From positions 1-59,383 of the IMG/VR virus record IMGVR_UViG_3300010214_000044: a stretch of DNA of 59,383 bases, one strand, 5' to 3'. Source of the DNA: a virus (Duplodnaviria; Caudoviricetes). Of the stretch, positions 1 through 59,383 are shown one piece after another (position 1 is the stretch's first letter; each line of letters starts with the position of its first letter). Both the position numbers and the translations under genes were made by a program. The notes beneath the pieces were generated by a model. That model was not told the origin of the DNA, ran no database searches, and worked only from the letters and a program-made list of their open reading frames with translations.

Positions 1-843
1 ATGAGAGCTGTTCGGACTATTGCAATCGGTACAGTAGTTGCCACTTTGATGCTTACAACCATGGCAACACAGGCAGAAGTGCTCATGGGAATTAACTACC
101 ACGCCACGCTCGGCGACATCAAGAGACTGTACCCAAACGCAACATACGAGAAGCTAAAGCCTGCTTGGCTGACCGAAGAGGATGCATTCATCAAGATCTC
201 AGGAGTAGGGTTGGGCGGCACTCTTCGTGTAGCTTTCACAGATCTGAGGCCTGCCGCGAAGAGATTGCTTGCGAAAGAAAAAGATAGCAGCGCCTACAAG
301 AAATTCGCGGCCCAGAAAGACGATGACGCACTCACTGTTGAGTGGGTCAGGCTAACTTATACGGCGCCCGTCATGCTCGACACTTTCAAGAAACGATACG
401 GATCTCCTGGCAAGTGCGAGCACGACGAATCGTTCGCATTTGAATGTGAGTGGCCCAATAGGGCATTGACCGCAAGCATGTCCGCTGATGGAAAAATCGT
501 TGGAACCGTGACCACTGGCTTCACACTCAGCGAGAAACAAATGGGATACACCTTGAAGGGGGAGAAGATTCCGCCTTGGCTGAGTCCAGCCCGGAACAAT
601 CTCAGTGAAGAAGATCTGATGAAGAAGGAGTACGACACAGCTCTTGAAAGCGCAATACACGACCTAGAGCGCGCAGGCATTGACGTAAGCGGTCCGGTCC
701 ACGAGCAATTCGACAAATCAATCCGCTTTTTTGCGCAGGAAGCAATTAGGCAAGGTCTAATCGACAAGGTCGGTGATCTTGCAGCATCACACAGTGCTTT
801 AAAAAATGCAAAAGCACACATGCTGCAGCAATATGGGAAGTGA
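1..843 (+). CDS. Exported moron protein with a C-terminal domain homologous to the phage scaffolding protein
   Basis: Signal peptide (MRAVRTIAIG...ATQA-E); lower GC; opposite strand to virion genes; last 71 aa match an internal segment of 17063..18046. Confidence 0.8.
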   Translation: MRAVRTIAIGTVVATLMLTTMATQAEVLMGINYHATLGDIKRLYPNATYEKLKPAWLTEEDAFIKISGVGLGGTLRVAFTDLRPAAKRLLAKEKDSSAYKKFAAQKDDDALTVEWVRLTYTAPVMLDTFKKRYGSPGKCEHDESFAFECEWPNRALTASMSADGKIVGTVTTGFTLSEKQMGYTLKGEKIPPWLSPARNNLSEEDLMKKEYDTALESAIHDLERAGIDVSGPVHEQFDKSIRFFAQEAIRQGLIDKVGDLAASHSALKNAKAHMLQQYGK

Positions 844-970
844 AGTCTTACGCTTTGCAAGAGCAGCAATAGACAACATTCAGCCATCCGTGTCGCTCTC
901 TGATTCCGCTTGGCCCACACCGAGCTCCTAGCCCTCTGCTACATTCCTTCACATAGGAGGAATGAGAGAG

Positions 971-1222
971 ATGAGAGCTTTTCAGATCGCTGCCGTTGGT
1001 ATCACCTGCATCGTTTTGGCGGCATGTGCGAGTAAGCACGAAATCACCGCGTCTACGCCGCGCACGGTGGAGATAGCGGGCACAGCATGGAACTCAGCAG
1101 ACAACCAAAAAGCGTTTGATCTTGCACAAGCCCAATGCCAAAAGCAGGGACGACATGCCGCGCTTGCCAAGGATGGCGGCTCCAAGCCAAACGCTTGGTG
1201 GGTTTTCGACTGCGTTCTCTAA
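971..1222 (+). CDS. Small lipoprotein moron (possible superinfection exclusion)
   Basis: Lipobox LAAC after a hydrophobic stretch; AGGAGG upstream; start 962 or 971; function inferred. Confidence 0.75.
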   Translation: MRAFQIAAVGITCIVLAACASKHEITASTPRTVEIAGTAWNSADNQKAFDLAQAQCQKQGRHAALAKDGGSKPNAWWVFDCVL

Positions 1223-2032
1223 TTACTTTTTCCCAAGCCAAGCAGATCCAATCATCCCTGCCGCACTTCCAAGCCCGCCCCACAGCGAATTGCTTGATGA
1301 TCCAGCGGCGATCTGGTTCTGATTGATCTGGCTATAGGTATTCGCAGCCCCAGCCAGCCCGGCCTGGGCGCCTGCGTATCCCGAATTCAAAATCCCCTGC
1401 CCGCTCGTAGCCGCGCCCAGTCCAGCATTGGCGCTGCCAACTGCACCGGCACCAATCTGAGAGGCGATGGAGGCACTGGTGCCCTGTGCACTGGCAATAT
1501 TGCGCCCCAGATTGGCCGCGTCCATGCGCCGGGCATAGCCCTGCTGCTCCACGGTTTTCATGGCGGTATTCGCTGCGCCGGCCTTGGCTTTGGCCGCGCC
1601 AATGTCCAAAGCTCCGGCCATGGCCATCACCTTGCCGCTGGCGGGGTTCACCCCCGAGCGCTCCATGGCGCGCATCGTGGCGCCGCGCTGTGCCGCGATA
1701 CTGGTTTCCACATCGGCGCTCGCGCTGGCAGCCTCGGCCGCGCGGCGCTCCGGAGTGTCATAGGCCTGGGCATCGGCCACCAGCTTCTGCTCGAGCGGGC
1801 GATAGGTGCTGGTGTAGTCCTCATAGCCGGCCTGGGCAACCTTGTTCTGCAGGTTCTGGGCTTCCAGCTGCGATCGGGATACCTGGTCGGCAACCGCCGT
1901 GGCCGCTGCGCGTTCATCAGCCGTCTCGCCGTAGATCTGCTTCGCCCAGTCCAACTGCTCCTTTGACAGCTGCGCCTGCATCAGCGCGGCCGCGTTTTGC
2001 CCACTGGTGTCGACCTTGGTGCTCTTACCCAT
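1223..2032 (-). CDS. Internal virion / DNA ejection protein
   Basis: MGK start, Ala/Gly/Gln-rich helical sequence, Gly-rich hydrophobic C-terminus, follows a GNAT gene as in podoviruses. Confidence 0.65.
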   Translation of the reverse strand: MGKSTKVDTSGQNAAALMQAQLSKEQLDWAKQIYGETADERAAATAVADQVSRSQLEAQNLQNKVAQAGYEDYTSTYRPLEQKLVADAQAYDTPERRAAEAASASADVETSIAAQRGATMRAMERSGVNPASGKVMAMAGALDIGAAKAKAGAANTAMKTVEQQGYARRMDAANLGRNIASAQGTSASIASQIGAGAVGSANAGLGAATSGQGILNSGYAGAQAGLAGAANTYSQINQNQIAAGSSSNSLWGGLGSAAGMIGSAWLGKK

Positions 2033-2035
2033 TGC

Positions 2036-2653
2036 TCAGTCCTTTCCGGCGCGCTGCGCCCGCTCCTGGCCGCAGCCAATTCGTTTCGAGAATCCCGTGT
2101 GGGTGATCTGACCGCCCACAAACCGCGCCAGGCGGCCGGCATTGTTGGCCTCCCGCGAATGGCAGCTCATCTGCACGCGCCCCAGCTGCGCCAGTACCCG
2201 CTCGGCATAGCGCCACAGGTGCACCACCACCATCCCGCCGCGCGCGCCCTGCTCCATAAACAGCATGTCGTCACAGGCCACCGGCTCGCCCGTATTCAGG
2301 TCCTGATACAGGTTTAGCCACACGCTGCCCAGCAACTGGCCGTCGCGCCGCACGGTCAGAATCAGCAGCTGTCCGGAGCGCTCAATCTGGCGCAGCTCAT
2401 CCCACTGCACATTGGCCGGCACGCCAGGTGGCAAGGTTTCCTCGAGGAAGCGCAGGCGCTGGGCGGCCAGCTCGCCGGCGGCGGGGTCCGGCCCCAGCTG
2501 CTCGGCCTGGAACACCAGATCGCCGCGCCGCTCCACGGCCACCGCGCCCACGGACAGATCCGGCAGACACTCGGCCACCACCTCGCGCGCTACTTCGACG
2601 GTCAAAGGCTGTCCGATACGCTTGGCCAGGGCCACAGCAAGCAATCCACGCAT
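2036..2653 (-). CDS. GNAT-fold protein (position of the podovirus gp13/gp14-like gene)
   Basis: LLILTVRRDGQLLG...DMLFMEQGARGG GNAT-like pattern; GGAG RBS before ATG at 2653. Confidence 0.65.
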   Translation of the reverse strand: MRGLLAVALAKRIGQPLTVEVAREVVAECLPDLSVGAVAVERRGDLVFQAEQLGPDPAAGELAAQRLRFLEETLPPGVPANVQWDELRQIERSGQLLILTVRRDGQLLGSVWLNLYQDLNTGEPVACDDMLFMEQGARGGMVVVHLWRYAERVLAQLGRVQMSCHSREANNAGRLARFVGGQITHTGFSKRIGCGQERAQRAGKD

Positions 2654-2687
2654 ATGCTCTCCAGCGCCAGCGAATCTGGCAGGGCAC

Positions 2688-2721
2688 ATGAAACGACGGC
2701 CCTGCCCAAGATTCAAGGGGG
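2688..2721 (-). promoter_or_regulatory. Conserved bipartite motif, copy 1 (candidate late promoter)
   Basis: Minus strand CCCCCTTGAA-tcttgggcagggcc-GTCGTTTCAT. Confidence 0.6.
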
Positions 2722-2723
2722 TG

Positions 2724-3011
2724 TCAGGCCAAGGCCAAAAACAGGCCGACGCATGCAGCAATCGGCACAATGGCATCGAGCGCGCTTCCTTTGTCCCAAG
2801 CGCGTGGATCAAAGCCGCCCCACCAGGGCATGCCCGCGCGGTGCCCGCCCGCAAATGCCTGAATCCATCGGTACTCGGCCTGGGTGTGCTCGCGCGCCAG
2901 CCACCAGCTGCAGGCCAGCGCGCCACCCAGCCACCAGTTGCCCACCACCAGACCAACCAGGGCCTGGGCAAGCATAGCGATCAGCGCGTGAAGAACAGGT
3001 GTCCAGTCCAT
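2724..3011 (-). CDS. Small phage membrane protein
   Basis: 95 aa from MDWTPVLH, hydrophobic segments, coupled to the upstream gene. Confidence 0.65.
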   Translation of the reverse strand: MDWTPVLHALIAMLAQALVGLVVGNWWLGGALACSWWLAREHTQAEYRWIQAFAGGHRAGMPWWGGFDPRAWDKGSALDAIVPIAACVGLFLALA

Positions 3012-3012
3012 G

Positions 3013-3234
3013 TCAGGACTCCCTGGCTTCCACATCTGTGACCACGGCCGCGTCTTGTGCTGCAACCTTTTGACGCTCGGCAGTCTGGCCAGCCTCATAG
3101 GCTTCCTGCGCGATGCTGGTCAGCAGTTGCTGCAGCGTGCCGGCCAGGCCTGCAGACAGTTCAGACGTGAGCTTGTTGCCCACATTGGTTTCCAGCACTT
3201 CGGTCAGTCGGGGGTGAATAGCGTTTGTAGTCAT
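3013..3234 (-). CDS. Hypothetical protein
   Basis: AAGGAA RBS, lies in the tail operon. Confidence 0.65.
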   Translation of the reverse strand: MTTNAIHPRLTEVLETNVGNKLTSELSAGLAGTLQQLLTSIAQEAYEAGQTAERQKVAAQDAAVVTDVEARES

Positions 3235-3263
3235 GCTGTGTTCCTTTGTTGATGATGGATCGC

Positions 3264-3974
3264 TCAGGCTTCGACAGGCTGATCTTGCTCTGGTGCTGCA
3301 GCAGATGCCGTCCAGGCGATGGACACCACGGTTTCTGCATCCTCTGCAGCCTGGATCTCTACATAGAGGGCGCGGCTGCGCTGGTGGATCTCATTGAGGT
3401 GGGCCAGCATGGCAAAGCCCGCGCCGATGATTTCGTCTGCGTCAAGCCGCGCGACTTTGTTGTCCGCCAGCGTCCAGGCAATCGCATAGGGCTGGCCAGC
3501 ATCGCGGGCGATCTTGGCGGCCAGGCTCGCGCCGATGATCTTGTTGCGGCTTTCTTCGTCACTGTCGAAGCGGCCCACGCCACCCAGGTCAAAGCCGCCG
3601 CACTCCAGCTGGTCGCGGATGGCTTTGATTTCTGCCCACTTGACAGCCTTGGCCGTGTCCAGCGTCGTGACCACCTCTTCCGGCGCGAATGTGCCCCCGA
3701 AGAAATCACCTTGCGCATCAATCAAGGCGCGCTCCAGGCTGCCAAAGGGGTCGGCTGGGTCATAAGCGGTAACGGGAAGCACCGGGTACAACTGCCACAG
3801 CAGATTGGTACCGGCACGGGCATCGGCCAGTGTCGGATAAAGATGCACCTGCACCTCCAGGCCCGCTGGAGCGGAAAGATCCGTACCCGGGATATGGCGC
3901 TGCAGCTTGGCCAGCTCGACTCGGGCAGCGCCCGCGATGCCGTTGCCGGTGGAAATGGTTTTGATGATGGGCAT
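3264..3974 (-). CDS. Tail fibre assembly/chaperone-like protein (DUF4376-like C-terminus)
   Basis: AKAVKWAEIKAIRD...FDSDEES...WTLADN...IAW pattern; downstream of the fibre. Confidence 0.75.
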   Translation of the reverse strand: MPIIKTISTGNGIAGAARVELAKLQRHIPGTDLSAPAGLEVQVHLYPTLADARAGTNLLWQLYPVLPVTAYDPADPFGSLERALIDAQGDFFGGTFAPEEVVTTLDTAKAVKWAEIKAIRDQLECGGFDLGGVGRFDSDEESRNKIIGASLAAKIARDAGQPYAIAWTLADNKVARLDADEIIGAGFAMLAHLNEIHQRSRALYVEIQAAEDAETVVSIAWTASAAAPEQDQPVEA

Positions 3975-4153
3975 TACAGGCTCTCCTTTAGGACGGGCTT
4001 ACCGTCAACGATGATGTGGGTGACGTCAGAGACTTCGAGTCCGACGGGGATGCAGACCACGCCTGGCGGCGTGAGTTCTGCGACGAGGGATTCGGGGCAT
4101 TCCAGCATCTGGAAAATGCTTGTTTCACCGACGCGGTGCATTGCGTAGCGCAT
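3974..4153 (-). CDS. 59-aa hypothetical protein absent from the ORF track (MRYAMHRVGETS...VDGKPVLKESL)
   Basis: Fills the gap between fibre and chaperone; stop overlaps the next ATG (TAATG). Confidence 0.7.
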   Translation of the reverse strand: MRYAMHRVGETSIFQMLECPESLVAELTPPGVVCIPVGLEVSDVTHIIVDGKPVLKESL

Positions 4154-4158
4154 GGGAG

Positions 4159-7100
4159 TTACCTTTTGTGGATAGTTGCTTGCAGATAGACACTGCCCGT
4201 CGGGGTGTAACCAGCAGTCATACGAACCTCGATGGACCTGCCGCCGCCGTTACCAGAAAACGAAAATGCGAAGGAGCCGCAGCCTGGGTTGTTAAGGCTT
4301 CCAATCACAACGCTTTGAGCTGCTCCACCATCCACATACAACGTCAAGTACACAGGGTCGGAGCGCATATTGGCGAAGTTGAAGGAGCCTCCGTAGTGGA
4401 CAACGCAAGTCATTGATCCATCGAAGGCGGGCGTCCACAACGAGGCAGATGTAGATCCAGATTGCGCAAAAAGAGGCGTCGCTGCCGAATTGAGCTGCAG
4501 GTTTCCCGTTGTGACGACGTTCTCAGCCGTCAGCGTGCCGCTGAAGCTGCCCGATGCGCCGGAAAGATTGCCGCTGAAGGTCCCCGATGCTCCACTGAGG
4601 TTGCCGCTGAAAGTGGCGCTGCCGTTGACGATGGAAAACCCCGGGGCGTAGATATTTCCGCTGCTCTGGATCTCGATATAACGGCCGTTATTGGCATTGC
4701 CCAGCAAGATACCGTTCGGCCCGATGTGAAGGCCGCTCTGTCCAGCCGGCGGCCACGCATAGCCCCAGAAGCCGCCCGAGTTCAAACCGGCGCTGTTGAT
4801 GGTGATACCGCCAATGGTCCCCGCGGTCGAATAGATGGTCCCCCGCACCGTCACTTGCGAGAACTCTGCCTGCCCATTGGCGTTGATGCTCCAGCCCGTC
4901 GAACCACCAACATAGTTCGAGGAATTGATATAGGAGCCCACCGCCAGCGTTCCAGCCGTCAGCTTGGCCGCGCTCACGTTGGCGATCTTGGCGTTATCTA
5001 TGGCCGCATTGCCGATCATCGCGTTGACAATCGCGCCGTCCTGGATTGCAGCCGAACCGACAGCGATGGCACCGGCTGCGATCTTGGTTGCGGTGATAGC
5101 ACCGTCCACGATCAGGCTTGCGCTTGTCGCGCGGCGGCATACAAAGTTGGTCGCATACCAGCTACCGGCAACGGCAGATCCTGTTTCAGACACGATGCGC
5201 GCGCGCCCAAATGCCACCCCGGCAGGCACAGTGACAAACCCTTCAATCTTCTGCCAGGTATTGACCGCTGCAGGCGCGGTCAACGTGATTGCAGCCGCCC
5301 AGCCCACATGGGTACCGCTTGCGTCGCCCTGTGCACCTGTCGGGTCGATGAATTGCATCATCAGGCGGATTGCATAGCCAGTCGTCGTAGGCGATGCGAC
5401 ATATGCCGATAGGTAATAGACCTCGCCAGGGCTGGTCTGGAAATTGCGGGTGAGCACAGATTGCGCCGTTGCCTTCGACAGCAAGATACCTGCAGGCCCC
5501 GGCATATTCACCGGCACACCAGACGTGGCCGCGGTTACTTGCGTTCCGGTGAACGTCGCCCAGCTTGTCGTGTCCTGGATGAATGGATCGAGCACGATGT
5601 TGGAGTAATCCATCACCGTCAATTGCTTCACGGTGATAGCGTTTGCCGCGATCTGGTCGGCCCCAACAGCTCCCACTGCGATCTTTGCCGCAGTGATCGC
5701 ATTGGCCTCGATCTTGTCCGCTGTCACAGCGTTTGCGGCGATCTTGTCGGCGGTAATAGCGCCGTCGACAATCAGGCTACCGCCGTTCATCTTGCGCACG
5801 GTGATGGAGCCGAAGTAGCCGCCAGTGGCGGCACCCGCCAGTAAGCGCATACCGATGGTCATTCGGGTGCGCGCGCCGGTGGAGATAGTGAAGGTCTTGT
5901 AGGGCGATGCCGAAGCAGCCGCGTCGCTGTTCTGCACGACCTCGGCGTCCCAGGTTACAGCTGTATTGGTAGTCTTTACCCCTAACCTGGTCACGATCTG
6001 CAGGGTAGCTGCAGACGCGGCCTGTCGCGCGGTCTGCATCGACACGAAGTACTGGCTATTGGCCTCCAGCTGGAATCCCATATTCGCGTAAGCCCAGACA
6101 GTGGCGTCACCTGATGCTGCAGCAGGAGCCTGAATCCAGACCACGCGACGGCTTCCATAAGAAGAACTCGCGCTAGTGAAGCTGAAGGAAGACGCAGAAG
6201 AGTAACCAGCATCGTCCTGAATGTCGAAGTCAGGATAGGCGTTCGATGTGTCGGCCAGCACCATCTTCGATGCCGTAATAGCGCCATCGACGATCAGATT
6301 GCCGCCCGACTTGCGACGGATGATGGGCGCGCCCAGATAGGCGCGCGCAGTGCCGCCAGCCTCCCGCGTGTAGACCATGCGGGCATAACGCTCTGCAGCA
6401 GCTGTAGTAACGCTGAGGTTGAAGCCCACAGACGAAGTGGTAGAACTTTGTCCGACAAGCACGCGACGAGAAGCGACAGTAGAGCCTGACCCCGAGTAGG
6501 TGCCGAATTCGATATAGCTCCCCGCAAGCCCCACGGTATCAGTCACCGACGTGCTGATACGCTGCGTAAGGAGGTATTCGGCGCTCGCATCAACGCTAAA
6601 CCAGCTGCTAACGACTTCGGAGTACGAAGCTGATGGGGCGATGTTGACGATATTCTTGCCGTTGATGCCGACACCGGATGAGGTGTAGCTGAAGCTTCCG
6701 GAAACTGCTGTGCAGTAGCCCAAGTCAACGCAATCGAAGTCTCCGTAGACGTTCGTAGTGTCAGCAACCAGCAGCTTGGAAGCGAGCACCGAGCCTGCTG
6801 CCAGCTCTGTCGCGCTCACCGCGCCGGCCGCGATTTTGGCCGTCGTCACAGAGTTGGCAGCAATGGAGTCGGCTGTTACGGCGTTGGCGGCGATCTTGCC
6901 GGCAATCACAGAGTTTGCCGCGATGGCATTTGCCGTCACCGAGTTGGCGCCGAGTTCAGTTGCGGTAATCGTGCCAGCAGCGATTTCGGCAGCAGTGATC
7001 GTCTTCGCAGCGATCTTGGCTGCAGTGATTGCGCCGTCGACAATCAGCTCACCGCGAGACATTTCGGTAACTCGGAACCCGCCCCACTGAGACTCAACGA

Positions 7101-10100
7101 TAGGAGCTGCACTGCCATAGTTAAGGTAAACACCTGCGGTGAAGTAAGCAGCTTTGGGCGGAAACTTCGCAGCTCCGTCAGGGCCTACAACCAGGGCAGT
7201 GCGAGTCCAAGTTGTAGGAGTTACAGCTCCGACAGCCGGAAAGTAGAAGTTACCGGAGGCCGCATTAGTTCCTGGCCATCCGGTGCCAGGATTAGCAGCG
7301 TCAGAGCCTGTCAGCAGGGCACCGTTGACGTCATAGAAGCGGATAGACGCAAAGCAGCGATTAGTTTGTGCGCTGAGGGCAATGAACCAAGTCTCGAACA
7401 AGTACGTCTTGCTCTGGTCAATCGGCGTCTTGTACGTAGCAGGAACCTGCATGCTCGTAGCGATAGCCGCAGACAGCACGAACGGGCCCGGAGCACCAGC
7501 GACAACCTTGCGAGTGAAGTTCGCATTGGCCCACATGTCCGCGTCTTGGAAGAACGGGTCAAGGTTTACGGCATCCGTAGACGTGATTGCCAGCTTGGCT
7601 GCCGTAATGGCACCAGCCGCGATTTCGTTTGCCGACACTGCACCAGTAGCGATCTTCGCTGTGGTGACAGAGTTGGCCTGCAGATTGTCAGCGGTAATGG
7701 CGTTGGCAGCGATCTTGCCAGCAGTCACTGCGCTGGCAGCAAGTTCATTTGCAGTGACTGCGCCGACAGCAAGTTGTGCAGCCGTGATCGACTTCGCTGC
7801 GATCTTGGTAGCCGTAACTGCGCCGTCGACGATCAACTCTCCGCCCATGAGCTTGCGTGCAACGAACCCTCCGATCTTTGCAGAGGCCGTCGAGAGCGGG
7901 CCAATTACTACGTTGGCAAACTTTGCGCCAGGCAAAGCTGTTGCTGTGATGCTTGGTGCAAGACTCGTCGTCGACAGCGAGGCGTATCCCAGCGACACCT
8001 TTGCAGCGTCATAGAAGTACACGCGGCAGTAGTTTCGCGGCCCGGTCGCTTGGAACGACACGAAGTACTGAGAGCCCTCTTCGACAGAGAACATGCGGGT
8101 GCGTGCAGTACCTGTGCCTGTGCCAGCTGTGTAAGACAGAGCACCGGAAGAGATAAACCCTGCAGAGCTGAGCGGCTCGAAGACCCAGCCCGTGTAGATT
8201 TCCCAGGCTGCGGGGTCTTCCATGTTGCTGTCAGGAACGAGGTTGGTGAAGTCTCCGATAGCGATCTTGGAGGCAGTGATGGCGTTAGCTGCAATCTGGT
8301 CTGCCGACACAGCGCCGGCTGCGATCTTGCCTGCGGTAACAGCGCTGGCTTGCAAGTTGTCTGCAGAGATAGCGTTGGCTGCCACCGTGCCAGCAGTCAC
8401 GGCTCCGACTGCGATCTTGCCCGCAGTGATCGCGCCATCGACAATAAGCTCAGCTTGACCCATGACCCGCAACACGGGGTTCATGATCTTGAATGGGCCG
8501 ACAAATCTACCGGCGGCGGAGTACTGCCAACGAACACGCCAGCCGATAGCAACGTCGTCAGCAGCTACCGTATATGTACCAGACAGAATTGCGTAGCCGT
8601 TGGCCGTGCCGAGAACACGGGACGCCGCTACGTTGCTGTAAGTAGTGCCGTTGGCTTTCGTTGTAGCGATACCGATATCGACTCGCCCCTCGGCTCCGAC
8701 GTAATCACGGATGCGCAGCGAGAAGAAGACTTGACGGCCAGCCTCCATGGGCAAGCGCGGCTGTTGGACGAACTCGCCTACGTAGGCGTTAGACGCACCT
8801 GTCCGCAGGGCGGTGGTGTAGGTAGCCACGCGCTGCGCATTGTCTGCTGCCTCTCCAGCCTCGAAGCTGAAGTTCTGGATAGCGCCCACCGACCAAGCGT
8901 TGATATCGCGGAAGTCGGAGTCCGGCACAAAGTTTGTCGTGTCAGCCAGCACCACCTTGGAGGCAGTGATGGAGCCGTCGACAATCAGCTCACCCGCTGC
9001 CATCGGCAGGATAGACATTTCGGTGAACTCGACCACAGGGCCGGATGCCGACAGTTGCACACGAGCAGCCATAGCCGTATAGCCTGCCGCCTGGGTGATG
9101 ACAGCGCTGTATTCCACCCACTCGCCCACCGTGGCGCTGGCGATGGTCATGTTCCCCGGCTGTACATACTGGATGGCCTGACCAGGGCCTGTGCGCAGCA
9201 GCTCCAGGCGGGCAAGGCCTGCGGTTCCCGAGACCTTTCGCAGCTTGACCTTCACACGGAAAGCCGTGCCGGGAGCGATCTGACGGATACCGTTACTGCT
9301 TCCGTCTAGCGCCCATTCGGTGTTATAGGTTCGGCAGTTGGTAGACGTGGAAGTGATTCGCATCACCTTCGCAGCTACTCCACCAGGGCCATCAGTCACC
9401 GACACGTACTCAGCAGTGCCACCGATGGTGGCCTGCCAGCCGATACCGTCGTTGAACAGACTACCGTCAGCCAGCAGGTTTGTCGCAGACCCTACCACCA
9501 TCTTCTCGGCGGTGACAGCATTCGCCGCCAGCTCTCGCGCATTCACAGCGCCCGCAGCAATGGTGCCTGCCGTAATCGCGTTAGCCGCCACGGTGCCAGC
9601 GGTCACCGCATTGGCAGCAATCTTCCCAGCAACTACAGCGTTAGCTGCGATCTTCGGAGCCGAGATCGCGTTGTCGGCAATCTGGGTCGCGGTGATCTGG
9701 CCGACCATGTCACCAACGACTACTTCAGCCGTGTACTTCGTACCATCCCAGCGGTACAGCTTGCCGTTCCAGGTGATGACCGTGGTCGACTTGGTGGTCG
9801 GCAGGGAGCCGCCTGTTGCATTCGTCACGGGCTCGATGCCGGAGGCGAACTTGGTCGCATCTACGGCACCCGCGGCAATCTGGCCCGCGATGATCTGGCC
9901 CGTCAGGTCGGTAGTCGCCACGGCAGCGGTGTAAGCCGTTCCGCTCCAGCGGTACAACTTGCCTTGCCAAACCAGCGTCTCGGTGGTCTTGGCCGTAGGC
10001 AAGGCGCCTGCAGTCGAAACCGTCACCGGCTGGATGCCTGCTGCGAATTTGGCAGTATCAACCGCGCCGGATGCGATCTTGGCTGTCGTAACGGCGTTAT

Positions 10101-11367
10101 CAGCCAGTTGCCCGCTAGCGATCTGACCTGTCAGGTCGACGGCCTCCACCGCTGTCGTGTACTTCGTGCCGTCCCAGCGGTACAGCTTACCGTTGACGGT
10201 GATGGCGTTGGTGGATTTTGTCGTTGGCACCACGGTGCCTGCCACGTTGGTGATAGGTTCGATACCGGAAGCAAACTTCGTGGCATCGACGGCCGCAGCC
10301 GCGATCTTGTCGGCAGTCACAGCACCAGTCGCCAGCTTCCCCGCCTCGACGGCTCCGGCCGCGATCTTGTTCACCGTGACAGCGTTATCCGCAAGTTCTG
10401 CGCTAGATACCTCGGCCGTGTACTTGCTGCCATCCCAGCGGTAGAGCTTGCCCTGCCAGGTGATCACCGTGGTGGTCTTCACCGTCGGCAGGCTGGCCGC
10501 TGCGCTGTTGGTCACCGGCTCGATGCCCGAGGCAAACTTGGTCGCATCAATCGCGCCGGCCGCGATCTGGCTGGCAATGATGGTGCCCGTCAGGTCCACG
10601 GTCGGCACGGATGCCGTGTACTTGCTACCATCCCAGCGGTACAGCTTGCCCTGCCAGACAATAGTGCTGGTGCTCTTGACCGTGGGCAGCGTGCCCGCCG
10701 TGCTCACCGAGACCGGCTCAATGCCCGCCGCGAACTTGGTCGCATCCACGGCCTGCGCCGCAAGCTTGGTTGCGCTCACCGAGCCGTTGGCCAGGTTGCC
10801 GGCCTCCACAATCAGCGGCCCCAGGTCGTTGTTGCCAATCTTGCCCGTCTGCACATCCAGACCATTGGTGCCTCCAGCGGGCGATACCGACTGCACGCCA
10901 TCCTGGGACTGCCATTTGATCCACAGTCGATAGCGCGTCCCCAGCGCCGCAGGATAGGCACCGATGGTGCCCTGGAACTGGAACAGCACCACGGCCTGGT
11001 CAAACGTCGGCGCGGTGCTGCCCGTCTGCAGCACGCCATAGACCACCGTCCGGTCGTGGCCGTGCCCCTGGGTGTATGCGGGCGCATCGTGCTCCACAAA
11101 CACCGTGCTCAGGCCGGCCGACACTGCAAACCCCGTGGGCATCGGTGGTGGTGTCAGGTCCGGCTCGGTGTCGCCGCCGCCCGGCACACCGGGCACCAGG
11201 CCACCGCCTGCGCCCGGCTTGGCAATCCCTGAATCAATCAAATCCTTGGCCGTCAGGGCACGACCATTGCCGCCCCGCCCCATCAGCACGCGCAGCTCCT
11301 CGGTCACGCGCTGGCTCCAGTTCGGCGCGTTGGTACCGGGCAAATCCTTGCGGGGAGTCGTTGCCAT
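4159..11367 (-). CDS. Giant modular tail fibre / host-specificity protein (2402 aa)
   Basis: Five KLYRW repeats, 10-residue ITAxKIAAxA repeats, seven globular beta-rich inserts, gpJ-like GWSINANGQAEF segment near the C-terminus. Confidence 0.85.
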   Translation of the reverse strand: MATTPRKDLPGTNAPNWSQRVTEELRVLMGRGGNGRALTAKDLIDSGIAKPGAGGGLVPGVPGGGDTEPDLTPPPMPTGFAVSAGLSTVFVEHDAPAYTQGHGHDRTVVYGVLQTGSTAPTFDQAVVLFQFQGTIGAYPAALGTRYRLWIKWQSQDGVQSVSPAGGTNGLDVQTGKIGNNDLGPLIVEAGNLANGSVSATKLAAQAVDATKFAAGIEPVSVSTAGTLPTVKSTSTIVWQGKLYRWDGSKYTASVPTVDLTGTIIASQIAAGAIDATKFASGIEPVTNSAAASLPTVKTTTVITWQGKLYRWDGSKYTAEVSSAELADNAVTVNKIAAGAVEAGKLATGAVTADKIAAAAVDATKFASGIEPITNVAGTVVPTTKSTNAITVNGKLYRWDGTKYTTAVEAVDLTGQIASGQLADNAVTTAKIASGAVDTAKFAAGIQPVTVSTAGALPTAKTTETLVWQGKLYRWSGTAYTAAVATTDLTGQIIAGQIAAGAVDATKFASGIEPVTNATGGSLPTTKSTTVITWNGKLYRWDGTKYTAEVVVGDMVGQITATQIADNAISAPKIAANAVVAGKIAANAVTAGTVAANAITAGTIAAGAVNARELAANAVTAEKMVVGSATNLLADGSLFNDGIGWQATIGGTAEYVSVTDGPGGVAAKVMRITSTSTNCRTYNTEWALDGSSNGIRQIAPGTAFRVKVKLRKVSGTAGLARLELLRTGPGQAIQYVQPGNMTIASATVGEWVEYSAVITQAAGYTAMAARVQLSASGPVVEFTEMSILPMAAGELIVDGSITASKVVLADTTNFVPDSDFRDINAWSVGAIQNFSFEAGEAADNAQRVATYTTALRTGASNAYVGEFVQQPRLPMEAGRQVFFSLRIRDYVGAEGRVDIGIATTKANGTTYSNVAASRVLGTANGYAILSGTYTVAADDVAIGWRVRWQYSAAGRFVGPFKIMNPVLRVMGQAELIVDGAITAGKIAVGAVTAGTVAANAISADNLQASAVTAGKIAAGAVSADQIAANAITASKIAIGDFTNLVPDSNMEDPAAWEIYTGWVFEPLSSAGFISSGALSYTAGTGTGTARTRMFSVEEGSQYFVSFQATGPRNYCRVYFYDAAKVSLGYASLSTTSLAPSITATALPGAKFANVVIGPLSTASAKIGGFVARKLMGGELIVDGAVTATKIAAKSITAAQLAVGAVTANELAASAVTAGKIAANAITADNLQANSVTTAKIATGAVSANEIAAGAITAAKLAITSTDAVNLDPFFQDADMWANANFTRKVVAGAPGPFVLSAAIATSMQVPATYKTPIDQSKTYLFETWFIALSAQTNRCFASIRFYDVNGALLTGSDAANPGTGWPGTNAASGNFYFPAVGAVTPTTWTRTALVVGPDGAAKFPPKAAYFTAGVYLNYGSAAPIVESQWGGFRVTEMSRGELIVDGAITAAKIAAKTITAAEIAAGTITATELGANSVTANAIAANSVIAGKIAANAVTADSIAANSVTTAKIAAGAVSATELAAGSVLASKLLVADTTNVYGDFDCVDLGYCTAVSGSFSYTSSGVGINGKNIVNIAPSASYSEVVSSWFSVDASAEYLLTQRISTSVTDTVGLAGSYIEFGTYSGSGSTVASRRVLVGQSSTTSSVGFNLSVTTAAAERYARMVYTREAGGTARAYLGAPIIRRKSGGNLIVDGAITASKMVLADTSNAYPDFDIQDDAGYSSASSFSFTSASSSYGSRRVVWIQAPAAASGDATVWAYANMGFQLEANSQYFVSMQTARQAASAATLQIVTRLGVKTTNTAVTWDAEVVQNSDAAASASPYKTFTISTGARTRMTIGMRLLAGAATGGYFGSITVRKMNGGSLIVDGAITADKIAANAVTADKIEANAITAAKIAVGAVGADQIAANAITVKQLTVMDYSNIVLDPFIQDTTSWATFTGTQVTAATSGVPVNMPGPAGILLSKATAQSVLTRNFQTSPGEVYYLSAYVASPTTTGYAIRLMMQFIDPTGAQGDASGTHVGWAAAITLTAPAAVNTWQKIEGFVTVPAGVAFGRARIVSETGSAVAGSWYATNFVCRRATSASLIVDGAITATKIAAGAIAVGSAAIQDGAIVNAMIGNAAIDNAKIANVSAAKLTAGTLAVGSYINSSNYVGGSTGWSINANGQAEFSQVTVRGTIYSTAGTIGGITINSAGLNSGGFWGYAWPPAGQSGLHIGPNGILLGNANNGRYIEIQSSGNIYAPGFSIVNGSATFSGNLSGASGTFSGNLSGASGSFSGTLTAENVVTTGNLQLNSAATPLFAQSGSTSASLWTPAFDGSMTCVVHYGGSFNFANMRSDPVYLTLYVDGGAAQSVVIGSLNNPGCGSFAFSFSGNGGGRSIEVRMTAGYTPTGSVYLQATIHKR
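9715..10770 (-). repeat. Five intragenic repeats of about 65-85 aa (DATKFASGIEPV...GKLYRWDGxKYTA)
   Basis: Visible in protein and DNA (cccagcggtacagcttgcc-like copies). Confidence 0.9.
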
Positions 11368-13052
11368 TAGCGCAGCTCCTCCACGGCCTGGGCCAGGGCT
11401 ACGCCCTGCACTGCCTGCTGGCCCGACAGATCGATCTGCCAGGCCCGCGCAGGAATGGGCGGCAGGCGAAACGCTTCGGGCCCGGGCGCAGACAGCGTGA
11501 ACTGCACCCCGCTGCTATTGCCCGAGCTCACCGCCACACAGCGCGGGCCGAAGGTTGCGATATGCGCAGCCACCTCGCGCGCACTCAGCTCCAGGGCATT
11601 GAGCTTGATCGTCACCGGGTAGCCGTCTGCCACCACCTTGCACCAGGCAAAGCTCGCCGGCGCCGGCATGGCAAACACCTTGGACACAAAGCGCGCGCTC
11701 ATCAGCGCCGCGCCCGCATCCCATTTGCGCACCTTGGTGCCGTCCAGCACGTAGAGAGCATCCTGCAACCGGTCCAGGTACAGCGCGTCGTAGCCTTTTT
11801 CCAGGTAGAAGATGCCCGCGGGATTGATCGGGTCCACCAGAAAGCCGCGCCGCGCGCCGCCCGCGTCGGTGTAGAAGCCCAGAAACAGGCCTTCATACAG
11901 ACCTGCTACCATGCCCGCCGGGTTCATGGCCTGCCAGTCATCGCGCGTCAGCAGCCCGTTCGTGATCAGCTTGGCTCCGCCTGCTCCGTAGTAGGCCAGT
12001 CCGTCCGGTGCCGGCCAGGCCACACCATGGCCAAAGCTCACCACCGCCTGCGGTGCCAGGCAGGCCTGCCCCACCTCCAGCGGCTGCTCGTCCAGGCTGT
12101 CCGGCGAAGTGCCGGCCACCAATACCGGGTCGGCCGTGGTCAGCACCAGCAGCCGCTGCCCGAAGGTAGCCAGCGCCAGCGGCTTCGCGTCCGGCGGCAA
12201 AGTCTCATAGGCCATGGGCCAGGCATAGGGCTTGTAGGCCTCGCAATAGCGCACGGCATTGCCGCTGATGCCCGCCATCATCCCGTTCCACATGGCCGTC
12301 AGATAGGACAGATCCTGGGGCGGCTCCAGCCACTCCACCGTCTCCAGCACCTCGCCCAGCGTGCGCCCGTCGTCTGTGGTGCTCGCCACGCCTGCGGCAA
12401 TTTCGCGCAGGAAGAAGAATTCAGCAGTCCCGGTCGTGCCGGTCTGTGTGCGGTAAATCCGCACCCGGTTGATGGTGAAGGCACCCGCCGGTGGCGCCTG
12501 AATGGCCGTGATATTGACCGTCGCGTCCGTCGGCACCGTCACTGCGGCCGATACTGGCCCGGGCGCGCTCTCCTCGCCCTTGTCCGTCACATAGGTGTAG
12601 ACGTAGTAACGCACCTCGGTGTCCGTGCTGCTGCCCCCTGCCGCCGCCACCGTGGGCGCGGAAAGGGGCGCGGGCACCCCCAGCTTGCGCCAGGCCGCCG
12701 GGTAGCTGCCGCCCGCCAGCGCAATCGTGTTGTCCGTCCATTTGGGGAAGCCATCCCCCGAGTAGTAGGTTCGCTCCGTCGTGTCATCGGCCACCATGCC
12801 ACGCACGGCATGCACAATGCCCGTCCAGGACATCCAGTAGCGGCCATCCTCGGCCACATCGCGGCCAAAGCGGTAAATGGTCTTGCGGGCGACCGGCACC
12901 GTCGCCACATCCAGCGGATCGCGCCAGGGCCGAAAGTCGCCGCGCCCCGGCTTCTGGTTCCACGAAACCGTGCCCACCGTCTCCGGCAGCAGCTTGGGGT
13001 GTGGCGCATTCACGGCGCCAGAGAAACCAGAAACCGTTACCTTCATCACCAC
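11367..13052 (-). CDS. Tail tubular/nozzle protein
   Basis: About 560 aa, beta-rich, between adaptor and fibre genes. Confidence 0.7.
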   Translation of the reverse strand: MVMKVTVSGFSGAVNAPHPKLLPETVGTVSWNQKPGRGDFRPWRDPLDVATVPVARKTIYRFGRDVAEDGRYWMSWTGIVHAVRGMVADDTTERTYYSGDGFPKWTDNTIALAGGSYPAAWRKLGVPAPLSAPTVAAAGGSSTDTEVRYYVYTYVTDKGEESAPGPVSAAVTVPTDATVNITAIQAPPAGAFTINRVRIYRTQTGTTGTAEFFFLREIAAGVASTTDDGRTLGEVLETVEWLEPPQDLSYLTAMWNGMMAGISGNAVRYCEAYKPYAWPMAYETLPPDAKPLALATFGQRLLVLTTADPVLVAGTSPDSLDEQPLEVGQACLAPQAVVSFGHGVAWPAPDGLAYYGAGGAKLITNGLLTRDDWQAMNPAGMVAGLYEGLFLGFYTDAGGARRGFLVDPINPAGIFYLEKGYDALYLDRLQDALYVLDGTKVRKWDAGAALMSARFVSKVFAMPAPASFAWCKVVADGYPVTIKLNALELSAREVAAHIATFGPRCVAVSSGNSSGVQFTLSAPGPEAFRLPPIPARAWQIDLSGQQAVQGVALAQAVEELR

Positions 13053-13055
13053 CCC

Positions 13056-13619
13056 TCAGAAATACGGGCGCACGCGCGGCCGCACCGCAGCCCGACCACG
13101 CCACACCTCGACATTGATGGTTTCGCAGCGTGTGTTGAAGTCGCCGCGCAGCACGGGATCACCGCGCAGGCGCGCCACGGCGCCGAGAGCAATCACTTCG
13201 CTGTATTGATCAAACACCGCGTCGTCGATGCCCATGGCTGCATCGCCGGGCTTGAGCGTCACATCCAGCACCAGGGCCAGATCAGCAGCTACAGGGCGGT
13301 GCAGCACCACCCTGCGTGTATCCGGCGTCATCAGGTACTGGCCTTCGCCCTGGCCCTGGCGCCACAGAACCAGGGATCCATGCCCCAACAGCTCTGCACC
13401 CTCCACCCGCACCAGAGTGGTCTGCTCGGGCAGCGGGATGGCGTATTCAGACTGACCGTCCACCGTGGTGATCGGCTCCAGCGTCATGCGCCAGGCGCGC
13501 GTGCGATGGCAGAAGTCCTGGGCCGCGCGGCGCAACTGGTGCACCACGGTCGGCTCAGGCGTGCCGAGTTCCACTGCCGGCAGCACGTCGGGGAAGAAGT
13601 CCGACCAATCGCGCATCAT
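13056..13619 (-). CDS. Head-tail adaptor-like protein
   Basis: Starts MMRDWSDFF, overlaps the upstream stop; LRRAAQDFCHRTRAW motif. Confidence 0.65.
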   Translation of the reverse strand: MMRDWSDFFPDVLPAVELGTPEPTVVHQLRRAAQDFCHRTRAWRMTLEPITTVDGQSEYAIPLPEQTTLVRVEGAELLGHGSLVLWRQGQGEGQYLMTPDTRRVVLHRPVAADLALVLDVTLKPGDAAMGIDDAVFDQYSEVIALGAVARLRGDPVLRGDFNTRCETINVEVWRGRAAVRPRVRPYF

Positions 13620-14332
13620 TGGCCCACCGGCACCGTCGCAGCGCTGCTGCCCTGGCGGAAGTTCGGATTGCCCACCGACACAGGGGCGGCCGACAGCGTG
13701 GCCTTCAGCTCGATGCCCAGCGCCGTCGCAAACGCCGCGTAATGCGCCTGGGCGCGCGCCGCATTGCCCGCATAGTCGGCATCCTTCAGATAGCCGCGGT
13801 ACAGCATGTAATCCAGCAGCGCGTTGGCGTAGATGTCCGCCACCGAGATATTGCCCACCACCGCCGTGTATTCGGAACCTGCGGCCGGCTCTGCAATATC
13901 CGTGGGCGTGGCCGAATAGTTGATCTCCAGCTTGGCCGTATTCGTCGCGGGCGGGTACACCCAGAAGGCCTTGGGCTCGCGCGGGTCGTACATGAAATGC
14001 ACGATTTCCGCCGCGCCGGCGATGTTGTGCCAGTTTGGCATCTGCGCATCCAGAATCTCGCGGCTGCAGATCCGCACGGCGCGCTTGCTGGTGACTGTGG
14101 AATTGCGCTGCACATCGATCAGCTTGGCTCCGTCGGCCGGCAGCGCCTGCTTGGTACCGGCCACGCAATCGATCACCGCGCTCTTGTTGAAAGCATCGGG
14201 GCGGTGCAGCATGATTTCACGCTGACCGTCGTTGAGGTAACGCACCCACTCGCCCACCGGCCAGCGGATCGAGGTGGTGTCCTGCGTGGTCACCACGCCG
14301 CGCTGAATCACATCCTTGGCTGCAATGGGCAT
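13616..14332 (-). CDS. Head-tail adaptor protein
   Basis: RWxxxEWVRYLNDGQREI and LLDYMLYRGYLKD motifs. Confidence 0.75.
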   Translation of the reverse strand: MPIAAKDVIQRGVVTTQDTTSIRWPVGEWVRYLNDGQREIMLHRPDAFNKSAVIDCVAGTKQALPADGAKLIDVQRNSTVTSKRAVRICSREILDAQMPNWHNIAGAAEIVHFMYDPREPKAFWVYPPATNTAKLEINYSATPTDIAEPAAGSEYTAVVGNISVADIYANALLDYMLYRGYLKDADYAGNAARAQAHYAAFATALGIELKATLSAAPVSVGNPNFRQGSSAATVPVGQ

Positions 14333-14335
14333 GGA

Positions 14336-14965
14336 TTACTCCTTGGAGCCAGCGCGCAGGGCGTCCGCCAGCAGGTCGCGCAGCTCGCCCACCTTCACGC
14401 TGTTGCCCTTGGGCAAGCTGATTTCGTTGGACTCGGCAAACGCGCGGATCTGAGCCGCTGTCCATTCGCTGATGTCGATGGTTTCGCCCGCTTCGTTGGC
14501 AAACACATAGGGCGACACGCTGGCGCCCTCATCCTTGTTGGTGCCGTTGCCCTCGTCGGAGGCCTGCTGCAAAGGCTTGTCGGCACCCTCGCCAGTGCCT
14601 GAATCGGCAGAGACAGAGGTGGACTCAGCGGCGGAGGCGGCAGCTGCTTGGTTCAGCTCCTGTACCTGGCGCTTCAGGGCTTCAATCTGGCTGGTTTGGT
14701 CGGCCACCACCTTCTGCAGCTCTTCAGCGTCAGCAGGAACGGTTGCGCCAATGCTGGCTGTCAGCTGCTGGGCGACAGTGCCGCCCTGTTCGACAGGCTC
14801 ATACAAACGATAGGCCTCGGTGATGGACAGCAGTCGCGCGGCGGCTTTTTCGTGCTGCACCTCGGCCACCACGTCCTTCTTGTCGTTGGGCTTGAACTGA
14901 ATGGATTGGCCGTAGAGCTCCACGGTCGTGGGAGCTGTGCGGCGGTATGCGTGGATGGCGGTCAT
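14336..14965 (-). CDS. Hypothetical protein with a C-terminal HeH/Rho-N-like helical motif
   Basis: AAGGAG RBS; WTAAQIRAFAESNEISLP...ELRDLL. Confidence 0.65.
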   Translation of the reverse strand: MTAIHAYRRTAPTTVELYGQSIQFKPNDKKDVVAEVQHEKAAARLLSITEAYRLYEPVEQGGTVAQQLTASIGATVPADAEELQKVVADQTSQIEALKRQVQELNQAAAASAAESTSVSADSGTGEGADKPLQQASDEGNGTNKDEGASVSPYVFANEAGETIDISEWTAAQIRAFAESNEISLPKGNSVKVGELRDLLADALRAGSKE

Positions 14966-15050
14966 GTGGCACTCCTTGCCTGTTCAATAAAGAAAGGGCC
15001 GCGCGCACGGCGCAGCCCCTTTACACACTCATTGCCTGGGGCTGCGCGGC

Positions 15051-15500
15051 TCAATAACGCATGCGGACCAGTGCCAGCACTTGCTTGCCGGCGGTGGCAG
15101 AAGTCGCGGCCGCTGTGGTCACCTTCAGACCCAGCTTGCGAATGCCGTCGCGGTTGGTAAAAGCCAGCGCAGCGGAATTGGCGGTGGCAACGGAGCCGGT
15201 AGCGCCTACGCCTGGCTTGAGGCCGGTGTCGTAGACCGTGGCCAGGTCAGTTCCGGCGGCATTGATCACGCCCAGGGAGAACGCGAGCGTGGGGGCCGCG
15301 TTGCTGTCCAGTTGGGGCGCCACCACGTCCACCGCCACCAATTGCACTTTGGGGGGAATGTCCAGCAGCTCCAGCAGATCGTTGGCCGCCAGAGCAACGC
15401 TCGGCAGGGTCAGGTCAACGGCCACCGTCAGCACGCTGGCGTCAAAGGGTTGCGGCACAGCCTTCTTGCCGGTCGCAACATCGGATTGATATTTGGGCAT
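15051..15500 (-). CDS. Capsid decoration/minor virion protein
   Basis: 149 aa, beta-rich, directly after the major capsid gene, AGGAG RBS. Confidence 0.65.
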   Translation of the reverse strand: MPKYQSDVATGKKAVPQPFDASVLTVAVDLTLPSVALAANDLLELLDIPPKVQLVAVDVVAPQLDSNAAPTLAFSLGVINAAGTDLATVYDTGLKPGVGATGSVATANSAALAFTNRDGIRKLGLKVTTAAATSATAGKQVLALVRMRY

Positions 15501-15570
15501 TTGAAGCTCCTATGTCTGATGAGGGAAAGGGCTGGTGAAGCCACGGCCCACGGCGCGGGCCGCGGGCTCA

Positions 15571-16695
15571 TCAGGCATTGGGGTCGGTGCTGGCGGTGTC
15601 CAGGGCCATCACGCCAAAGTCGCGCTGGACGTTGCCGTCCTTGGACTTGTAGGTGGCCTTCTTCACGCCCATGATCGCGTGGGTACCGATGGCAACGCTG
15701 TTTTCGTGGTCCTTTTGAACCTCTGTCCAGCGGAAGCGCGTGCCGGTCTCGTTGTCGCCGTATGCGATCAGCGCGGCCTGTGCACCCAGGAACAGCGCGC
15801 GGGCGGCGTTCACATTGGAGCCAGCGCCGTAGTCGTTGAAGCGGATCACGTTGCGGTGCTTGTGCAGCACCACATCGTTGTACATGCCCAGCGTGCCCTG
15901 GAAGATGGGGTTCTTGTTGCCCTCGGCCGCAGCGGCTGCCTTCTGGATGTCCAGCCAGCCACCGGTGCCCGCGTCCTGGCGCATCGCGTCGGCCTGGTAG
16001 GTGTGCATCAGGCAGATGTAGTGACTGCCGCCTTCGATGGAGACGGGAATCATCGACAGCTCGTCGGTACCGTCGCCGCCCATGGTTTCAGCCTTTGCCA
16101 CGGCCTTGTCGATCAGGCGCAGCTTGAAGGTATCGCCAGCGGTCAGCGAAGCCTTGGACGTGGCCGCGCCGCCGAACAGAATATGCTGGCTATCGGGCGC
16201 CGTCAGCGGGTTGATGTCGAAGAATGGATTGTTGGCCGACCAGACAAAGCCCGAACCATGGCCGCGCGAGCCGGACAGGTAGATGAAGTACAGCTCATCC
16301 TGCAGGCGCTTCCACCAGTCAGTGGCCGCGCGCTTGGCATCGCTGCGCAGGTCGCGCAGCGTGCGCTTCTTGGTCATGCGCGAGCCCAGATCCGCGCCGC
16401 CGCGCACCTGGTCGATGCGCAGACGGTCGGTGTAATACTTGAGTGGCGCTTCCTTGCCTTCCAGGGTTTCGTCACCGATGACGGGCTCCTGGTTGATGGG
16501 CATCAGCAGGTCAACGGTTACTTCGTCACCGGCACCTTGCTGAAGATCATCGATTCGCTGGATGGGCAGACGCGAATCCTTGCCATTGCCCACGAACTTA
16601 CGAGACCAATAGCTTTCCTTGTTGATGGCCACGGCCATCAGAGAGGCCCACTTCTTGACGGCTTGCGGGTCGTTAACGCCGATCAAAGTACGCAT
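15571..16695 (-). CDS. Major capsid protein, N4-gp56 family
   Basis: AVKKWA, PIQRIDDLQQGAGD and ARALFLGAQA motifs; start MRTLIG with AGGAG RBS. Confidence 0.9.
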   Translation of the reverse strand: MRTLIGVNDPQAVKKWASLMAVAINKESYWSRKFVGNGKDSRLPIQRIDDLQQGAGDEVTVDLLMPINQEPVIGDETLEGKEAPLKYYTDRLRIDQVRGGADLGSRMTKKRTLRDLRSDAKRAATDWWKRLQDELYFIYLSGSRGHGSGFVWSANNPFFDINPLTAPDSQHILFGGAATSKASLTAGDTFKLRLIDKAVAKAETMGGDGTDELSMIPVSIEGGSHYICLMHTYQADAMRQDAGTGGWLDIQKAAAAAEGNKNPIFQGTLGMYNDVVLHKHRNVIRFNDYGAGSNVNAARALFLGAQAALIAYGDNETGTRFRWTEVQKDHENSVAIGTHAIMGVKKATYKSKDGNVQRDFGVMALDTASTDPNA

Positions 16696-16838
16696 AACGC
16701 AACTCCTGCCCTTGCGAGCACTGAGCGCGTCTTGCGCTTGAACCGGGCAACTGCCCCCGGCGGCAATCTGCTGCATGAAGATGGCGCCAGCAAAGGCGCC
16801 GCAGCTAGGAAAAAAGAATAATCCTGAATTCCAGGAAA

Positions 16839-17063
16839 TCAAGTACCCATGGGGGCGTGGCGCCGCGCATGCAGGGTCTTGTGACCCCGGGGCTCGTCAC
16901 CCCGTGCATGCGTGGGCTTATCCACCACCACGTCGTCCTCCAGATGCAGGCTCAACTCAGCGCGTTGGCCCGTGCGTTGGCGCAGCGTAACCACCACGCG
17001 GCCGCCGTCGAAAGACAGGCTCTCGCCCGCCTTGATCTGTCGTATGAGTCTGCGTCCGGACAT
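16839..17063 (-). CDS. CsrA-like small protein
   Basis: LIRQIKAGESLSFDGGRVVVTL..TGQRAELSL follows the CsrA beta pattern (GExL, VxVT, G). Confidence 0.55.
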   Translation of the reverse strand: MSGRRLIRQIKAGESLSFDGGRVVVTLRQRTGQRAELSLHLEDDVVVDKPTHARGDEPRGHKTLHARRHAPMGT

Positions 17064-18046
17064 CAGGCCCCCAGGTAGCGTTCTTGTTGATCGGGCGTCA
17101 TGCGCGCCAGGGCTTTTTCCAGGGCAGTGCCCTCGAGGCCATCCAGGTGAGCGAACTCGCTGCCCACCGCGGCGTCGGCTGCAGCTGGAACCCCGGCCAG
17201 CGTGGGCGGCAGTGTCGAGCGGTCAGCAGCGGCCGGCTTGCGTGTGGCCGGTGCGGCTGGTGCTGCCGCGGGTGCAGAACCAGGCGCAGCAGCAGCGGGA
17301 GCCGCGGCCGAGGCCTTGCCAAATCGGCGCAGCATCAGTGCTTGGGCTTCGGCCAGCGCGTCGCGCGAGGCGGCCATATTGCCTGCGGCATCGGTCAGGC
17401 CGCGGTCAATTGCGTCCTGAGCAAACAGGCGGATAGCTCGGTCGAACTGCGCGCCCGCCTCGCCCGACAGGTCGATGCCAGCGGCCTTCAGTTCCTTCTG
17501 CGCCGCGCCCAGATGCTGCCCATACTCCTGCATCATGGCGTCCTGCTGCATCTGGGAGCGCGCCATGTCCACCGCCGCCGCGCGCGCTAGGTCGTCCAGC
17601 TTGTCCTGCACGCGGGACTCGACCTCTTGATAGGCTTCCTGGTCAATCTCGCCATCCAGCAGTTGCTGCAGGGCGGTGGCCTTTTCGGCGCGCAGGGTCT
17701 TGCGCTGCTCATCCGCATCGGCAGGAGACACGGGCTGCATCGCTGCAGGGGCTGGTGCATCCGCGTCATCGTCAGCCGCGCCTGCTTCGCTGGCGGCAGG
17801 GGCCACGCCGGCAGCCGTGTCATCGGCGCCAGTGGCAGCACCTTCTGCAGGCTTGTTGGCTGCTGCCGCTGCCGCTGCCGCGCTCTCGTCATCATCATCA
17901 TGATCAGCAGCAGCAGAGGCCGCGCCGGCTTCACCAGACTCGCCCGCAGGGGCCTGCAGATCCTGGTCGTCTTCTGCCAGGTCGCGCAGTGCTTCGCGCT
18001 CTGCTTCGCTCAGTCCGGCAAGGTCTTCTTCGCTAAACATGGACAT
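17063..18046 (-). CDS. Scaffolding protein
   Basis: Acidic and helical, between portal and capsid; C-terminal LEKALARMTPDQQERYL. Confidence 0.75.
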   Translation of the reverse strand: MSMFSEEDLAGLSEAEREALRDLAEDDQDLQAPAGESGEAGAASAAADHDDDDESAAAAAAAANKPAEGAATGADDTAAGVAPAASEAGAADDDADAPAPAAMQPVSPADADEQRKTLRAEKATALQQLLDGEIDQEAYQEVESRVQDKLDDLARAAAVDMARSQMQQDAMMQEYGQHLGAAQKELKAAGIDLSGEAGAQFDRAIRLFAQDAIDRGLTDAAGNMAASRDALAEAQALMLRRFGKASAAAPAAAAPGSAPAAAPAAPATRKPAAADRSTLPPTLAGVPAAADAAVGSEFAHLDGLEGTALEKALARMTPDQQERYLGA

Positions 18047-18056
18047 GGTGGCTCCT

Positions 18057-20303
18057 TTATTCGGTGGGTACCAGTTGGGTCAATGGTTGGGGTGAGGGCT
18101 GCGCCATGGAATCGGCTGGCGCTGGGAGATTGATGCCGTCATCAGCCAGGCCGGCCGAGGAGGTGATTTCGTCGGCGGCTGGTGCGAGGCCGGGCTGGGC
18201 GGTCACGATCTGGGCGCCTTCCAGCGCGGCCAGCATGGTCTGCACCTTCTTCAAGATGTCGTCTACGCCCAGCTTCTTAATCTGGGCCTCCGCCAGCTGG
18301 ATCTCGGTCTGCATCTTGGCAAGCTGGGTGCGCGCCGTTTCGCTGGCCATCTGCTCGGCTTCGGCTTGCTTGGCCTGCGCATCCTGGTCGGCCTTCATCT
18401 CTTCGGGTGTGGGCGGCTTGCTGGGGTCGCGCTGGCCGTTGATTTTGCGAATGCGCGCAACCCACTCTTCCTTGCCCTGGATGTCCGCAGACTCCACCAC
18501 CAGATCCAGCACCGACAGCACCACCTGGGGCGCGTAGGTGGCGATCTGGCCCAGCAGGCCGAACATCTGCTCGAGCGCGGACTGAGCCATGGAAGACCGA
18601 TAGTCCTGGGCATCCACGATGAAATCCGCTTCGCGCGCCGTGATGTCGTTGAGGATCTGCCCGGTCGCGGGGTCCACCTGGTTGATCGTCAGCCATTCAA
18701 TGGGGCGCTGGCCCTCGCCCACGATGCGAATCACCTTCTCCTCGGTATAGAACTGCTCGATGTGGCTCAGGCGCAGCTGGCCGGCCTGGCGGATGGCCAG
18801 CAGCAGGTTGTCGAAGAACTCGCTGGTGGTCAGCGAGCCCTGGTCCTGCTTGGCGAGAATGGCGCGCCCGCTGTTGGCATTGGTGTCGCGCCCCAGGTTC
18901 TCATCGGTCACGCCGCCAGCATTGCGAATCAGCTGCGCATCCTGGGCAGCCAAGGCCACATTGGCCTCGAAGTCGCCCATGTTGTTGTCGAACTTCAGTT
19001 CCCTATTGGGGTTCTTGATGATGATGCCGTCCGGCCGCGCAGCCTCATTGCGCAGGTCGTCCCAGTCATCCACCGCGCCCTTTTCCGCAATGATGCGGTT
19101 CACGCTCAGGGCATACAGGGCCTTGGAGCGGCGCTTGTTCAGGTCGTCCTGAATGTCGCGCATGCCACGCCAGGCACCATAGGCCAGCCCGTCGCGCGCC
19201 CGGCGATATCCCCAGATGGGAACCATCAGAAAGCGGTTGTGCTTGAACGGGCTGGCCATGTCCAGGCAGGGCGCATCCTTGGTGCACAGCATCAGGCGCA
19301 TGCGGAACTTCACGGCCTCGTACAGTCGCGCGCGGCCCTGGTCCTGCTCGAAGGCGTGGCGCGGATCTGCCGGGTTGAACACCTTGCCCGCGAAAGGGCC
19401 GTCTGCAAACACAGGCACCCGCTCGGGGATGCGGTACCAGCACTCCAGCAGCTCCACCGACCGGCGGCTGCTGTTGTCGTAGTAGCCAGCACGGGACATA
19501 TAAGCCGCGCGGGCCCCGTAAATGCTGCTGGCAGTGCCCCATTCCGTCTCGCTGGCGCTGGTCAGACGCTCGCCCAGGTACCAGATCCCGTCCGGATCCA
19601 CGTCGTCGTGCCGTCCAGCCTGAGACATCAGGTGATCGCGGCTATCGGGCAGCAGGGCCACGGCATAGTCCAGGTCCACCACGCGCCGGCGAAACAGATA
19701 GCGCGCGTCCACGTTGTAGTCGATGTTGCGGCTATGGCTATCGCGGTAGACGTTGCGCCAGTCCTCCCAGCCCGAATAGATCAGCTCGGCCTCGGGGTCG
19801 CGGTTGGCCCCCTCCTCCAGCCAGCTCAGGCCGGCAGTCACGGCCTGTCGGAAAGCCCGGCTGCGGTGCCACTGGGTCATGTTCACGTCGTCCGTGTACT
19901 TGATCAGCTTGGTCTTGACCTCGGCCATGGCCTCGTCGTCGCGCTCGCGGGGCAACACCTTGTAGTCCTTGCGCATGCGCTTTTCGGTACCGCAGATCCA
20001 TTCAATGGTCTGCCGGCCTTCATTGAAGACCACCGGCGCCTGGCCGCGCTCCATCAGCGCCTGGGCATCCTCGGGCTTCCACTGCAAATGGTCCTGGTAG
20101 TCCTCATCGATCTGCATCTGCTGGCGCTCTTCACCCTGGCGCTCGCTCTCGTACTTCAGCAGCTCCATCAGCGTGTTGTGCCGCTGCCTGGTCAGCTCGT
20201 CATTGCCCGCTGCCGCGCGCTCGGCGGGCTGCTCTTGATCGGCGTTACTCGAGGAGTCTGCTGCTCGAGCACTGGTTGGGATGTCGCGCACTTCAAACAT
20301 CAC
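18057..20303 (-). CDS. Portal protein (P22-like)
   Basis: QW..EDAQALMERGQAP, DIQDDLNKRRSK and NANSGRAILAKQDQG motifs. Confidence 0.9.
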   Translation of the reverse strand: MMFEVRDIPTSARAADSSSNADQEQPAERAAAGNDELTRQRHNTLMELLKYESERQGEERQQMQIDEDYQDHLQWKPEDAQALMERGQAPVVFNEGRQTIEWICGTEKRMRKDYKVLPRERDDEAMAEVKTKLIKYTDDVNMTQWHRSRAFRQAVTAGLSWLEEGANRDPEAELIYSGWEDWRNVYRDSHSRNIDYNVDARYLFRRRVVDLDYAVALLPDSRDHLMSQAGRHDDVDPDGIWYLGERLTSASETEWGTASSIYGARAAYMSRAGYYDNSSRRSVELLECWYRIPERVPVFADGPFAGKVFNPADPRHAFEQDQGRARLYEAVKFRMRLMLCTKDAPCLDMASPFKHNRFLMVPIWGYRRARDGLAYGAWRGMRDIQDDLNKRRSKALYALSVNRIIAEKGAVDDWDDLRNEAARPDGIIIKNPNRELKFDNNMGDFEANVALAAQDAQLIRNAGGVTDENLGRDTNANSGRAILAKQDQGSLTTSEFFDNLLLAIRQAGQLRLSHIEQFYTEEKVIRIVGEGQRPIEWLTINQVDPATGQILNDITAREADFIVDAQDYRSSMAQSALEQMFGLLGQIATYAPQVVLSVLDLVVESADIQGKEEWVARIRKINGQRDPSKPPTPEEMKADQDAQAKQAEAEQMASETARTQLAKMQTEIQLAEAQIKKLGVDDILKKVQTMLAALEGAQIVTAQPGLAPAADEITSSAGLADDGINLPAPADSMAQPSPQPLTQLVPTE

Positions 20304-20782
20304 AGCACCTCGCTATGCAGGTCCTGGCCATAGGCCCGGGCGGTGACTTCGATGCCCATGCGGTGGCGCTTGACCTCCAGGCTGGGCGGCTGCTCCAGTG
20401 GCATATCCACCAGGTCGGGCATGCCTTCGCAGATGATGTCCAGCATGCGGCGGATGCTGCTGCGGTCCGTCATCGTGAAGCCCATGGTTTCGGCCGCCAG
20501 CGCGGCGGTCTTGATGAACTGCGGCGTGGGGTTGCCCTTGGCATCCACATAGGCATAGGCGTTGCGTTGGGGAATCACATAGGAGCCAGTCTCCATGCGC
20601 CGGAATGCCGGGAACAGCACCATGCAGGGCTCAGGGTCCCCGTCTGCTGTCTCGTCGCCGGCGGCGCGCAGGTCCAGCCATTGAAAGCTGCAGACCACAT
20701 CGCCAAGAACACGCTGGCGCCAGGCGCGCTCGCCGCCCAGCTCGACCATGGGAGTGCCGCGTGGGCCGAGAATTGAGGTCAT
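20300..20782 (-). CDS. Hypothetical phage protein
   Basis: Coupled between terminase and portal. Confidence 0.75.
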   Translation of the reverse strand: MTSILGPRGTPMVELGGERAWRQRVLGDVVCSFQWLDLRAAGDETADGDPEPCMVLFPAFRRMETGSYVIPQRNAYAYVDAKGNPTPQFIKTAALAAETMGFTMTDRSSIRRMLDIICEGMPDLVDMPLEQPPSLEVKRHRMGIEVTARAYGQDLHSEVL

Positions 20783-22227
20783 GTCACCCTCCAGGACAGT
20801 TTGCGCCGCGCTTGACCGGCGGCACGGGGTTTGACGGTGGCCAGACCTAGCCCCGTCACAATGAGATAGCGCGTCGCATCCATGGCGTGGTCGTCCTTCT
20901 TGACGATCTGCCCTTTGTCGTCGCGCCGGTAAATGCGGTATTCGTTGAGCCAGTCGTGCATCGACTTGAAGACCTTCAAGCGACCCGTGCTCATGCGCTC
21001 CCAGACCTGATACAGGCCCGACTCCACGCCGTTATGGGCAGGGGTCAGCTGCAGACCCAGGTTCACGTAGTCATTCAGCAGCTGCTCGCCGTCGCGCTGG
21101 CTGCGGCCGCGCGATGCCGGATCGATAGCGCCCGGTATCCAATCGCCGCGCGCCTTGATCGATGCCGCATGCACAGATGGCTCGGCCTGGCCGCGATAGT
21201 GGTTGCTGTAGAGGTAAACAATGTCCGAGTCGCGGTCGTGCGCGCCCCAGACGGCAGCCGTGCGGTTCCAGCCCACGTCCATGCCATAGGCCCGGGGCCA
21301 GAAGTCGGGGATCTGGAAGTCCGGCACCACGATGTCGCTCTCGGGTACCGGGTAAATCGCGCCTGCGCCCAGAGCTGGCACGCCCTTGGTCCGCGCGTCG
21401 CGCTGGTGCGGCATCAGGCGCGACAGCAGCTTGGCCTTGGCCTCTTCGGTAAGGTGAGGCACATCGTCCCAGCCGCACTGCACCACCGCGCGGCCGATCA
21501 CCTTGCCCTCGGGGTCCGGCGATGTCAGCTGCTGCACCAGAGCCGTCAGGCCCGACAGCGGTGTGAAGGTCAGCATGGAGATGCCCTCGCGCGTCATCAG
21601 GCGCACCTGGCCCTCCTCGTAAACATCCTCGGGACATTCCTCGTCGGCCCAGAAGATGTCCAGCTCGAAGCCCTGGAAAATCTCGCGCCCCTGCACATAG
21701 CTGCGCATCCACAGCTCAGACTCGCCACCGCTCTCGTGGCGGATCATCGCGCGCTCGACGGCTCCCTTCACATGGGTGCGCGACACGATGCCCGTGATCG
21801 CATCGCCAGGAATCAGGCCGGTACCGAAGTTCTCCGGCTTGTCCGTGGTGGAGCCCAGCAGCTTGAGCTGCAGAATGTCGCGCGTTGTCTCGTGGGTATC
21901 GCCAGAGATCAGCGCGCGCACGGGCTTGGTGAAGCGATGGCCTGCCCACCACCAGGGATAGCGCCCCGTCAGGTGATATGCCAGCTCGGTACCGGCGGCC
22001 ATGGTCTTGCCCACACGGTTGCCGGCCATAAACACACGCTCGCTGCAGGTCGCGCCCAGTTCGAAGAACTGCACATGACGCGGATACAGCGCACGGCGCA
22101 ATGCCCCCGTGTCCGGAAACATGGTTTCGAGCATGCGAGTGCGCCGGCGGCGCTCAAGCTCATCCAGCAGACCGCCCAGCTCGATGCGCTGCTCAGGGGT
22201 GAGGTGCAGAACGGAGTCAGCCAGCAT
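20779..22227 (-). CDS. terL: Terminase large subunit
   Basis: Walker A AGNRVGKT, Walker B FWADEE, nuclease GMDVG and DDHAMDATRY. Confidence 0.95.
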   Translation of the reverse strand: MLADSVLHLTPEQRIELGGLLDELERRRRTRMLETMFPDTGALRRALYPRHVQFFELGATCSERVFMAGNRVGKTMAAGTELAYHLTGRYPWWWAGHRFTKPVRALISGDTHETTRDILQLKLLGSTTDKPENFGTGLIPGDAITGIVSRTHVKGAVERAMIRHESGGESELWMRSYVQGREIFQGFELDIFWADEECPEDVYEEGQVRLMTREGISMLTFTPLSGLTALVQQLTSPDPEGKVIGRAVVQCGWDDVPHLTEEAKAKLLSRLMPHQRDARTKGVPALGAGAIYPVPESDIVVPDFQIPDFWPRAYGMDVGWNRTAAVWGAHDRDSDIVYLYSNHYRGQAEPSVHAASIKARGDWIPGAIDPASRGRSQRDGEQLLNDYVNLGLQLTPAHNGVESGLYQVWERMSTGRLKVFKSMHDWLNEYRIYRRDDKGQIVKKDDHAMDATRYLIVTGLGLATVKPRAAGQARRKLSWRVT

Positions 22228-22876
22228 CGCCGCCCTCCGTTGGTCCCACAGGCACGATGCTGGCTACAGAGACACCCAGCTTCGCCAGGCGCTGCAGCAG
22301 CACGTCATCGCTCATCACCTTGTGATCGACAGTCCCCTCGACCTGCACCTTGTCGCCATAGACGCGCGGCTTGAGCTTGGATGCTGACCACTTGCGAGCA
22401 TCCACGCGCAGCTTGTTGCGTGCCACGGCGGTCTTGTCGAACATGACCGCCACGGTGTTGCCGCTCATGTCCGTGACCGGCTCGTACTCGCACTCGTCCG
22501 CGATGGACACGATTTCGTCGGCCAGTTTGTCTGCTCGATCCTCGCGCGCGCGTGCGTACATCTCGGCGCGTGAGCTGTCGGCGTTGATCCAGTCCAGCAT
22601 CGTCGTGTAGGCAAACTCGTGCTGACGGCAGAAATCGGCCATGTGGCCGCCTTCCAGGACGAATGCCAGGAACTGGTCAAGCGCACCAACACCCGACGAC
22701 CATTTCTGAAATGGCGTCAGGGGCTTGGCTGCTTTCTTGGGGGGTGTGGTCTTGGTGGCCGCAGGCGGCTTCTTGCTGGAAGCCGGGGCCTTGAATGAGG
22801 CGGTACGGGCGCGCGTTGAGACGGGCTTCGTGGCCGTCTTGGCGTTTTGATCAGGTGACGCGCGCTTCTTGCTCAA
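22217..22876 (-). CDS. terS: Terminase small subunit
   Basis: YARARE..AD..ADEI and KLRVDARKWSASKLKPRVYGDK motifs; TTG start. Confidence 0.9.
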   Translation of the reverse strand: MSKKRASPDQNAKTATKPVSTRARTASFKAPASSKKPPAATKTTPPKKAAKPLTPFQKWSSGVGALDQFLAFVLEGGHMADFCRQHEFAYTTMLDWINADSSRAEMYARAREDRADKLADEIVSIADECEYEPVTDMSGNTVAVMFDKTAVARNKLRVDARKWSASKLKPRVYGDKVQVEGTVDHKVMSDDVLLQRLAKLGVSVASIVPVGPTEGGDAG

Positions 22877-22913
22877 GTCCTGTCGTTTGCATGCCCTCTA
22901 TTGGGCGCGGGCA

Positions 22914-22948
22914 ATGAAACGACAATTCGTTGAAAACTTCAAGGGGGG
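22914..22948 (-). promoter_or_regulatory. Conserved bipartite motif, copy 2 (candidate late promoter)
   Basis: Minus strand CCCCCCTTGAA-gttttcaacgaatt-GTCGTTTCAT upstream of terS. Confidence 0.6.
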
Positions 22949-23006
22949 TCGATCCGCCCACGCCGATCCCCGCACGCGGGCTGCAGGAATAGGCGGATCT
23001 TCTGGC

Positions 23007-23468
23007 TCAGAAAGCTGAAATGCGCTCGCCCAGAATCACAGACAGCTCGCGCATCACATCGAGCTGGCGGCGCATGCGGGCCTGCTCGTCGTTCGCCAGC
23101 TCGCGGAACAAGGCATTGCGCAGAATGAACTCATCCAGCCTGGTGATTCGGATGTCCAGCTCTTGCTTCTCATCCAGCACGCGCTGCTGGTGCCCCGGCA
23201 GCGTGCAGCCAACTACCTGCCAGTCTTCAGCCAAGGTGTCGTTGATGCTCGGTGCCCAGGTGCTCACCGTCTCGTCTACGTTCTTGAGCGCCAGGTAGGC
23301 CGCGTAAGGAACCATCGCGCCCGCGCCGAAATGCTCCTTGGCCGCGCCGGTCTGCACCGGGTAGCTGGCAGCAGGCACGAGATAGATAAATAGGCCTTTG
23401 CCGTTCCAGCCTGTGCGCTGCAGGCGCTTGCCCAGCTTCAATTCCTTGATTGCGTCACCGAAATTCAT
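23007..23468 (-). CDS. DUF2829 (Tad2-like) domain fused to a crAss001_48-like helical domain
   Basis: MNFGDAI..LK.GKR..RTGWNG and WAPSINDTLAEDW; then HQQRVLDEKQEL..RI..L..FI...RQL..M...IL.ERI. Confidence 0.8.
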   Translation of the reverse strand: MNFGDAIKELKLGKRLQRTGWNGKGLFIYLVPAASYPVQTGAAKEHFGAGAMVPYAAYLALKNVDETVSTWAPSINDTLAEDWQVVGCTLPGHQQRVLDEKQELDIRITRLDEFILRNALFRELANDEQARMRRQLDVMRELSVILGERISAF

Positions 23469-23959
23469 TGAGGGTTCTCCTTGGTTTTGGGGATCACTGG
23501 CCAGGCTGCGCGGCAGGTTGCCGCATCAGCTGCGTGGCCATCAGCTCGGATTGCCAGCTCTGTGTATCGCTGGCTGCACTGTCCGAATACTTTTCCGAGG
23601 GCTCGGGCGTACTCGATGAGGGCGGCGGGGGAAGCGTCAGCAAGTCGCTGCTCGGCATCGGACAGTTGCTGGCGCAGGCCGTCACGCTCACGGCGAGCGC
23701 GATCAGCAGCAGCCTGCAAACCGGCCTGCTTCTGGATGGCGTCATTCAGGGCTCCTTGGTATTTGTCGTTGACCGTGCGTTCCACGGCCAGCAGACGCCG
23801 GCCGGCGGCCGTGCGTTCATCAGCGATCTGCTCGCGGTACTGGCTGGCCTGCAGGCGTTCGTCGGCCAGGTCCGCACCTAGACGGGCCTCCTGGAAGTAC
23901 CAGACGCCTGCACCAGCGATTGCAGCCGCGACGATGTGAGTAATCGCCCTCACTGTCAT
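23465..23959 (-). CDS. Rz-like inner-membrane spanin
   Basis: N-terminal transmembrane segment, coiled coil, ATGA overlap with the endolysin. Confidence 0.8.
   Translation of the reverse strand: MTVRAITHIVAAAIAGAGVWYFQEARLGADLADERLQASQYREQIADERTAAGRRLLAVERTVNDKYQGALNDAIQKQAGLQAAADRARRERDGLRQQLSDAEQRLADASPAALIEYARALGKVFGQCSQRYTELAIRADGHAADAATCRAAWPVIPKTKENPQ
23494..23745 (-). CDS. Rz1-like outer-membrane spanin lipoprotein embedded in Rz
   Basis: Alternate frame, lipobox VTAC, Pro-rich stretch. Confidence 0.8.
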   Translation of the reverse strand: MTPSRSRPVCRLLLIALAVSVTACASNCPMPSSDLLTLPPPPSSSTPEPSEKYSDSAASDTQSWQSELMATQLMRQPAAQPGQ

Positions 23960-24567
23960 GGCAGTACCCCGGCCATGAAGTGCCCATCCCGACCCCAGCT
24001 CGAGCACAACTCAGCTGTCGTGCCGCGCCGATCCACCAGCCCGGCCAGCACGGCGCTCTTGCCGTTGACCGTGCCGCGCACCCATTTGGGCATCTGAGCG
24101 CAAGCACCATCCAGATCGCCGGCATTGGCGAGGGTCCGCATCGTGCTGCCGGCCACGTTCGCCTCGCCCAGGTTGTAGATCATGTCTATGAGGCTAGCCT
24201 GCACCCACACGTTGTAGGTGCCCCAGTGACGGAACATGCGCTTTGCTGCAGCTTCGGCCGCTAGGTACATGGGCAGCTCAAGCCGCATGCAATCGGTCTT
24301 GGTGTAGTAGCGCCCGGCCACGACCTGCGGGCCAGTCACCCCATTGCAGACCGTCAGGGGCATGCCCTTGCCCACCTTGTCCACGTAGGGAGTGCCGATG
24401 TGACGGCCGCTGCTCTCGTAGTAGGCGCCAATGTCCATGGCGAGCAGCACCGCCTCGGATGGCTGGGGCTCACCGGGCGGCAGCATGCTGGCAGCGCCAG
24501 CCCCCAGCAGCATGATGGTCAGCGCGGTTTGCACCAGACGCTGCTTGAGTGTGGCGGGCATCGTCAT
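23956..24567 (-). CDS. Endolysin, GH24 lysozyme with N-terminal SAR/signal segment
   Basis: YE...PYVDKVG...TVCNG and GLVDRR motifs; hydrophobic N-terminus. Confidence 0.9.
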   Translation of the reverse strand: MTMPATLKQRLVQTALTIMLLGAGAASMLPPGEPQPSEAVLLAMDIGAYYESSGRHIGTPYVDKVGKGMPLTVCNGVTGPQVVAGRYYTKTDCMRLELPMYLAAEAAAKRMFRHWGTYNVWVQASLIDMIYNLGEANVAGSTMRTLANAGDLDGACAQMPKWVRGTVNGKSAVLAGLVDRRGTTAELCSSWGRDGHFMAGVLP

Positions 24568-24866
24568 AGCTCCACCTCCACTTCCCTATCCGTGCAGGCT
24601 GGCGTAGCTGTGGGAATGCCTGTGGTACGCATCAGCTTGATGCGCAGCAGCTGCTCCTCGCGGTTCAGGTCAGCCTGGGCCACGGCGCGGCGATCAGCCT
24701 CGCGCTTGTAGTACCAGTTCACCAGGGCCCCGATGATGGCCACCACCAGGCCCAGAATACCGATGGCGTTGGAAGAGGCCAGCCAGCCGAAAAAGCTCAC
24801 GATGGCGCCGCCGCCGGTAGTCCGGTTGCCGGCATTCGCCATCAGCTCAATGGTTTCGTTCTTCAT
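24564..24866 (-). CDS. Holin
   Basis: Two hydrophobic segments, VNWYYKR, directly before the endolysin. Confidence 0.85.
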   Translation of the reverse strand: MKNETIELMANAGNRTTGGGAIVSFFGWLASSNAIGILGLVVAIIGALVNWYYKREADRRAVAQADLNREEQLLRIKLMRTTGIPTATPACTDREVEVEL

Positions 24867-24991
24867 GCGGCAGCACCTCCTGTGCGAGAGGTGGCGGCAT
24901 GTCCGTATGCGGCCGGCGCCGTTGTGTGTGTGATGGGCATCGAGGTTCCTTGGTAGGAACCGCACGCCCCGGGCAGTGAGTGTGTGGGCGC

Positions 24992-25020
24992 ATTATCTTC
25001 ACGCCCACACCTCGGATCAA
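24992..25020 (-). promoter_or_regulatory. Candidate sigma70-type promoter for the lysis cassette
   Basis: Minus strand TTGATC-17 nt-GATAAT. Confidence 0.45.
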
Positions 25021-28000
25021 GGGGCTGTTGTGGGCCCTTGCGCTTCCGCCAAAGATTGACGCACGCTCGCGCGAATCGACTTCGGGGCAGCTGCTGCAAC
25101 GCGCTCGGCCTTGGTCTGACGCATCTTGATCACACGGCGGCGCACGGCCAGCATGTCGATGGTCAGGGGGCTCTCGGGGTTGCGGCGGTTCCAGTTGCGC
25201 ATACGCTCCCGAATCTCCCCCTGCTTCTCGCCATCCTTGTCATAGACGGCCTGGGCCATGTCTGCAGTCAGGCGCTCCTTCATGGCCCGGTTCTGCCCAA
25301 TCAGGTTCTGCTCGGTGGCCGTGGCCTCCTGCGTCTCCGCAACCGACTTGGGCTGGAAGCCGACAGCCTTTGCCACGGCCTCGCCCAGCGTCACATCGAT
25401 GACCTTGCGGCCCTTGCTGTCCTTGTAGACCCCGCTGTCGGCCATGTCGTAGCCCTTGGCAGCATTGCGCACGGCCGTGGGCGATACCTCTAGAGCAGCG
25501 CCAGCAATATCCCCTGTGAGCGCCTTGCGAGCGCCAGTGGCTGCGCGCTGGATCAAGTCGCCAGCCGGTCCGATGATCTCCAGCAAGTCCCGGCTGTGGT
25601 CGCGCTTCTCGAGGAACAAACCGGTACCGGGGATGAGGTTGCCCATGCCCAGGCGGCCAGAAATATCGATTGGCGCGCCGGGCAGGCCCGACACCCCCTG
25701 CTCAATGAACTCCGCCAGATCCTTGCCCAGCACGTCCTGCATCAGCTGCTTGCGCCACTGCTTGACGCTCATGCTGTAGCCCATCAACTGCCCGCCGGCA
25801 TCAATCAGGTCCTCAACGTCTTCAGCGAACGGCAGGCCGCCGGCGCCGCCCATCAGCATCAGCATGGCGATTGACCAGCCCACGGCGCGGCGGCCAGCTG
25901 CTCGCTCTGGGCTTCCTGCCTGCCCTTGGTTCCACATGCGCTGCATCAGCTCCAGATAGGACACGCTGTAGGTCTTGAAGGTGAACAGCGTGCCCCCGAT
26001 GGTTCCCCGTGCCCACTGCGGTTTCACGGCCTTGGAATAGACGAACTGGGTATCCAGCACCGCCTTTCGTGCGAATGCGGAAGGATTCTGAATGCCCTGC
26101 TCCTTCGCCAGGCGGTAAGAGGCAATGAAGGTGCTGCGGCGGTTGAACTGCTCGGCCAGGGCGAAGGGCTGGCCCCATGCCACCTTGGTACGCTCCCATG
26201 CATTCGCTGCAGTTGCTCGAGCATTCCCTGCAGCCGTCCCATCACCGGCGCGCAGCGCACCCGCACCGCGGGCCTGCGACATCAGCTGGTGGATTTCCTG
26301 GGGGCTGACCACGCCATCGTCTTCGGCAGACTGCAGGGCCTTGGCAAGGTCGGCCTCGTACTGGAAGCCCCTGGTTCCCATGTCCTTGAGCGCGCGGGCC
26401 AGTTGCGCCCCGGCCTTCTTCATGCCGCCGTACTGGCTCAGCCATGGCAGCGTCACCTGGAAAGGCTGGGTCATGTTCACAAATGCCGAAGCCAGCGAGC
26501 CGCCCAGGTACTGGGCAAACAGCATGCCGCGCACGGCCTGCCCCTCCTCCTGGGGATCCTGGATGTAGCTGCGCAGACCCATCGCCAGATCCTTGAGCTC
26601 GCCTTGGTCCTTGGGGATGGCGTTGATCGCCTTGTCCAGCGTGCCCACGTTCAGGCCAGCAGCAGCCTGGCGCGCATTGGAATAGACAAAGTTCGCCACC
26701 ACCCGGCCCACATCCTCAGAAAAGCCTGACGTGCCCTTGCGGTGAATCATCCGCTTGAGCGCGCTGTGGTTGTTCTTGGTGAGCTTCAGATACTCCTGGA
26801 ATGCCTTGTCCTGGGCCTCGTTGCCTTCGGAGTCCAGGCCCAGCATATTGCCGAACAGCTCCAGGCTCTCCGGAGTCACCCCAGCAAACAGCTTGTATGC
26901 CTGCTGGCTCATGGTTCCCTGCTCCACCTTGGCGTCGGGGAAGGTCAGGCGGAAGTTGCGCGCGGCAGTGTTCGCCTCCCTCATCGTCTCGTACATGCCG
27001 AAGTACTGGCGCTCGCCGGCGGCGTCCACCACGTCCACCGTGTAGCGCCCGAAGCGAGACAGGGGGGCATAGCCGGATTCCTGCAGAGCCTTGGCATCCT
27101 CAAGACGCTTGCGGATCTGCTGCATCTGGATCGCCAGGCGGTCGCGGTTGTCGGGCACAGCCTTGGCGTCCTGCTCCAGCATGTCCAGCAGCAGCTGGCC
27201 CGCACTGTCCAGGGATGGCTGCTCGAGCACGGCATCACGCATGGCGGCATATCCATCGCCCAGGGTTCGCATCATGTCGGCGCGGGCCGTCATGTCGATG
27301 GAGCGATCAATGGCCGCGCGCGCTTCCCGGTACAGGCTGATTTGATCAGGGGTCGCACCGAATTGCGATTGCAGCTCTTTATCGCTCCACACAACGCCAG
27401 CCTTGAGAATCTTGCTCTCAAAACGGGAGTTGATCATGTTTTCATACTGCTGCGCGGGCAGGCCTTGCCACATGGCGAGCACGCCGGCGTCGATCCGGTT
27501 GGCCTTCAGCAGCATGGCCGCCTTGTTGTGTGCGCTCAGGTTGGCGTACTTCTTGACCAGATCCTCTACCAGGCTGGCCTGCCCGTTGATGTCACGAGCC
27601 CACAGCAGCGTCCCCTCAAACAGCGGGCGAGCAACTGCCTTGTTGTCGGCAGCTGATACCGGACGCTTGCGGTTCTTGCCCAGGATGTCGCCCATGCTGT
27701 CGACTCGAGGAAGGATGCGCGGCGCTTGGTCGGCTGCGTCGTTGGCGAGCATGCTCACATCGTCGATGTTCTGCTGTGCGGATTCGTAGACGGGCTTGAA
27801 GAACGGGTTGCGCTCGGCCAGGTGGCGCATGGTCCCCACGGTCTTGTCCCACATGGAGACTTTGCCGGGGTGGCTCAGGATGTTGTCGAGCTGGGAAAGC
27901 GCGCTGCCCTTGATGTCGGCCAGGCGCGAGCGGCTGAAGAGTGGCCCGTCCGCTAGTGGGCCTGGGCCAGCATTTCCTTGATCTTCGCCAGCGCGGCCTC

Positions 28001-31000
28001 GGTGTCCTTCTGCAGAGATTCGATCTCGGAGTCGGTCAGCCGGTTCGTAGCGCGCGAGGTAGCGGGCTTCCGACTCGGTGAGCGCGTCGAAGCCGTAGCC
28101 GGTGGCGGCGCGGAATTCGTTTTCGAGGTCACCATGTTTTTGTCGAAGGGAAGCCAGGATTTCAGCAGAGGGCTGAATTTTTGCACTGTACTGCTTGCCG
28201 GTCAATGCAATGACCCCGGCCACGGTACCGCCGCCTTCCCGAATATGGCTGGCCAGCGCCGCGAACGTGCCGCCCTGGGTCAGGGTGTCGTCCACCAGCA
28301 AATAGGGCTTGGCTTCCACCGCGCCGGCGAAGTCCACGGGTGCAAAGATGCGATCCAGCCCATCCATGCCTGTGCGGTGAGCCCGATTGGCCTGCACGAT
28401 GGCGCCAGAAGTGGACAGCCCAAGTCGCTGGGCCAGCACGCCGGCCGCTGCCACAGGGATTCTGTTGCGCCCGGTAGCCTCCTCGGCCGCCACTGGCACC
28501 ACCACCGGCTTGGAGTCCCCAATCGCAGCCCGCACCTTAGCCACCAGCTCGGGAGTCACAATGTCTTGAGCCAGGCGAAAGGCGGCCTCGATGTCACCGG
28601 CCTTGGCGGCAGCATAGTCAGGATGCGATGAGGCAGAGCCCAGGGTACTGCCGATGATGGCATCCGGCATGCTGGTCGCGCTGGTGCGGCTGAATGCAAT
28701 GTCACCCGCCATTCCAGCGCCAGCACCACGCTCCACCCAGCTGCGGGCCGGGAGAATGAAAGACCGAATTATTTCGTCGTCAGTGACCTCGCTGGATTTG
28801 AACCTTGCGACATGCTGGCGCAGCCAGGAGCGGATCGCGGCCACTGCACGGCGCACAAAACCCATCTCGGGGCGGCTCTGGGCCCACTCGGCCAGCACCT
28901 CCTCGGCAGCCTGCAGACGGTGCTCGGGTGTCATGGCATTCCAAATCTGGTCCGCCGTCGCATCATCCAATGCAACGTCTCCGAGCTTCTTCTTATCCAG
29001 CAGACCATACTCGACCGCCTTGCGGCGCACGTCACCACGGCGCACGGACACGATCTGCTTGAGCACGCTATCCAGGCCGGTACCGAACACACCGCGCAGG
29101 CCATGGTGGCCCAGCGCCTCGTGCATCAGCACCCGGGCCACATCCTTGTCGGTGTGCAGCTGGCTGGCCAGCAGATAGGCCTTTCCTCCGTAGTAGAAGC
29201 CCTCGGGGTCACCATCGGCGCCACCACTGCGCTGTGCCTGGTCAGCCCGGCGCGCAGCTGCTGGGATTGCAGGATCTGCCATGTCATACACCACCGTGAC
29301 CTCGGGGCCATTGGCCCAGCCCGCGCGAATGGCATCCACGGTCTTCTGTACCGCGCTCACAGCCTCCGCCCGGGCCTGGGCCACGGGCTGACCGTCGTTC
29401 ATGGCCTGCAGGAAGCCGTCCACATCGAAATCAGCATCAGCATCCTGGCGGCGGAAACGGGTATCACTGTCGCCGGCAGCTTGGATAGCGGGCTTGTCGA
29501 TAACCACCATGCGGGCAGAAACACCGGTGTTCACCGGCAGGCTCGGGTCCATGAATGAGCCATCGGGCAGCTTTTCATTCGTGGCGCCGCGCTCGTCCAG
29601 CCACTCGCGGAAGCCCTCGGCGCGCTTGTTCGACTGGAAGAATGCGCCCTCACCCACGATAGCGACAAGACGGCCACCGGGCTTGAGCAGGCCATAGGCA
29701 TGCTGCACATGCTGAATGTCGCGCCCATTGGAAAAGGGCGGATTCATCACGATCCGGTCGTACTGCTTGCCTTGCAGCTCCAGGAAGTCGGAGCCCACCA
29801 GGTTGTAACCTTTGGCCTCCAGCAGCTCGCGGCGCGTGTTGGACAGTTCAGCCACATCAGGCTCCACGCCGGTCTGCTCACGAATGGCATCAGCAATATG
29901 CGCCATACCTGCGTGTGGCTCCAGCACTTCCATGCCTGGCTGAATCTCGGCCGCATCAATGGCAGCCTCTGTCGCGGCAGCGCCGGTTGGAAAGAAGTCC
30001 AGGCCATCATTGGAGCGGCCCACCATGGAACGCTCGAGCTGCTTGATGCGGTCAGGCTCGGCACGCTCCTGGCGCAAGTTCTGCAGCTCGCGCAGGGCGC
30101 TGCGGAATTCGGCGGGGGTTTGAATGCCCATGCGCTGCAGGCGCTGACGCTTCTCCAGTGTGCTCTCCAGCTGCCAAGGCAGCGCCAGCACCTTGGAGCC
30201 TTTGCGCTTACCCAGCTTGGCAAGATCCTCCACAAACGGCATGCCCAGTTGAATGCGCTTGTCGCCATCACCCTGCCACAACCCCTGCTGCATCGCCTCA
30301 CCAGGCGACAGAATCACGCGGTTTTGGCCGCGCTTGATCTGCAAGACCACAGCTTTGCCCACCAAATCGCTTTTCCTGATGGCGCGCTCGGCCAGATCCT
30401 TGCTGGCGTAGTCTGCAAAGCTCCCCTTGGTCTTGTTGCCGAAGTGGCTCACACTGAGCAGGTTGTCTTTCGCCCAGCTCGTGTAGGCGTCAGTCACATC
30501 GTCCGCAAGACGGGCAAGGGAAGCCCCTATCTTCTTGCCGCCGTCGATTTCCAGCAACTGGCGCGCCAGGCCGGCAAGATCGCTGCGGTACATAGTGAAG
30601 CGGGGGAACTCGGCAAAGTCCACCGTCTGGGCATCCATGGGCGCATGCTTGTTCTCTTCGACTGCAGCCCAAGAGCCATGCTTTGCCATCAGCTGCTGCA
30701 CCTTGGCAGAGCCCAACGCCTGCAGCAATTGAGACAGCTGCGTCTTGGTGCGAACACCATCCAAGAACTGGACCCTGCCCGCCTCGATGGCATCCGCCAG
30801 GTTACGCATGGTCCCGGCATAGGCCTTGCTGCCGCGTGCGGCGTCCTCGGCCGCATTGGCCATGCGAGCCCGGCGGGAGGTATTGGTCTTGCGGTCGGCC
30901 CCAAGCTGCTCGTCTGCGCCTTGGTCCAAGGCTTCTGCCATGGCGCGCAAGCGCTCTACCGTGGTCTGGCTCTTGTCATCCTCGAAGGCGTCACGGCGCT

Positions 31001-34000
31001 GGTTGGCCAGATCCTGCGCCTGCGCTGTATCCCCGGCCACCAGCTTCTGGAACGCCTCGGCCGCTTCACGGGTACGGAACTGAAAGCCCGGTACCGCGCC
31101 ATTGCCGCGATAGCTGCTGTAGCTGCCACCCAGGCGCTTGGCGCTGCTGTTGAGGGTGTCGTAAGCATCGCGCTCCACGCGCTCGGCCAGCTGCACCACA
31201 AATAGGTCATGCCCATGTTTGGTGTGTTTGGTGGCGATGATTTCGCCGGCCGTGGTGTTACCGGCGCTTTGCACCGTGACCCGGGCCCGGCGCTTTTCCG
31301 CCTCGCGTTGATCCTTTGTCTGCTCGGCCTCTAGGGCATCAAACTTCTGGCGCTGCTCGGGTGTCAGGCGCAGATAGGCCGCTTGGCTGGTTTCCCCCTG
31401 ATCGGCCCAATGGCTCATAAAGCCGCGGAAGTCCTGCAAGGTTTTGGGATTGGCCAGCGCCTCTGCCTCTGCAGTCCGCTGCGCTTTGAATTCCTCGCGC
31501 AGCGCCTTGATTTCAGCAGCCCGGGCAGCCAGGTCTTCGGCCGTGGTGTTGCCCACCAGCTCGCGCAGTGCCTGGGCCTTGTCGGCCTTGTTCTTGGCAA
31601 TATTGGCTGCAGACAGGAATTGAATGCCTGGCCCATAGCTGCGCCCCAGCGCGTAGGTATCCAGCATCTTTTGATAGGCAGCCAGGACGATGGCGTCCTT
31701 CTTCTCGCTCCCCATCCGATAGGCAAACGCCGGGCCTCCGGCGCGCAGCAGCTTGTCCTTTGTCAATTGCTGCAGCTCAGAAAGCACCGCATCCTGGTTG
31801 GATTCCAGCTCGGCAAAGGCGCTCTTGTAGTCATCCAGCGCCAGCTGGCCAGAGCTGATGCCGTCCTCGATGGTGTTATGTCGGCCAAGGAATGACACGG
31901 CCTCGGCCTCGGCTTTTGGTGCGGCCTGACTTTCCTTGGCGGGTGCACGCTGCACGGGGCCAGCCTTCAACGCACGCGCATCCGGGGGCGTGGAATGGGT
32001 TCGCGCCCCCTCGTTTGGCTCATTCACCCAGGCGTCGCCCTCCTTGCGCACTGCCTGTACCTTCACGCTCCACTGCCCATCGGCATCTGGCGCGGTGTAG
32101 GCAATCACACGGTCATGCCCGCCGTAGCTCTTGACGATGTTGCCAGGGATGAAATAGTCGGCTCGAGCCTTCTCCGCGTCACCATCCTGTGCCGCGCGGG
32201 GCTTGCGTGCCGGCGTTGACTTTGCAGCCGGAGCCAGCTCGTCGGCCGTTGTTGAGTAACCTGTGCCAAGCGCGTTATCACCACGAACAACCACCCGGCC
32301 TGTGTCGGAGACGCTTTCCACGGTTCCGCGGTGGCCCTTGTACAGGCCGCTCGTGATTTCAACTACCGCGCCCACCGATGGAGTGAATGCCGCGCCGCTA
32401 CGCTCAGTACCTGCAGCCTTTGAATCGACAGCGCCCCCACTGGTGCTGCTGCTAGGAAATTCGTGGGCCGCCTCCAGCAGCTGATCGATGGGTGCATCCA
32501 GGCGGATCGTCTTCACGTCCTTGCCCTGCTCGCGCGCTGCCATCCATTGGTGGTGGCCGTCCAGCACATGGCCGTCTTGGGAAACCAGAATGGAGCGGTC
32601 GCCACCCTCGTAGCCCAGAGCCTTCTTCACCTTCTCGCGCGAAAACTCGGCCTGCGTGGGCTTCAGGCTCGAGGCGGGCACGGTTTCCTCCTGGTGCGCG
32701 ATACCCCGGGCGTTCATGAAATTGACCATGGCACCGCGGTGCTCGGCCTTGATCTGCGGCATCTGGGCGCGGGGCACGGCCTTGGTGCCCGAGTCCGGAG
32801 CAAATGCGGCCCAGCCGTTGCCCAGATCCTTGCCCTCGACCTTCGGGGCCGCTGGTTGCGCATTCTTGGTGCTGGATGTGAGCAGAACTGTCCCGCCCTT
32901 GCCCGGCTTCATCACATATCCCGGATCGTTGCGGCGGGAGGTCTGAGCTCGGAGTACGGATTCCGGGATTTCATCACCAGCCGCAATGGTCACTTCGGCT
33001 CGTGGATGCTTGGGATCCAGCAATTCCGCAACCTGGGCTTCGTAGTCGACAGGTGACTGCACAGCAGATGATTTTGCTACTTCTTTTATAGCTTCATTGC
33101 TTTTCTGCATTGCGATGAAAGCTTCTGAATTCATAGCGCTCAGCACCTTTTCGCGGTTGCCGGCGCTCATTTTTTCCCAGGCCTTGCCCTCCAGGTTCTG
33201 ACGAATGACCTTCGCCATCTTGGGCACGGCCGCAAGCACGGCGCGCTGCACATCGGGCTGCATGGCATCCCATCGGGCGCCAGCGTCCTGGTCAGCCTGG
33301 GCCACTTGCTGGCGCTGGGCGTTGCCCTCCCGGGCGATTTCCTCTGCCTTGCCGGTTGCCGCTTGCGCAGCGGGTGCCGGAACCTTGGGCTCAGTGGGGG
33401 CGGCGGGTGCGGGGCTGTCCGTGGGCTGCACCTGGCGCACGACATAGCCGCCCTCCACCTTCACCGGCTCCCATCCAGCGCCAGCCGCCTGGGCCGCTTT
33501 CACAGCTGGCAGCTTCACGGTGAACGGCTTGCCCTGTTTGTTCAGGATGTCCGGGGCGGCCTGGGCCACGCGCGCGGCGCGGTCTTGCTGCGCGGCCAGC
33601 TGAGCCTGTGCATTGCCTTCGCCTTCAACCTGGTCGACCTGCGCCCGGGCTGCTGCTGCTTCTTGCTGTGCCTGCTGAATGTTCTTCAGCCGGCGCTGCT
33701 CGTTCGCCTCCTGAATGTCTACCGGGCCGCCCTTGGCCGCGTGCTCTGGCAGTTCAGTGGGGTTGGGACGGTATTGACGGCCAGACCAGTCGGCGGCGCG
33801 GGCCTCCGCTTCTGCGGCCTGGTCCTGCAGGTCCGCCATGCGCTGGGCTGGCGAGAGCAGATCCAGCTCCTGCTGCAAGGCTGTACGCTGGGCCAGTGCC
33901 TCGTTGGTCCAGCCCTGATTGCGCCCCATCAGGCTCAGAAAGTTCAAATGCTCCTGGATCTGGCCGGCGCGCTCCTCGGGTGAAATCTCCCCTGTTTCCG

Positions 34001-35816
34001 CATCAATCCCTTGTGCAGAAACCTCGGGGCGCTCATTATTTTGAGTGCCGAGAGCTAGCATCGCTGGCGCTGCCTGCTGGGTCGCGGCAGCACCGAGATT
34101 GGCTGCACGAGACAAAGCCCCTCTAGGCTTCAGTACAGGCAGCGGAGTATCCCTGTCTGCCAATGTCAGTCCGCCGGTATCCCATTGGCGTTCCGGCTTT
34201 GCAACCGACAGGGGCGGCAGACCCGTATCAACCTCGATGCGCCCGGTATCCAGCTGGGGCGGCATGGCCAGCCCAGTTTTTTGCTGCACGGCATCGTGAT
34301 CAAGCACGGGCGGCGCGATGCCATCCATCCCATTACCTCGGCGCGCCAGATGCATACCACTGGTTTCAAATGGGCGATCCATCAGCATGCGCGGGTCATA
34401 CGACCAATCTGGTGCAGCACCCAATTCCGTCTTGAAATCCGGAATGTCTTGCGCGCTGAAGTCCAAAGGCTGCCCACGCTCAGGCGCAGGAAGAAGGGCG
34501 TCAGGTGGAAACGCACTCACCAGTGCCTGCGCCTGGCCCTCGACATAGCGCTGCACATGGGCTGGCATAGCGCCTCGCTGCAGAGCTCCCAATAACTCCA
34601 GGGCATCCTTCCTGTCATCCCCCTGGGCAACCTTGGCCACCGCGGACAGATCCTGCAGCAGCTTCAACTGTGCTTGTCGACTTGAGGAGGCAACAGGTTC
34701 CACATTAGCTGCAACGCCTGGCGTGGTGGCCCAATCTGCGCTGCCTCCAATAGGCTGCAACACCTGGGAATCAGTCACAGAACTAACAGCACCTTGCGCT
34801 TGTTGTGTATCCGCTTGCGACTGCGCCCCCTTGTTTCCCACAGCAATGGCCTCATCCAACGGGTTGCCAGGCGCTTGCCCAGCTCCGTGCCCACCAGTAA
34901 GCAACGAAGTGCCCGCGCCCGTCATGCCGCCCAGCGCAGCGCCCATGCCGGCGGCAGCTGCCACCCCCTTGGATGGGTCAATGCTCGGATCAAAGGGAAT
35001 AGCCGCGCGCTGGCCCTCGTATTGGGTAACACCTTCCTCCACGGCTTCTTGGGCGGCCTCGCTCAGACCGGTCTTCGCTGCACGCGCAGCAGCGCCACCG
35101 CCGAATCCCTTGGCGCCCGCCAGCAGCTTTTCCGCACCGAAAGCGCCGCCAGCACCACCCACCAGAGCCGGAATCACGCTGGCTTGGCGTGCTGCTGCCG
35201 TGGCCTCTTCCTCCGTTGCCCCGGCCTTGATAGCTAGGTCATAAGCGGTACCGGCGGCATCACCGCCAGCCATGGCGGCGCCTGCAGCAACACCACCAGC
35301 CCGTCCAGCGCGTTCGATGCCCTTGGAGGCCATGCCTGCAGCACGGGCAGCCATGCCGGCCCCCTTGACCGCTGCACCTGGACCCACAAAGGAACCAGCA
35401 GCCTGCGCGGCAGCCAGCAGAGGGTTCTCGGCAATGTAGCTACCGACAGCCCCCAGCTCACCCATCACCCCATCGGCGTTTTCCACCCCTTCGCGGAATT
35501 TCTTCTTCGAGGCCTTGACCACATCGCTTTGGGACTCTTCGCCGGCCTGGATGATGTTCTTGTCAATCCAGCCCGATACCGCATTGCCGGGCTTGATGAA
35601 GTTGGCCGCAGACGACAAGCCACCGGCGGCCGCATTGGCTGCCTCGATTACGGTGTCATTAGCCACGGCCATCAGGCCGCGACTCTTGGGCGGTTCATCG
35701 GCCGCGGGCGCAGCACCAGGCGTGAACGGACTCACATAGCCTGCACCGATGCCGGCGGCGTCCAGATCGTCGAAGGAGCTGAGCGCGCGAGGCGTAGGGG
35801 TCTTTTTCTTGGACAT
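25017..35816 (-). CDS. Giant polyvalent internal virion protein (3599 aa): ParB-like, KOW, DNA methylase, metallopeptidase-like, PRTase and PLxRFG domains
   Basis: VLDGHHQW; VEITSGLYKGHRGTV; DFFPT/VLEPHAG/MNPPF; HEALGH and EEVLAE; LLVDDTLTQGGT; YAPLSRFG. Confidence 0.85.
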   Translation of the reverse strand: MSKKKTPTPRALSSFDDLDAAGIGAGYVSPFTPGAAPAADEPPKSRGLMAVANDTVIEAANAAAGGLSSAANFIKPGNAVSGWIDKNIIQAGEESQSDVVKASKKKFREGVENADGVMGELGAVGSYIAENPLLAAAQAAGSFVGPGAAVKGAGMAARAAGMASKGIERAGRAGGVAAGAAMAGGDAAGTAYDLAIKAGATEEEATAAARQASVIPALVGGAGGAFGAEKLLAGAKGFGGGAAARAAKTGLSEAAQEAVEEGVTQYEGQRAAIPFDPSIDPSKGVAAAAGMGAALGGMTGAGTSLLTGGHGAGQAPGNPLDEAIAVGNKGAQSQADTQQAQGAVSSVTDSQVLQPIGGSADWATTPGVAANVEPVASSSRQAQLKLLQDLSAVAKVAQGDDRKDALELLGALQRGAMPAHVQRYVEGQAQALVSAFPPDALLPAPERGQPLDFSAQDIPDFKTELGAAPDWSYDPRMLMDRPFETSGMHLARRGNGMDGIAPPVLDHDAVQQKTGLAMPPQLDTGRIEVDTGLPPLSVAKPERQWDTGGLTLADRDTPLPVLKPRGALSRAANLGAAATQQAAPAMLALGTQNNERPEVSAQGIDAETGEISPEERAGQIQEHLNFLSLMGRNQGWTNEALAQRTALQQELDLLSPAQRMADLQDQAAEAEARAADWSGRQYRPNPTELPEHAAKGGPVDIQEANEQRRLKNIQQAQQEAAAARAQVDQVEGEGNAQAQLAAQQDRAARVAQAAPDILNKQGKPFTVKLPAVKAAQAAGAGWEPVKVEGGYVVRQVQPTDSPAPAAPTEPKVPAPAAQAATGKAEEIAREGNAQRQQVAQADQDAGARWDAMQPDVQRAVLAAVPKMAKVIRQNLEGKAWEKMSAGNREKVLSAMNSEAFIAMQKSNEAIKEVAKSSAVQSPVDYEAQVAELLDPKHPRAEVTIAAGDEIPESVLRAQTSRRNDPGYVMKPGKGGTVLLTSSTKNAQPAAPKVEGKDLGNGWAAFAPDSGTKAVPRAQMPQIKAEHRGAMVNFMNARGIAHQEETVPASSLKPTQAEFSREKVKKALGYEGGDRSILVSQDGHVLDGHHQWMAAREQGKDVKTIRLDAPIDQLLEAAHEFPSSSTSGGAVDSKAAGTERSGAAFTPSVGAVVEITSGLYKGHRGTVESVSDTGRVVVRGDNALGTGYSTTADELAPAAKSTPARKPRAAQDGDAEKARADYFIPGNIVKSYGGHDRVIAYTAPDADGQWSVKVQAVRKEGDAWVNEPNEGARTHSTPPDARALKAGPVQRAPAKESQAAPKAEAEAVSFLGRHNTIEDGISSGQLALDDYKSAFAELESNQDAVLSELQQLTKDKLLRAGGPAFAYRMGSEKKDAIVLAAYQKMLDTYALGRSYGPGIQFLSAANIAKNKADKAQALRELVGNTTAEDLAARAAEIKALREEFKAQRTAEAEALANPKTLQDFRGFMSHWADQGETSQAAYLRLTPEQRQKFDALEAEQTKDQREAEKRRARVTVQSAGNTTAGEIIATKHTKHGHDLFVVQLAERVERDAYDTLNSSAKRLGGSYSSYRGNGAVPGFQFRTREAAEAFQKLVAGDTAQAQDLANQRRDAFEDDKSQTTVERLRAMAEALDQGADEQLGADRKTNTSRRARMANAAEDAARGSKAYAGTMRNLADAIEAGRVQFLDGVRTKTQLSQLLQALGSAKVQQLMAKHGSWAAVEENKHAPMDAQTVDFAEFPRFTMYRSDLAGLARQLLEIDGGKKIGASLARLADDVTDAYTSWAKDNLLSVSHFGNKTKGSFADYASKDLAERAIRKSDLVGKAVVLQIKRGQNRVILSPGEAMQQGLWQGDGDKRIQLGMPFVEDLAKLGKRKGSKVLALPWQLESTLEKRQRLQRMGIQTPAEFRSALRELQNLRQERAEPDRIKQLERSMVGRSNDGLDFFPTGAAATEAAIDAAEIQPGMEVLEPHAGMAHIADAIREQTGVEPDVAELSNTRRELLEAKGYNLVGSDFLELQGKQYDRIVMNPPFSNGRDIQHVQHAYGLLKPGGRLVAIVGEGAFFQSNKRAEGFREWLDERGATNEKLPDGSFMDPSLPVNTGVSARMVVIDKPAIQAAGDSDTRFRRQDADADFDVDGFLQAMNDGQPVAQARAEAVSAVQKTVDAIRAGWANGPEVTVVYDMADPAIPAAARRADQAQRSGGADGDPEGFYYGGKAYLLASQLHTDKDVARVLMHEALGHHGLRGVFGTGLDSVLKQIVSVRRGDVRRKAVEYGLLDKKKLGDVALDDATADQIWNAMTPEHRLQAAEEVLAEWAQSRPEMGFVRRAVAAIRSWLRQHVARFKSSEVTDDEIIRSFILPARSWVERGAGAGMAGDIAFSRTSATSMPDAIIGSTLGSASSHPDYAAAKAGDIEAAFRLAQDIVTPELVAKVRAAIGDSKPVVVPVAAEEATGRNRIPVAAAGVLAQRLGLSTSGAIVQANRAHRTGMDGLDRIFAPVDFAGAVEAKPYLLVDDTLTQGGTFAALASHIREGGGTVAGVIALTGKQYSAKIQPSAEILASLRQKHGDLENEFRAATGYGFDALTESEARYLARYEPADRLRDRISAEGHRGRAGEDQGNAGPGPLADGPLFSRSRLADIKGSALSQLDNILSHPGKVSMWDKTVGTMRHLAERNPFFKPVYESAQQNIDDVSMLANDAADQAPRILPRVDSMGDILGKNRKRPVSAADNKAVARPLFEGTLLWARDINGQASLVEDLVKKYANLSAHNKAAMLLKANRIDAGVLAMWQGLPAQQYENMINSRFESKILKAGVVWSDKELQSQFGATPDQISLYREARAAIDRSIDMTARADMMRTLGDGYAAMRDAVLEQPSLDSAGQLLLDMLEQDAKAVPDNRDRLAIQMQQIRKRLEDAKALQESGYAPLSRFGRYTVDVVDAAGERQYFGMYETMREANTAARNFRLTFPDAKVEQGTMSQQAYKLFAGVTPESLELFGNMLGLDSEGNEAQDKAFQEYLKLTKNNHSALKRMIHRKGTSGFSEDVGRVVANFVYSNARQAAAGLNVGTLDKAINAIPKDQGELKDLAMGLRSYIQDPQEEGQAVRGMLFAQYLGGSLASAFVNMTQPFQVTLPWLSQYGGMKKAGAQLARALKDMGTRGFQYEADLAKALQSAEDDGVVSPQEIHQLMSQARGAGALRAGDGTAAGNARATAANAWERTKVAWGQPFALAEQFNRRSTFIASYRLAKEQGIQNPSAFARKAVLDTQFVYSKAVKPQWARGTIGGTLFTFKTYSVSYLELMQRMWNQGQAGSPERAAGRRAVGWSIAMLMLMGGAGGLPFAEDVEDLIDAGGQLMGYSMSVKQWRKQLMQDVLGKDLAEFIEQGVSGLPGAPIDISGRLGMGNLIPGTGLFLEKRDHSRDLLEIIGPAGDLIQRAATGARKALTGDIAGAALEVSPTAVRNAAKGYDMADSGVYKDSKGRKVIDVTLGEAVAKAVGFQPKSVAETQEATATEQNLIGQNRAMKERLTADMAQAVYDKDGEKQGEIRERMRNWNRRNPESPLTIDMLAVRRRVIKMRQTKAERVAAAAPKSIRASVRQSLAEAQGPTTAP

Positions 35817-35827
35817 CTTGTGATTCC

Positions 35828-37378
35828 TTACTTACGGCGGGTGCCATACGCGGCAGCGACAAATGGGGATGCAGCACCCTGAAAGGCCGCGTCTGCAGCA
35901 TCCAGTTCGTCCTCGGCGGCTTTGATCTGGCGGGCGAATGCATCACGGGCTGCGTTGCCATCCTTGAGCCCAGGCGGCCGACTTGCGCGCAGCTGGGCGA
36001 GATCCGCGCGGGCTTTGTCCAAGCGCACGCCAGCAGCTTCTGCAGCCGGCGGCAATCCGGAACCGACTTGCTCGGCAAAGACAGGGGTAGATGGCTTTTT
36101 CTGAGACTGCTTGGTGTTGGATGGGGCGGCCTGCTTGGGTGCGGGCGTGGGCGCAAAACGCGAGTCGATGCGCCCCATTTCCTCCTCCGTGAAGCCGCTC
36201 TGCAGGGCTCGCTCCCTCACTGCCTGCAGATCCTCCGGGCTCTTGGCCTTTCGGGCTGCATCGCCAAACACCCTCGCCCGCTCGCGGGACACGTTGTCGC
36301 CAGCTGCCGCATCGCGCAGGCCTGCATAGATCTTCTGAGCATTGGCCCCCGAAAAAGCACGCCCCTCTGCTTCCGCCTTGGCCGCTTCGATGTCCATGGC
36401 CTGCTTGCGTGCTTGCTTAGGGTCAAAATCGGACAAAGTGTCAAATGGCGCTGCCTCGGCGCCCCCTGCTTTGCCCGAAGCTCTTCCAGCGGCAATGGCC
36501 AGTTGCTGCCCGCGGTGGCTGATGTCCGCGTTCAGCCTGCGCTCACTCAGTGCGTAATTGCGGTCGTCGTTCGCCTGCGCGCGCTGAGCCTGGGCATTGC
36601 GGTGCAGCATGTCCAGGTAATGCGATGTGTCGAGACTCTTCCAATGGGGCGACACCAGGGCAGTCAGTGCCTCCTGAGTGTTATCCACCGGCTGACCCAG
36701 CAGCGATTTAGCGCCATCGGCACCCAGCGTGTAGAACTGCACCTTGCCGTCCTTGCTGGTATCGAATCCCACCTTCGCACCGCCGAACAAGCCGGACTCG
36801 CTGGCAAATGAGCTCAGGCCTTGAGCTCCACCACCCAGCGCGGCACGCAGCCTGCTGTCGGCGTCCTTAGCGACTGCGGCCCTCTGTGCCTCATTGAACT
36901 GCAGGTCAGCAAACTGGCCTTGCTTGACGTTGCGCTCCATTTCAAGAGCCTTGTCGGCCAGACCGGCGCCACGGTATGCCGCCACCACGCGCTGATTCAT
37001 CGCCTCGGGCTTGGCGTAATCGGTCACGGCTTGCTGCGCTTCCGCAGCGGTGGAGAAAGGTTTGTTGACCCCTGGCGCAACCATGCGGAAGGTTGGCGCC
37101 GCTGGCTGACCGGTGCTGCCCTGGCTCAATGCCGCCGGTACCGGGGGGCCTGCGCTCTGATCGCCCAATGGACCGTCCACGACTTCAGCAGGGGCCTGGG
37201 CCTGCTTGAGAGACTGATTCAGCGCATCGGCATCCGCTTGCTGCTTCTGCCAAACCTCGCGCTGTTGCCTCTTGAACTGCTGGTCTTCATCGTCCCGCTT
37301 GCGCTGGTCCTCTACATCACGCTGTTTCAGAAAGCCGGTACCGGCCCCCGCCAGGAATGCAATGATTGGGCTTGCCAT
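35828..37378 (-). CDS. Probable internal virion/ejection protein
   Basis: MASPIIAFLAGAGTG start, Ala/Gln-rich, precedes the giant protein. Confidence 0.65.
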   Translation of the reverse strand: MASPIIAFLAGAGTGFLKQRDVEDQRKRDDEDQQFKRQQREVWQKQQADADALNQSLKQAQAPAEVVDGPLGDQSAGPPVPAALSQGSTGQPAAPTFRMVAPGVNKPFSTAAEAQQAVTDYAKPEAMNQRVVAAYRGAGLADKALEMERNVKQGQFADLQFNEAQRAAVAKDADSRLRAALGGGAQGLSSFASESGLFGGAKVGFDTSKDGKVQFYTLGADGAKSLLGQPVDNTQEALTALVSPHWKSLDTSHYLDMLHRNAQAQRAQANDDRNYALSERRLNADISHRGQQLAIAAGRASGKAGGAEAAPFDTLSDFDPKQARKQAMDIEAAKAEAEGRAFSGANAQKIYAGLRDAAAGDNVSRERARVFGDAARKAKSPEDLQAVRERALQSGFTEEEMGRIDSRFAPTPAPKQAAPSNTKQSQKKPSTPVFAEQVGSGLPPAAEAAGVRLDKARADLAQLRASRPPGLKDGNAARDAFARQIKAAEDELDAADAAFQGAASPFVAAAYGTRRK

Positions 37379-37428
37379 GTGTTCCCCTGCCATACCGCAG
37401 GCGCACACAAACGGCCTCGGCGCGGCCA

Positions 37429-37463
37429 ATGAAACGACAAGGCCGCGCCAGATTCAAGAGGGG
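37429..37463 (-). promoter_or_regulatory. Conserved bipartite motif, copy 3 (candidate late promoter)
   Basis: Minus strand CCCCTCTTGAA-tctggcgcggcctt-GTCGTTTCAT. Confidence 0.6.
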
Positions 37464-37486
37464 TCGGAATTCAGGTATTCCACGGG

Positions 37487-37897
37487 TCACAGACGCCAGC
37501 GGGCCATTTCTTCCGCCCTTCGACGAGTTTCCCGATGCGCCTCGCCATATCCAGACGCGTTCTTCTGGAGCTCGTCAATGTTGAAACTCGCCTTCTCAAT
37601 AGCTGCCAAGTAATACTGCTCCACCCAGCCATGGTCGAAGATCGTGCGCCCTTGAGAAGTACCGCTCCCAAAGATGTCCTGCGGGCTTTTCGGATCAACA
37701 ACGATGCACGCAACCTGCACGCCCTGCTCGCGCAGAAGCCGCTCCACCCGTCGAGCCTCCTTGTTGCAGGCGAAACAGATGCGGTCCCCATCCTTGACGC
37801 TCTCCACCAAAGAGGTAGTGCGGCCAGTGCTGCGTGCCGACTGCATGTAAATCCTGATTGAGCCCAAGACTGCTGCGCCGATTCCAAAATGATCCAT
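37487..37897 (-). CDS. Hypothetical protein with a P-loop-like N-terminus
   Basis: ARSTGRTT and TIFDH; start MDHFG. Confidence 0.6.
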   Translation of the reverse strand: MDHFGIGAAVLGSIRIYMQSARSTGRTTSLVESVKDGDRICFACNKEARRVERLLREQGVQVACIVVDPKSPQDIFGSGTSQGRTIFDHGWVEQYYLAAIEKASFNIDELQKNASGYGEAHRETRRRAEEMARWRL

Positions 37898-37925
37898 GTC
37901 GTTTATCTTTCTGTTGCAACGGAGT

Positions 37926-38117
37926 TCAACGTGTGCGGGCACGAGTTCCTGGCAAGCTGAACGGCAGCGCTCTGCCATGCTTGGCGCCGGCCTTGCGGCG
38001 GGAGTCCGGCTCCGGACTCTCCGGAGCATGGCGCGAGCGATACAGCACATCAAATGCATTGCCCTGGCTGCGAGGGGTGCCGTCTGGCCATCGGGTATCG
38101 GATTGGGGTTGGTTCAT
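37926..38117 (-). CDS. Hypothetical protein
   Basis: TGATG coupling with the upstream gene. Confidence 0.45.
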   Translation of the reverse strand: MNQPQSDTRWPDGTPRSQGNAFDVLYRSRHAPESPEPDSRRKAGAKHGRALPFSLPGTRARTR

Positions 38118-38308
38118 CAAAGGGCCTTTTGGCAATGGGTCAGGAGAAAGCGCAGCGTTAGTGTGTCCTCACGCGGCGCCAATTGATCGTTCTCGTTCAC
38201 TTCGCGGACAACCGCCTCGGGGTTGGCACCCTGCTCGATGCGGCGGACCTCCACAACCTTTCCGGACGGGAGAATGAAGCGCTTATAAATATGGGGAGAG
38301 CTGGCCAT
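38117..38308 (-). CDS. Hypothetical protein
   Basis: Coupled on both sides. Confidence 0.6.
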   Translation of the reverse strand: MASSPHIYKRFILPSGKVVEVRRIEQGANPEAVVREVNENDQLAPREDTLTLRFLLTHCQKAL

Positions 38309-38904
38309 CAGTTTGTATTTCTTGGGGATCCCTGCCAGAGCGGCAGCTTCTTGGGCCAGAGCCCAGCCTTCAGGATTTGTTCGCGGGTAAAGCGGCCGGC
38401 TTCAATGCCGTACTCGCGATGGGCCTCTCGCCCTCCGCTCTCGAGCAGCCGGTAGTTGTCATAGGCCACATGGCAGCCCTCGATGCCAGGACGGCTGCAG
38501 CAGAGGGGGAATCCCGTGCGGTCGTCTGTCTTGAGGCCCAGGCCCTTGCCGTAGTTGAGGTGGGCATGCTGGCTATAGCCGCTGATGCCGCACCAAAAGC
38601 AAGGCAGCTCTGCCACTAGGCGGCGGTAAGGCTCGCTTTCGATGGCGTGCTCTTTCAGCACAGCTATGCCAGTAGTGCCAGCCCCGGGGGCCATGGTGAC
38701 GTTCCCGGGCACCATGCTGGCCGTTGCAAGGGCGCTCTCGATCTGACGGGCGGCGCGCTCGGCAAGGCGCTGCTCACGGCTTTCAGCCTGGCCCGGCTCG
38801 CAGTGGTGGCCTTCGTCCTGCTCATCACGGAGCCCAGCGCCAGCCCGGCCGCTGCGAGATTGGAAGCCCTTGCCGGGCTTGAGGGGGCTGCGGCGCATCA
38901 GCAT
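38308..38904 (-). CDS. nin-region Zn-binding HNH/DUF968-like protein
   Basis: LPCFWCG..HAH..GKGLGLKTDD..PLC...CH. Confidence 0.7.
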   Translation of the reverse strand: MLMRRSPLKPGKGFQSRSGRAGAGLRDEQDEGHHCEPGQAESREQRLAERAARQIESALATASMVPGNVTMAPGAGTTGIAVLKEHAIESEPYRRLVAELPCFWCGISGYSQHAHLNYGKGLGLKTDDRTGFPLCCSRPGIEGCHVAYDNYRLLESGGREAHREYGIEAGRFTREQILKAGLWPKKLPLWQGSPRNTN

Positions 38905-39233
38905 GGCAGCACCTCCAGGGTGCGGACATCCAGAAATGCAGCCAGCCGTCGTCCATCCGGAGCGGCAATGCAAACGCCGAAGGTCTTTTCCCAGTCGAAG
39001 CGCTCATAGCGCACTTGATACACACCGTAGCGACCTACAAAGCGGTCCTGCAATATGCAGCGGGCCCTTTCCAGCGAGCAACACCGGAGGGCGACCTGAA
39101 TCCCTGACACTGCGGCATTCAAGAACGAATACAGCTCCACCAGCACGCTGTTTTGCTTTCGCGCTGCAGCGGCGGCTCGGCGGTTGAAGTGCGTGCGGAC
39201 CACGGTCCGCTTCTTGCGGACGATCAGTACCAT
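38898..39233 (-). CDS. Hypothetical protein
   Basis: Overlap-coupled within the operon. Confidence 0.55.
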   Translation of the reverse strand: MVLIVRKKRTVVRTHFNRRAAAAARKQNSVLVELYSFLNAAVSGIQVALRCCSLERARCILQDRFVGRYGVYQVRYERFDWEKTFGVCIAAPDGRRLAAFLDVRTLEVLPC

Positions 39234-39481
39234 GCGCGCCCCCAGTCCTCTACAGGGACCAGAAAACCGTAGTCGTTAAACACGTAGACAGTGCGAGCGC
39301 CCACCTGCACCCGGTTGCAGCAGCGGTTCTCCATCCAGCGCTCAATGAGGTAGCGCCCGTCCGGTAGGCGCTCATATTCCGGCCACACCAGTCGCGTGAC
39401 GCGCGATGTGCTGGGGGGCTTGCGTTCGCCGGCCAGCGGCACGACCTTGCCAAAGAAGGCGGGATTCAAAGGCTGGATCAT
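39224..39481 (-). CDS. Hypothetical protein
   Basis: ATGA overlap with the upstream gene. Confidence 0.6.
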   Translation of the reverse strand: MIQPLNPAFFGKVVPLAGERKPPSTSRVTRLVWPEYERLPDGRYLIERWMENRCCNRVQVGARTVYVFNDYGFLVPVEDWGRAWY

Positions 39482-40041
39482 TTGACAAGCCTCACTTCCA
39501 GGCCCAGCAGAGCCTTCATCAGGTGGCGCTTGAGCTTGAATTCGGCGGTCAGCACGCCCTTCACGTCCTCGATCACCTCCACGCCCTTTTCCACATAGAC
39601 AAAATCGGCCACGTAGCGGATGGCGGGCTTGACGCGGCTCGCATCAGCAAACTTCACGGCGGGCACCAGCTCATAGGCCACCTGGCGGCGCAGTTCGGTG
39701 ATTTCCCCTGCGCGCAGCTGCATGCACAGATGCCCCCAGCGGCGCGCCTCGGCTCGGCTGTCGAACTTCACACCATCGGGGGTGACGGTCTTCTTGTTGC
39801 CGTACTTGGCTCCACCGGCTCCAGATCGCTTGCCAGCGGCTTGAACCGCAGGCGCTTGAGCTCGGCTCGCACCGCTTCCCGCATTCCCAGCCACAGCCCG
39901 TGACCATGTGTCACGGATTCCTCTTCCAACTCCAAAGCCCTGTGCCTTGAGTAGTGCCACCATCCCGGCGTCATTGCCAGCTGCACCAGATGGTCCCTGG
40001 CTGCTAGGTAGTGCGTTGGTAAATCGCTTTGCATTCATCAC
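39478..40041 (-). CDS. DUF1064-family PD-(D/E)xK nuclease-like protein
   Basis: KYGNKKT..DGVKFDSRAEARR, YVADFVY, VIEDVKG. Confidence 0.85.
   Translation of the reverse strand: MMNAKRFTNALPSSQGPSGAAGNDAGMVALLKAQGFGVGRGIRDTWSRAVAGNAGSGASRAQAPAVQAAGKRSGAGGAKYGNKKTVTPDGVKFDSRAEARRWGHLCMQLRAGEITELRRQVAYELVPAVKFADASRVKPAIRYVADFVYVEKGVEVIEDVKGVLTAEFKLKRHLMKALLGLEVRLVK
39768..40034 (-). CDS. Possible overlapping 88-aa protein
   Basis: Protein-like sequence overlapping the low-complexity N-terminus of the DUF1064 gene; shares the AGGAGG RBS region. Confidence 0.4.
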   Translation of the reverse strand: MQSDLPTHYLAARDHLVQLAMTPGWWHYSRHRALELEEESVTHGHGLWLGMREAVRAELKRLRFKPLASDLEPVEPSTATRRPSPPMV

Positions 40042-40598
40042 CTGCCCTCCTGCTGCCTGTTCAGGCCCAGGGCCTCCATTGCGGCCATGCGGCTGTGCCG
40101 CGTCACCGTCTGATCGCCATGGTTGATGCGCGCGACGATCTTCCGAGCCCAGTCCTTGCTGTCGCCCTTGAGCTCGACCGGAACATCCAGCAGGCGCTCC
40201 ACCTTGGGCGGTGGCAACATGGGCAGTCCGTGCTCCTCAAAGTAGTTCTTACGCGGTGTCAGGGCTTCGCAGACCTTTGCGAACTGCGGAAGGCTTGGCG
40301 GGAACTCCGGGCACTCACGCTGAATGTTTTTGGAAGCGGCCTCGATCACGTCATCCGCAAATTCCGCCAGGGCTGCATCCCAGACCAGCTGCGCGGCTCG
40401 CATGCCCTTGTCCTCGCGGCGCTCGTTGAGCTCGCCGGTGCTGAACTTGGCCAGGAAGGCAGTGCCGTAGGCGCTTTGCAGCACCACGAACAGCTTGCGG
40501 GTGCGGATGGATGCCTCTGGGCGCTGTGCTTGGCCCTGTTGCTCGCCGCCATACAGCGCACGCTGGGCCAGATCTGCAATCTCGTAGCTGCGGCTCAT
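40038..40598 (-). CDS. Replication P-like helicase loader
   Basis: Follows the initiator; LF..L..AYG..F and EFPPSLPQF..C motifs. Confidence 0.65.
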   Translation of the reverse strand: MSRSYEIADLAQRALYGGEQQGQAQRPEASIRTRKLFVVLQSAYGTAFLAKFSTGELNERREDKGMRAAQLVWDAALAEFADDVIEAASKNIQRECPEFPPSLPQFAKVCEALTPRKNYFEEHGLPMLPPPKVERLLDVPVELKGDSKDWARKIVARINHGDQTVTRHSRMAAMEALGLNRQQEGR

Positions 40599-41677
40599 AG
40601 ATCGATCCCGTCAAAAATGGCTTTGCCAGCGCCAGCGAACTTGTGGCTTGCAGCCGGGGCCAGGGATGGGGGCGGCGTGCTCGCACCGGTCTGCTGCTGG
40701 GTGACCCACTTCTGGGCATGGCTCAACAGCAGGCTCACCGGGTGCAGTTGATCGCAGATGAATTTCTCTTCAACGCGGCGGACGTAGTGCACGGCAATGC
40801 GGGGCGCGCGCTCGGCGCCCACCTTGTCGATGAACCGCGTGATTTGCCCAGCAACGGACTCGTTCCACAGAGGCCAGTCCTTGTAGCGGCCCTGGTAGGC
40901 AATCGCATAGGCCACCCAGGTCTTGTGGCTCTTGGTGCTCTCGCCGGGGTAGCGCAGCTCACCAGGGATGACATGGGTCACTCCGTTGGGGGCTTTCACC
41001 ATCATGGGCTTGACCTCTTTGGGCTCCTTGACCTCCTTCGCCTTCTTTGGCTCTTTACCCTTCGCAGCCTTGGCGCCAGCCTGGGCTGCAATAGAGGGAG
41101 TCTCTGTAGGAGTCTTATGTGGAGTCTCTGTATTAATAACGGACTGCGTTTGGCGCAGTTCGTCGAGCGACGAATCAGCCGCCCCCGGACTGCGTTCGGC
41201 GTCATCCCCGGACTGCGGTTTAGGTTGTTCCCGAAATGCGTTTTCGTCGTTCGGGGAATGCGCTTTTGTCTGTGCCTCGGTCCAGGCATCAAAAGCAGCG
41301 TCAACGGCCTCCAAATTCAGGCGGTAATAGACACGGTGCTCAAGGCGGCGGTGTGTCTCAACTAGAAAGCCAGCCTCGCGCAGTTGCTTGCGCGCTGTGA
41401 CCTGCTCACGGTAGGAAAGGCCGGTTTCCTCGGTGAACTGCTCAGAGCTCTTGTGCGTACCCAGATCGCTCTCGCCGCGCTGGCTCCAGTAGTGCAGCTG
41501 CGCAAACAGAATGGCCACGTTCACGGAGCCAAAGAAGCGCGCCAGGCGCGGGTAATAGGCCACGGGATGGCCGACATTGGTCAGGGATGCGGAAAGGCTC
41601 ATGCGCTGGCGCTGCCTTCCTGCGCCAGCCGCGCCTTGTGTGTGCGGGGGGTGGTGTGTTGCTTCATCATCAGGCAA
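40595..41677 (-). CDS. Replication initiator (true start possibly 41602)
   Basis: wHTH region ILFAQLHYW...ETGLS.REQ.TARKQL; internal iteron-like repeats. Confidence 0.8.
   Translation of the reverse strand: MPDDEATHHPPHTQGAAGAGRQRQRMSLSASLTNVGHPVAYYPRLARFFGSVNVAILFAQLHYWSQRGESDLGTHKSSEQFTEETGLSYREQVTARKQLREAGFLVETHRRLEHRVYYRLNLEAVDAAFDAWTEAQTKAHSPNDENAFREQPKPQSGDDAERSPGAADSSLDELRQTQSVINTETPHKTPTETPSIAAQAGAKAAKGKEPKKAKEVKEPKEVKPMMVKAPNGVTHVIPGELRYPGESTKSHKTWVAYAIAYQGRYKDWPLWNESVAGQITRFIDKVGAERAPRIAVHYVRRVEEKFICDQLHPVSLLLSHAQKWVTQQQTGASTPPPSLAPAASHKFAGAGKAIFDGIDL
41131..41275. repeat. Candidate replication origin: iteron-like repeats with about 23-bp period plus an AT-rich patch
   Basis: GGACTGCG/GAATGCG-like cores with TGCG at 41145, 41191, 41214, 41237 and 41259; TATTAATAAC at 41131. 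Confidence 0.55.
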
Positions 41678-42350
41678 CCCCCTCGCTGGTCAGGCGCTCG
41701 ACAATCCATGCCTCGCCTGCGGTGGTAAACAGCGGCTGCGAATAGCCCAGCTCCGTTTGTTTCAGCTCGCCGTAGCCCTTGTCGATCACCCACTGCTTGA
41801 AAACGCGAGCGCGCTTCACGCCCATGGCATAGATGCCCAGCTCGTCCAGATACTTGTTCAGCTTGATGGCAGACATGCCCAGCTTCTGGGCGATCTGCGT
41901 GGCGGTCATCAGTGTGGTGCGTTCGACCACCTTGTCGAAGAAGTGCACCTTGGGCGCAGCTTGCGCCAGCTGAGCAACTGCGATCTGCTCGCCTTCCTTC
42001 GCGTCAGCCCAGGCGCGCGCGGCGGCCACTGGATCTGCAAAGTTTGGCAGTGCGGGGCTCTGTCGGGCCTCCAGCGCTTGCCAGCGGTCAATAACTCGGG
42101 CGCGGTGCTCGTCGCTATAGCCAGAGACAACCAGATGCGTATCACGCTCAATCAGGTCGTAGACATCAATCGGACGACCGCCGGTTACCTCGCGGCGGGT
42201 TTTACGACTTGATCGCAAAAGCCCCTTGCTGAACAAACGCAAGATGGTGGCGACCACATCGTTATGGCGTGCATCAACCAAATCTGCAATCTCGCGGCTG
42301 CTCATCGTCAGCGGCACGGCCGTCGGCGTCATATTCGTGGTCAGATTCAT
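41670..42350 (-). CDS. Rha N-terminal plus KilAC (ANT) antirepressor-family protein
   Basis: MSSREIADLV..RH.DV; VIDRWQALE; PKVHFFD; FTTAGEAWI. Confidence 0.9.
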   Translation of the reverse strand: MNLTTNMTPTAVPLTMSSREIADLVDARHNDVVATILRLFSKGLLRSSRKTRREVTGGRPIDVYDLIERDTHLVVSGYSDEHRARVIDRWQALEARQSPALPNFADPVAAARAWADAKEGEQIAVAQLAQAAPKVHFFDKVVERTTLMTATQIAQKLGMSAIKLNKYLDELGIYAMGVKRARVFKQWVIDKGYGELKQTELGYSQPLFTTAGEAWIVERLTSEGVA

Positions 42351-42793
42351 TGCTTGCGGTCCCCCATGAGTTCGGGGGCCCCAAATGGACCTATGAGCCG
42401 AGCGATTGCATCAATACGATTGGCTTCATGGTTCATCTTCTCCATCACCATTTGCCGATACGTCTTGCCGTGCACCAGGGCGTAGATGCAGTCGCGCAGC
42501 ACGCATGCGGTATCCAGGCCGCGCGCAGCGCAGTACTGCAGCCACAGGCCATAGGTGACGTCATCAATCTTGGTTTTGACGGCGCAGATCAGCTTTCCCA
42601 GGGGGCCTGCGATGCCGCGGGCGAACATCGGGGGTTGATCATCGGCAGCCAGGTGCTCGATCGCATGGTCCAAGACCTCCTGCGCGTCCTCGGGAGGCAG
42701 ACCCTTGAGCGCGTCCAGAACAGCAGCAAGCGCCGTGTTCTGGGCCTTGGACAGGTGAGTGAGTTGCGCAATGCGCTTGGTGGTGTCAGTCAT
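42347..42793 (-). CDS. Regulator in the CII position
   Basis: Follows cro; GGAGGT RBS; RHH-like C-terminal part. Confidence 0.55.
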   Translation of the reverse strand: MTDTTKRIAQLTHLSKAQNTALAAVLDALKGLPPEDAQEVLDHAIEHLAADDQPPMFARGIAGPLGKLICAVKTKIDDVTYGLWLQYCAARGLDTACVLRDCIYALVHGKTYRQMVMEKMNHEANRIDAIARLIGPFGAPELMGDRKQ

Positions 42794-43070
42794 TGCCGCC
42801 CACCTCCTTTTCTTGGGTGGATGGCTGCGCCAGCTCAGGCCAAATTTGCTCCCAGTCTTTGGGATACCAAACTTGGCGCGGGACGGCCCCCTGCGTTGCC
42901 TGCTCAATGGCAACCGCAGTTATCGGCTTTGGGCGGCGAATGCCATCCCGCCAATGACGAATCTGGTCGTCTTTCTTCGCGCCAACACTCTCGCGGAGCT
43001 GGGCTATGGATAGCGCACCTTCGGACTCAAGGTACGTCCTCAATTCAGGGCATGGCGTAAGTTTGCTCAT
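42786..43070 (-). CDS. Cro-like repressor (YdaS-like)
   Basis: IRHW..G.RRP....AIEQATQGAV...P.DW..IWPEL. Confidence 0.85.
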   Translation of the reverse strand: MSKLTPCPELRTYLESEGALSIAQLRESVGAKKDDQIRHWRDGIRRPKPITAVAIEQATQGAVPRQVWYPKDWEQIWPELAQPSTQEKEVGGND

Positions 43071-43082
43071 GCGCCGATTCTA

Positions 43083-43141
43083 TATCTTTTGATACTTATT
43101 GCGTACCTTTTGATATGTCGTCAGATCTGTACCATAAGATA
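43083..43141. promoter_or_regulatory. Three operator palindromes between cro and the repressor
   Basis: TATCTTTTGATA 43083, TACCTTTTGATA 43104, TACCATAAGATA 43130. Confidence 0.8.
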
Positions 43142-43162
43142 CGGCCTGTCTATCCTGTTCGG

Positions 43163-43498
43163 ATGGACAAAGATGCTGTTGACACCTTCAGACGCGAGCG
43201 CCTAGCTGCGTTAGCTGATCACATGGGTGGGCGTGCCGCCTTGGGTCGTGCGCTGGGGTACAAAGATGGTGGTTACGTGAACCACATGATTTCTGGCATT
43301 CGGCCGATCACTGAAAAAACTATCGTTCTCTGCGAGCAACTGCCTGGCGCCACGGGCTGGTTTAGCGACACAAAATTCCAAGAGCGTGCACTATCGCGGG
43401 AAGTGGTAGCAGCTATTGCAAAACTGGAGCCCGCTGAGGTTAGACGCATAGAAAACCTGCTGCGCGGCATGCTGGAGCTGCCACAAACACGCGCGTAA
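43163..43498 (+). CDS. CI-like HTH repressor lacking a peptidase domain, probably leaderless
   Basis: RRERL...GGRAALGRALG...YVNHMISG.RPITEK; divergent from cro; TATCCT ends 6 nt before the ATG. Confidence 0.8.
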   Translation: MDKDAVDTFRRERLAALADHMGGRAALGRALGYKDGGYVNHMISGIRPITEKTIVLCEQLPGATGWFSDTKFQERALSREVVAAIAKLEPAEVRRIENLLRGMLELPQTRA

Positions 43499-43525
43499 CG
43501 CCCGATTTTTTGACTTTCCGACAAA

Positions 43526-43570
43526 TTGACAAACTCGCTTCGCCCATGAATACTGTACGGAACAACAGTA
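43526..43570 (+). promoter_or_regulatory. Promoter with LexA box
   Basis: TTGACA at 43526; TACTGTACGGAACAACAGTA at 43551-43570 (CTGT-N8-ACAG). Confidence 0.85.
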
Positions 43571-43586
43571 TTTTCATGAGGTATTT

Positions 43587-43829
43587 GTGAGCAGCAGCCC
43601 CTCCTCAGAGGAGTCCATACAGCTTTTCCACCATGGAGGAGGGACGCTGTGCCTTGCTACCAAGCAAGAGCGGGAAGCATTCTGCCGAGGGCGGCTGGAA
43701 ACGGCTGCAGACTTGGCCGAGCTCTGCGCAATGAACATCAAGGACGATAACGCGAGTCTGCACACGACTCTGCGCCTCATTGCCAGCATGCTTCATGAAG
43801 CGAATGAGGCCATGACCGCCGGAAGTTGA
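43587..43829 (+). CDS. SOS-controlled small protein, candidate antirepressor
   Basis: GAGG RBS, GTG start, own LexA-boxed promoter and terminator. Confidence 0.65.
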   Translation: MSSSPSSEESIQLFHHGGGTLCLATKQEREAFCRGRLETAADLAELCAMNIKDDNASLHTTLRLIASMLHEANEAMTAGS

Positions 43830-43847
43830 AGACCTAATGATGTAACC

Positions 43848-43872
43848 AGCCGACAGTTGTCGGCTTTTTTTT
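43848..43872 (+). terminator. Rho-independent terminator
   Basis: AGCCGAC-agtt-GTCGGCT followed by a T run. Confidence 0.85.
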
Positions 43873-43883
43873 CGTCAAAAAAG

Positions 43884-43920
43884 TATCTTTTGATATTGCT
43901 TAAATCAATATCATTTGATA
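43884..43920 (+). promoter_or_regulatory. Two operators overlapping a PL-like early promoter
   Basis: TATCTTTTGATA 43884, TATCATTTGATA 43909; TTGCTT and GATACA boxes. Confidence 0.75.
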
Positions 43921-44312
43921 CATTCAATCCCGTCGCCAAACCAGTGCGACGGGTGCAAAGTGATCGAGCCAGCGCCCAGGTTCATGCAGCAGCACGGCTG
44001 GGTAAACACAGGGCACCGCGGGCGATAGCGGGATAGAAAAGGTCGTCGTGCGCTGTAGTCAGTACTGCTCTGCCCCTGGATGGGATCGGCAACAGGAACA
44101 TCAAAGGTCACGCGAAGTCCAGACCCTGGGGCTAAGTACGGGGGTGAGGCATACAGGGATGCCAAGAAAAGAAAAGCCCACCGCGACAGCGGCGCCGCCC
44201 GGGGCGTTACCCGGGATCAACCCACAGCATCGCGTGCGGAGCTGCGGATTGATCGCTACAGATATGCAGCTTTTCCAGCTAAATGATCGTTTTAGTACTC
44301 AGAACCCGACCG

Positions 44313-44380
44313 TATCAAGTGATATTTAAACGTTGACCAGACCCATACCTCGCCCTAAGATACTGTACAAATACACAGTG
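44313..44380 (+). promoter_or_regulatory. Promoter with an operator-like palindrome and a second LexA box
   Basis: TATCAAGTGATA 44313; TTGACC-17 nt-TAAGAT; TACTGTACAAATACACAGTG 44361-44380. Confidence 0.8.
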
Positions 44381-44392
44381 ATTGGAGAAATA

Positions 44393-44950
44393 ATGCAGTG
44401 CAAGCCTGGTGATTTGGCTATCGTCGTCAACGACTTGGAGTACCCCGTCAACAACGGCTGTCTGCTGGAAATCCTCGGCCGCGCCACACCGGGAGCTCAC
44501 TCGATCCCTGCCGACTGGGTTGGGCGCCCCCTCTCAACCTTCAAGTTTGGCGACCGCACTTGCCCTCCCGACCCGCGAAACACGGTCGTCTATCGTGATA
44601 TCGAACTTCGCCCGCTGCGCGACAACGAGGGCCCCGACGAAACCCTTGCGTGGGCTGAGCTGCCTAAGAAGGCGGGCAACCTGATTCCTGCCAAAAAGCA
44701 GGACGAGTTGGTGACAGCCACTCTGCAGACTTCTTTCCTGGGCGCCACAGTGCAATGCGCCGAGCAATTCGTCAGCGGAGCCTGGAGCCTGACTGTGCGC
44801 AGTGGAGACATGGGGTTTGACGTTCGAGTGGATGCCCATATCGCGCCGCCTGGTGGCTTTCACCCTGGCGACCGCATCCGCCTGGAATACAAAAAAGGCG
44901 ACAACCCATTTTTCGGGCCATTCATCAAGGCGCACTTGCTGAATGAATAG
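44393..44950 (+). CDS. SOS-regulated hypothetical two-domain protein
   Basis: GGAG RBS; MQCKPGDLAIVV N-terminal domain. Confidence 0.75.
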   Translation: MQCKPGDLAIVVNDLEYPVNNGCLLEILGRATPGAHSIPADWVGRPLSTFKFGDRTCPPDPRNTVVYRDIELRPLRDNEGPDETLAWAELPKKAGNLIPAKKQDELVTATLQTSFLGATVQCAEQFVSGAWSLTVRSGDMGFDVRVDAHIAPPGGFHPGDRIRLEYKKGDNPFFGPFIKAHLLNE

Positions 44951-45019
44951 CCGCCCACGTTAGCAACGGAGATTCAAAAATGTGAGCATTTAGCCTGCAT
45001 GCGGCCTGCATGTGCCCTT

Positions 45020-45388
45020 CCCCGCAGGGCTATAGCGGGGCCATCAAGAAAGAGCGCGGCACTGAAAAACTGCAACCGGGCGTGGAGTTTGGCAATCCGA
45101 GATGCCGCCACCGACAGACCGCAAGCCGGGTGATCCGCTCTTTTTCTTGATGGTGCCGGGGGTCGGCTCCCCGGTTCTTACAAACCAGGCCTGCAAGGCC
45201 CGGCTGGAATACTGCAAGAGGGTAATTGCACCGGTCTTAGGTGCCCATCATGAACACCCCGGGAAAGTAGCGGGGGCTATCTGGCGTGACTGCTCGAGCA
45301 GGTACGACAGCACAGGAATGGGCCTGGGCTGGCGGCAATTGAGAACTCGGCGCTTTGCGCCGTGGCGACAGTGGTCACGCCAGATGGC
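45020..45388 (+). ncRNA. Candidate structured RNA: two tandem hairpin + long-stem units
   Basis: Arms 45041-45056/45136-45153 and 45276-45294/45370-45388, the second with G-U pairs. Confidence 0.4.
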
Positions 45389-45604
45389 GCAGCAACCTTT
45401 TATTAACCCAAGTGCGCATTTCTGCTGCCTGACCCTCATCGGGCCGTAGAACGCTGCGTCATCGCCTTTTCGCCGGGCCTGGGGCCTATCTCCTCCCTCC
45501 CTCTCTGAACCATTCCCTAGGCAGACCCGAAAGGTCACCGGCTCTTTATCCAAGCCCGCAGCAACCGCTCGCGGGCTTTTTCTTTGCCCACAACAGGAGA
45601 CTAC

Positions 45605-45985
45605 ATGTCCACGTCTTCACCCGAGCAGGATCCCCTGCGCATCCTTGCCTACTTCTTCATCTTGGCTGATGGCCACTGCCACAGCGGCGCCCGTGCTGCG
45701 GCCGGGATGCTGCTGAGCTTCTACAACGGCCATCGCTTCCAGTTTGACCTGACAGATCTACGCGTACTGGACGAGAGGCACCTGCAGATGGCCTTGGAGC
45801 TCATGAAGTTCGACGCTCGTATAAGGCGAGAGGTGCACGACCACCTCAACCTGATGTATGGCCGCACCGACTTTGGCATGCGCTTTGAGCACATCGCCCA
45901 CAAGTGGCGCATGAAAGGCAAATGCAAGCGCGACCAGCTCACGCCCGTCGAACCCATCACCTTGGCCGACCCCTTCGCCGACTGA
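45605..45985 (+). CDS. Hypothetical phage protein
   Basis: AGGAG RBS; LLSFYNGHRFQFDLTDLRVLD. Confidence 0.75.
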   Translation: MSTSSPEQDPLRILAYFFILADGHCHSGARAAAGMLLSFYNGHRFQFDLTDLRVLDERHLQMALELMKFDARIRREVHDHLNLMYGRTDFGMRFEHIAHKWRMKGKCKRDQLTPVEPITLADPFAD

Positions 45986-46063
45986 CGCCTCAAATGACAA
46001 GCACTACTTACCCAGTTGATGAAGACCTGGTTCAGCGCCTGCGCGAGAAGGGAGGCCTGTGAA

Positions 46064-46243
46064 ATGGCCGCACATCCCCACCCTAGCCCTCGCGCTGCTG
46101 ATCGCCGCCCTGCTCCTGATCGCGCCAGCACTGGAACAAAGCTACTGATCGCCCTGCAGTGGGCCCTGACCCTATTCGGCTTTTTCTGCCTGATTGGCGT
46201 GGCCGTGGTGATCGCTAAGACTCCCAACGCCTGGCCGATGTGA
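46064..46243 (+). CDS. Small membrane protein
   Basis: GGAGG RBS, one transmembrane segment. Confidence 0.5.
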   Translation: MAAHPHPSPRAADRRPAPDRASTGTKLLIALQWALTLFGFFCLIGVAVVIAKTPNAWPM

Positions 46244-46306
46244 GCGCGATCGGCTCAATTTTGGTAGCTGCATGCGCTTTATAGATAAGCGCTAGAGGTC
46301 AATTTC

Positions 46307-46645
46307 ATGCGTTTTCAAGATCCCTTTGAATTCTTGAGAGTCTTCGGCTCCGGAGCAACCGCCGCGCGGCTAGGTCAGGCCATCGGCGTATCTCCCAAGA
46401 TCGCCGCCCGCATGGCGAAACAGAACGGCTACACGCCCCTGCTCTGCGAAAAGCCCATCCCCGGCCTGGAGCACTTGCCAGGGCTTCCCTCCTTCGCCGT
46501 CACCAGCCGCACCCGTGCAGGCGGCACCGTCCACCAGATTGACTGCACGACATCTGGCGACAGCCCCGGCTATCGCTCCCTGCTCATTCACCGCAGTGCG
46601 CTGCATTGCGGTGACGACCCTCAAGAGGATGAAAACCATGTCTAA
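46307..46645 (+). CDS. Hypothetical protein
   Basis: GAGG RBS. Confidence 0.55.
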   Translation: MRFQDPFEFLRVFGSGATAARLGQAIGVSPKIAARMAKQNGYTPLLCEKPIPGLEHLPGLPSFAVTSRTRAGGTVHQIDCTTSGDSPGYRSLLIHRSALHCGDDPQEDENHV

Positions 46646-46856
46646 GCAACTTGGCGCGCTCGCGCTGGCCACCTGCTCCGTGCTCTTGCTGCTGTTCTGG
46701 GTCACCGGCCCAGCTCAGGCAGATAACGAGCCCACCGAATCCCCATCCACCGCCCGCACAGTCCACATGGCTGCCCGCGATGCCTTTGCCTGCCCGGGCA
46801 TGCACGCCGAGTGGCTGGATGAACACACCGTTCAATGTCTGAAAGTGACTCAATGA
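46638..46856 (+). CDS. Small exported/membrane protein
   Basis: Signal-like N-terminus; CPGMHAEW...VQCL. Confidence 0.6.
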   Translation: MSKQLGALALATCSVLLLLFWVTGPAQADNEPTESPSTARTVHMAARDAFACPGMHAEWLDEHTVQCLKVTQ

Positions 46857-47140
46857 GCAGAAATCCCAGTGAAGCAAGCCGCGACTTCAACGTGCGCGGC
46901 TGGCAAGTCCTCTCCCATGCAGAGCGCGCCGAGCGCGAAAGCCAGCAGCACCAGCCAGACCGCGAGCGCTACACGCCGCCATCGGATTGCTATGACGGCA
47001 AGGAGCTGCAGCGCACCCCTGGCATCCCGGATTCCCGCTTCCGCGCCTTTGAGCTTCCCAGCCGGGCCCATGGCCAGCTGAACTACCCCAGAGGCACGCG
47101 AATCCCTTTCCCTGAACCCGCAGACGACACAGCCCGCTGA
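46853..47140 (+). CDS. Hypothetical protein
   Basis: ATGA overlap; YDGKEL...AFELPSR. Confidence 0.6.
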   Translation: MSRNPSEASRDFNVRGWQVLSHAERAERESQQHQPDRERYTPPSDCYDGKELQRTPGIPDSRFRAFELPSRAHGQLNYPRGTRIPFPEPADDTAR

Positions 47141-47168
47141 CAAGCGGGATTCGCTTTTTGGAGCCCAG

Positions 47169-48104
47169 ATGTTCAAGAACATGACCATGTACCGCATTGC
47201 CGCAAGCTGGCAAAGCGATCTGCAGACGCTGGAAGATGCCCTGCAAAAGACAGTGTTTGAGGAGTGCGGGGCGACCCAGGAGCGCTCCGTAGGTTGGGAG
47301 CCACCGCGCGGCGAGCAGCACGGCCCGCTGGTCGAGTCCGTGGCAGGTCAATGGGTCATGCGCTTCATGACCGAGGCCAAGGTGCTGCCGGCCAGCGTGC
47401 TCAATCGCAAGGTTAACGAAAAGGCCGAGCACATCGAAAAGACTGAGGGCCGCAAGCCCGGCAAGAAGGAGAAGAAGGAGCTAAAGGACGAGGCCAAGCT
47501 GGATCTGCTGCCCATGGCCTTCACCAAGCAGGGCAGCATGTGGGTCTGGATCGATCCACAGGCCCGCACTCTGGTGCTGGATACCAGCGCTCAAGGCCGC
47601 GCCGACGAGGTGGTGACGCTGCTGGTAGAAGGCCTGCCCGGCTTCGCCCTGGCCCTGCTGGACACCCAGACCAGCCCGCAGGCCGCCATGGCGCATTGGC
47701 TGATGACACAGGAGCCGCCCGCCGGCTTCACCGCCGACCGCGAGACAGAGCTGAAAGCCTGCGACGAATCAAAGGCGGTCGTGCGCTACGCACGCCACCC
47801 GCTGGATATTGATGAGGTCCGCCAGCACATCGAGCAAGGCAAGCTGCCGACCAAGCTGGCGATGACCTGGGACGACCGTGTGAGCTTTGTGCTGACCGAA
47901 GGCCTGCAGATCAAGAGCATTGCGCTGCTGGATGCCGTCATGGACGGCAACAGCCAGGACGACAGCGGCTTTGATACCGATGTGGCGATTGCCACCGGTG
48001 AGCTGTCGCGCCTGATTCCCGACCTGATCGAAGCCCTTGGCGGAGAAGGCCGCACAGGCCTGGGCGACCTGCCCGCCACGCTGGCTGCCAGCGCAAGCTG
48101 GTAA
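47169..48104 (+). CDS. rdgC: Recombination-associated protein RdgC
   Basis: MFKN..YR, KVLPASV, LLPMAF, KLAMTWDDRVSFVL. Confidence 0.95.
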   Translation: MFKNMTMYRIAASWQSDLQTLEDALQKTVFEECGATQERSVGWEPPRGEQHGPLVESVAGQWVMRFMTEAKVLPASVLNRKVNEKAEHIEKTEGRKPGKKEKKELKDEAKLDLLPMAFTKQGSMWVWIDPQARTLVLDTSAQGRADEVVTLLVEGLPGFALALLDTQTSPQAAMAHWLMTQEPPAGFTADRETELKACDESKAVVRYARHPLDIDEVRQHIEQGKLPTKLAMTWDDRVSFVLTEGLQIKSIALLDAVMDGNSQDDSGFDTDVAIATGELSRLIPDLIEALGGEGRTGLGDLPATLAASASW

Positions 48105-48107
48105 CCA

Positions 48108-48350
48108 TCACCTCAGCGCAGATGTGAAAGCAACGGCTAACGCAGCCACTGCGGCACTTCCGAAAGCAAGTCGGCCAGCAATAGAAGTCCAGGGAGTGAC
48201 TCGGCGTGCCTTAAGCCATAAATAGCAATTTTTTTGCTTCTCACGGTCGAACTCAAACAAGCCCATATCAAGTCTCTTTTGGATGACTGACAGACCGTGC
48301 TTGACCTCCCACTCCTCAAGCAATCTGCGCGTTCGATCATCAAGTGCCAT
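48108..48350 (-). CDS. Antisense low-GC moron with a C-terminal transmembrane helix
   Basis: Converges on rdgC; AT-rich promoter-like upstream region. Confidence 0.55.
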   Translation of the reverse strand: MALDDRTRRLLEEWEVKHGLSVIQKRLDMGLFEFDREKQKNCYLWLKARRVTPWTSIAGRLAFGSAAVAALAVAFTSALR

Positions 48351-48475
48351 ACGTGGTCCGTACTCAGGTGAACAAAGCAAAGCGCTGAATGTAACGAATT
48401 GTTTATTGACTTGGGATTGATTTTTCTAATAACCATGTGCCCACCAATGGGTGGGCTTTTTCTTTGGAGGCCTCC

Positions 48476-48874
48476 ATGAGTCTGACTTTCGTGAATCACA
48501 ACGGCGACCCCATCACCGATTCCCGCATGGCCACCATGCGAGCTCAAGGAATGGAGCTCGAACGCCAGCGCCGCCTGACTGCCAAGGCGGATCCTGTGTC
48601 CGTACACAAGGGCTGGCGCGTCTCAGGTATCGCGCCTGGTCTGCTGGATGAGGCAAAGCAGGCACACGAGCGGCTTTGCCAAATGGCGCAAAAGGCAGGA
48701 GGCAAACCGCCGGAGCCGTTTGATGAAACCGCATGGCTGCGCACAGCCAAGCGCACTGCAGTGCGTAGCAAGCCCTACATCCTTCAGGAGGCAGCTCAAC
48801 AATGCAAGGAGCTGGCCGTCAAGGCGGGATGGCTGGAAGTCCAGTTGATAGAGATCAAAAAGGTAGTCGCCTGA
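48476..48874 (+). CDS. Hypothetical protein
   Basis: GGAGG RBS after a hairpin. Confidence 0.7.
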   Translation: MSLTFVNHNGDPITDSRMATMRAQGMELERQRRLTAKADPVSVHKGWRVSGIAPGLLDEAKQAHERLCQMAQKAGGKPPEPFDETAWLRTAKRTAVRSKPYILQEAAQQCKELAVKAGWLEVQLIEIKKVVA

Positions 48875-49143
48875 GTTATCAAAAATCTGATCTGCACACA
48901 GTGCCACCCGCGAAGACAAGGCTACACATTTGGAACGATTTTCATTCGTGCAACTGAGGCCGCTTTTGATGACTTTTGGCTGCTTTTGTGCTCGTAACAA
49001 GAGTTCGGCTGACAGCAATCTATCAGCCTGCGGTGGTGTAATAATTTGTGACAAAAGCGAAAATACGAGCATCGAGATTCCAGATCGCCGTTTAACGCTC
49101 AGGGTTGAAATGATTGCTCTTTGATCGGGGAGGCTCTGGTCAG

Positions 49144-50364
49144 ATGTCCGCGAATTACAACTTGTTGGTACTGACACCACCTCTGGCGCTACTGGTTCTT
49201 GCTGCCGTCCTGATGGTTGCTTGGTTTAACCAACGATCCCAGCGCTTTCTGTTTTGGCAAGCCTGCGCCTATTCGCTCACGGCACTGCCCCTCGCTGCTC
49301 AAACCTTGATTCCCCTTGAGGTGCTCACGCGCTATGCGCTATTGATTGGCAGCATCTATCTGCTGGGAGCCTGGTGTCTTGCGAAGTGCTGGGCGGACAG
49401 GTGGCGTGTATCAACGCATCCGCACATTGCACTGCAGATCTCCATCGTCACCTTAGCCGTTGTGTATCACTTCAGCTGGGTGAATCCGATTCCTTGGGTT
49501 CGCATCTGTTCCTTCAGTATAGGCTCGGGCTTGGTTCTAATGCTGCCTATCCTGCAGGTCCGCTCAAGGATGAGCTCTTTACACTGGCTCGATAAATTGC
49601 TGCTCTGGCTAAGCATCGCATTCACTACCTATACCTTCACTCGGCCCGGTTTGATCTGGCTGCTGGGCTACTCGGATCTTCGGTCATTGCCAAAGTCGCC
49701 CTACTGGCTCCTAACGCTGGTGAGCATCTTGAACTTCGCGCTGCTCTTCAGCTTGGTGATGACTGCTATTGCCGCGAAGGAAACGGTAGACAAGCTACGA
49801 CGTGAGCGAGACCTTGATGCGTTGACCCAGTTGCTGAATCGCCGCTCTTTTCAAGAATATGCCCAGCAGCGCCTCGCTGACATACGGCTCTATCCGATGG
49901 CCGTGCTGGCCTGCGATATAGATCACTTCAAGCGCATTAACGACTCCTGGGGCCACAAGCGCGGCGATGAGGTTCTGCAACTGGTTTCAACGACTCTTAA
50001 AGACAGCGTGCGGGAGAACGACCTTGTCGCACGGTTCGGCGGGGAAGAGTTTGTGCTTTTGCTGACGGAGATTTCACTGAAAGATGCCGAGGCCATTGCC
50101 CTTCGCATCCAGCGCGACCTCCGCTTGAACAATGAAGTTCTCCCATCAGGCTACACGTTGACCCTGAGCTTCGGGATTTCAGCGCTCGACAGCAACACGC
50201 CATTAGATCAAGCCCTGCGAGAGGCCGATCGGCTTCTTTACGAAGCCAAAAATGCTGGGCGAGATCGGGTGCACGTATCCGGGGGCAACTATCCGGATAT
50301 ATCCATCGAACTCGATCCCGTTGCAAACCCAAGCTACCACATGCCCTACAGCAAAAGCACATAG
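49144..50364 (+). CDS. Membrane-anchored diguanylate cyclase (GGDEF)
   Basis: Multi-TM N-terminus; DALTQLLNRR, DIDHFKRIND, RxxD I-site (REND), RFGGEEF, AKNAGRD. Confidence 0.95.
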   Translation: MSANYNLLVLTPPLALLVLAAVLMVAWFNQRSQRFLFWQACAYSLTALPLAAQTLIPLEVLTRYALLIGSIYLLGAWCLAKCWADRWRVSTHPHIALQISIVTLAVVYHFSWVNPIPWVRICSFSIGSGLVLMLPILQVRSRMSSLHWLDKLLLWLSIAFTTYTFTRPGLIWLLGYSDLRSLPKSPYWLLTLVSILNFALLFSLVMTAIAAKETVDKLRRERDLDALTQLLNRRSFQEYAQQRLADIRLYPMAVLACDIDHFKRINDSWGHKRGDEVLQLVSTTLKDSVRENDLVARFGGEEFVLLLTEISLKDAEAIALRIQRDLRLNNEVLPSGYTLTLSFGISALDSNTPLDQALREADRLLYEAKNAGRDRVHVSGGNYPDISIELDPVANPSYHMPYSKST

Positions 50365-50487
50365 CGCCCTCGCAACGAGCGTTTCACTCGTAATCACCAC
50401 AGCCCACCACCCGCTTTTTTCATTCCATAGAAAGCGTTCCAGGAATGAAGAAGCGTAATCTATAGGCCGAGTCACCGAGGAGCAGAC

Positions 50488-50745
50488 ATGGCGAGCAATG
50501 CTTCACAACCCGTACAGGCATATCGCTACGAACTGTTGCCAGAAAATCTTCACGCTGATTGGAAGATCATCGTTGACAGGGTTCGCGCAGCCTATGACAA
50601 GAAGCCGGAATCGGCGATACAGCTGGAGAACGCTCGTCAGCACGGGTTCGGCTTTGTACGCGCACTCGCGGCAGCTGGACTTGTCACCGTTGTGGCCAAG
50701 ACAGACCTGATGGAGCTATTGCTATACCCCAGATCGTCTTGCTGA
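50488..50745 (+). CDS. Hypothetical protein
   Basis: GAGGAG RBS. Confidence 0.65.
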   Translation: MASNASQPVQAYRYELLPENLHADWKIIVDRVRAAYDKKPESAIQLENARQHGFGFVRALAAAGLVTVVAKTDLMELLLYPRSSC

Positions 50746-50882
50746 CTACAAGGATCCCCAGTCTATAGACGGCTCGCTGCTTGCCATCGCTTCAGCCGAC
50801 GTTGGTCAGGACGACCAGTCACTACCTATCCACCCATCACCTGCCCGCCATTGAGCGGGCTTTTTGCTTTCTGGAGACACGA

Positions 50883-51575
50883 ATGCCCCGAGAAATTGCA
50901 TGCACCGAGGATCGCTTCCTCAAGGATGCGCAAGCGCACCAGATGGAAGTCATGCGCGACGACGGTGTGAACCGTCATTTGCGGTTCAAAGATCCCTCCA
51001 GCCGCGCCTACTGGTTCGACATCATCACTTGGCCTGGCACGCTGTGCATTGATGGCGACATGGGAACTTTCGTATTCCGACGCTTGCAGGACATGTTCAC
51101 GTTCTTTCGCACAGATCAAGAGCACTACAACAAAACAGGCCGCGCTGATCAACTGGCAATCAACCCTGGCTATTGGGACGAGAAGCTGCTCGCACCGGCA
51201 CCAAGGGATGTCATGGAGTTCAGTGCCGATAGCTTTCGGGAGCATGTCAAAGAGGCATTTGATAGCTGGGTTGAGTGCAGTGAACCCGATGCTGAATACA
51301 GCACCCAGGCGGAGCACGACCAATTCAGCGACGACAAGGCAGCGCTTTGGAGCGCTCTGAACGATGAAGTTCTATCGACTGCCGATGATGGCGAAGTACG
51401 AGCCTACGACGCTGCCCGCGACTTTCGATGTGATGACGTGCCTGGCTTTCAGATGGATGACTGCTGGGAGTGGAACTGCAAGGAATTCAAATTCCATTTC
51501 CTATGGAACTGCTATGCCATCGCGTGGGGAATCAAGGCCTACGACAACGTGAAGCAACAGGCATCAGTCACCTAA
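50883..51575 (+). CDS. Hypothetical phage protein
   Basis: GGAG RBS; FDIITWPG.L.IDGDMG. Confidence 0.75.
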   Translation: MPREIACTEDRFLKDAQAHQMEVMRDDGVNRHLRFKDPSSRAYWFDIITWPGTLCIDGDMGTFVFRRLQDMFTFFRTDQEHYNKTGRADQLAINPGYWDEKLLAPAPRDVMEFSADSFREHVKEAFDSWVECSEPDAEYSTQAEHDQFSDDKAALWSALNDEVLSTADDGEVRAYDAARDFRCDDVPGFQMDDCWEWNCKEFKFHFLWNCYAIAWGIKAYDNVKQQASVT

Positions 51576-51627
51576 CCAACACCCCAGCCCGCTGCCGCGG
51601 GCTTTTCTCATTCTGGGAGCCACCTAT

Positions 51628-52797
51628 ATGCAAGACAACATTTCCTGCGCGCTGATCACTGCTTTCGAGCGTCAGTACGACACGAGTTGGGATGACCCGA
51701 AGCTGCGCAATGAGCGCCTGGCCATGCGCTATGGCTGGACTGCAGCCATGGAAGCAAAGCAGTGCCTGCACCAGATTCAGGAGCCAGCCGCAGCAGAACA
51801 AGCCGCATGGCATGCAGGCCTGGACGAAGGCCGGGCACAGGAAGCGCCCGCAGCCGTGGCAGTGCCTACCCAGGCGCTAACTGGCGAAGCGCGTGCAGAA
51901 AAGATCAGGGGACTTGCTCCAATTCGCGCCAAGCTGTCCGCAGCAGCAGACGTGGCAGTGCCTGATGGGTGGCACGCGCCTGGATTGGGAGAAGTGCATA
52001 ACGAAGATCACACGCAGATGATCTATTGCGCAGACGGCGATGGCGTTGCCTCTGATGACCTCGCCAGAAAAGTCCGCGCCGCGCTTGCCGCCACCCCGGC
52101 ACCAGATGCGCAAGTGCCCCAAGGGTCCTACGTTTCAACTTCAGGGGAGCTGAAACCGGACGTTTCTGTCTATTCCACCCCAGCAGCCGCGCCAGTGGTG
52201 CTGCCTGAGCCTGATGCAGTCATCAGCGAACTGATGGGGCTAGTGGATGAATGGGGCATGGAATCCCATTTGCGCGGAGCGGCAGAGCTAGACGCTCAAC
52301 ACTCTGAAGCAACTCAAGAGGAAATTGATTGCGCAAAAGACAGGACCTCGAAAGAGCGCGCCGCATGGAAAGCCATCGAATCCAAGCTGCGCGCCCTGCT
52401 GGCTACTGCTACCGGACTTCCCGCGCAGGCGGTGGCATACATCGACAGCGAGGTGCTTACATCTTTCTTGTCGAGCAGCAACTACCGCCCAGCGGATGGC
52501 TGGGATTGCCATATCCGGCATCAAGAAAACAAGCGCGATACAGACGTACCCCTCTACTCGAGGCCCCAGGCGCAGGCAGACGCGCGGGATGCGGCACTAG
52601 CAGCGAGTGAGCAGGATGCGCTGCGATTGGTGCGCCAAGCCGTGCGCGATTTTCACTATGCACTGGACAACAGGAAGCATGGCGGCGTGGCGGCAGGTGC
52701 AGCAATGAATGCAATCGAAATGGCCCTGAATATGTACTGGCAACAGGGCCAGGAGGCTGACAGGCGCGCCTCCCTGGCAGCGCAAGGGGGCGAGTGA
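51628..52797 (+). CDS. Mosaic early-region hypothetical protein
   Basis: Modules joined by RAALAATP/LRALLA and PAAVAVP-type linkers. Confidence 0.7.
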   Translation: MQDNISCALITAFERQYDTSWDDPKLRNERLAMRYGWTAAMEAKQCLHQIQEPAAAEQAAWHAGLDEGRAQEAPAAVAVPTQALTGEARAEKIRGLAPIRAKLSAAADVAVPDGWHAPGLGEVHNEDHTQMIYCADGDGVASDDLARKVRAALAATPAPDAQVPQGSYVSTSGELKPDVSVYSTPAAAPVVLPEPDAVISELMGLVDEWGMESHLRGAAELDAQHSEATQEEIDCAKDRTSKERAAWKAIESKLRALLATATGLPAQAVAYIDSEVLTSFLSSSNYRPADGWDCHIRHQENKRDTDVPLYSRPQAQADARDAALAASEQDALRLVRQAVRDFHYALDNRKHGGVAAGAAMNAIEMALNMYWQQGQEADRRASLAAQGGE

Positions 52798-53270
52798 TGT
52801 TCTTCGACTTGCCCTCAGACAAAACGTGCATCCATCCGGAGCACGAACCGCCGACTGGCCTCTACATCCCGCCGGGAAAGGGATACCGCCATGTCTGCCC
52901 CGCCTGCAAGACGGTCAAAGACGTTATCCCGCCGGACTACTCCCTCGCCCTGCCCGATCCAGTCAGGCGGACCGTGGTGCAGCGCTGGAAGCTGGTGCCT
53001 GTTGAGCCGACAGAAGCCCAGCTCGCTACTGTCCGGAGTCGGAAACTCCATCCGAATGCGCCAGATCGCTGGGACTCAAACAACCGGCGCATCTACATGC
53101 ACATGCTCGCCGCGGCGCCACTGCCACCGGGGGACGACACGGAAGTCGTAGCAGCGAAGCCGAAGCACCAGGATTACTGGATATGCCTACTCTGCGGCAG
53201 CAGCCGACCAGGACATCACCGCACCCTTGATGACGGCACCACCCCATGCCCGAATAAGGGAAGGGCATGA
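52794..53270 (+). CDS. Hypothetical protein with Cys/His motifs
   Basis: CPAC, WKLVPVEPT, CLLC. Confidence 0.65.
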   Translation: MMFFDLPSDKTCIHPEHEPPTGLYIPPGKGYRHVCPACKTVKDVIPPDYSLALPDPVRRTVVQRWKLVPVEPTEAQLATVRSRKLHPNAPDRWDSNNRRIYMHMLAAAPLPPGDDTEVVAAKPKHQDYWICLLCGSSRPGHHRTLDDGTTPCPNKGRA

Positions 53271-53418
53271 GCGGCCTCAAGCGAGCGCCAATCACCGACT
53301 TTCCCGAACGGGAATGAAACAGCAAAACAGACCGCCTGAACGCACAAATTTCCCGCTCGGGAATATCGATAACCGGAGCCCCGCCACTGAGCGGGGTTCT
53401 GCATTTAAGGACCATCGA

Positions 53419-53814
53419 ATGAGCAATTTCCGCGATTACGTCACCAGCACAGCCTTTGCACTGACCATCAGCCACCGTCAGATCCAGTGCATGTGCAGCA
53501 TCCATCATTTCGGCAGTTACTGGGCTTTGCTCACCACGTTCCAGGCGCTCGAGCGCAAGGGTTTGGTGGAGCGCATCAAGCAAGACGAGCAGCACAAAGA
53601 AGGCGCGACCATCCGCCTGACAGACGCCGGCCGCGCCTGCATTCCCCTCCTGGTGCTGGCCGGCCTGTATGTTGAGCCGCCGGAGTGGGTGAGCAACCCT
53701 CCCCCCAAAGGGCCAGAACTCGAATGTGTGGCAATAACAGAGCCTGGCCAGAAAACGAAAATCGTTTTCCGCGAGAAGCAGCCGGAAGCCACTGAACCTC
53801 AAGAGGTGAGCTGA
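53419..53814 (+). CDS. wHTH-like hypothetical protein
   Basis: ALERKGLVE...IRLTDAGR. Confidence 0.65.
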   Translation: MSNFRDYVTSTAFALTISHRQIQCMCSIHHFGSYWALLTTFQALERKGLVERIKQDEQHKEGATIRLTDAGRACIPLLVLAGLYVEPPEWVSNPPPKGPELECVAITEPGQKTKIVFREKQPEATEPQEVS

Positions 53815-54275
53815 TGGCGCGACGTTATGGACGAAACCAGCGCCGCCGTGCACGGGAAGCCTTGGCATCCGAGCAAGCGGCCCACGCCTCAACCGCCACG
53901 TATCTGAAGTCCGAGAGGGAGTGCACTTGGGAGCTGCGCAGCCAGCTCGAAGAAGTGGCCGAGATCCTGGGCACAAACTTTATCGGGCTCCAAGCCAAGC
54001 TGCGAACAATCCCGATTCAGGACGACCAGGACTCGTTCTTATGCGGCCTCTCCGATGGAAACATGCAGACCATGCAGATCCTTCGTGTTGACAGCAGCGA
54101 AGACTGGCATCGCAATGCAACCCACCTGCATGCGAAGCTCTCCGGGGTCAAAGTTGTCTATGCGCTGTCCGAAACAGCGATCAGCCGTACCCCTGCCAAG
54201 TCATTGGCGCACAGGATAGCCAAGGAAATAGCCGGCGCGCTTCTGTACGAACTCCACCGCCGCGGCATTCGCTAA
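53814..54275 (+). CDS. Hypothetical protein
   Basis: TGATG coupling. Confidence 0.65.
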   Translation: MARRYGRNQRRRAREALASEQAAHASTATYLKSERECTWELRSQLEEVAEILGTNFIGLQAKLRTIPIQDDQDSFLCGLSDGNMQTMQILRVDSSEDWHRNATHLHAKLSGVKVVYALSETAISRTPAKSLAHRIAKEIAGALLYELHRRGIR

Positions 54276-54328
54276 TAGCAAGCAGTCACAGCCCCGTCCA
54301 CACGGGGCTTTTTCTTTTGGAGGGCCAG

Positions 54329-55351
54329 ATGGCCGAAAACACCAAGATCGAGTGGACAGACCACACGTTTAACCCCTGGGAAGGCTGCCAGAAGGTGGGC
54401 CCGGGCTGCGACCACTGCTATGCCGAAACGCGCAACGCGCGCTATGCCGGTGGTCAGGCGATCAACTGGGGGCCTGGTGCACCGCGCCGCCTGACCAGCG
54501 CCAGCAACTGGAACAAGCCTCTGGCCTGGAACGCGAACCACGAAGCATTTTTTGCAGAGCACGGCCGCCGTCAGCGCGTGTTCTGCGCGTCTCTGGCCGA
54601 TGTGTTCGACAACGCGGTAAACCCGAGCTGGCGCATTGACCTGTTCGGCCTGATTTTGAAAACGCCGCACCTTGACTGGCTGCTGCTGACCAAGCGCATA
54701 GGCAACGTGAATCCCATGCTTGACGAGATGGCCCACGGCAATGACCCAGACCTGAGCCTGCTGGACATGATGCCGCTGCCCAATGTCTGGATCGGGGCCA
54801 CGATCGTGAACCAAGAGGAAGCCGATCGCGACATCCCCAAGCTGCTGGCCGTGCCTGCCAAAGTGCGCTTTCTGAGCATGGAGCCGCTGCTGGGCCCGGT
54901 GGACCTGACAGGTGAATACCTGAAGGCAAAACTTGGTGAGTACCCATTCAAGGGGCTGCCTGCAGAGCACCGCACCCAGTTGCTTGAAATGCTGGACTGG
55001 GTGATCGTCGGCGGCGAATCAGGCCCGGGGGCGCGGCCCATGCATCCCGCGTGGGCGCGCTCGCTCCGCGATCAGTGCCAGGCTGCAGGAACAGCATTTC
55101 TCTTCAAACAATGGGGCGACTGGGTTCCACGCAGCTCTTGCTATCACCAGTTTGCAGATGGCAAGAGCTGTGCAGACCTAGACCCCGGTTGCAAACGCTG
55201 GCCGAGCGTGCGGCTGACCGAGGCCGGGCACAACGGGCGCGATCTGGCCCATGCCAGCGATGGCGACGACGCCTACATGCAGCAGGTCGGCAAATCCATG
55301 GCCGGCCGCCTGCTTGATGGCCGCACCTGGGACGAGTTCCCACAGACCTGA
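54329..55351 (+). CDS. Gp37/Gp68 (DUF5131) family protein
   Basis: TKIEWTD.TFNPW.GCQKVGPGCDHCYA, LLTKR, WVIVGGESG, FLFKQWG. Confidence 0.92.
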   Translation: MAENTKIEWTDHTFNPWEGCQKVGPGCDHCYAETRNARYAGGQAINWGPGAPRRLTSASNWNKPLAWNANHEAFFAEHGRRQRVFCASLADVFDNAVNPSWRIDLFGLILKTPHLDWLLLTKRIGNVNPMLDEMAHGNDPDLSLLDMMPLPNVWIGATIVNQEEADRDIPKLLAVPAKVRFLSMEPLLGPVDLTGEYLKAKLGEYPFKGLPAEHRTQLLEMLDWVIVGGESGPGARPMHPAWARSLRDQCQAAGTAFLFKQWGDWVPRSSCYHQFADGKSCADLDPGCKRWPSVRLTEAGHNGRDLAHASDGDDAYMQQVGKSMAGRLLDGRTWDEFPQT

Positions 55352-55395
55352 CAACCAGCCCCGCCACCGTGCGGGGTTCCTTTTTTGGAGCCCGT

Positions 55396-56049
55396 ATGAA
55401 AGAAACCGGCTTGATGTTCAAGGCGCCCCTGGTGCGGGGCATCCTTGACGACCTGAAGACCCAGACGCGCCGCGCATTCAGCGAGCACATGATGAAGCAG
55501 ATGCGCGCTGCGGCTGCCATTGGTGAGGTGTCGCACTTTCTGGACGAGGGAAGCCTGCAGCCCAACGACCTTGCATATGTGCTGCAGTTCTCCCCGGTGG
55601 GCCAGCCCGGCGACCGTATCTATGTGCGTGAGACATGGCAAGGGCCATTGATGAGCGCAAAGGAGTGGGAGGACCACTATTTCTCCAAGGCAGACGAACT
55701 CCCCTCGAAATTCAAAACACCCGCCTATTGCAAGTACGCAGCGGACGGAGGTGCACCACCTGAATTCATGACGATGGATGACGACATCGTCGCCCGCTGG
55801 AAGCCTTCAATCCACATGCCCAAGTGGGCGGCCCGCATCTGGCTGGAAATCACCGGTGTGCGCGTGGAGCGCCTGCAGTCCATCAGCCGAGGGGATGCCA
55901 TGGCAGAAGGATGCCCGTTCCCCAACATGGCCGATGGTGAAGACCCGCGCGATTGGTTTGCCGAGGTGTGGAAGTCCACCGGTGGTGATTGGGCAGCGAA
56001 TCCCTGGGTCTGGGTGATCGACTTCAAGCGCATCGAGAAGCCGCTATGA
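55396..56049 (+). CDS. ASCH-like phage protein
   Basis: KTQTRR, PGDRIYVRETW, WKPSIHMP, NPWVWVI. Confidence 0.8.
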   Translation: MKETGLMFKAPLVRGILDDLKTQTRRAFSEHMMKQMRAAAAIGEVSHFLDEGSLQPNDLAYVLQFSPVGQPGDRIYVRETWQGPLMSAKEWEDHYFSKADELPSKFKTPAYCKYAADGGAPPEFMTMDDDIVARWKPSIHMPKWAARIWLEITGVRVERLQSISRGDAMAEGCPFPNMADGEDPRDWFAEVWKSTGGDWAANPWVWVIDFKRIEKPL

Positions 56050-56279
56050 CCAGCATGAGATTTCCTAGCAATTGCATCGTCTCTGCACTGGTGGCCTGGC
56101 TGCTCAACCCAGTGGGTACCCAAATCCGTTTCATACGCACATCAACACGGCGATGGCATTGCATCTGGGTCCGCGACGGCCATCGCTATGAGTTCTATGC
56201 ACCCGGTCGCAGCAAGCTGCCCTATTGGCGCAACCTGGTCTATCTGGGCCGCATACGCCAGATCGGGGCTACGCCATGA
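56046..56279 (+). CDS. Hypothetical protein
   Basis: ATGA overlap. Confidence 0.5.
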   Translation: MTSMRFPSNCIVSALVAWLLNPVGTQIRFIRTSTRRWHCIWVRDGHRYEFYAPGRSKLPYWRNLVYLGRIRQIGATP

Positions 56280-56334
56280 AATGGAAAATCGCACTGATCA
56301 CGCTGATCGACGTCAAGCGCACCGAGAAACCGCG

Positions 56335-56538
56335 ATGACCAGCACCAGCACCGTGGGCCTTCCAGAAGACGAGGCCTACATCGCCCACCACTTCAAATGC
56401 CCGACCTGCATTGCCGCTGGCGCCACGCCGGGGAAGCAGGCGCGCTGTCCCGATGGGCTTCTGCTCTGGGAAGCCTATCTCAAAGCCTTTGAGGCTTACA
56501 CACGTCAAAACTCAAAAGGAACAAAGCCATGCAAATGA
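56335..56538 (+). CDS. Small Cys/His protein
   Basis: HHFKCPTC...RCPDG. Confidence 0.55.
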   Translation: MTSTSTVGLPEDEAYIAHHFKCPTCIAAGATPGKQARCPDGLLLWEAYLKAFEAYTRQNSKGTKPCK

Positions 56539-57737
56539 GCCTTTTCGGAGTGCTCAATGCCTATGACGCCGGTGCTCAAGTCAACGCCCAGGCCTATGAG
56601 CGCTTGGGCAAAGACCTGGGTATCGCGGCCGAGGCTTGGTCCACTCTGCAACCGGTGGGCACAGCTGGCCAGCAGCACAGCCCACTCAAGCGCAAAGTGC
56701 GCTGGTTTCAACAGACCCTCAAGCGTCTTGGCCTGCTGGAGCCCGTGGCCGGCCGCCGCGGACACTGGCAGCCCACGGCAGAAGGCAGGCGCACCATCGA
56801 GCAGCGCCAGCAGGATCTGGAGCCGGCCGCGCCGGGCCTGGTGCAGCTAGGGTTCAGCACTGAGCTGGGCATGGCCTTGTGGGCAGACTGCAAGGACGCA
56901 TTCAGCCGCATTGATGAGCCGCTGCATCTGGTATTGACCAGCCCGCCCTACCCGCTGGCCCGCCAGCGCGACTATGGCGGTCCGGACCGCGCCGAGTATG
57001 TGGACTGGCTCTGCGCCTGCCTTGAGCCCGTTGTCGCGCGTCTTGCCAGCGGGGGCAGCCTGTTTTTGAGCGTGTCGAATGACATCTTCGAGACTGGAAG
57101 CCCCGCCCGTTCCCTCTACCGTGAAAAGCTGGTCCTGGCGCTGCATGAGCGCCTGGGCCTGCACAAGATGGACGAATGGATCTGGCACAACCCAAGCAAG
57201 GCGCCCGGGCCAGTGGCCTGGGCGAGCAAGCGCCGGGTGCAGGTCAACACGGCTTGGGAGCCAATCTACTGGTTTACCAATGATCCGCAGGCCTGCTTTG
57301 CCGACAACCGCCGCGTATTGCAGCCCCACACGGAGAGGCATGCGCGCCTGATGGCCGGCGGCGGCACCAAGAGTGCAGCGGTATTCGCTGATGGCGCAAA
57401 CCGGCGCCGAGTGGGTGCCTTTGGTGCTCAGACAGAGGGGCGGATACCTCGCAACCTGATCACGATGCGCCACAACTGCCCGAGCCAGGCGGCACTGCGG
57501 ACCTGGGCCAAGGCCGAAGGCATCCCTATCCATGGGGCCACGATGCCGCTGGCGCTGGCCGAGCATGTGGTGCGATTCGCATCAGAACCCGGCCAACTGG
57601 TGGCCGACCCGTTTGGTGGCTGGGCCACGACTGCTCTTGCAGCAGAGCTCAACTCACGCCGCTGGCTGGTCACAGAGCGCATGCGCGCCTATCTCTACGC
57701 GGCCCAGTGGCGACTGGAGACTTTGAAACATGGATAA
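56529..57737 (+). CDS. Orphan beta-class N4/N6 DNA methyltransferase with an Mrr_N-like N-terminal wHTH
   Basis: TSPPY precedes DPFGG; N-terminal VRW..QTLKRLGLLE...RGHW. Confidence 0.9.
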   Translation: MQMSLFGVLNAYDAGAQVNAQAYERLGKDLGIAAEAWSTLQPVGTAGQQHSPLKRKVRWFQQTLKRLGLLEPVAGRRGHWQPTAEGRRTIEQRQQDLEPAAPGLVQLGFSTELGMALWADCKDAFSRIDEPLHLVLTSPPYPLARQRDYGGPDRAEYVDWLCACLEPVVARLASGGSLFLSVSNDIFETGSPARSLYREKLVLALHERLGLHKMDEWIWHNPSKAPGPVAWASKRRVQVNTAWEPIYWFTNDPQACFADNRRVLQPHTERHARLMAGGGTKSAAVFADGANRRRVGAFGAQTEGRIPRNLITMRHNCPSQAALRTWAKAEGIPIHGATMPLALAEHVVRFASEPGQLVADPFGGWATTALAAELNSRRWLVTERMRAYLYAAQWRLETLKHG

Positions 57738-57960
57738 ACCACGACTATCCCCCGCCATGCGGACCATGCTGCACAACGCAATCCACGGCCGCCCGCTGAT
57801 CACCAGCCTGACCCGCAACAGCATCAGCAACAAGGGCAGCAGCACGCTACACGCCCTGCATCGCGCCGGAATGTTGGCAGGCACTGACAACCAACCGACC
57901 CAGGCCGGCCGAGCCTACTTCGCACACCCTGAAATAGAAAAAGCCCCGAGAGGGGCTTAA
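57730..57960 (+). CDS. Small wHTH-like protein
   Basis: TLHALHRAGML...TQAGR. Confidence 0.55.
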   Translation: MDKPRLSPAMRTMLHNAIHGRPLITSLTRNSISNKGSSTLHALHRAGMLAGTDNQPTQAGRAYFAHPEIEKAPRGA

Positions 57961-57974
57961 CTTTGGATAGCACC

Positions 57975-58196
57975 ATGAGCAATACAGAAAAGCCCAAGAC
58001 TCAAATTCAACCCCTTGTTTACACCAAGGCGCAGTTACCGGCCATTTTGGGGCTCAGCAAGGCCACCATCGACCGCATGCGCAAGGACAAGGAATTCCCC
58101 GAGGCCATCGTGCTTTGCAAAAATAAAGTGGGCTGGCCAGTCGAGGTGGTGAAGCAATGGATTGCCCAGCGGCCAGCCGCGACGGGCATTTATTGA
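57975..58196 (+). CDS. AlpA-family excisionase
   Basis: LGLSKATIDR....FP......VGW...V.QW. Confidence 0.9.
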   Translation: MSNTEKPKTQIQPLVYTKAQLPAILGLSKATIDRMRKDKEFPEAIVLCKNKVGWPVEVVKQWIAQRPAATGIY

Positions 58197-59383
58197 GGGT
58201 CGATGCAGTGATTGGCCCAATCCTGCATCAGTTGCTCTCGCTTCTCCAACAAGTCCCCACGGCGGTAAGCCGCCTCTACTTTGCTCTCGATGGTGTGAGC
58301 CAGGGCCATCTCCACCACATCCTTGTCATAGTCCGTGCATTCCGCTGCCCAGTCACGGAAGGTGCTGCGGAACCCGTGGGGCACAGCAGTAAGCTCCATT
58401 CGGCGCATGACCGCCGTAAGCGTCATATCCGACAGCGCTTTCCCCGATTCACTGGGGAAAACGTAGTCGCACCCCTCTTTACGAGCCTGCCCGGCCAGCA
58501 GCGCCAGCGCCTGTTTCGACAGGGGCACGCGATGCTCGCGCCGGGCTTTCATGCGCTCAGCGGGAATCGTCCACACCCGCGACTCCATATCAATTTCACT
58601 CCACACCGCCTCCCGGGCCTCTCCGGATCGAACCGCCGTCAACACCTGGAATAGCAGCGCCCTGGCTCCCTGGCCTGCACTTTCGGCAATCGCCCGCACC
58701 ACTGGCGCGACTTCCTTATAGGGCACTGCCTCATGGTGGCGCACCTTCGCAATCCTGGTGGGCTTTGGAAGGATCTGGTCGAGGTGCCCCGTCCAGCGGG
58801 CCGGATTCGGCATTTTGTGGCCACAGAACACGGCCGCCCAATCCAGCACGGTTTCTACCCGGCCCCGCACCCGTGATGCCGTTTCAGTCTTGGTGTGCCA
58901 GATGGGCTGCAGCAGGGCCAGCATGTGGTGCGTATCGATAGCCGTCACATCCAGATCGCCAATGAAGGGGAATGCGTAAGTCTCGAGCGTGGCCGACCAC
59001 TGCCCAGCGTGCTTTGAATTGCTCCATTCAGCAGACTTCGCGGTGATGCACTTGCTCGCGGCATCCCGGAACAGCAGCTTTTTGGCCTGCTCCAATTGCC
59101 GCTGCGCCTTGAGGCCTTCACGTTCCTCAAGGGGGTCAATACCTTGTCGAATCTTTAGATGCGCTTCCCGCGCCTGCTCCCGCGCCATGGCCAGGGTCAC
59201 GGTCGGAAATGAGCCCAATCCCATGCGACGGCGGGCCTTGTGGATAACGTAGCGCAGCACCCATGACCGGCTCTGCCCGGCGACACGCAAATGCAGGCCG
59301 GCCACGCCGCCAACGGCATAGACGCCATCTGTCTTGAGGCGTGCAACCTCTAGCGCTCCCAGCTCTTTACTGATCTTTGGCAT
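58190..59383 (-). CDS. int: P4-like tyrosine integrase
   Basis: Arm-binding GL.LRV...W N-terminal domain; catalytic RSGE, HGFRSTFRDW, LAH, AAYRR. Confidence 0.97.
   Translation of the reverse strand: MPKISKELGALEVARLKTDGVYAVGGVAGLHLRVAGQSRSWVLRYVIHKARRRMGLGSFPTVTLAMAREQAREAHLKIRQGIDPLEEREGLKAQRQLEQAKKLLFRDAASKCITAKSAEWSNSKHAGQWSATLETYAFPFIGDLDVTAIDTHHMLALLQPIWHTKTETASRVRGRVETVLDWAAVFCGHKMPNPARWTGHLDQILPKPTRIAKVRHHEAVPYKEVAPVVRAIAESAGQGARALLFQVLTAVRSGEAREAVWSEIDMESRVWTIPAERMKARREHRVPLSKQALALLAGQARKEGCDYVFPSESGKALSDMTLTAVMRRMELTAVPHGFRSTFRDWAAECTDYDKDVVEMALAHTIESKVEAAYRRGDLLEKREQLMQDWANHCIDPQ

Follow-up and report, generated by a model that had tools for sequence, protein, structure and literature searches.

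Scaffolding proteins are usually viewed as strictly cytoplasmic, transient assembly chaperones. The locus at the left edge of this provirus raises the question of how a stretch resembling such a protein came to stand at the end of a putatively exported product, and what it may be doing there. The window is the whole stretch of DNA that was analyzed, a provirus record of 59,383 bases with an estimated completeness of 79%; its first base is where the provirus caller cut, not where the prophage ends. PHROG scans place an integrase at 58190-59383 (minus strand) and an excisionase-like gene at the right edge, together with replication and recombination genes and a lysis cassette. Among deposited phages, the only relatives at the DNA level are Burkholderia podoviruses of the DC1/BcepMigl group, which match part of the capsid gene at 79-80%, and the DC1 gene order (portal, gp44, small ORF, CsrA-like gene, capsid) is identical. 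The open reading frame at 1-843 is a moron-type cassette gene of this Bcep22/DC1-like temperate podovirus. Internal virion proteins are encoded in the window, including a phrog_511 protein at 11367-13052, and two minus-strand frames are giant, one at 25017-35816 (3599 aa) and one at 4159-11367 (2402 aa, matching tail-fibre PHROGs); giant virion proteins are typical of Bcep22-like phages.

The gene in question is made up of the following parts.

1-843, plus strand: fusion gene, 280 aa and a stop codon, starting at the first base of the record with its upstream leader outside the window.
1-75, plus strand: putative signal peptide, residues 1-25, with the expected cut between TQA and E (by inspection; the model has a helix at residues 2-21).
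76-585, plus strand: N-domain, residues 26-195, a predicted alpha/beta fold that ends at the family's PxWL motif (DUF4309 (YjgB)/YfeY-like in the model).
589-840, plus strand: tail, residues 197-280, scaffold-derived by BLASTP, six-frame search, phmmer, alignment and model.
619-621, plus strand: in-frame ATG (M207), with upstream bases ...GTGAAGAAGATCTG and no GGAGG.

A protein identical to the 280-aa product is recorded from bacterial contigs that reach 1.0 Mb, and a near-identical allele, called as a 305-aa protein (P0017), lies on a contig of 5.76 Mb. The gene resembles known phage morons and lysogenic-conversion cassettes in its lower GC content, its position on the strand opposite the late operon, a ribosome-binding leader of its own, its predicted exported product and its variable presence among related prophages. 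The first two of these properties had been noted in the first-pass annotation and are borne out here, with a GC content of 0.50 compared to 0.60-0.68 in the neighbouring late genes. It differs from those cassettes in that its product is a chimera whose C-terminal module comes from a head-assembly protein, and in that the cassettes around it share a single leader of 50-60 nt that marks the points of exchange.

By inspection, the N-terminus reads as a putative signal peptide, MRAVR followed by a hydrophobic run and the TQA/E site, and the pattern of A or S before E at the expected cut is kept across 30 relatives. The N-domain is modelled with high confidence (pLDDT 91-97 over residues 31-190). 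Residues 25-175 superpose on Bacillus subtilis YjgB (4ygt_A) with Z 9.9 and rmsd 3.3 over 116 of 148 aligned residues and on Escherichia coli YfeY (2qzb_B) with Z 8.7 (both by VIA-align), while Foldseek returns 4ygt with a probability of 0.99 and E 9.6e-3. The fusion protein would share with YjgB and YfeY both this fold and export, which in its own case is predicted; unlike it, they have no helical tail, and they are without known function. The likeness does not extend to sequence families: at E <= 1, Pfam gave no match of the N-domain to PF14172, nor any family at all, including PF09306 (Phage-scaffold), for either the fusion protein or the 327-aa scaffold-position protein introduced below, and the only lead toward the P22-type scaffold family PF09306 was an Atlas feature score of 0.89. 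PHROG searches at E <= 0.01 found no family for the 280-aa protein, compared to a match of the resident scaffold to phrog_8246 at 1.3e-29. The NCBIfam and PADLOC searches gave nothing usable, with no PADLOC family for the fusion protein, for the lipoprotein encoded next to it or for P0005, a second carrier of the tail fragment that is described below.

The tail has its counterpart about 16 kb away, in the head-gene region on the other strand.

15571-16842, minus strand: major head protein gene (phrog_334, E 7.5e-114).
16839-17063, minus strand: CsrA-like gene between the scaffold-position and capsid genes (phrog_8397, E 1.8e-6).
17063-18046, minus strand: gene for the scaffold-position protein, 327 aa (phrog_8246), between the portal and major head genes.
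17315-17563, minus strand: residues 162-244 of that protein, the block homologous to the tail (BLASTP, six-frame search).
18057-20303, minus strand: portal gene (phrog_156, E 9e-136).

The similarity between the tail and the scaffold-position protein is real. BLASTP aligns residues 197-280 of the fusion protein with scaffold residues 162-244 at 40 identities in 84 positions with one gap (E 2e-20), and a six-frame search of the whole record recovers this pair and nothing else. The ungapped alignment reported earlier, 36 identities in 71 residues between nucleotides 628-840 and 17315-17527, is exact; when the tail was shuffled 2000 times and compared to the scaffold, the best ungapped window never held more than 18 identities (mean 12.9). 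The homology begins 13 residues ahead of that 71-residue stretch, where A197-R198 align with A162-R163. A second shared motif, SEEDL, had been put forward as well. It does occur in both proteins, but it carries no weight as evidence, as 17% of shuffled pairs share a 5-mer, and the SEEDL of the moron aligns with QQDAM (scaffold residues 167-171) and not with the scaffold N-terminus; we rejected it as being at chance level. By hand count over ten scaffold sequences, 15 of the 17 scaffold-invariant positions in the aligned range are kept in the tail, the exceptions being R203K and R241Q. Next to the latter, the tail has Q in place of R240 as well, a change that P0005 has in common with it. Twelve columns are invariant across the scaffolds, the tails and P0005.

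Structure models place the shared block at the end of a folded unit. The 327-aa protein is predicted to consist of an acidic disordered region (residues 31-98), a helical core (101-245, pLDDT 93-97), a disordered linker and a C-terminal helix-turn-helix (307-326), and the aligned block covers the second half of a long helix (136-188) together with helices 196-214 and 225-242. The tail, modelled at a moderate pLDDT of 54-77, has helices at 203-224, 232-250, 254-262 and 264-278, which correspond to the last three of the scaffold, so that, in these models, the tail consists of the three final helices of the folded scaffold core. Its last residue, K280, aligns with K244, at the end of the confident part of that core, where scaffold pLDDT falls from 95 (residues 231-240) to 60 and then 41. 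Compared against structures on its own, the tail reached a VIA Z of at most 6.5, which is noise level for helical proteins. It is without the first one and a half core helices and all other parts of the scaffold, and the earlier statement that the copy lacks the scaffold's C-terminal tail holds, as helices 307-314 and 318-326 have no counterpart in it. SaPI1 CpmB-type scaffold mimics reportedly share the coat-binding C-terminus.

We read the 327-aa protein as a scaffolding protein from its position and its predicted architecture. It is the gene at 17063-18046, and not the distant fusion gene on the other strand, that occupies the portal-to-head position, and its product is collinear with gp44 of phage DC1 at 29% identity, where gp44 adjoins the portal gene. 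The family phrog_8246 is annotated as being of unknown function, and no named match was found for the protein in Pfam, NCBIfam, PDB sequences or BFVD: no PDB sequence matched the scaffold profile at an E below 0.068, and BFVD held no named scaffold above noise. The tail is thus like P22 gp8-type internal scaffolds in being homologous to the most conserved block of a protein (here phrog_8246) with scaffold position and architecture, and it differs from them in standing behind a putative signal peptide and in having, like its donor, no match to PF09306. As side observations, a tblastn search of the scaffold against phages matched only in its last 52 aa, where residues 276-327 (window 17066-17221) share 60% identity with a hypothetical protein found in two Microcystis phages (H7 and H8), and the CsrA-like regulator gene at 16839-17063 (minus strand) has the same placement in Burkholderia phage DC1.

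A survey of homologues indicates which of the two proteins lent the domain. A profile search with the N-domain yielded 29 related clusters, giving 30 aligned sequences together with the window protein. Three of these carry the tail, namely the window protein, P0001 (93% identical) and P0002 (86%); the other 27 end in the junction region without it. The nearest tail-less relatives, P0003 (55-57% identical) and P0004 (49-50%), end in WLK and WLQ, respectively, where the window protein reads WLSP-AR..., and many others have short, variable, K/P-rich C-terminal ends instead. In the other direction, an exhaustive phmmer search of 1.84 billion representatives with the tail alone gave 12 hits, comprising the fusion family, nine scaffold-like proteins (E 1.6e-11 to 4.9e-4), the repeat protein P0009 and P0005. 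In the nine scaffold-like hits, the domain lies at about residues 165-250 of proteins that are 294-334 aa long, or inside a fragment of 184 aa. The repeat protein P0009 (670 aa, 10 matching stretches) was judged unrelated and omitted from the alignments and the tree. Because the domain sits within a larger core in all nine scaffold-like hits, the direction of transfer was from scaffold to moron, and these sequence comparisons show a domain that is native to the scaffold family and that was joined to the exported protein at the position of an ancestral stop codon. The earlier claim that an exported accessory protein captured a structural-protein domain is therefore supported by its presence inside the larger core of 9/9 scaffold-like representatives and in only 3/30 N-domain relatives.

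The fusion itself has a narrow distribution. No match to the fusion protein was obtained by tblastn against 50,697 phage records, pattern scans of viral and genome contigs turned up no relatives, whether the protein or alignment A1 served as the query, and a metagenome scan returned one distant, tail-less relative (L003). Among related viral records, 16 of 18 loci were compared, the two left out having matched only the last 52 aa; none of the 16 has the fusion, the N-domain is absent from all, and 15 give one match each to the fusion protein, which is always the scaffold gene and at most 48% identical. Among the literature matches listed, none concerns a scaffold-derived domain in an exported prophage protein. 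The tail carriers form a clade of at least 86% identity, so the tail is young relative to the N-domain family.

We found that the copy itself is not recent. Third-position GC content is 0.48 in the tail, close to that of the rest of the gene, and 0.78 in the resident scaffold block; the two blocks share 56% of their nucleotides and 39% of their third positions, and the codon is the same at 16 of the 40 identical residues. The GC3 values and the nucleotide identity rule out a recent copy of the resident scaffold gene, and the shift in GC3 combined with the low third-position identity implies that the reading frame stayed open through a long divergence. A maximum-likelihood tree built from 14 rows of the block (P0009 and duplicate alleles omitted) groups the tails and P0005 with the resident scaffold and P0006, apart from the other eight scaffolds, with support of 98/99. 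The tails and P0005 have long branches, and their grouping with each other has support of 89/90. The description of the domain as the phage's own consequently stands in part. The tail does belong with the resident scaffold lineage in the tree, but at 48% identity to the resident gene it is no closer to it than to the scaffolds of the 15 related records (at most 48%), and its codon make-up is the moron's, not the scaffold's. The donor was thus a scaffold of the resident phage's lineage, with a copy that is either old or derived from an unsampled relative of lower GC content.

Comparison of alleles bears on whether the tail is maintained. The window protein and P0002 differ by 14.1% in both domains (24/170 in the N-domain and 12/85 in the tail). 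The window protein differs from P0001 or P0017 by 2.9% in the N-domain and by 13-14% in the tail (Fisher P 0.002-0.004), with most of the tail changes bunched beyond residue 223 (223-273, the distal two thirds), which suggests allelic mosaicism through recombination between tail alleles, or else faster change in that part. The 12 tail replacements relative to P0001 are conservative, with a mean BLOSUM62 score of 1.5 that was reached in 0 of 20,000 draws of random single-base changes; relative to P0002, the mean is 0.42, which is marginal (P 0.08), compared to 0.04 for the N-domain's own replacements. Taken together, the codon shift, the kept invariant residues and the conservative changes favour a tail under constraint, as judged from sequence. 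The first-pass annotation had held that homologues without the tail, or neutral evolution of it, would speak against its idea, and the outcome is split: distant homologues do lack the tail, and the tail does not look neutral.

The same evidence bears on an explanation in which the tail has no function, being a by-product of illegitimate recombination between the 3' end of the exported-protein gene and a remnant of a scaffold gene, with the helices merely tolerated. We regard this as unlikely, though it has several points in its favour. Only 3/30 relatives carry the tail and all are at least 86% identical; the variable K/P-rich appendages of many relatives show a C-terminal end that tolerates additions; the tail covers no more than a portion of a folded core and is modelled with lower confidence; and the lack of stop codons is uninformative, the probability of no stop in 12 hits being 0.58. 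A tolerated remnant is, however, difficult to reconcile with 15/17 scaffold-invariant positions kept after codon composition had fully shifted (GC3 0.48 compared to 0.78), with conservative replacements in a tail that has diverged as much as the constrained N-domain, with a copy that stops exactly at a domain boundary, or with the recurrence of the same fragment in P0005.

The first-pass annotation had proposed a different role, in which translation from the ATG at 619 yields a 74-aa cytoplasmic scaffold fragment that poisons the capsid assembly of related phages as a dominant-negative decoy. The ATG is present and in frame, as had been stated, but it is not a new start. M207 corresponds to Met171 of the scaffold, a residue that is nearly invariant in the scaffold family, and it is therefore an inherited methionine; P0005 has the same Met (in DLM). 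Upstream of it there is only a weak purine run (GAAGAAG) and no GGAGG-type site, compared to the AGGAGG at the true start of the fusion gene. The full product bears a putative signal peptide, and both architectures that carry the fragment start with predicted export or membrane signals. Furthermore, a decoy of this kind would also threaten the prophage that encodes it, and the conserved scaffold arginines R240 and R241 have been lost. A precedent does exist in satellites that reportedly use scaffold-like proteins against helper phages (PMC5644958). On balance, we did not uphold the proposal and consider a decoy very improbable. The fusion protein is like the SaPI1 CpmB satellite scaffold mimics in being a relative of a phage scaffold encoded on a mobile element; it differs in being predicted to be exported and in lacking the coat-binding end, while those mimics are reportedly cytoplasmic and act on capsid size (PMC5644958).

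P0005 provides a second architecture in which the fragment appears. This 264-aa protein, with two near-identical members, has hydrophobic segments at 10-32, 46-65 and 75-94, and its residues 124-204 are the tail fragment (hhalign probability 98%, E 1e-13). The possibility that it holds further scaffold C-terminal sequence was rejected, as hhalign aligns only 124-204. Its topology is ambiguous, since a K/R-rich loop at 65-75 argues for an outside C-terminus and R97 and R99 after the third segment argue against it. The finding of two architectures with putative export or membrane signals, and none without, speaks for a fragment that acts at the envelope and against a decoy in the cytoplasm, and from the signal peptide we infer that the fusion protein is Sec-exported and periplasmic. 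A periplasmic interaction module is a better fit to these sequence features than a decoy. A complex prediction of scaffold residues 120-250 with tail residues 196-280, run without controls, gave a score of 0.00 and a mark of 0.32, and is given no weight in either direction.

The reading that we prefer, with a probability of about one half, is an exported moron protein with a captured and retained helical module of the scaffold core that works in the periplasm. The product of 1-843 would be a Sec-exported periplasmic protein whose residues 26-195 come from a small exported family with a DUF4309/YfeY-like fold. In a narrow lineage, the family's stop codon would have been replaced in frame by about 85 residues, the last three core helices of the scaffold-position protein of this phage group. 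Selection would then have kept the fragment, outside the cytoplasm, as a helical module for protein binding or self-association that serves the N-domain, and it would not act as a decoy of capsid assembly. Two further points agree with this reading: the best structural matches of the N-domain are secreted or envelope proteins, and the cassette array places the gene beside another predicted exported product, a lipoprotein. Several points weigh against it: the tail, modelled with moderate confidence, is an incomplete part of the scaffold core that might not fold alone; it is restricted to a young clade, and 27/30 N-domain relatives do without it; the conservative pattern is marginal relative to P0002; the topology of P0005 is ambiguous; and the fusion is absent from all 16 related viral records. 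A scaffold fragment has long stood behind a putative export signal and recurs behind hydrophobic segments in P0005; if the reading is true, then head-assembly modules can be recruited for envelope functions.

An envelope-level function in the lysogen is most likely under this reading, with the exclusion of related phages as our leading guess; what the tail module would bind is likewise a guess. One specific version holds that the scaffold fragment, displayed on the DUF4309-like carrier (or on a membrane anchor in P0005), mimics the scaffold core in the periplasm and traps the ejected internal virion proteins of superinfecting relatives, the ejection proteins that scaffolds normally load, thereby blocking the DNA-delivery conduit. 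The idea draws on phage P22, where ejection proteins depend on the scaffolding protein for their loading into procapsids (PMC8402733) and where the prophage protein SieA blocks the conduit that those proteins build (PMC10883804). The fusion gene would be similar to sieA in being a prophage accessory gene with a predicted envelope location that is possibly aimed at incoming relatives (PMC10883804). Large internal virion proteins are encoded by the resident phage (the phrog_511 protein and the 3599-aa ORF), and an accessory cassette array beside a lipoprotein fits exclusion genes. However, the binding of internal proteins by a scaffold core is argued by analogy with P22, whose scaffold shows no detectable sequence relation to this one, and PADLOC found no match. 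We hold this version to be a long shot. Were virion internal proteins the target, the fusion would offer a simple and specific route to excluding related phages, and it would provide a handle on which part of the scaffold family binds what.

The preferred reading, a captured module in an exported moron, also draws on the organization of the DNA downstream of the gene, where three further features lie.

844-931, plus strand: 3' flank of the cassette up to a cluster of breakpoints (contigs of other runs stop matching at 932-934).
932-986, plus strand: shared cassette leader with AGGAGG, ATGAGAGAG and ATGAGAGCT, read from the sequence, with copies in G001, G004, G005 and G006.
971-1222, plus strand: next cassette, a predicted small lipoprotein cut between MRAFQIAAVGITCIVLAAC and A..., with lipobox LAAC (alternative start at 962; weak lipoprotein-family hints only).

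The first bases of the window repeat this leader, with bases 1-9 equal to 970-978 and 15/17 of the first bases in agreement. When contigs from four public runs were compared over window positions 1-2100, positions 1-931 were present in two of the four; the other two runs, and further contigs of the first two, have different letters before 932-934. Some contigs also swap the body of the next gene, with joints that lead from 984-997 to 1308-1333. One contig has a copy of 933-970 directly 5' of the ATG of the fusion gene (joint 970 to 1), and the leader is also read through in the 305-aa call of P0017. In two RNA libraries, contigs match only from 932, the organisms in question carrying other letters before it. 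The recombination breakpoints in public contigs thus cluster at the two ends of the leader (932-934 and 984-997), and the fusion gene looks like one cassette of a leader-bounded array of swappable morons, which converges on the end of the virion module. Such a shared-leader array is a tidy natural system for studying moron swapping among related prophages.

Copies of the leader, which spans about 50-60 nt, reads ...TTCACATAGGAGGAATGAGAGAGATGAGAGCT and takes in the first three codons (MRA), precede several different small plus-strand genes. We observed them at L042/L050 (G006, about 4950-5330), L052 (G001), L049 (G005) and L039/L051 (G004), and the genes behind them encode, for example, products of 94 aa and 134 aa (the latter a lipoprotein) in G006 and, in G001, a lipoprotein of 77 aa; a scan of viral contigs with the leader pattern gave 0 matches. 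The lipoproteins of these related prophages begin with MRAFQI, as does the 971-1222 product, and have unrelated bodies of 77 and 134 aa. The 971-1222 lipoprotein had no family match beyond the weak hints.

Two minor observations concern G006. To the left of its array, L050 (G006:1-4600) has ORFs that by eye resemble a thermonuclease, a DUF262-type protein and an SOS-response-associated peptidase, and this region may be a defence or accessory island. In G006 (L042, L048), moreover, the structural gene that adjoins the array is present twice, as diverged copies (87% and 80%) that each have leader copies, which may reflect two related prophages in tandem or a duplication.
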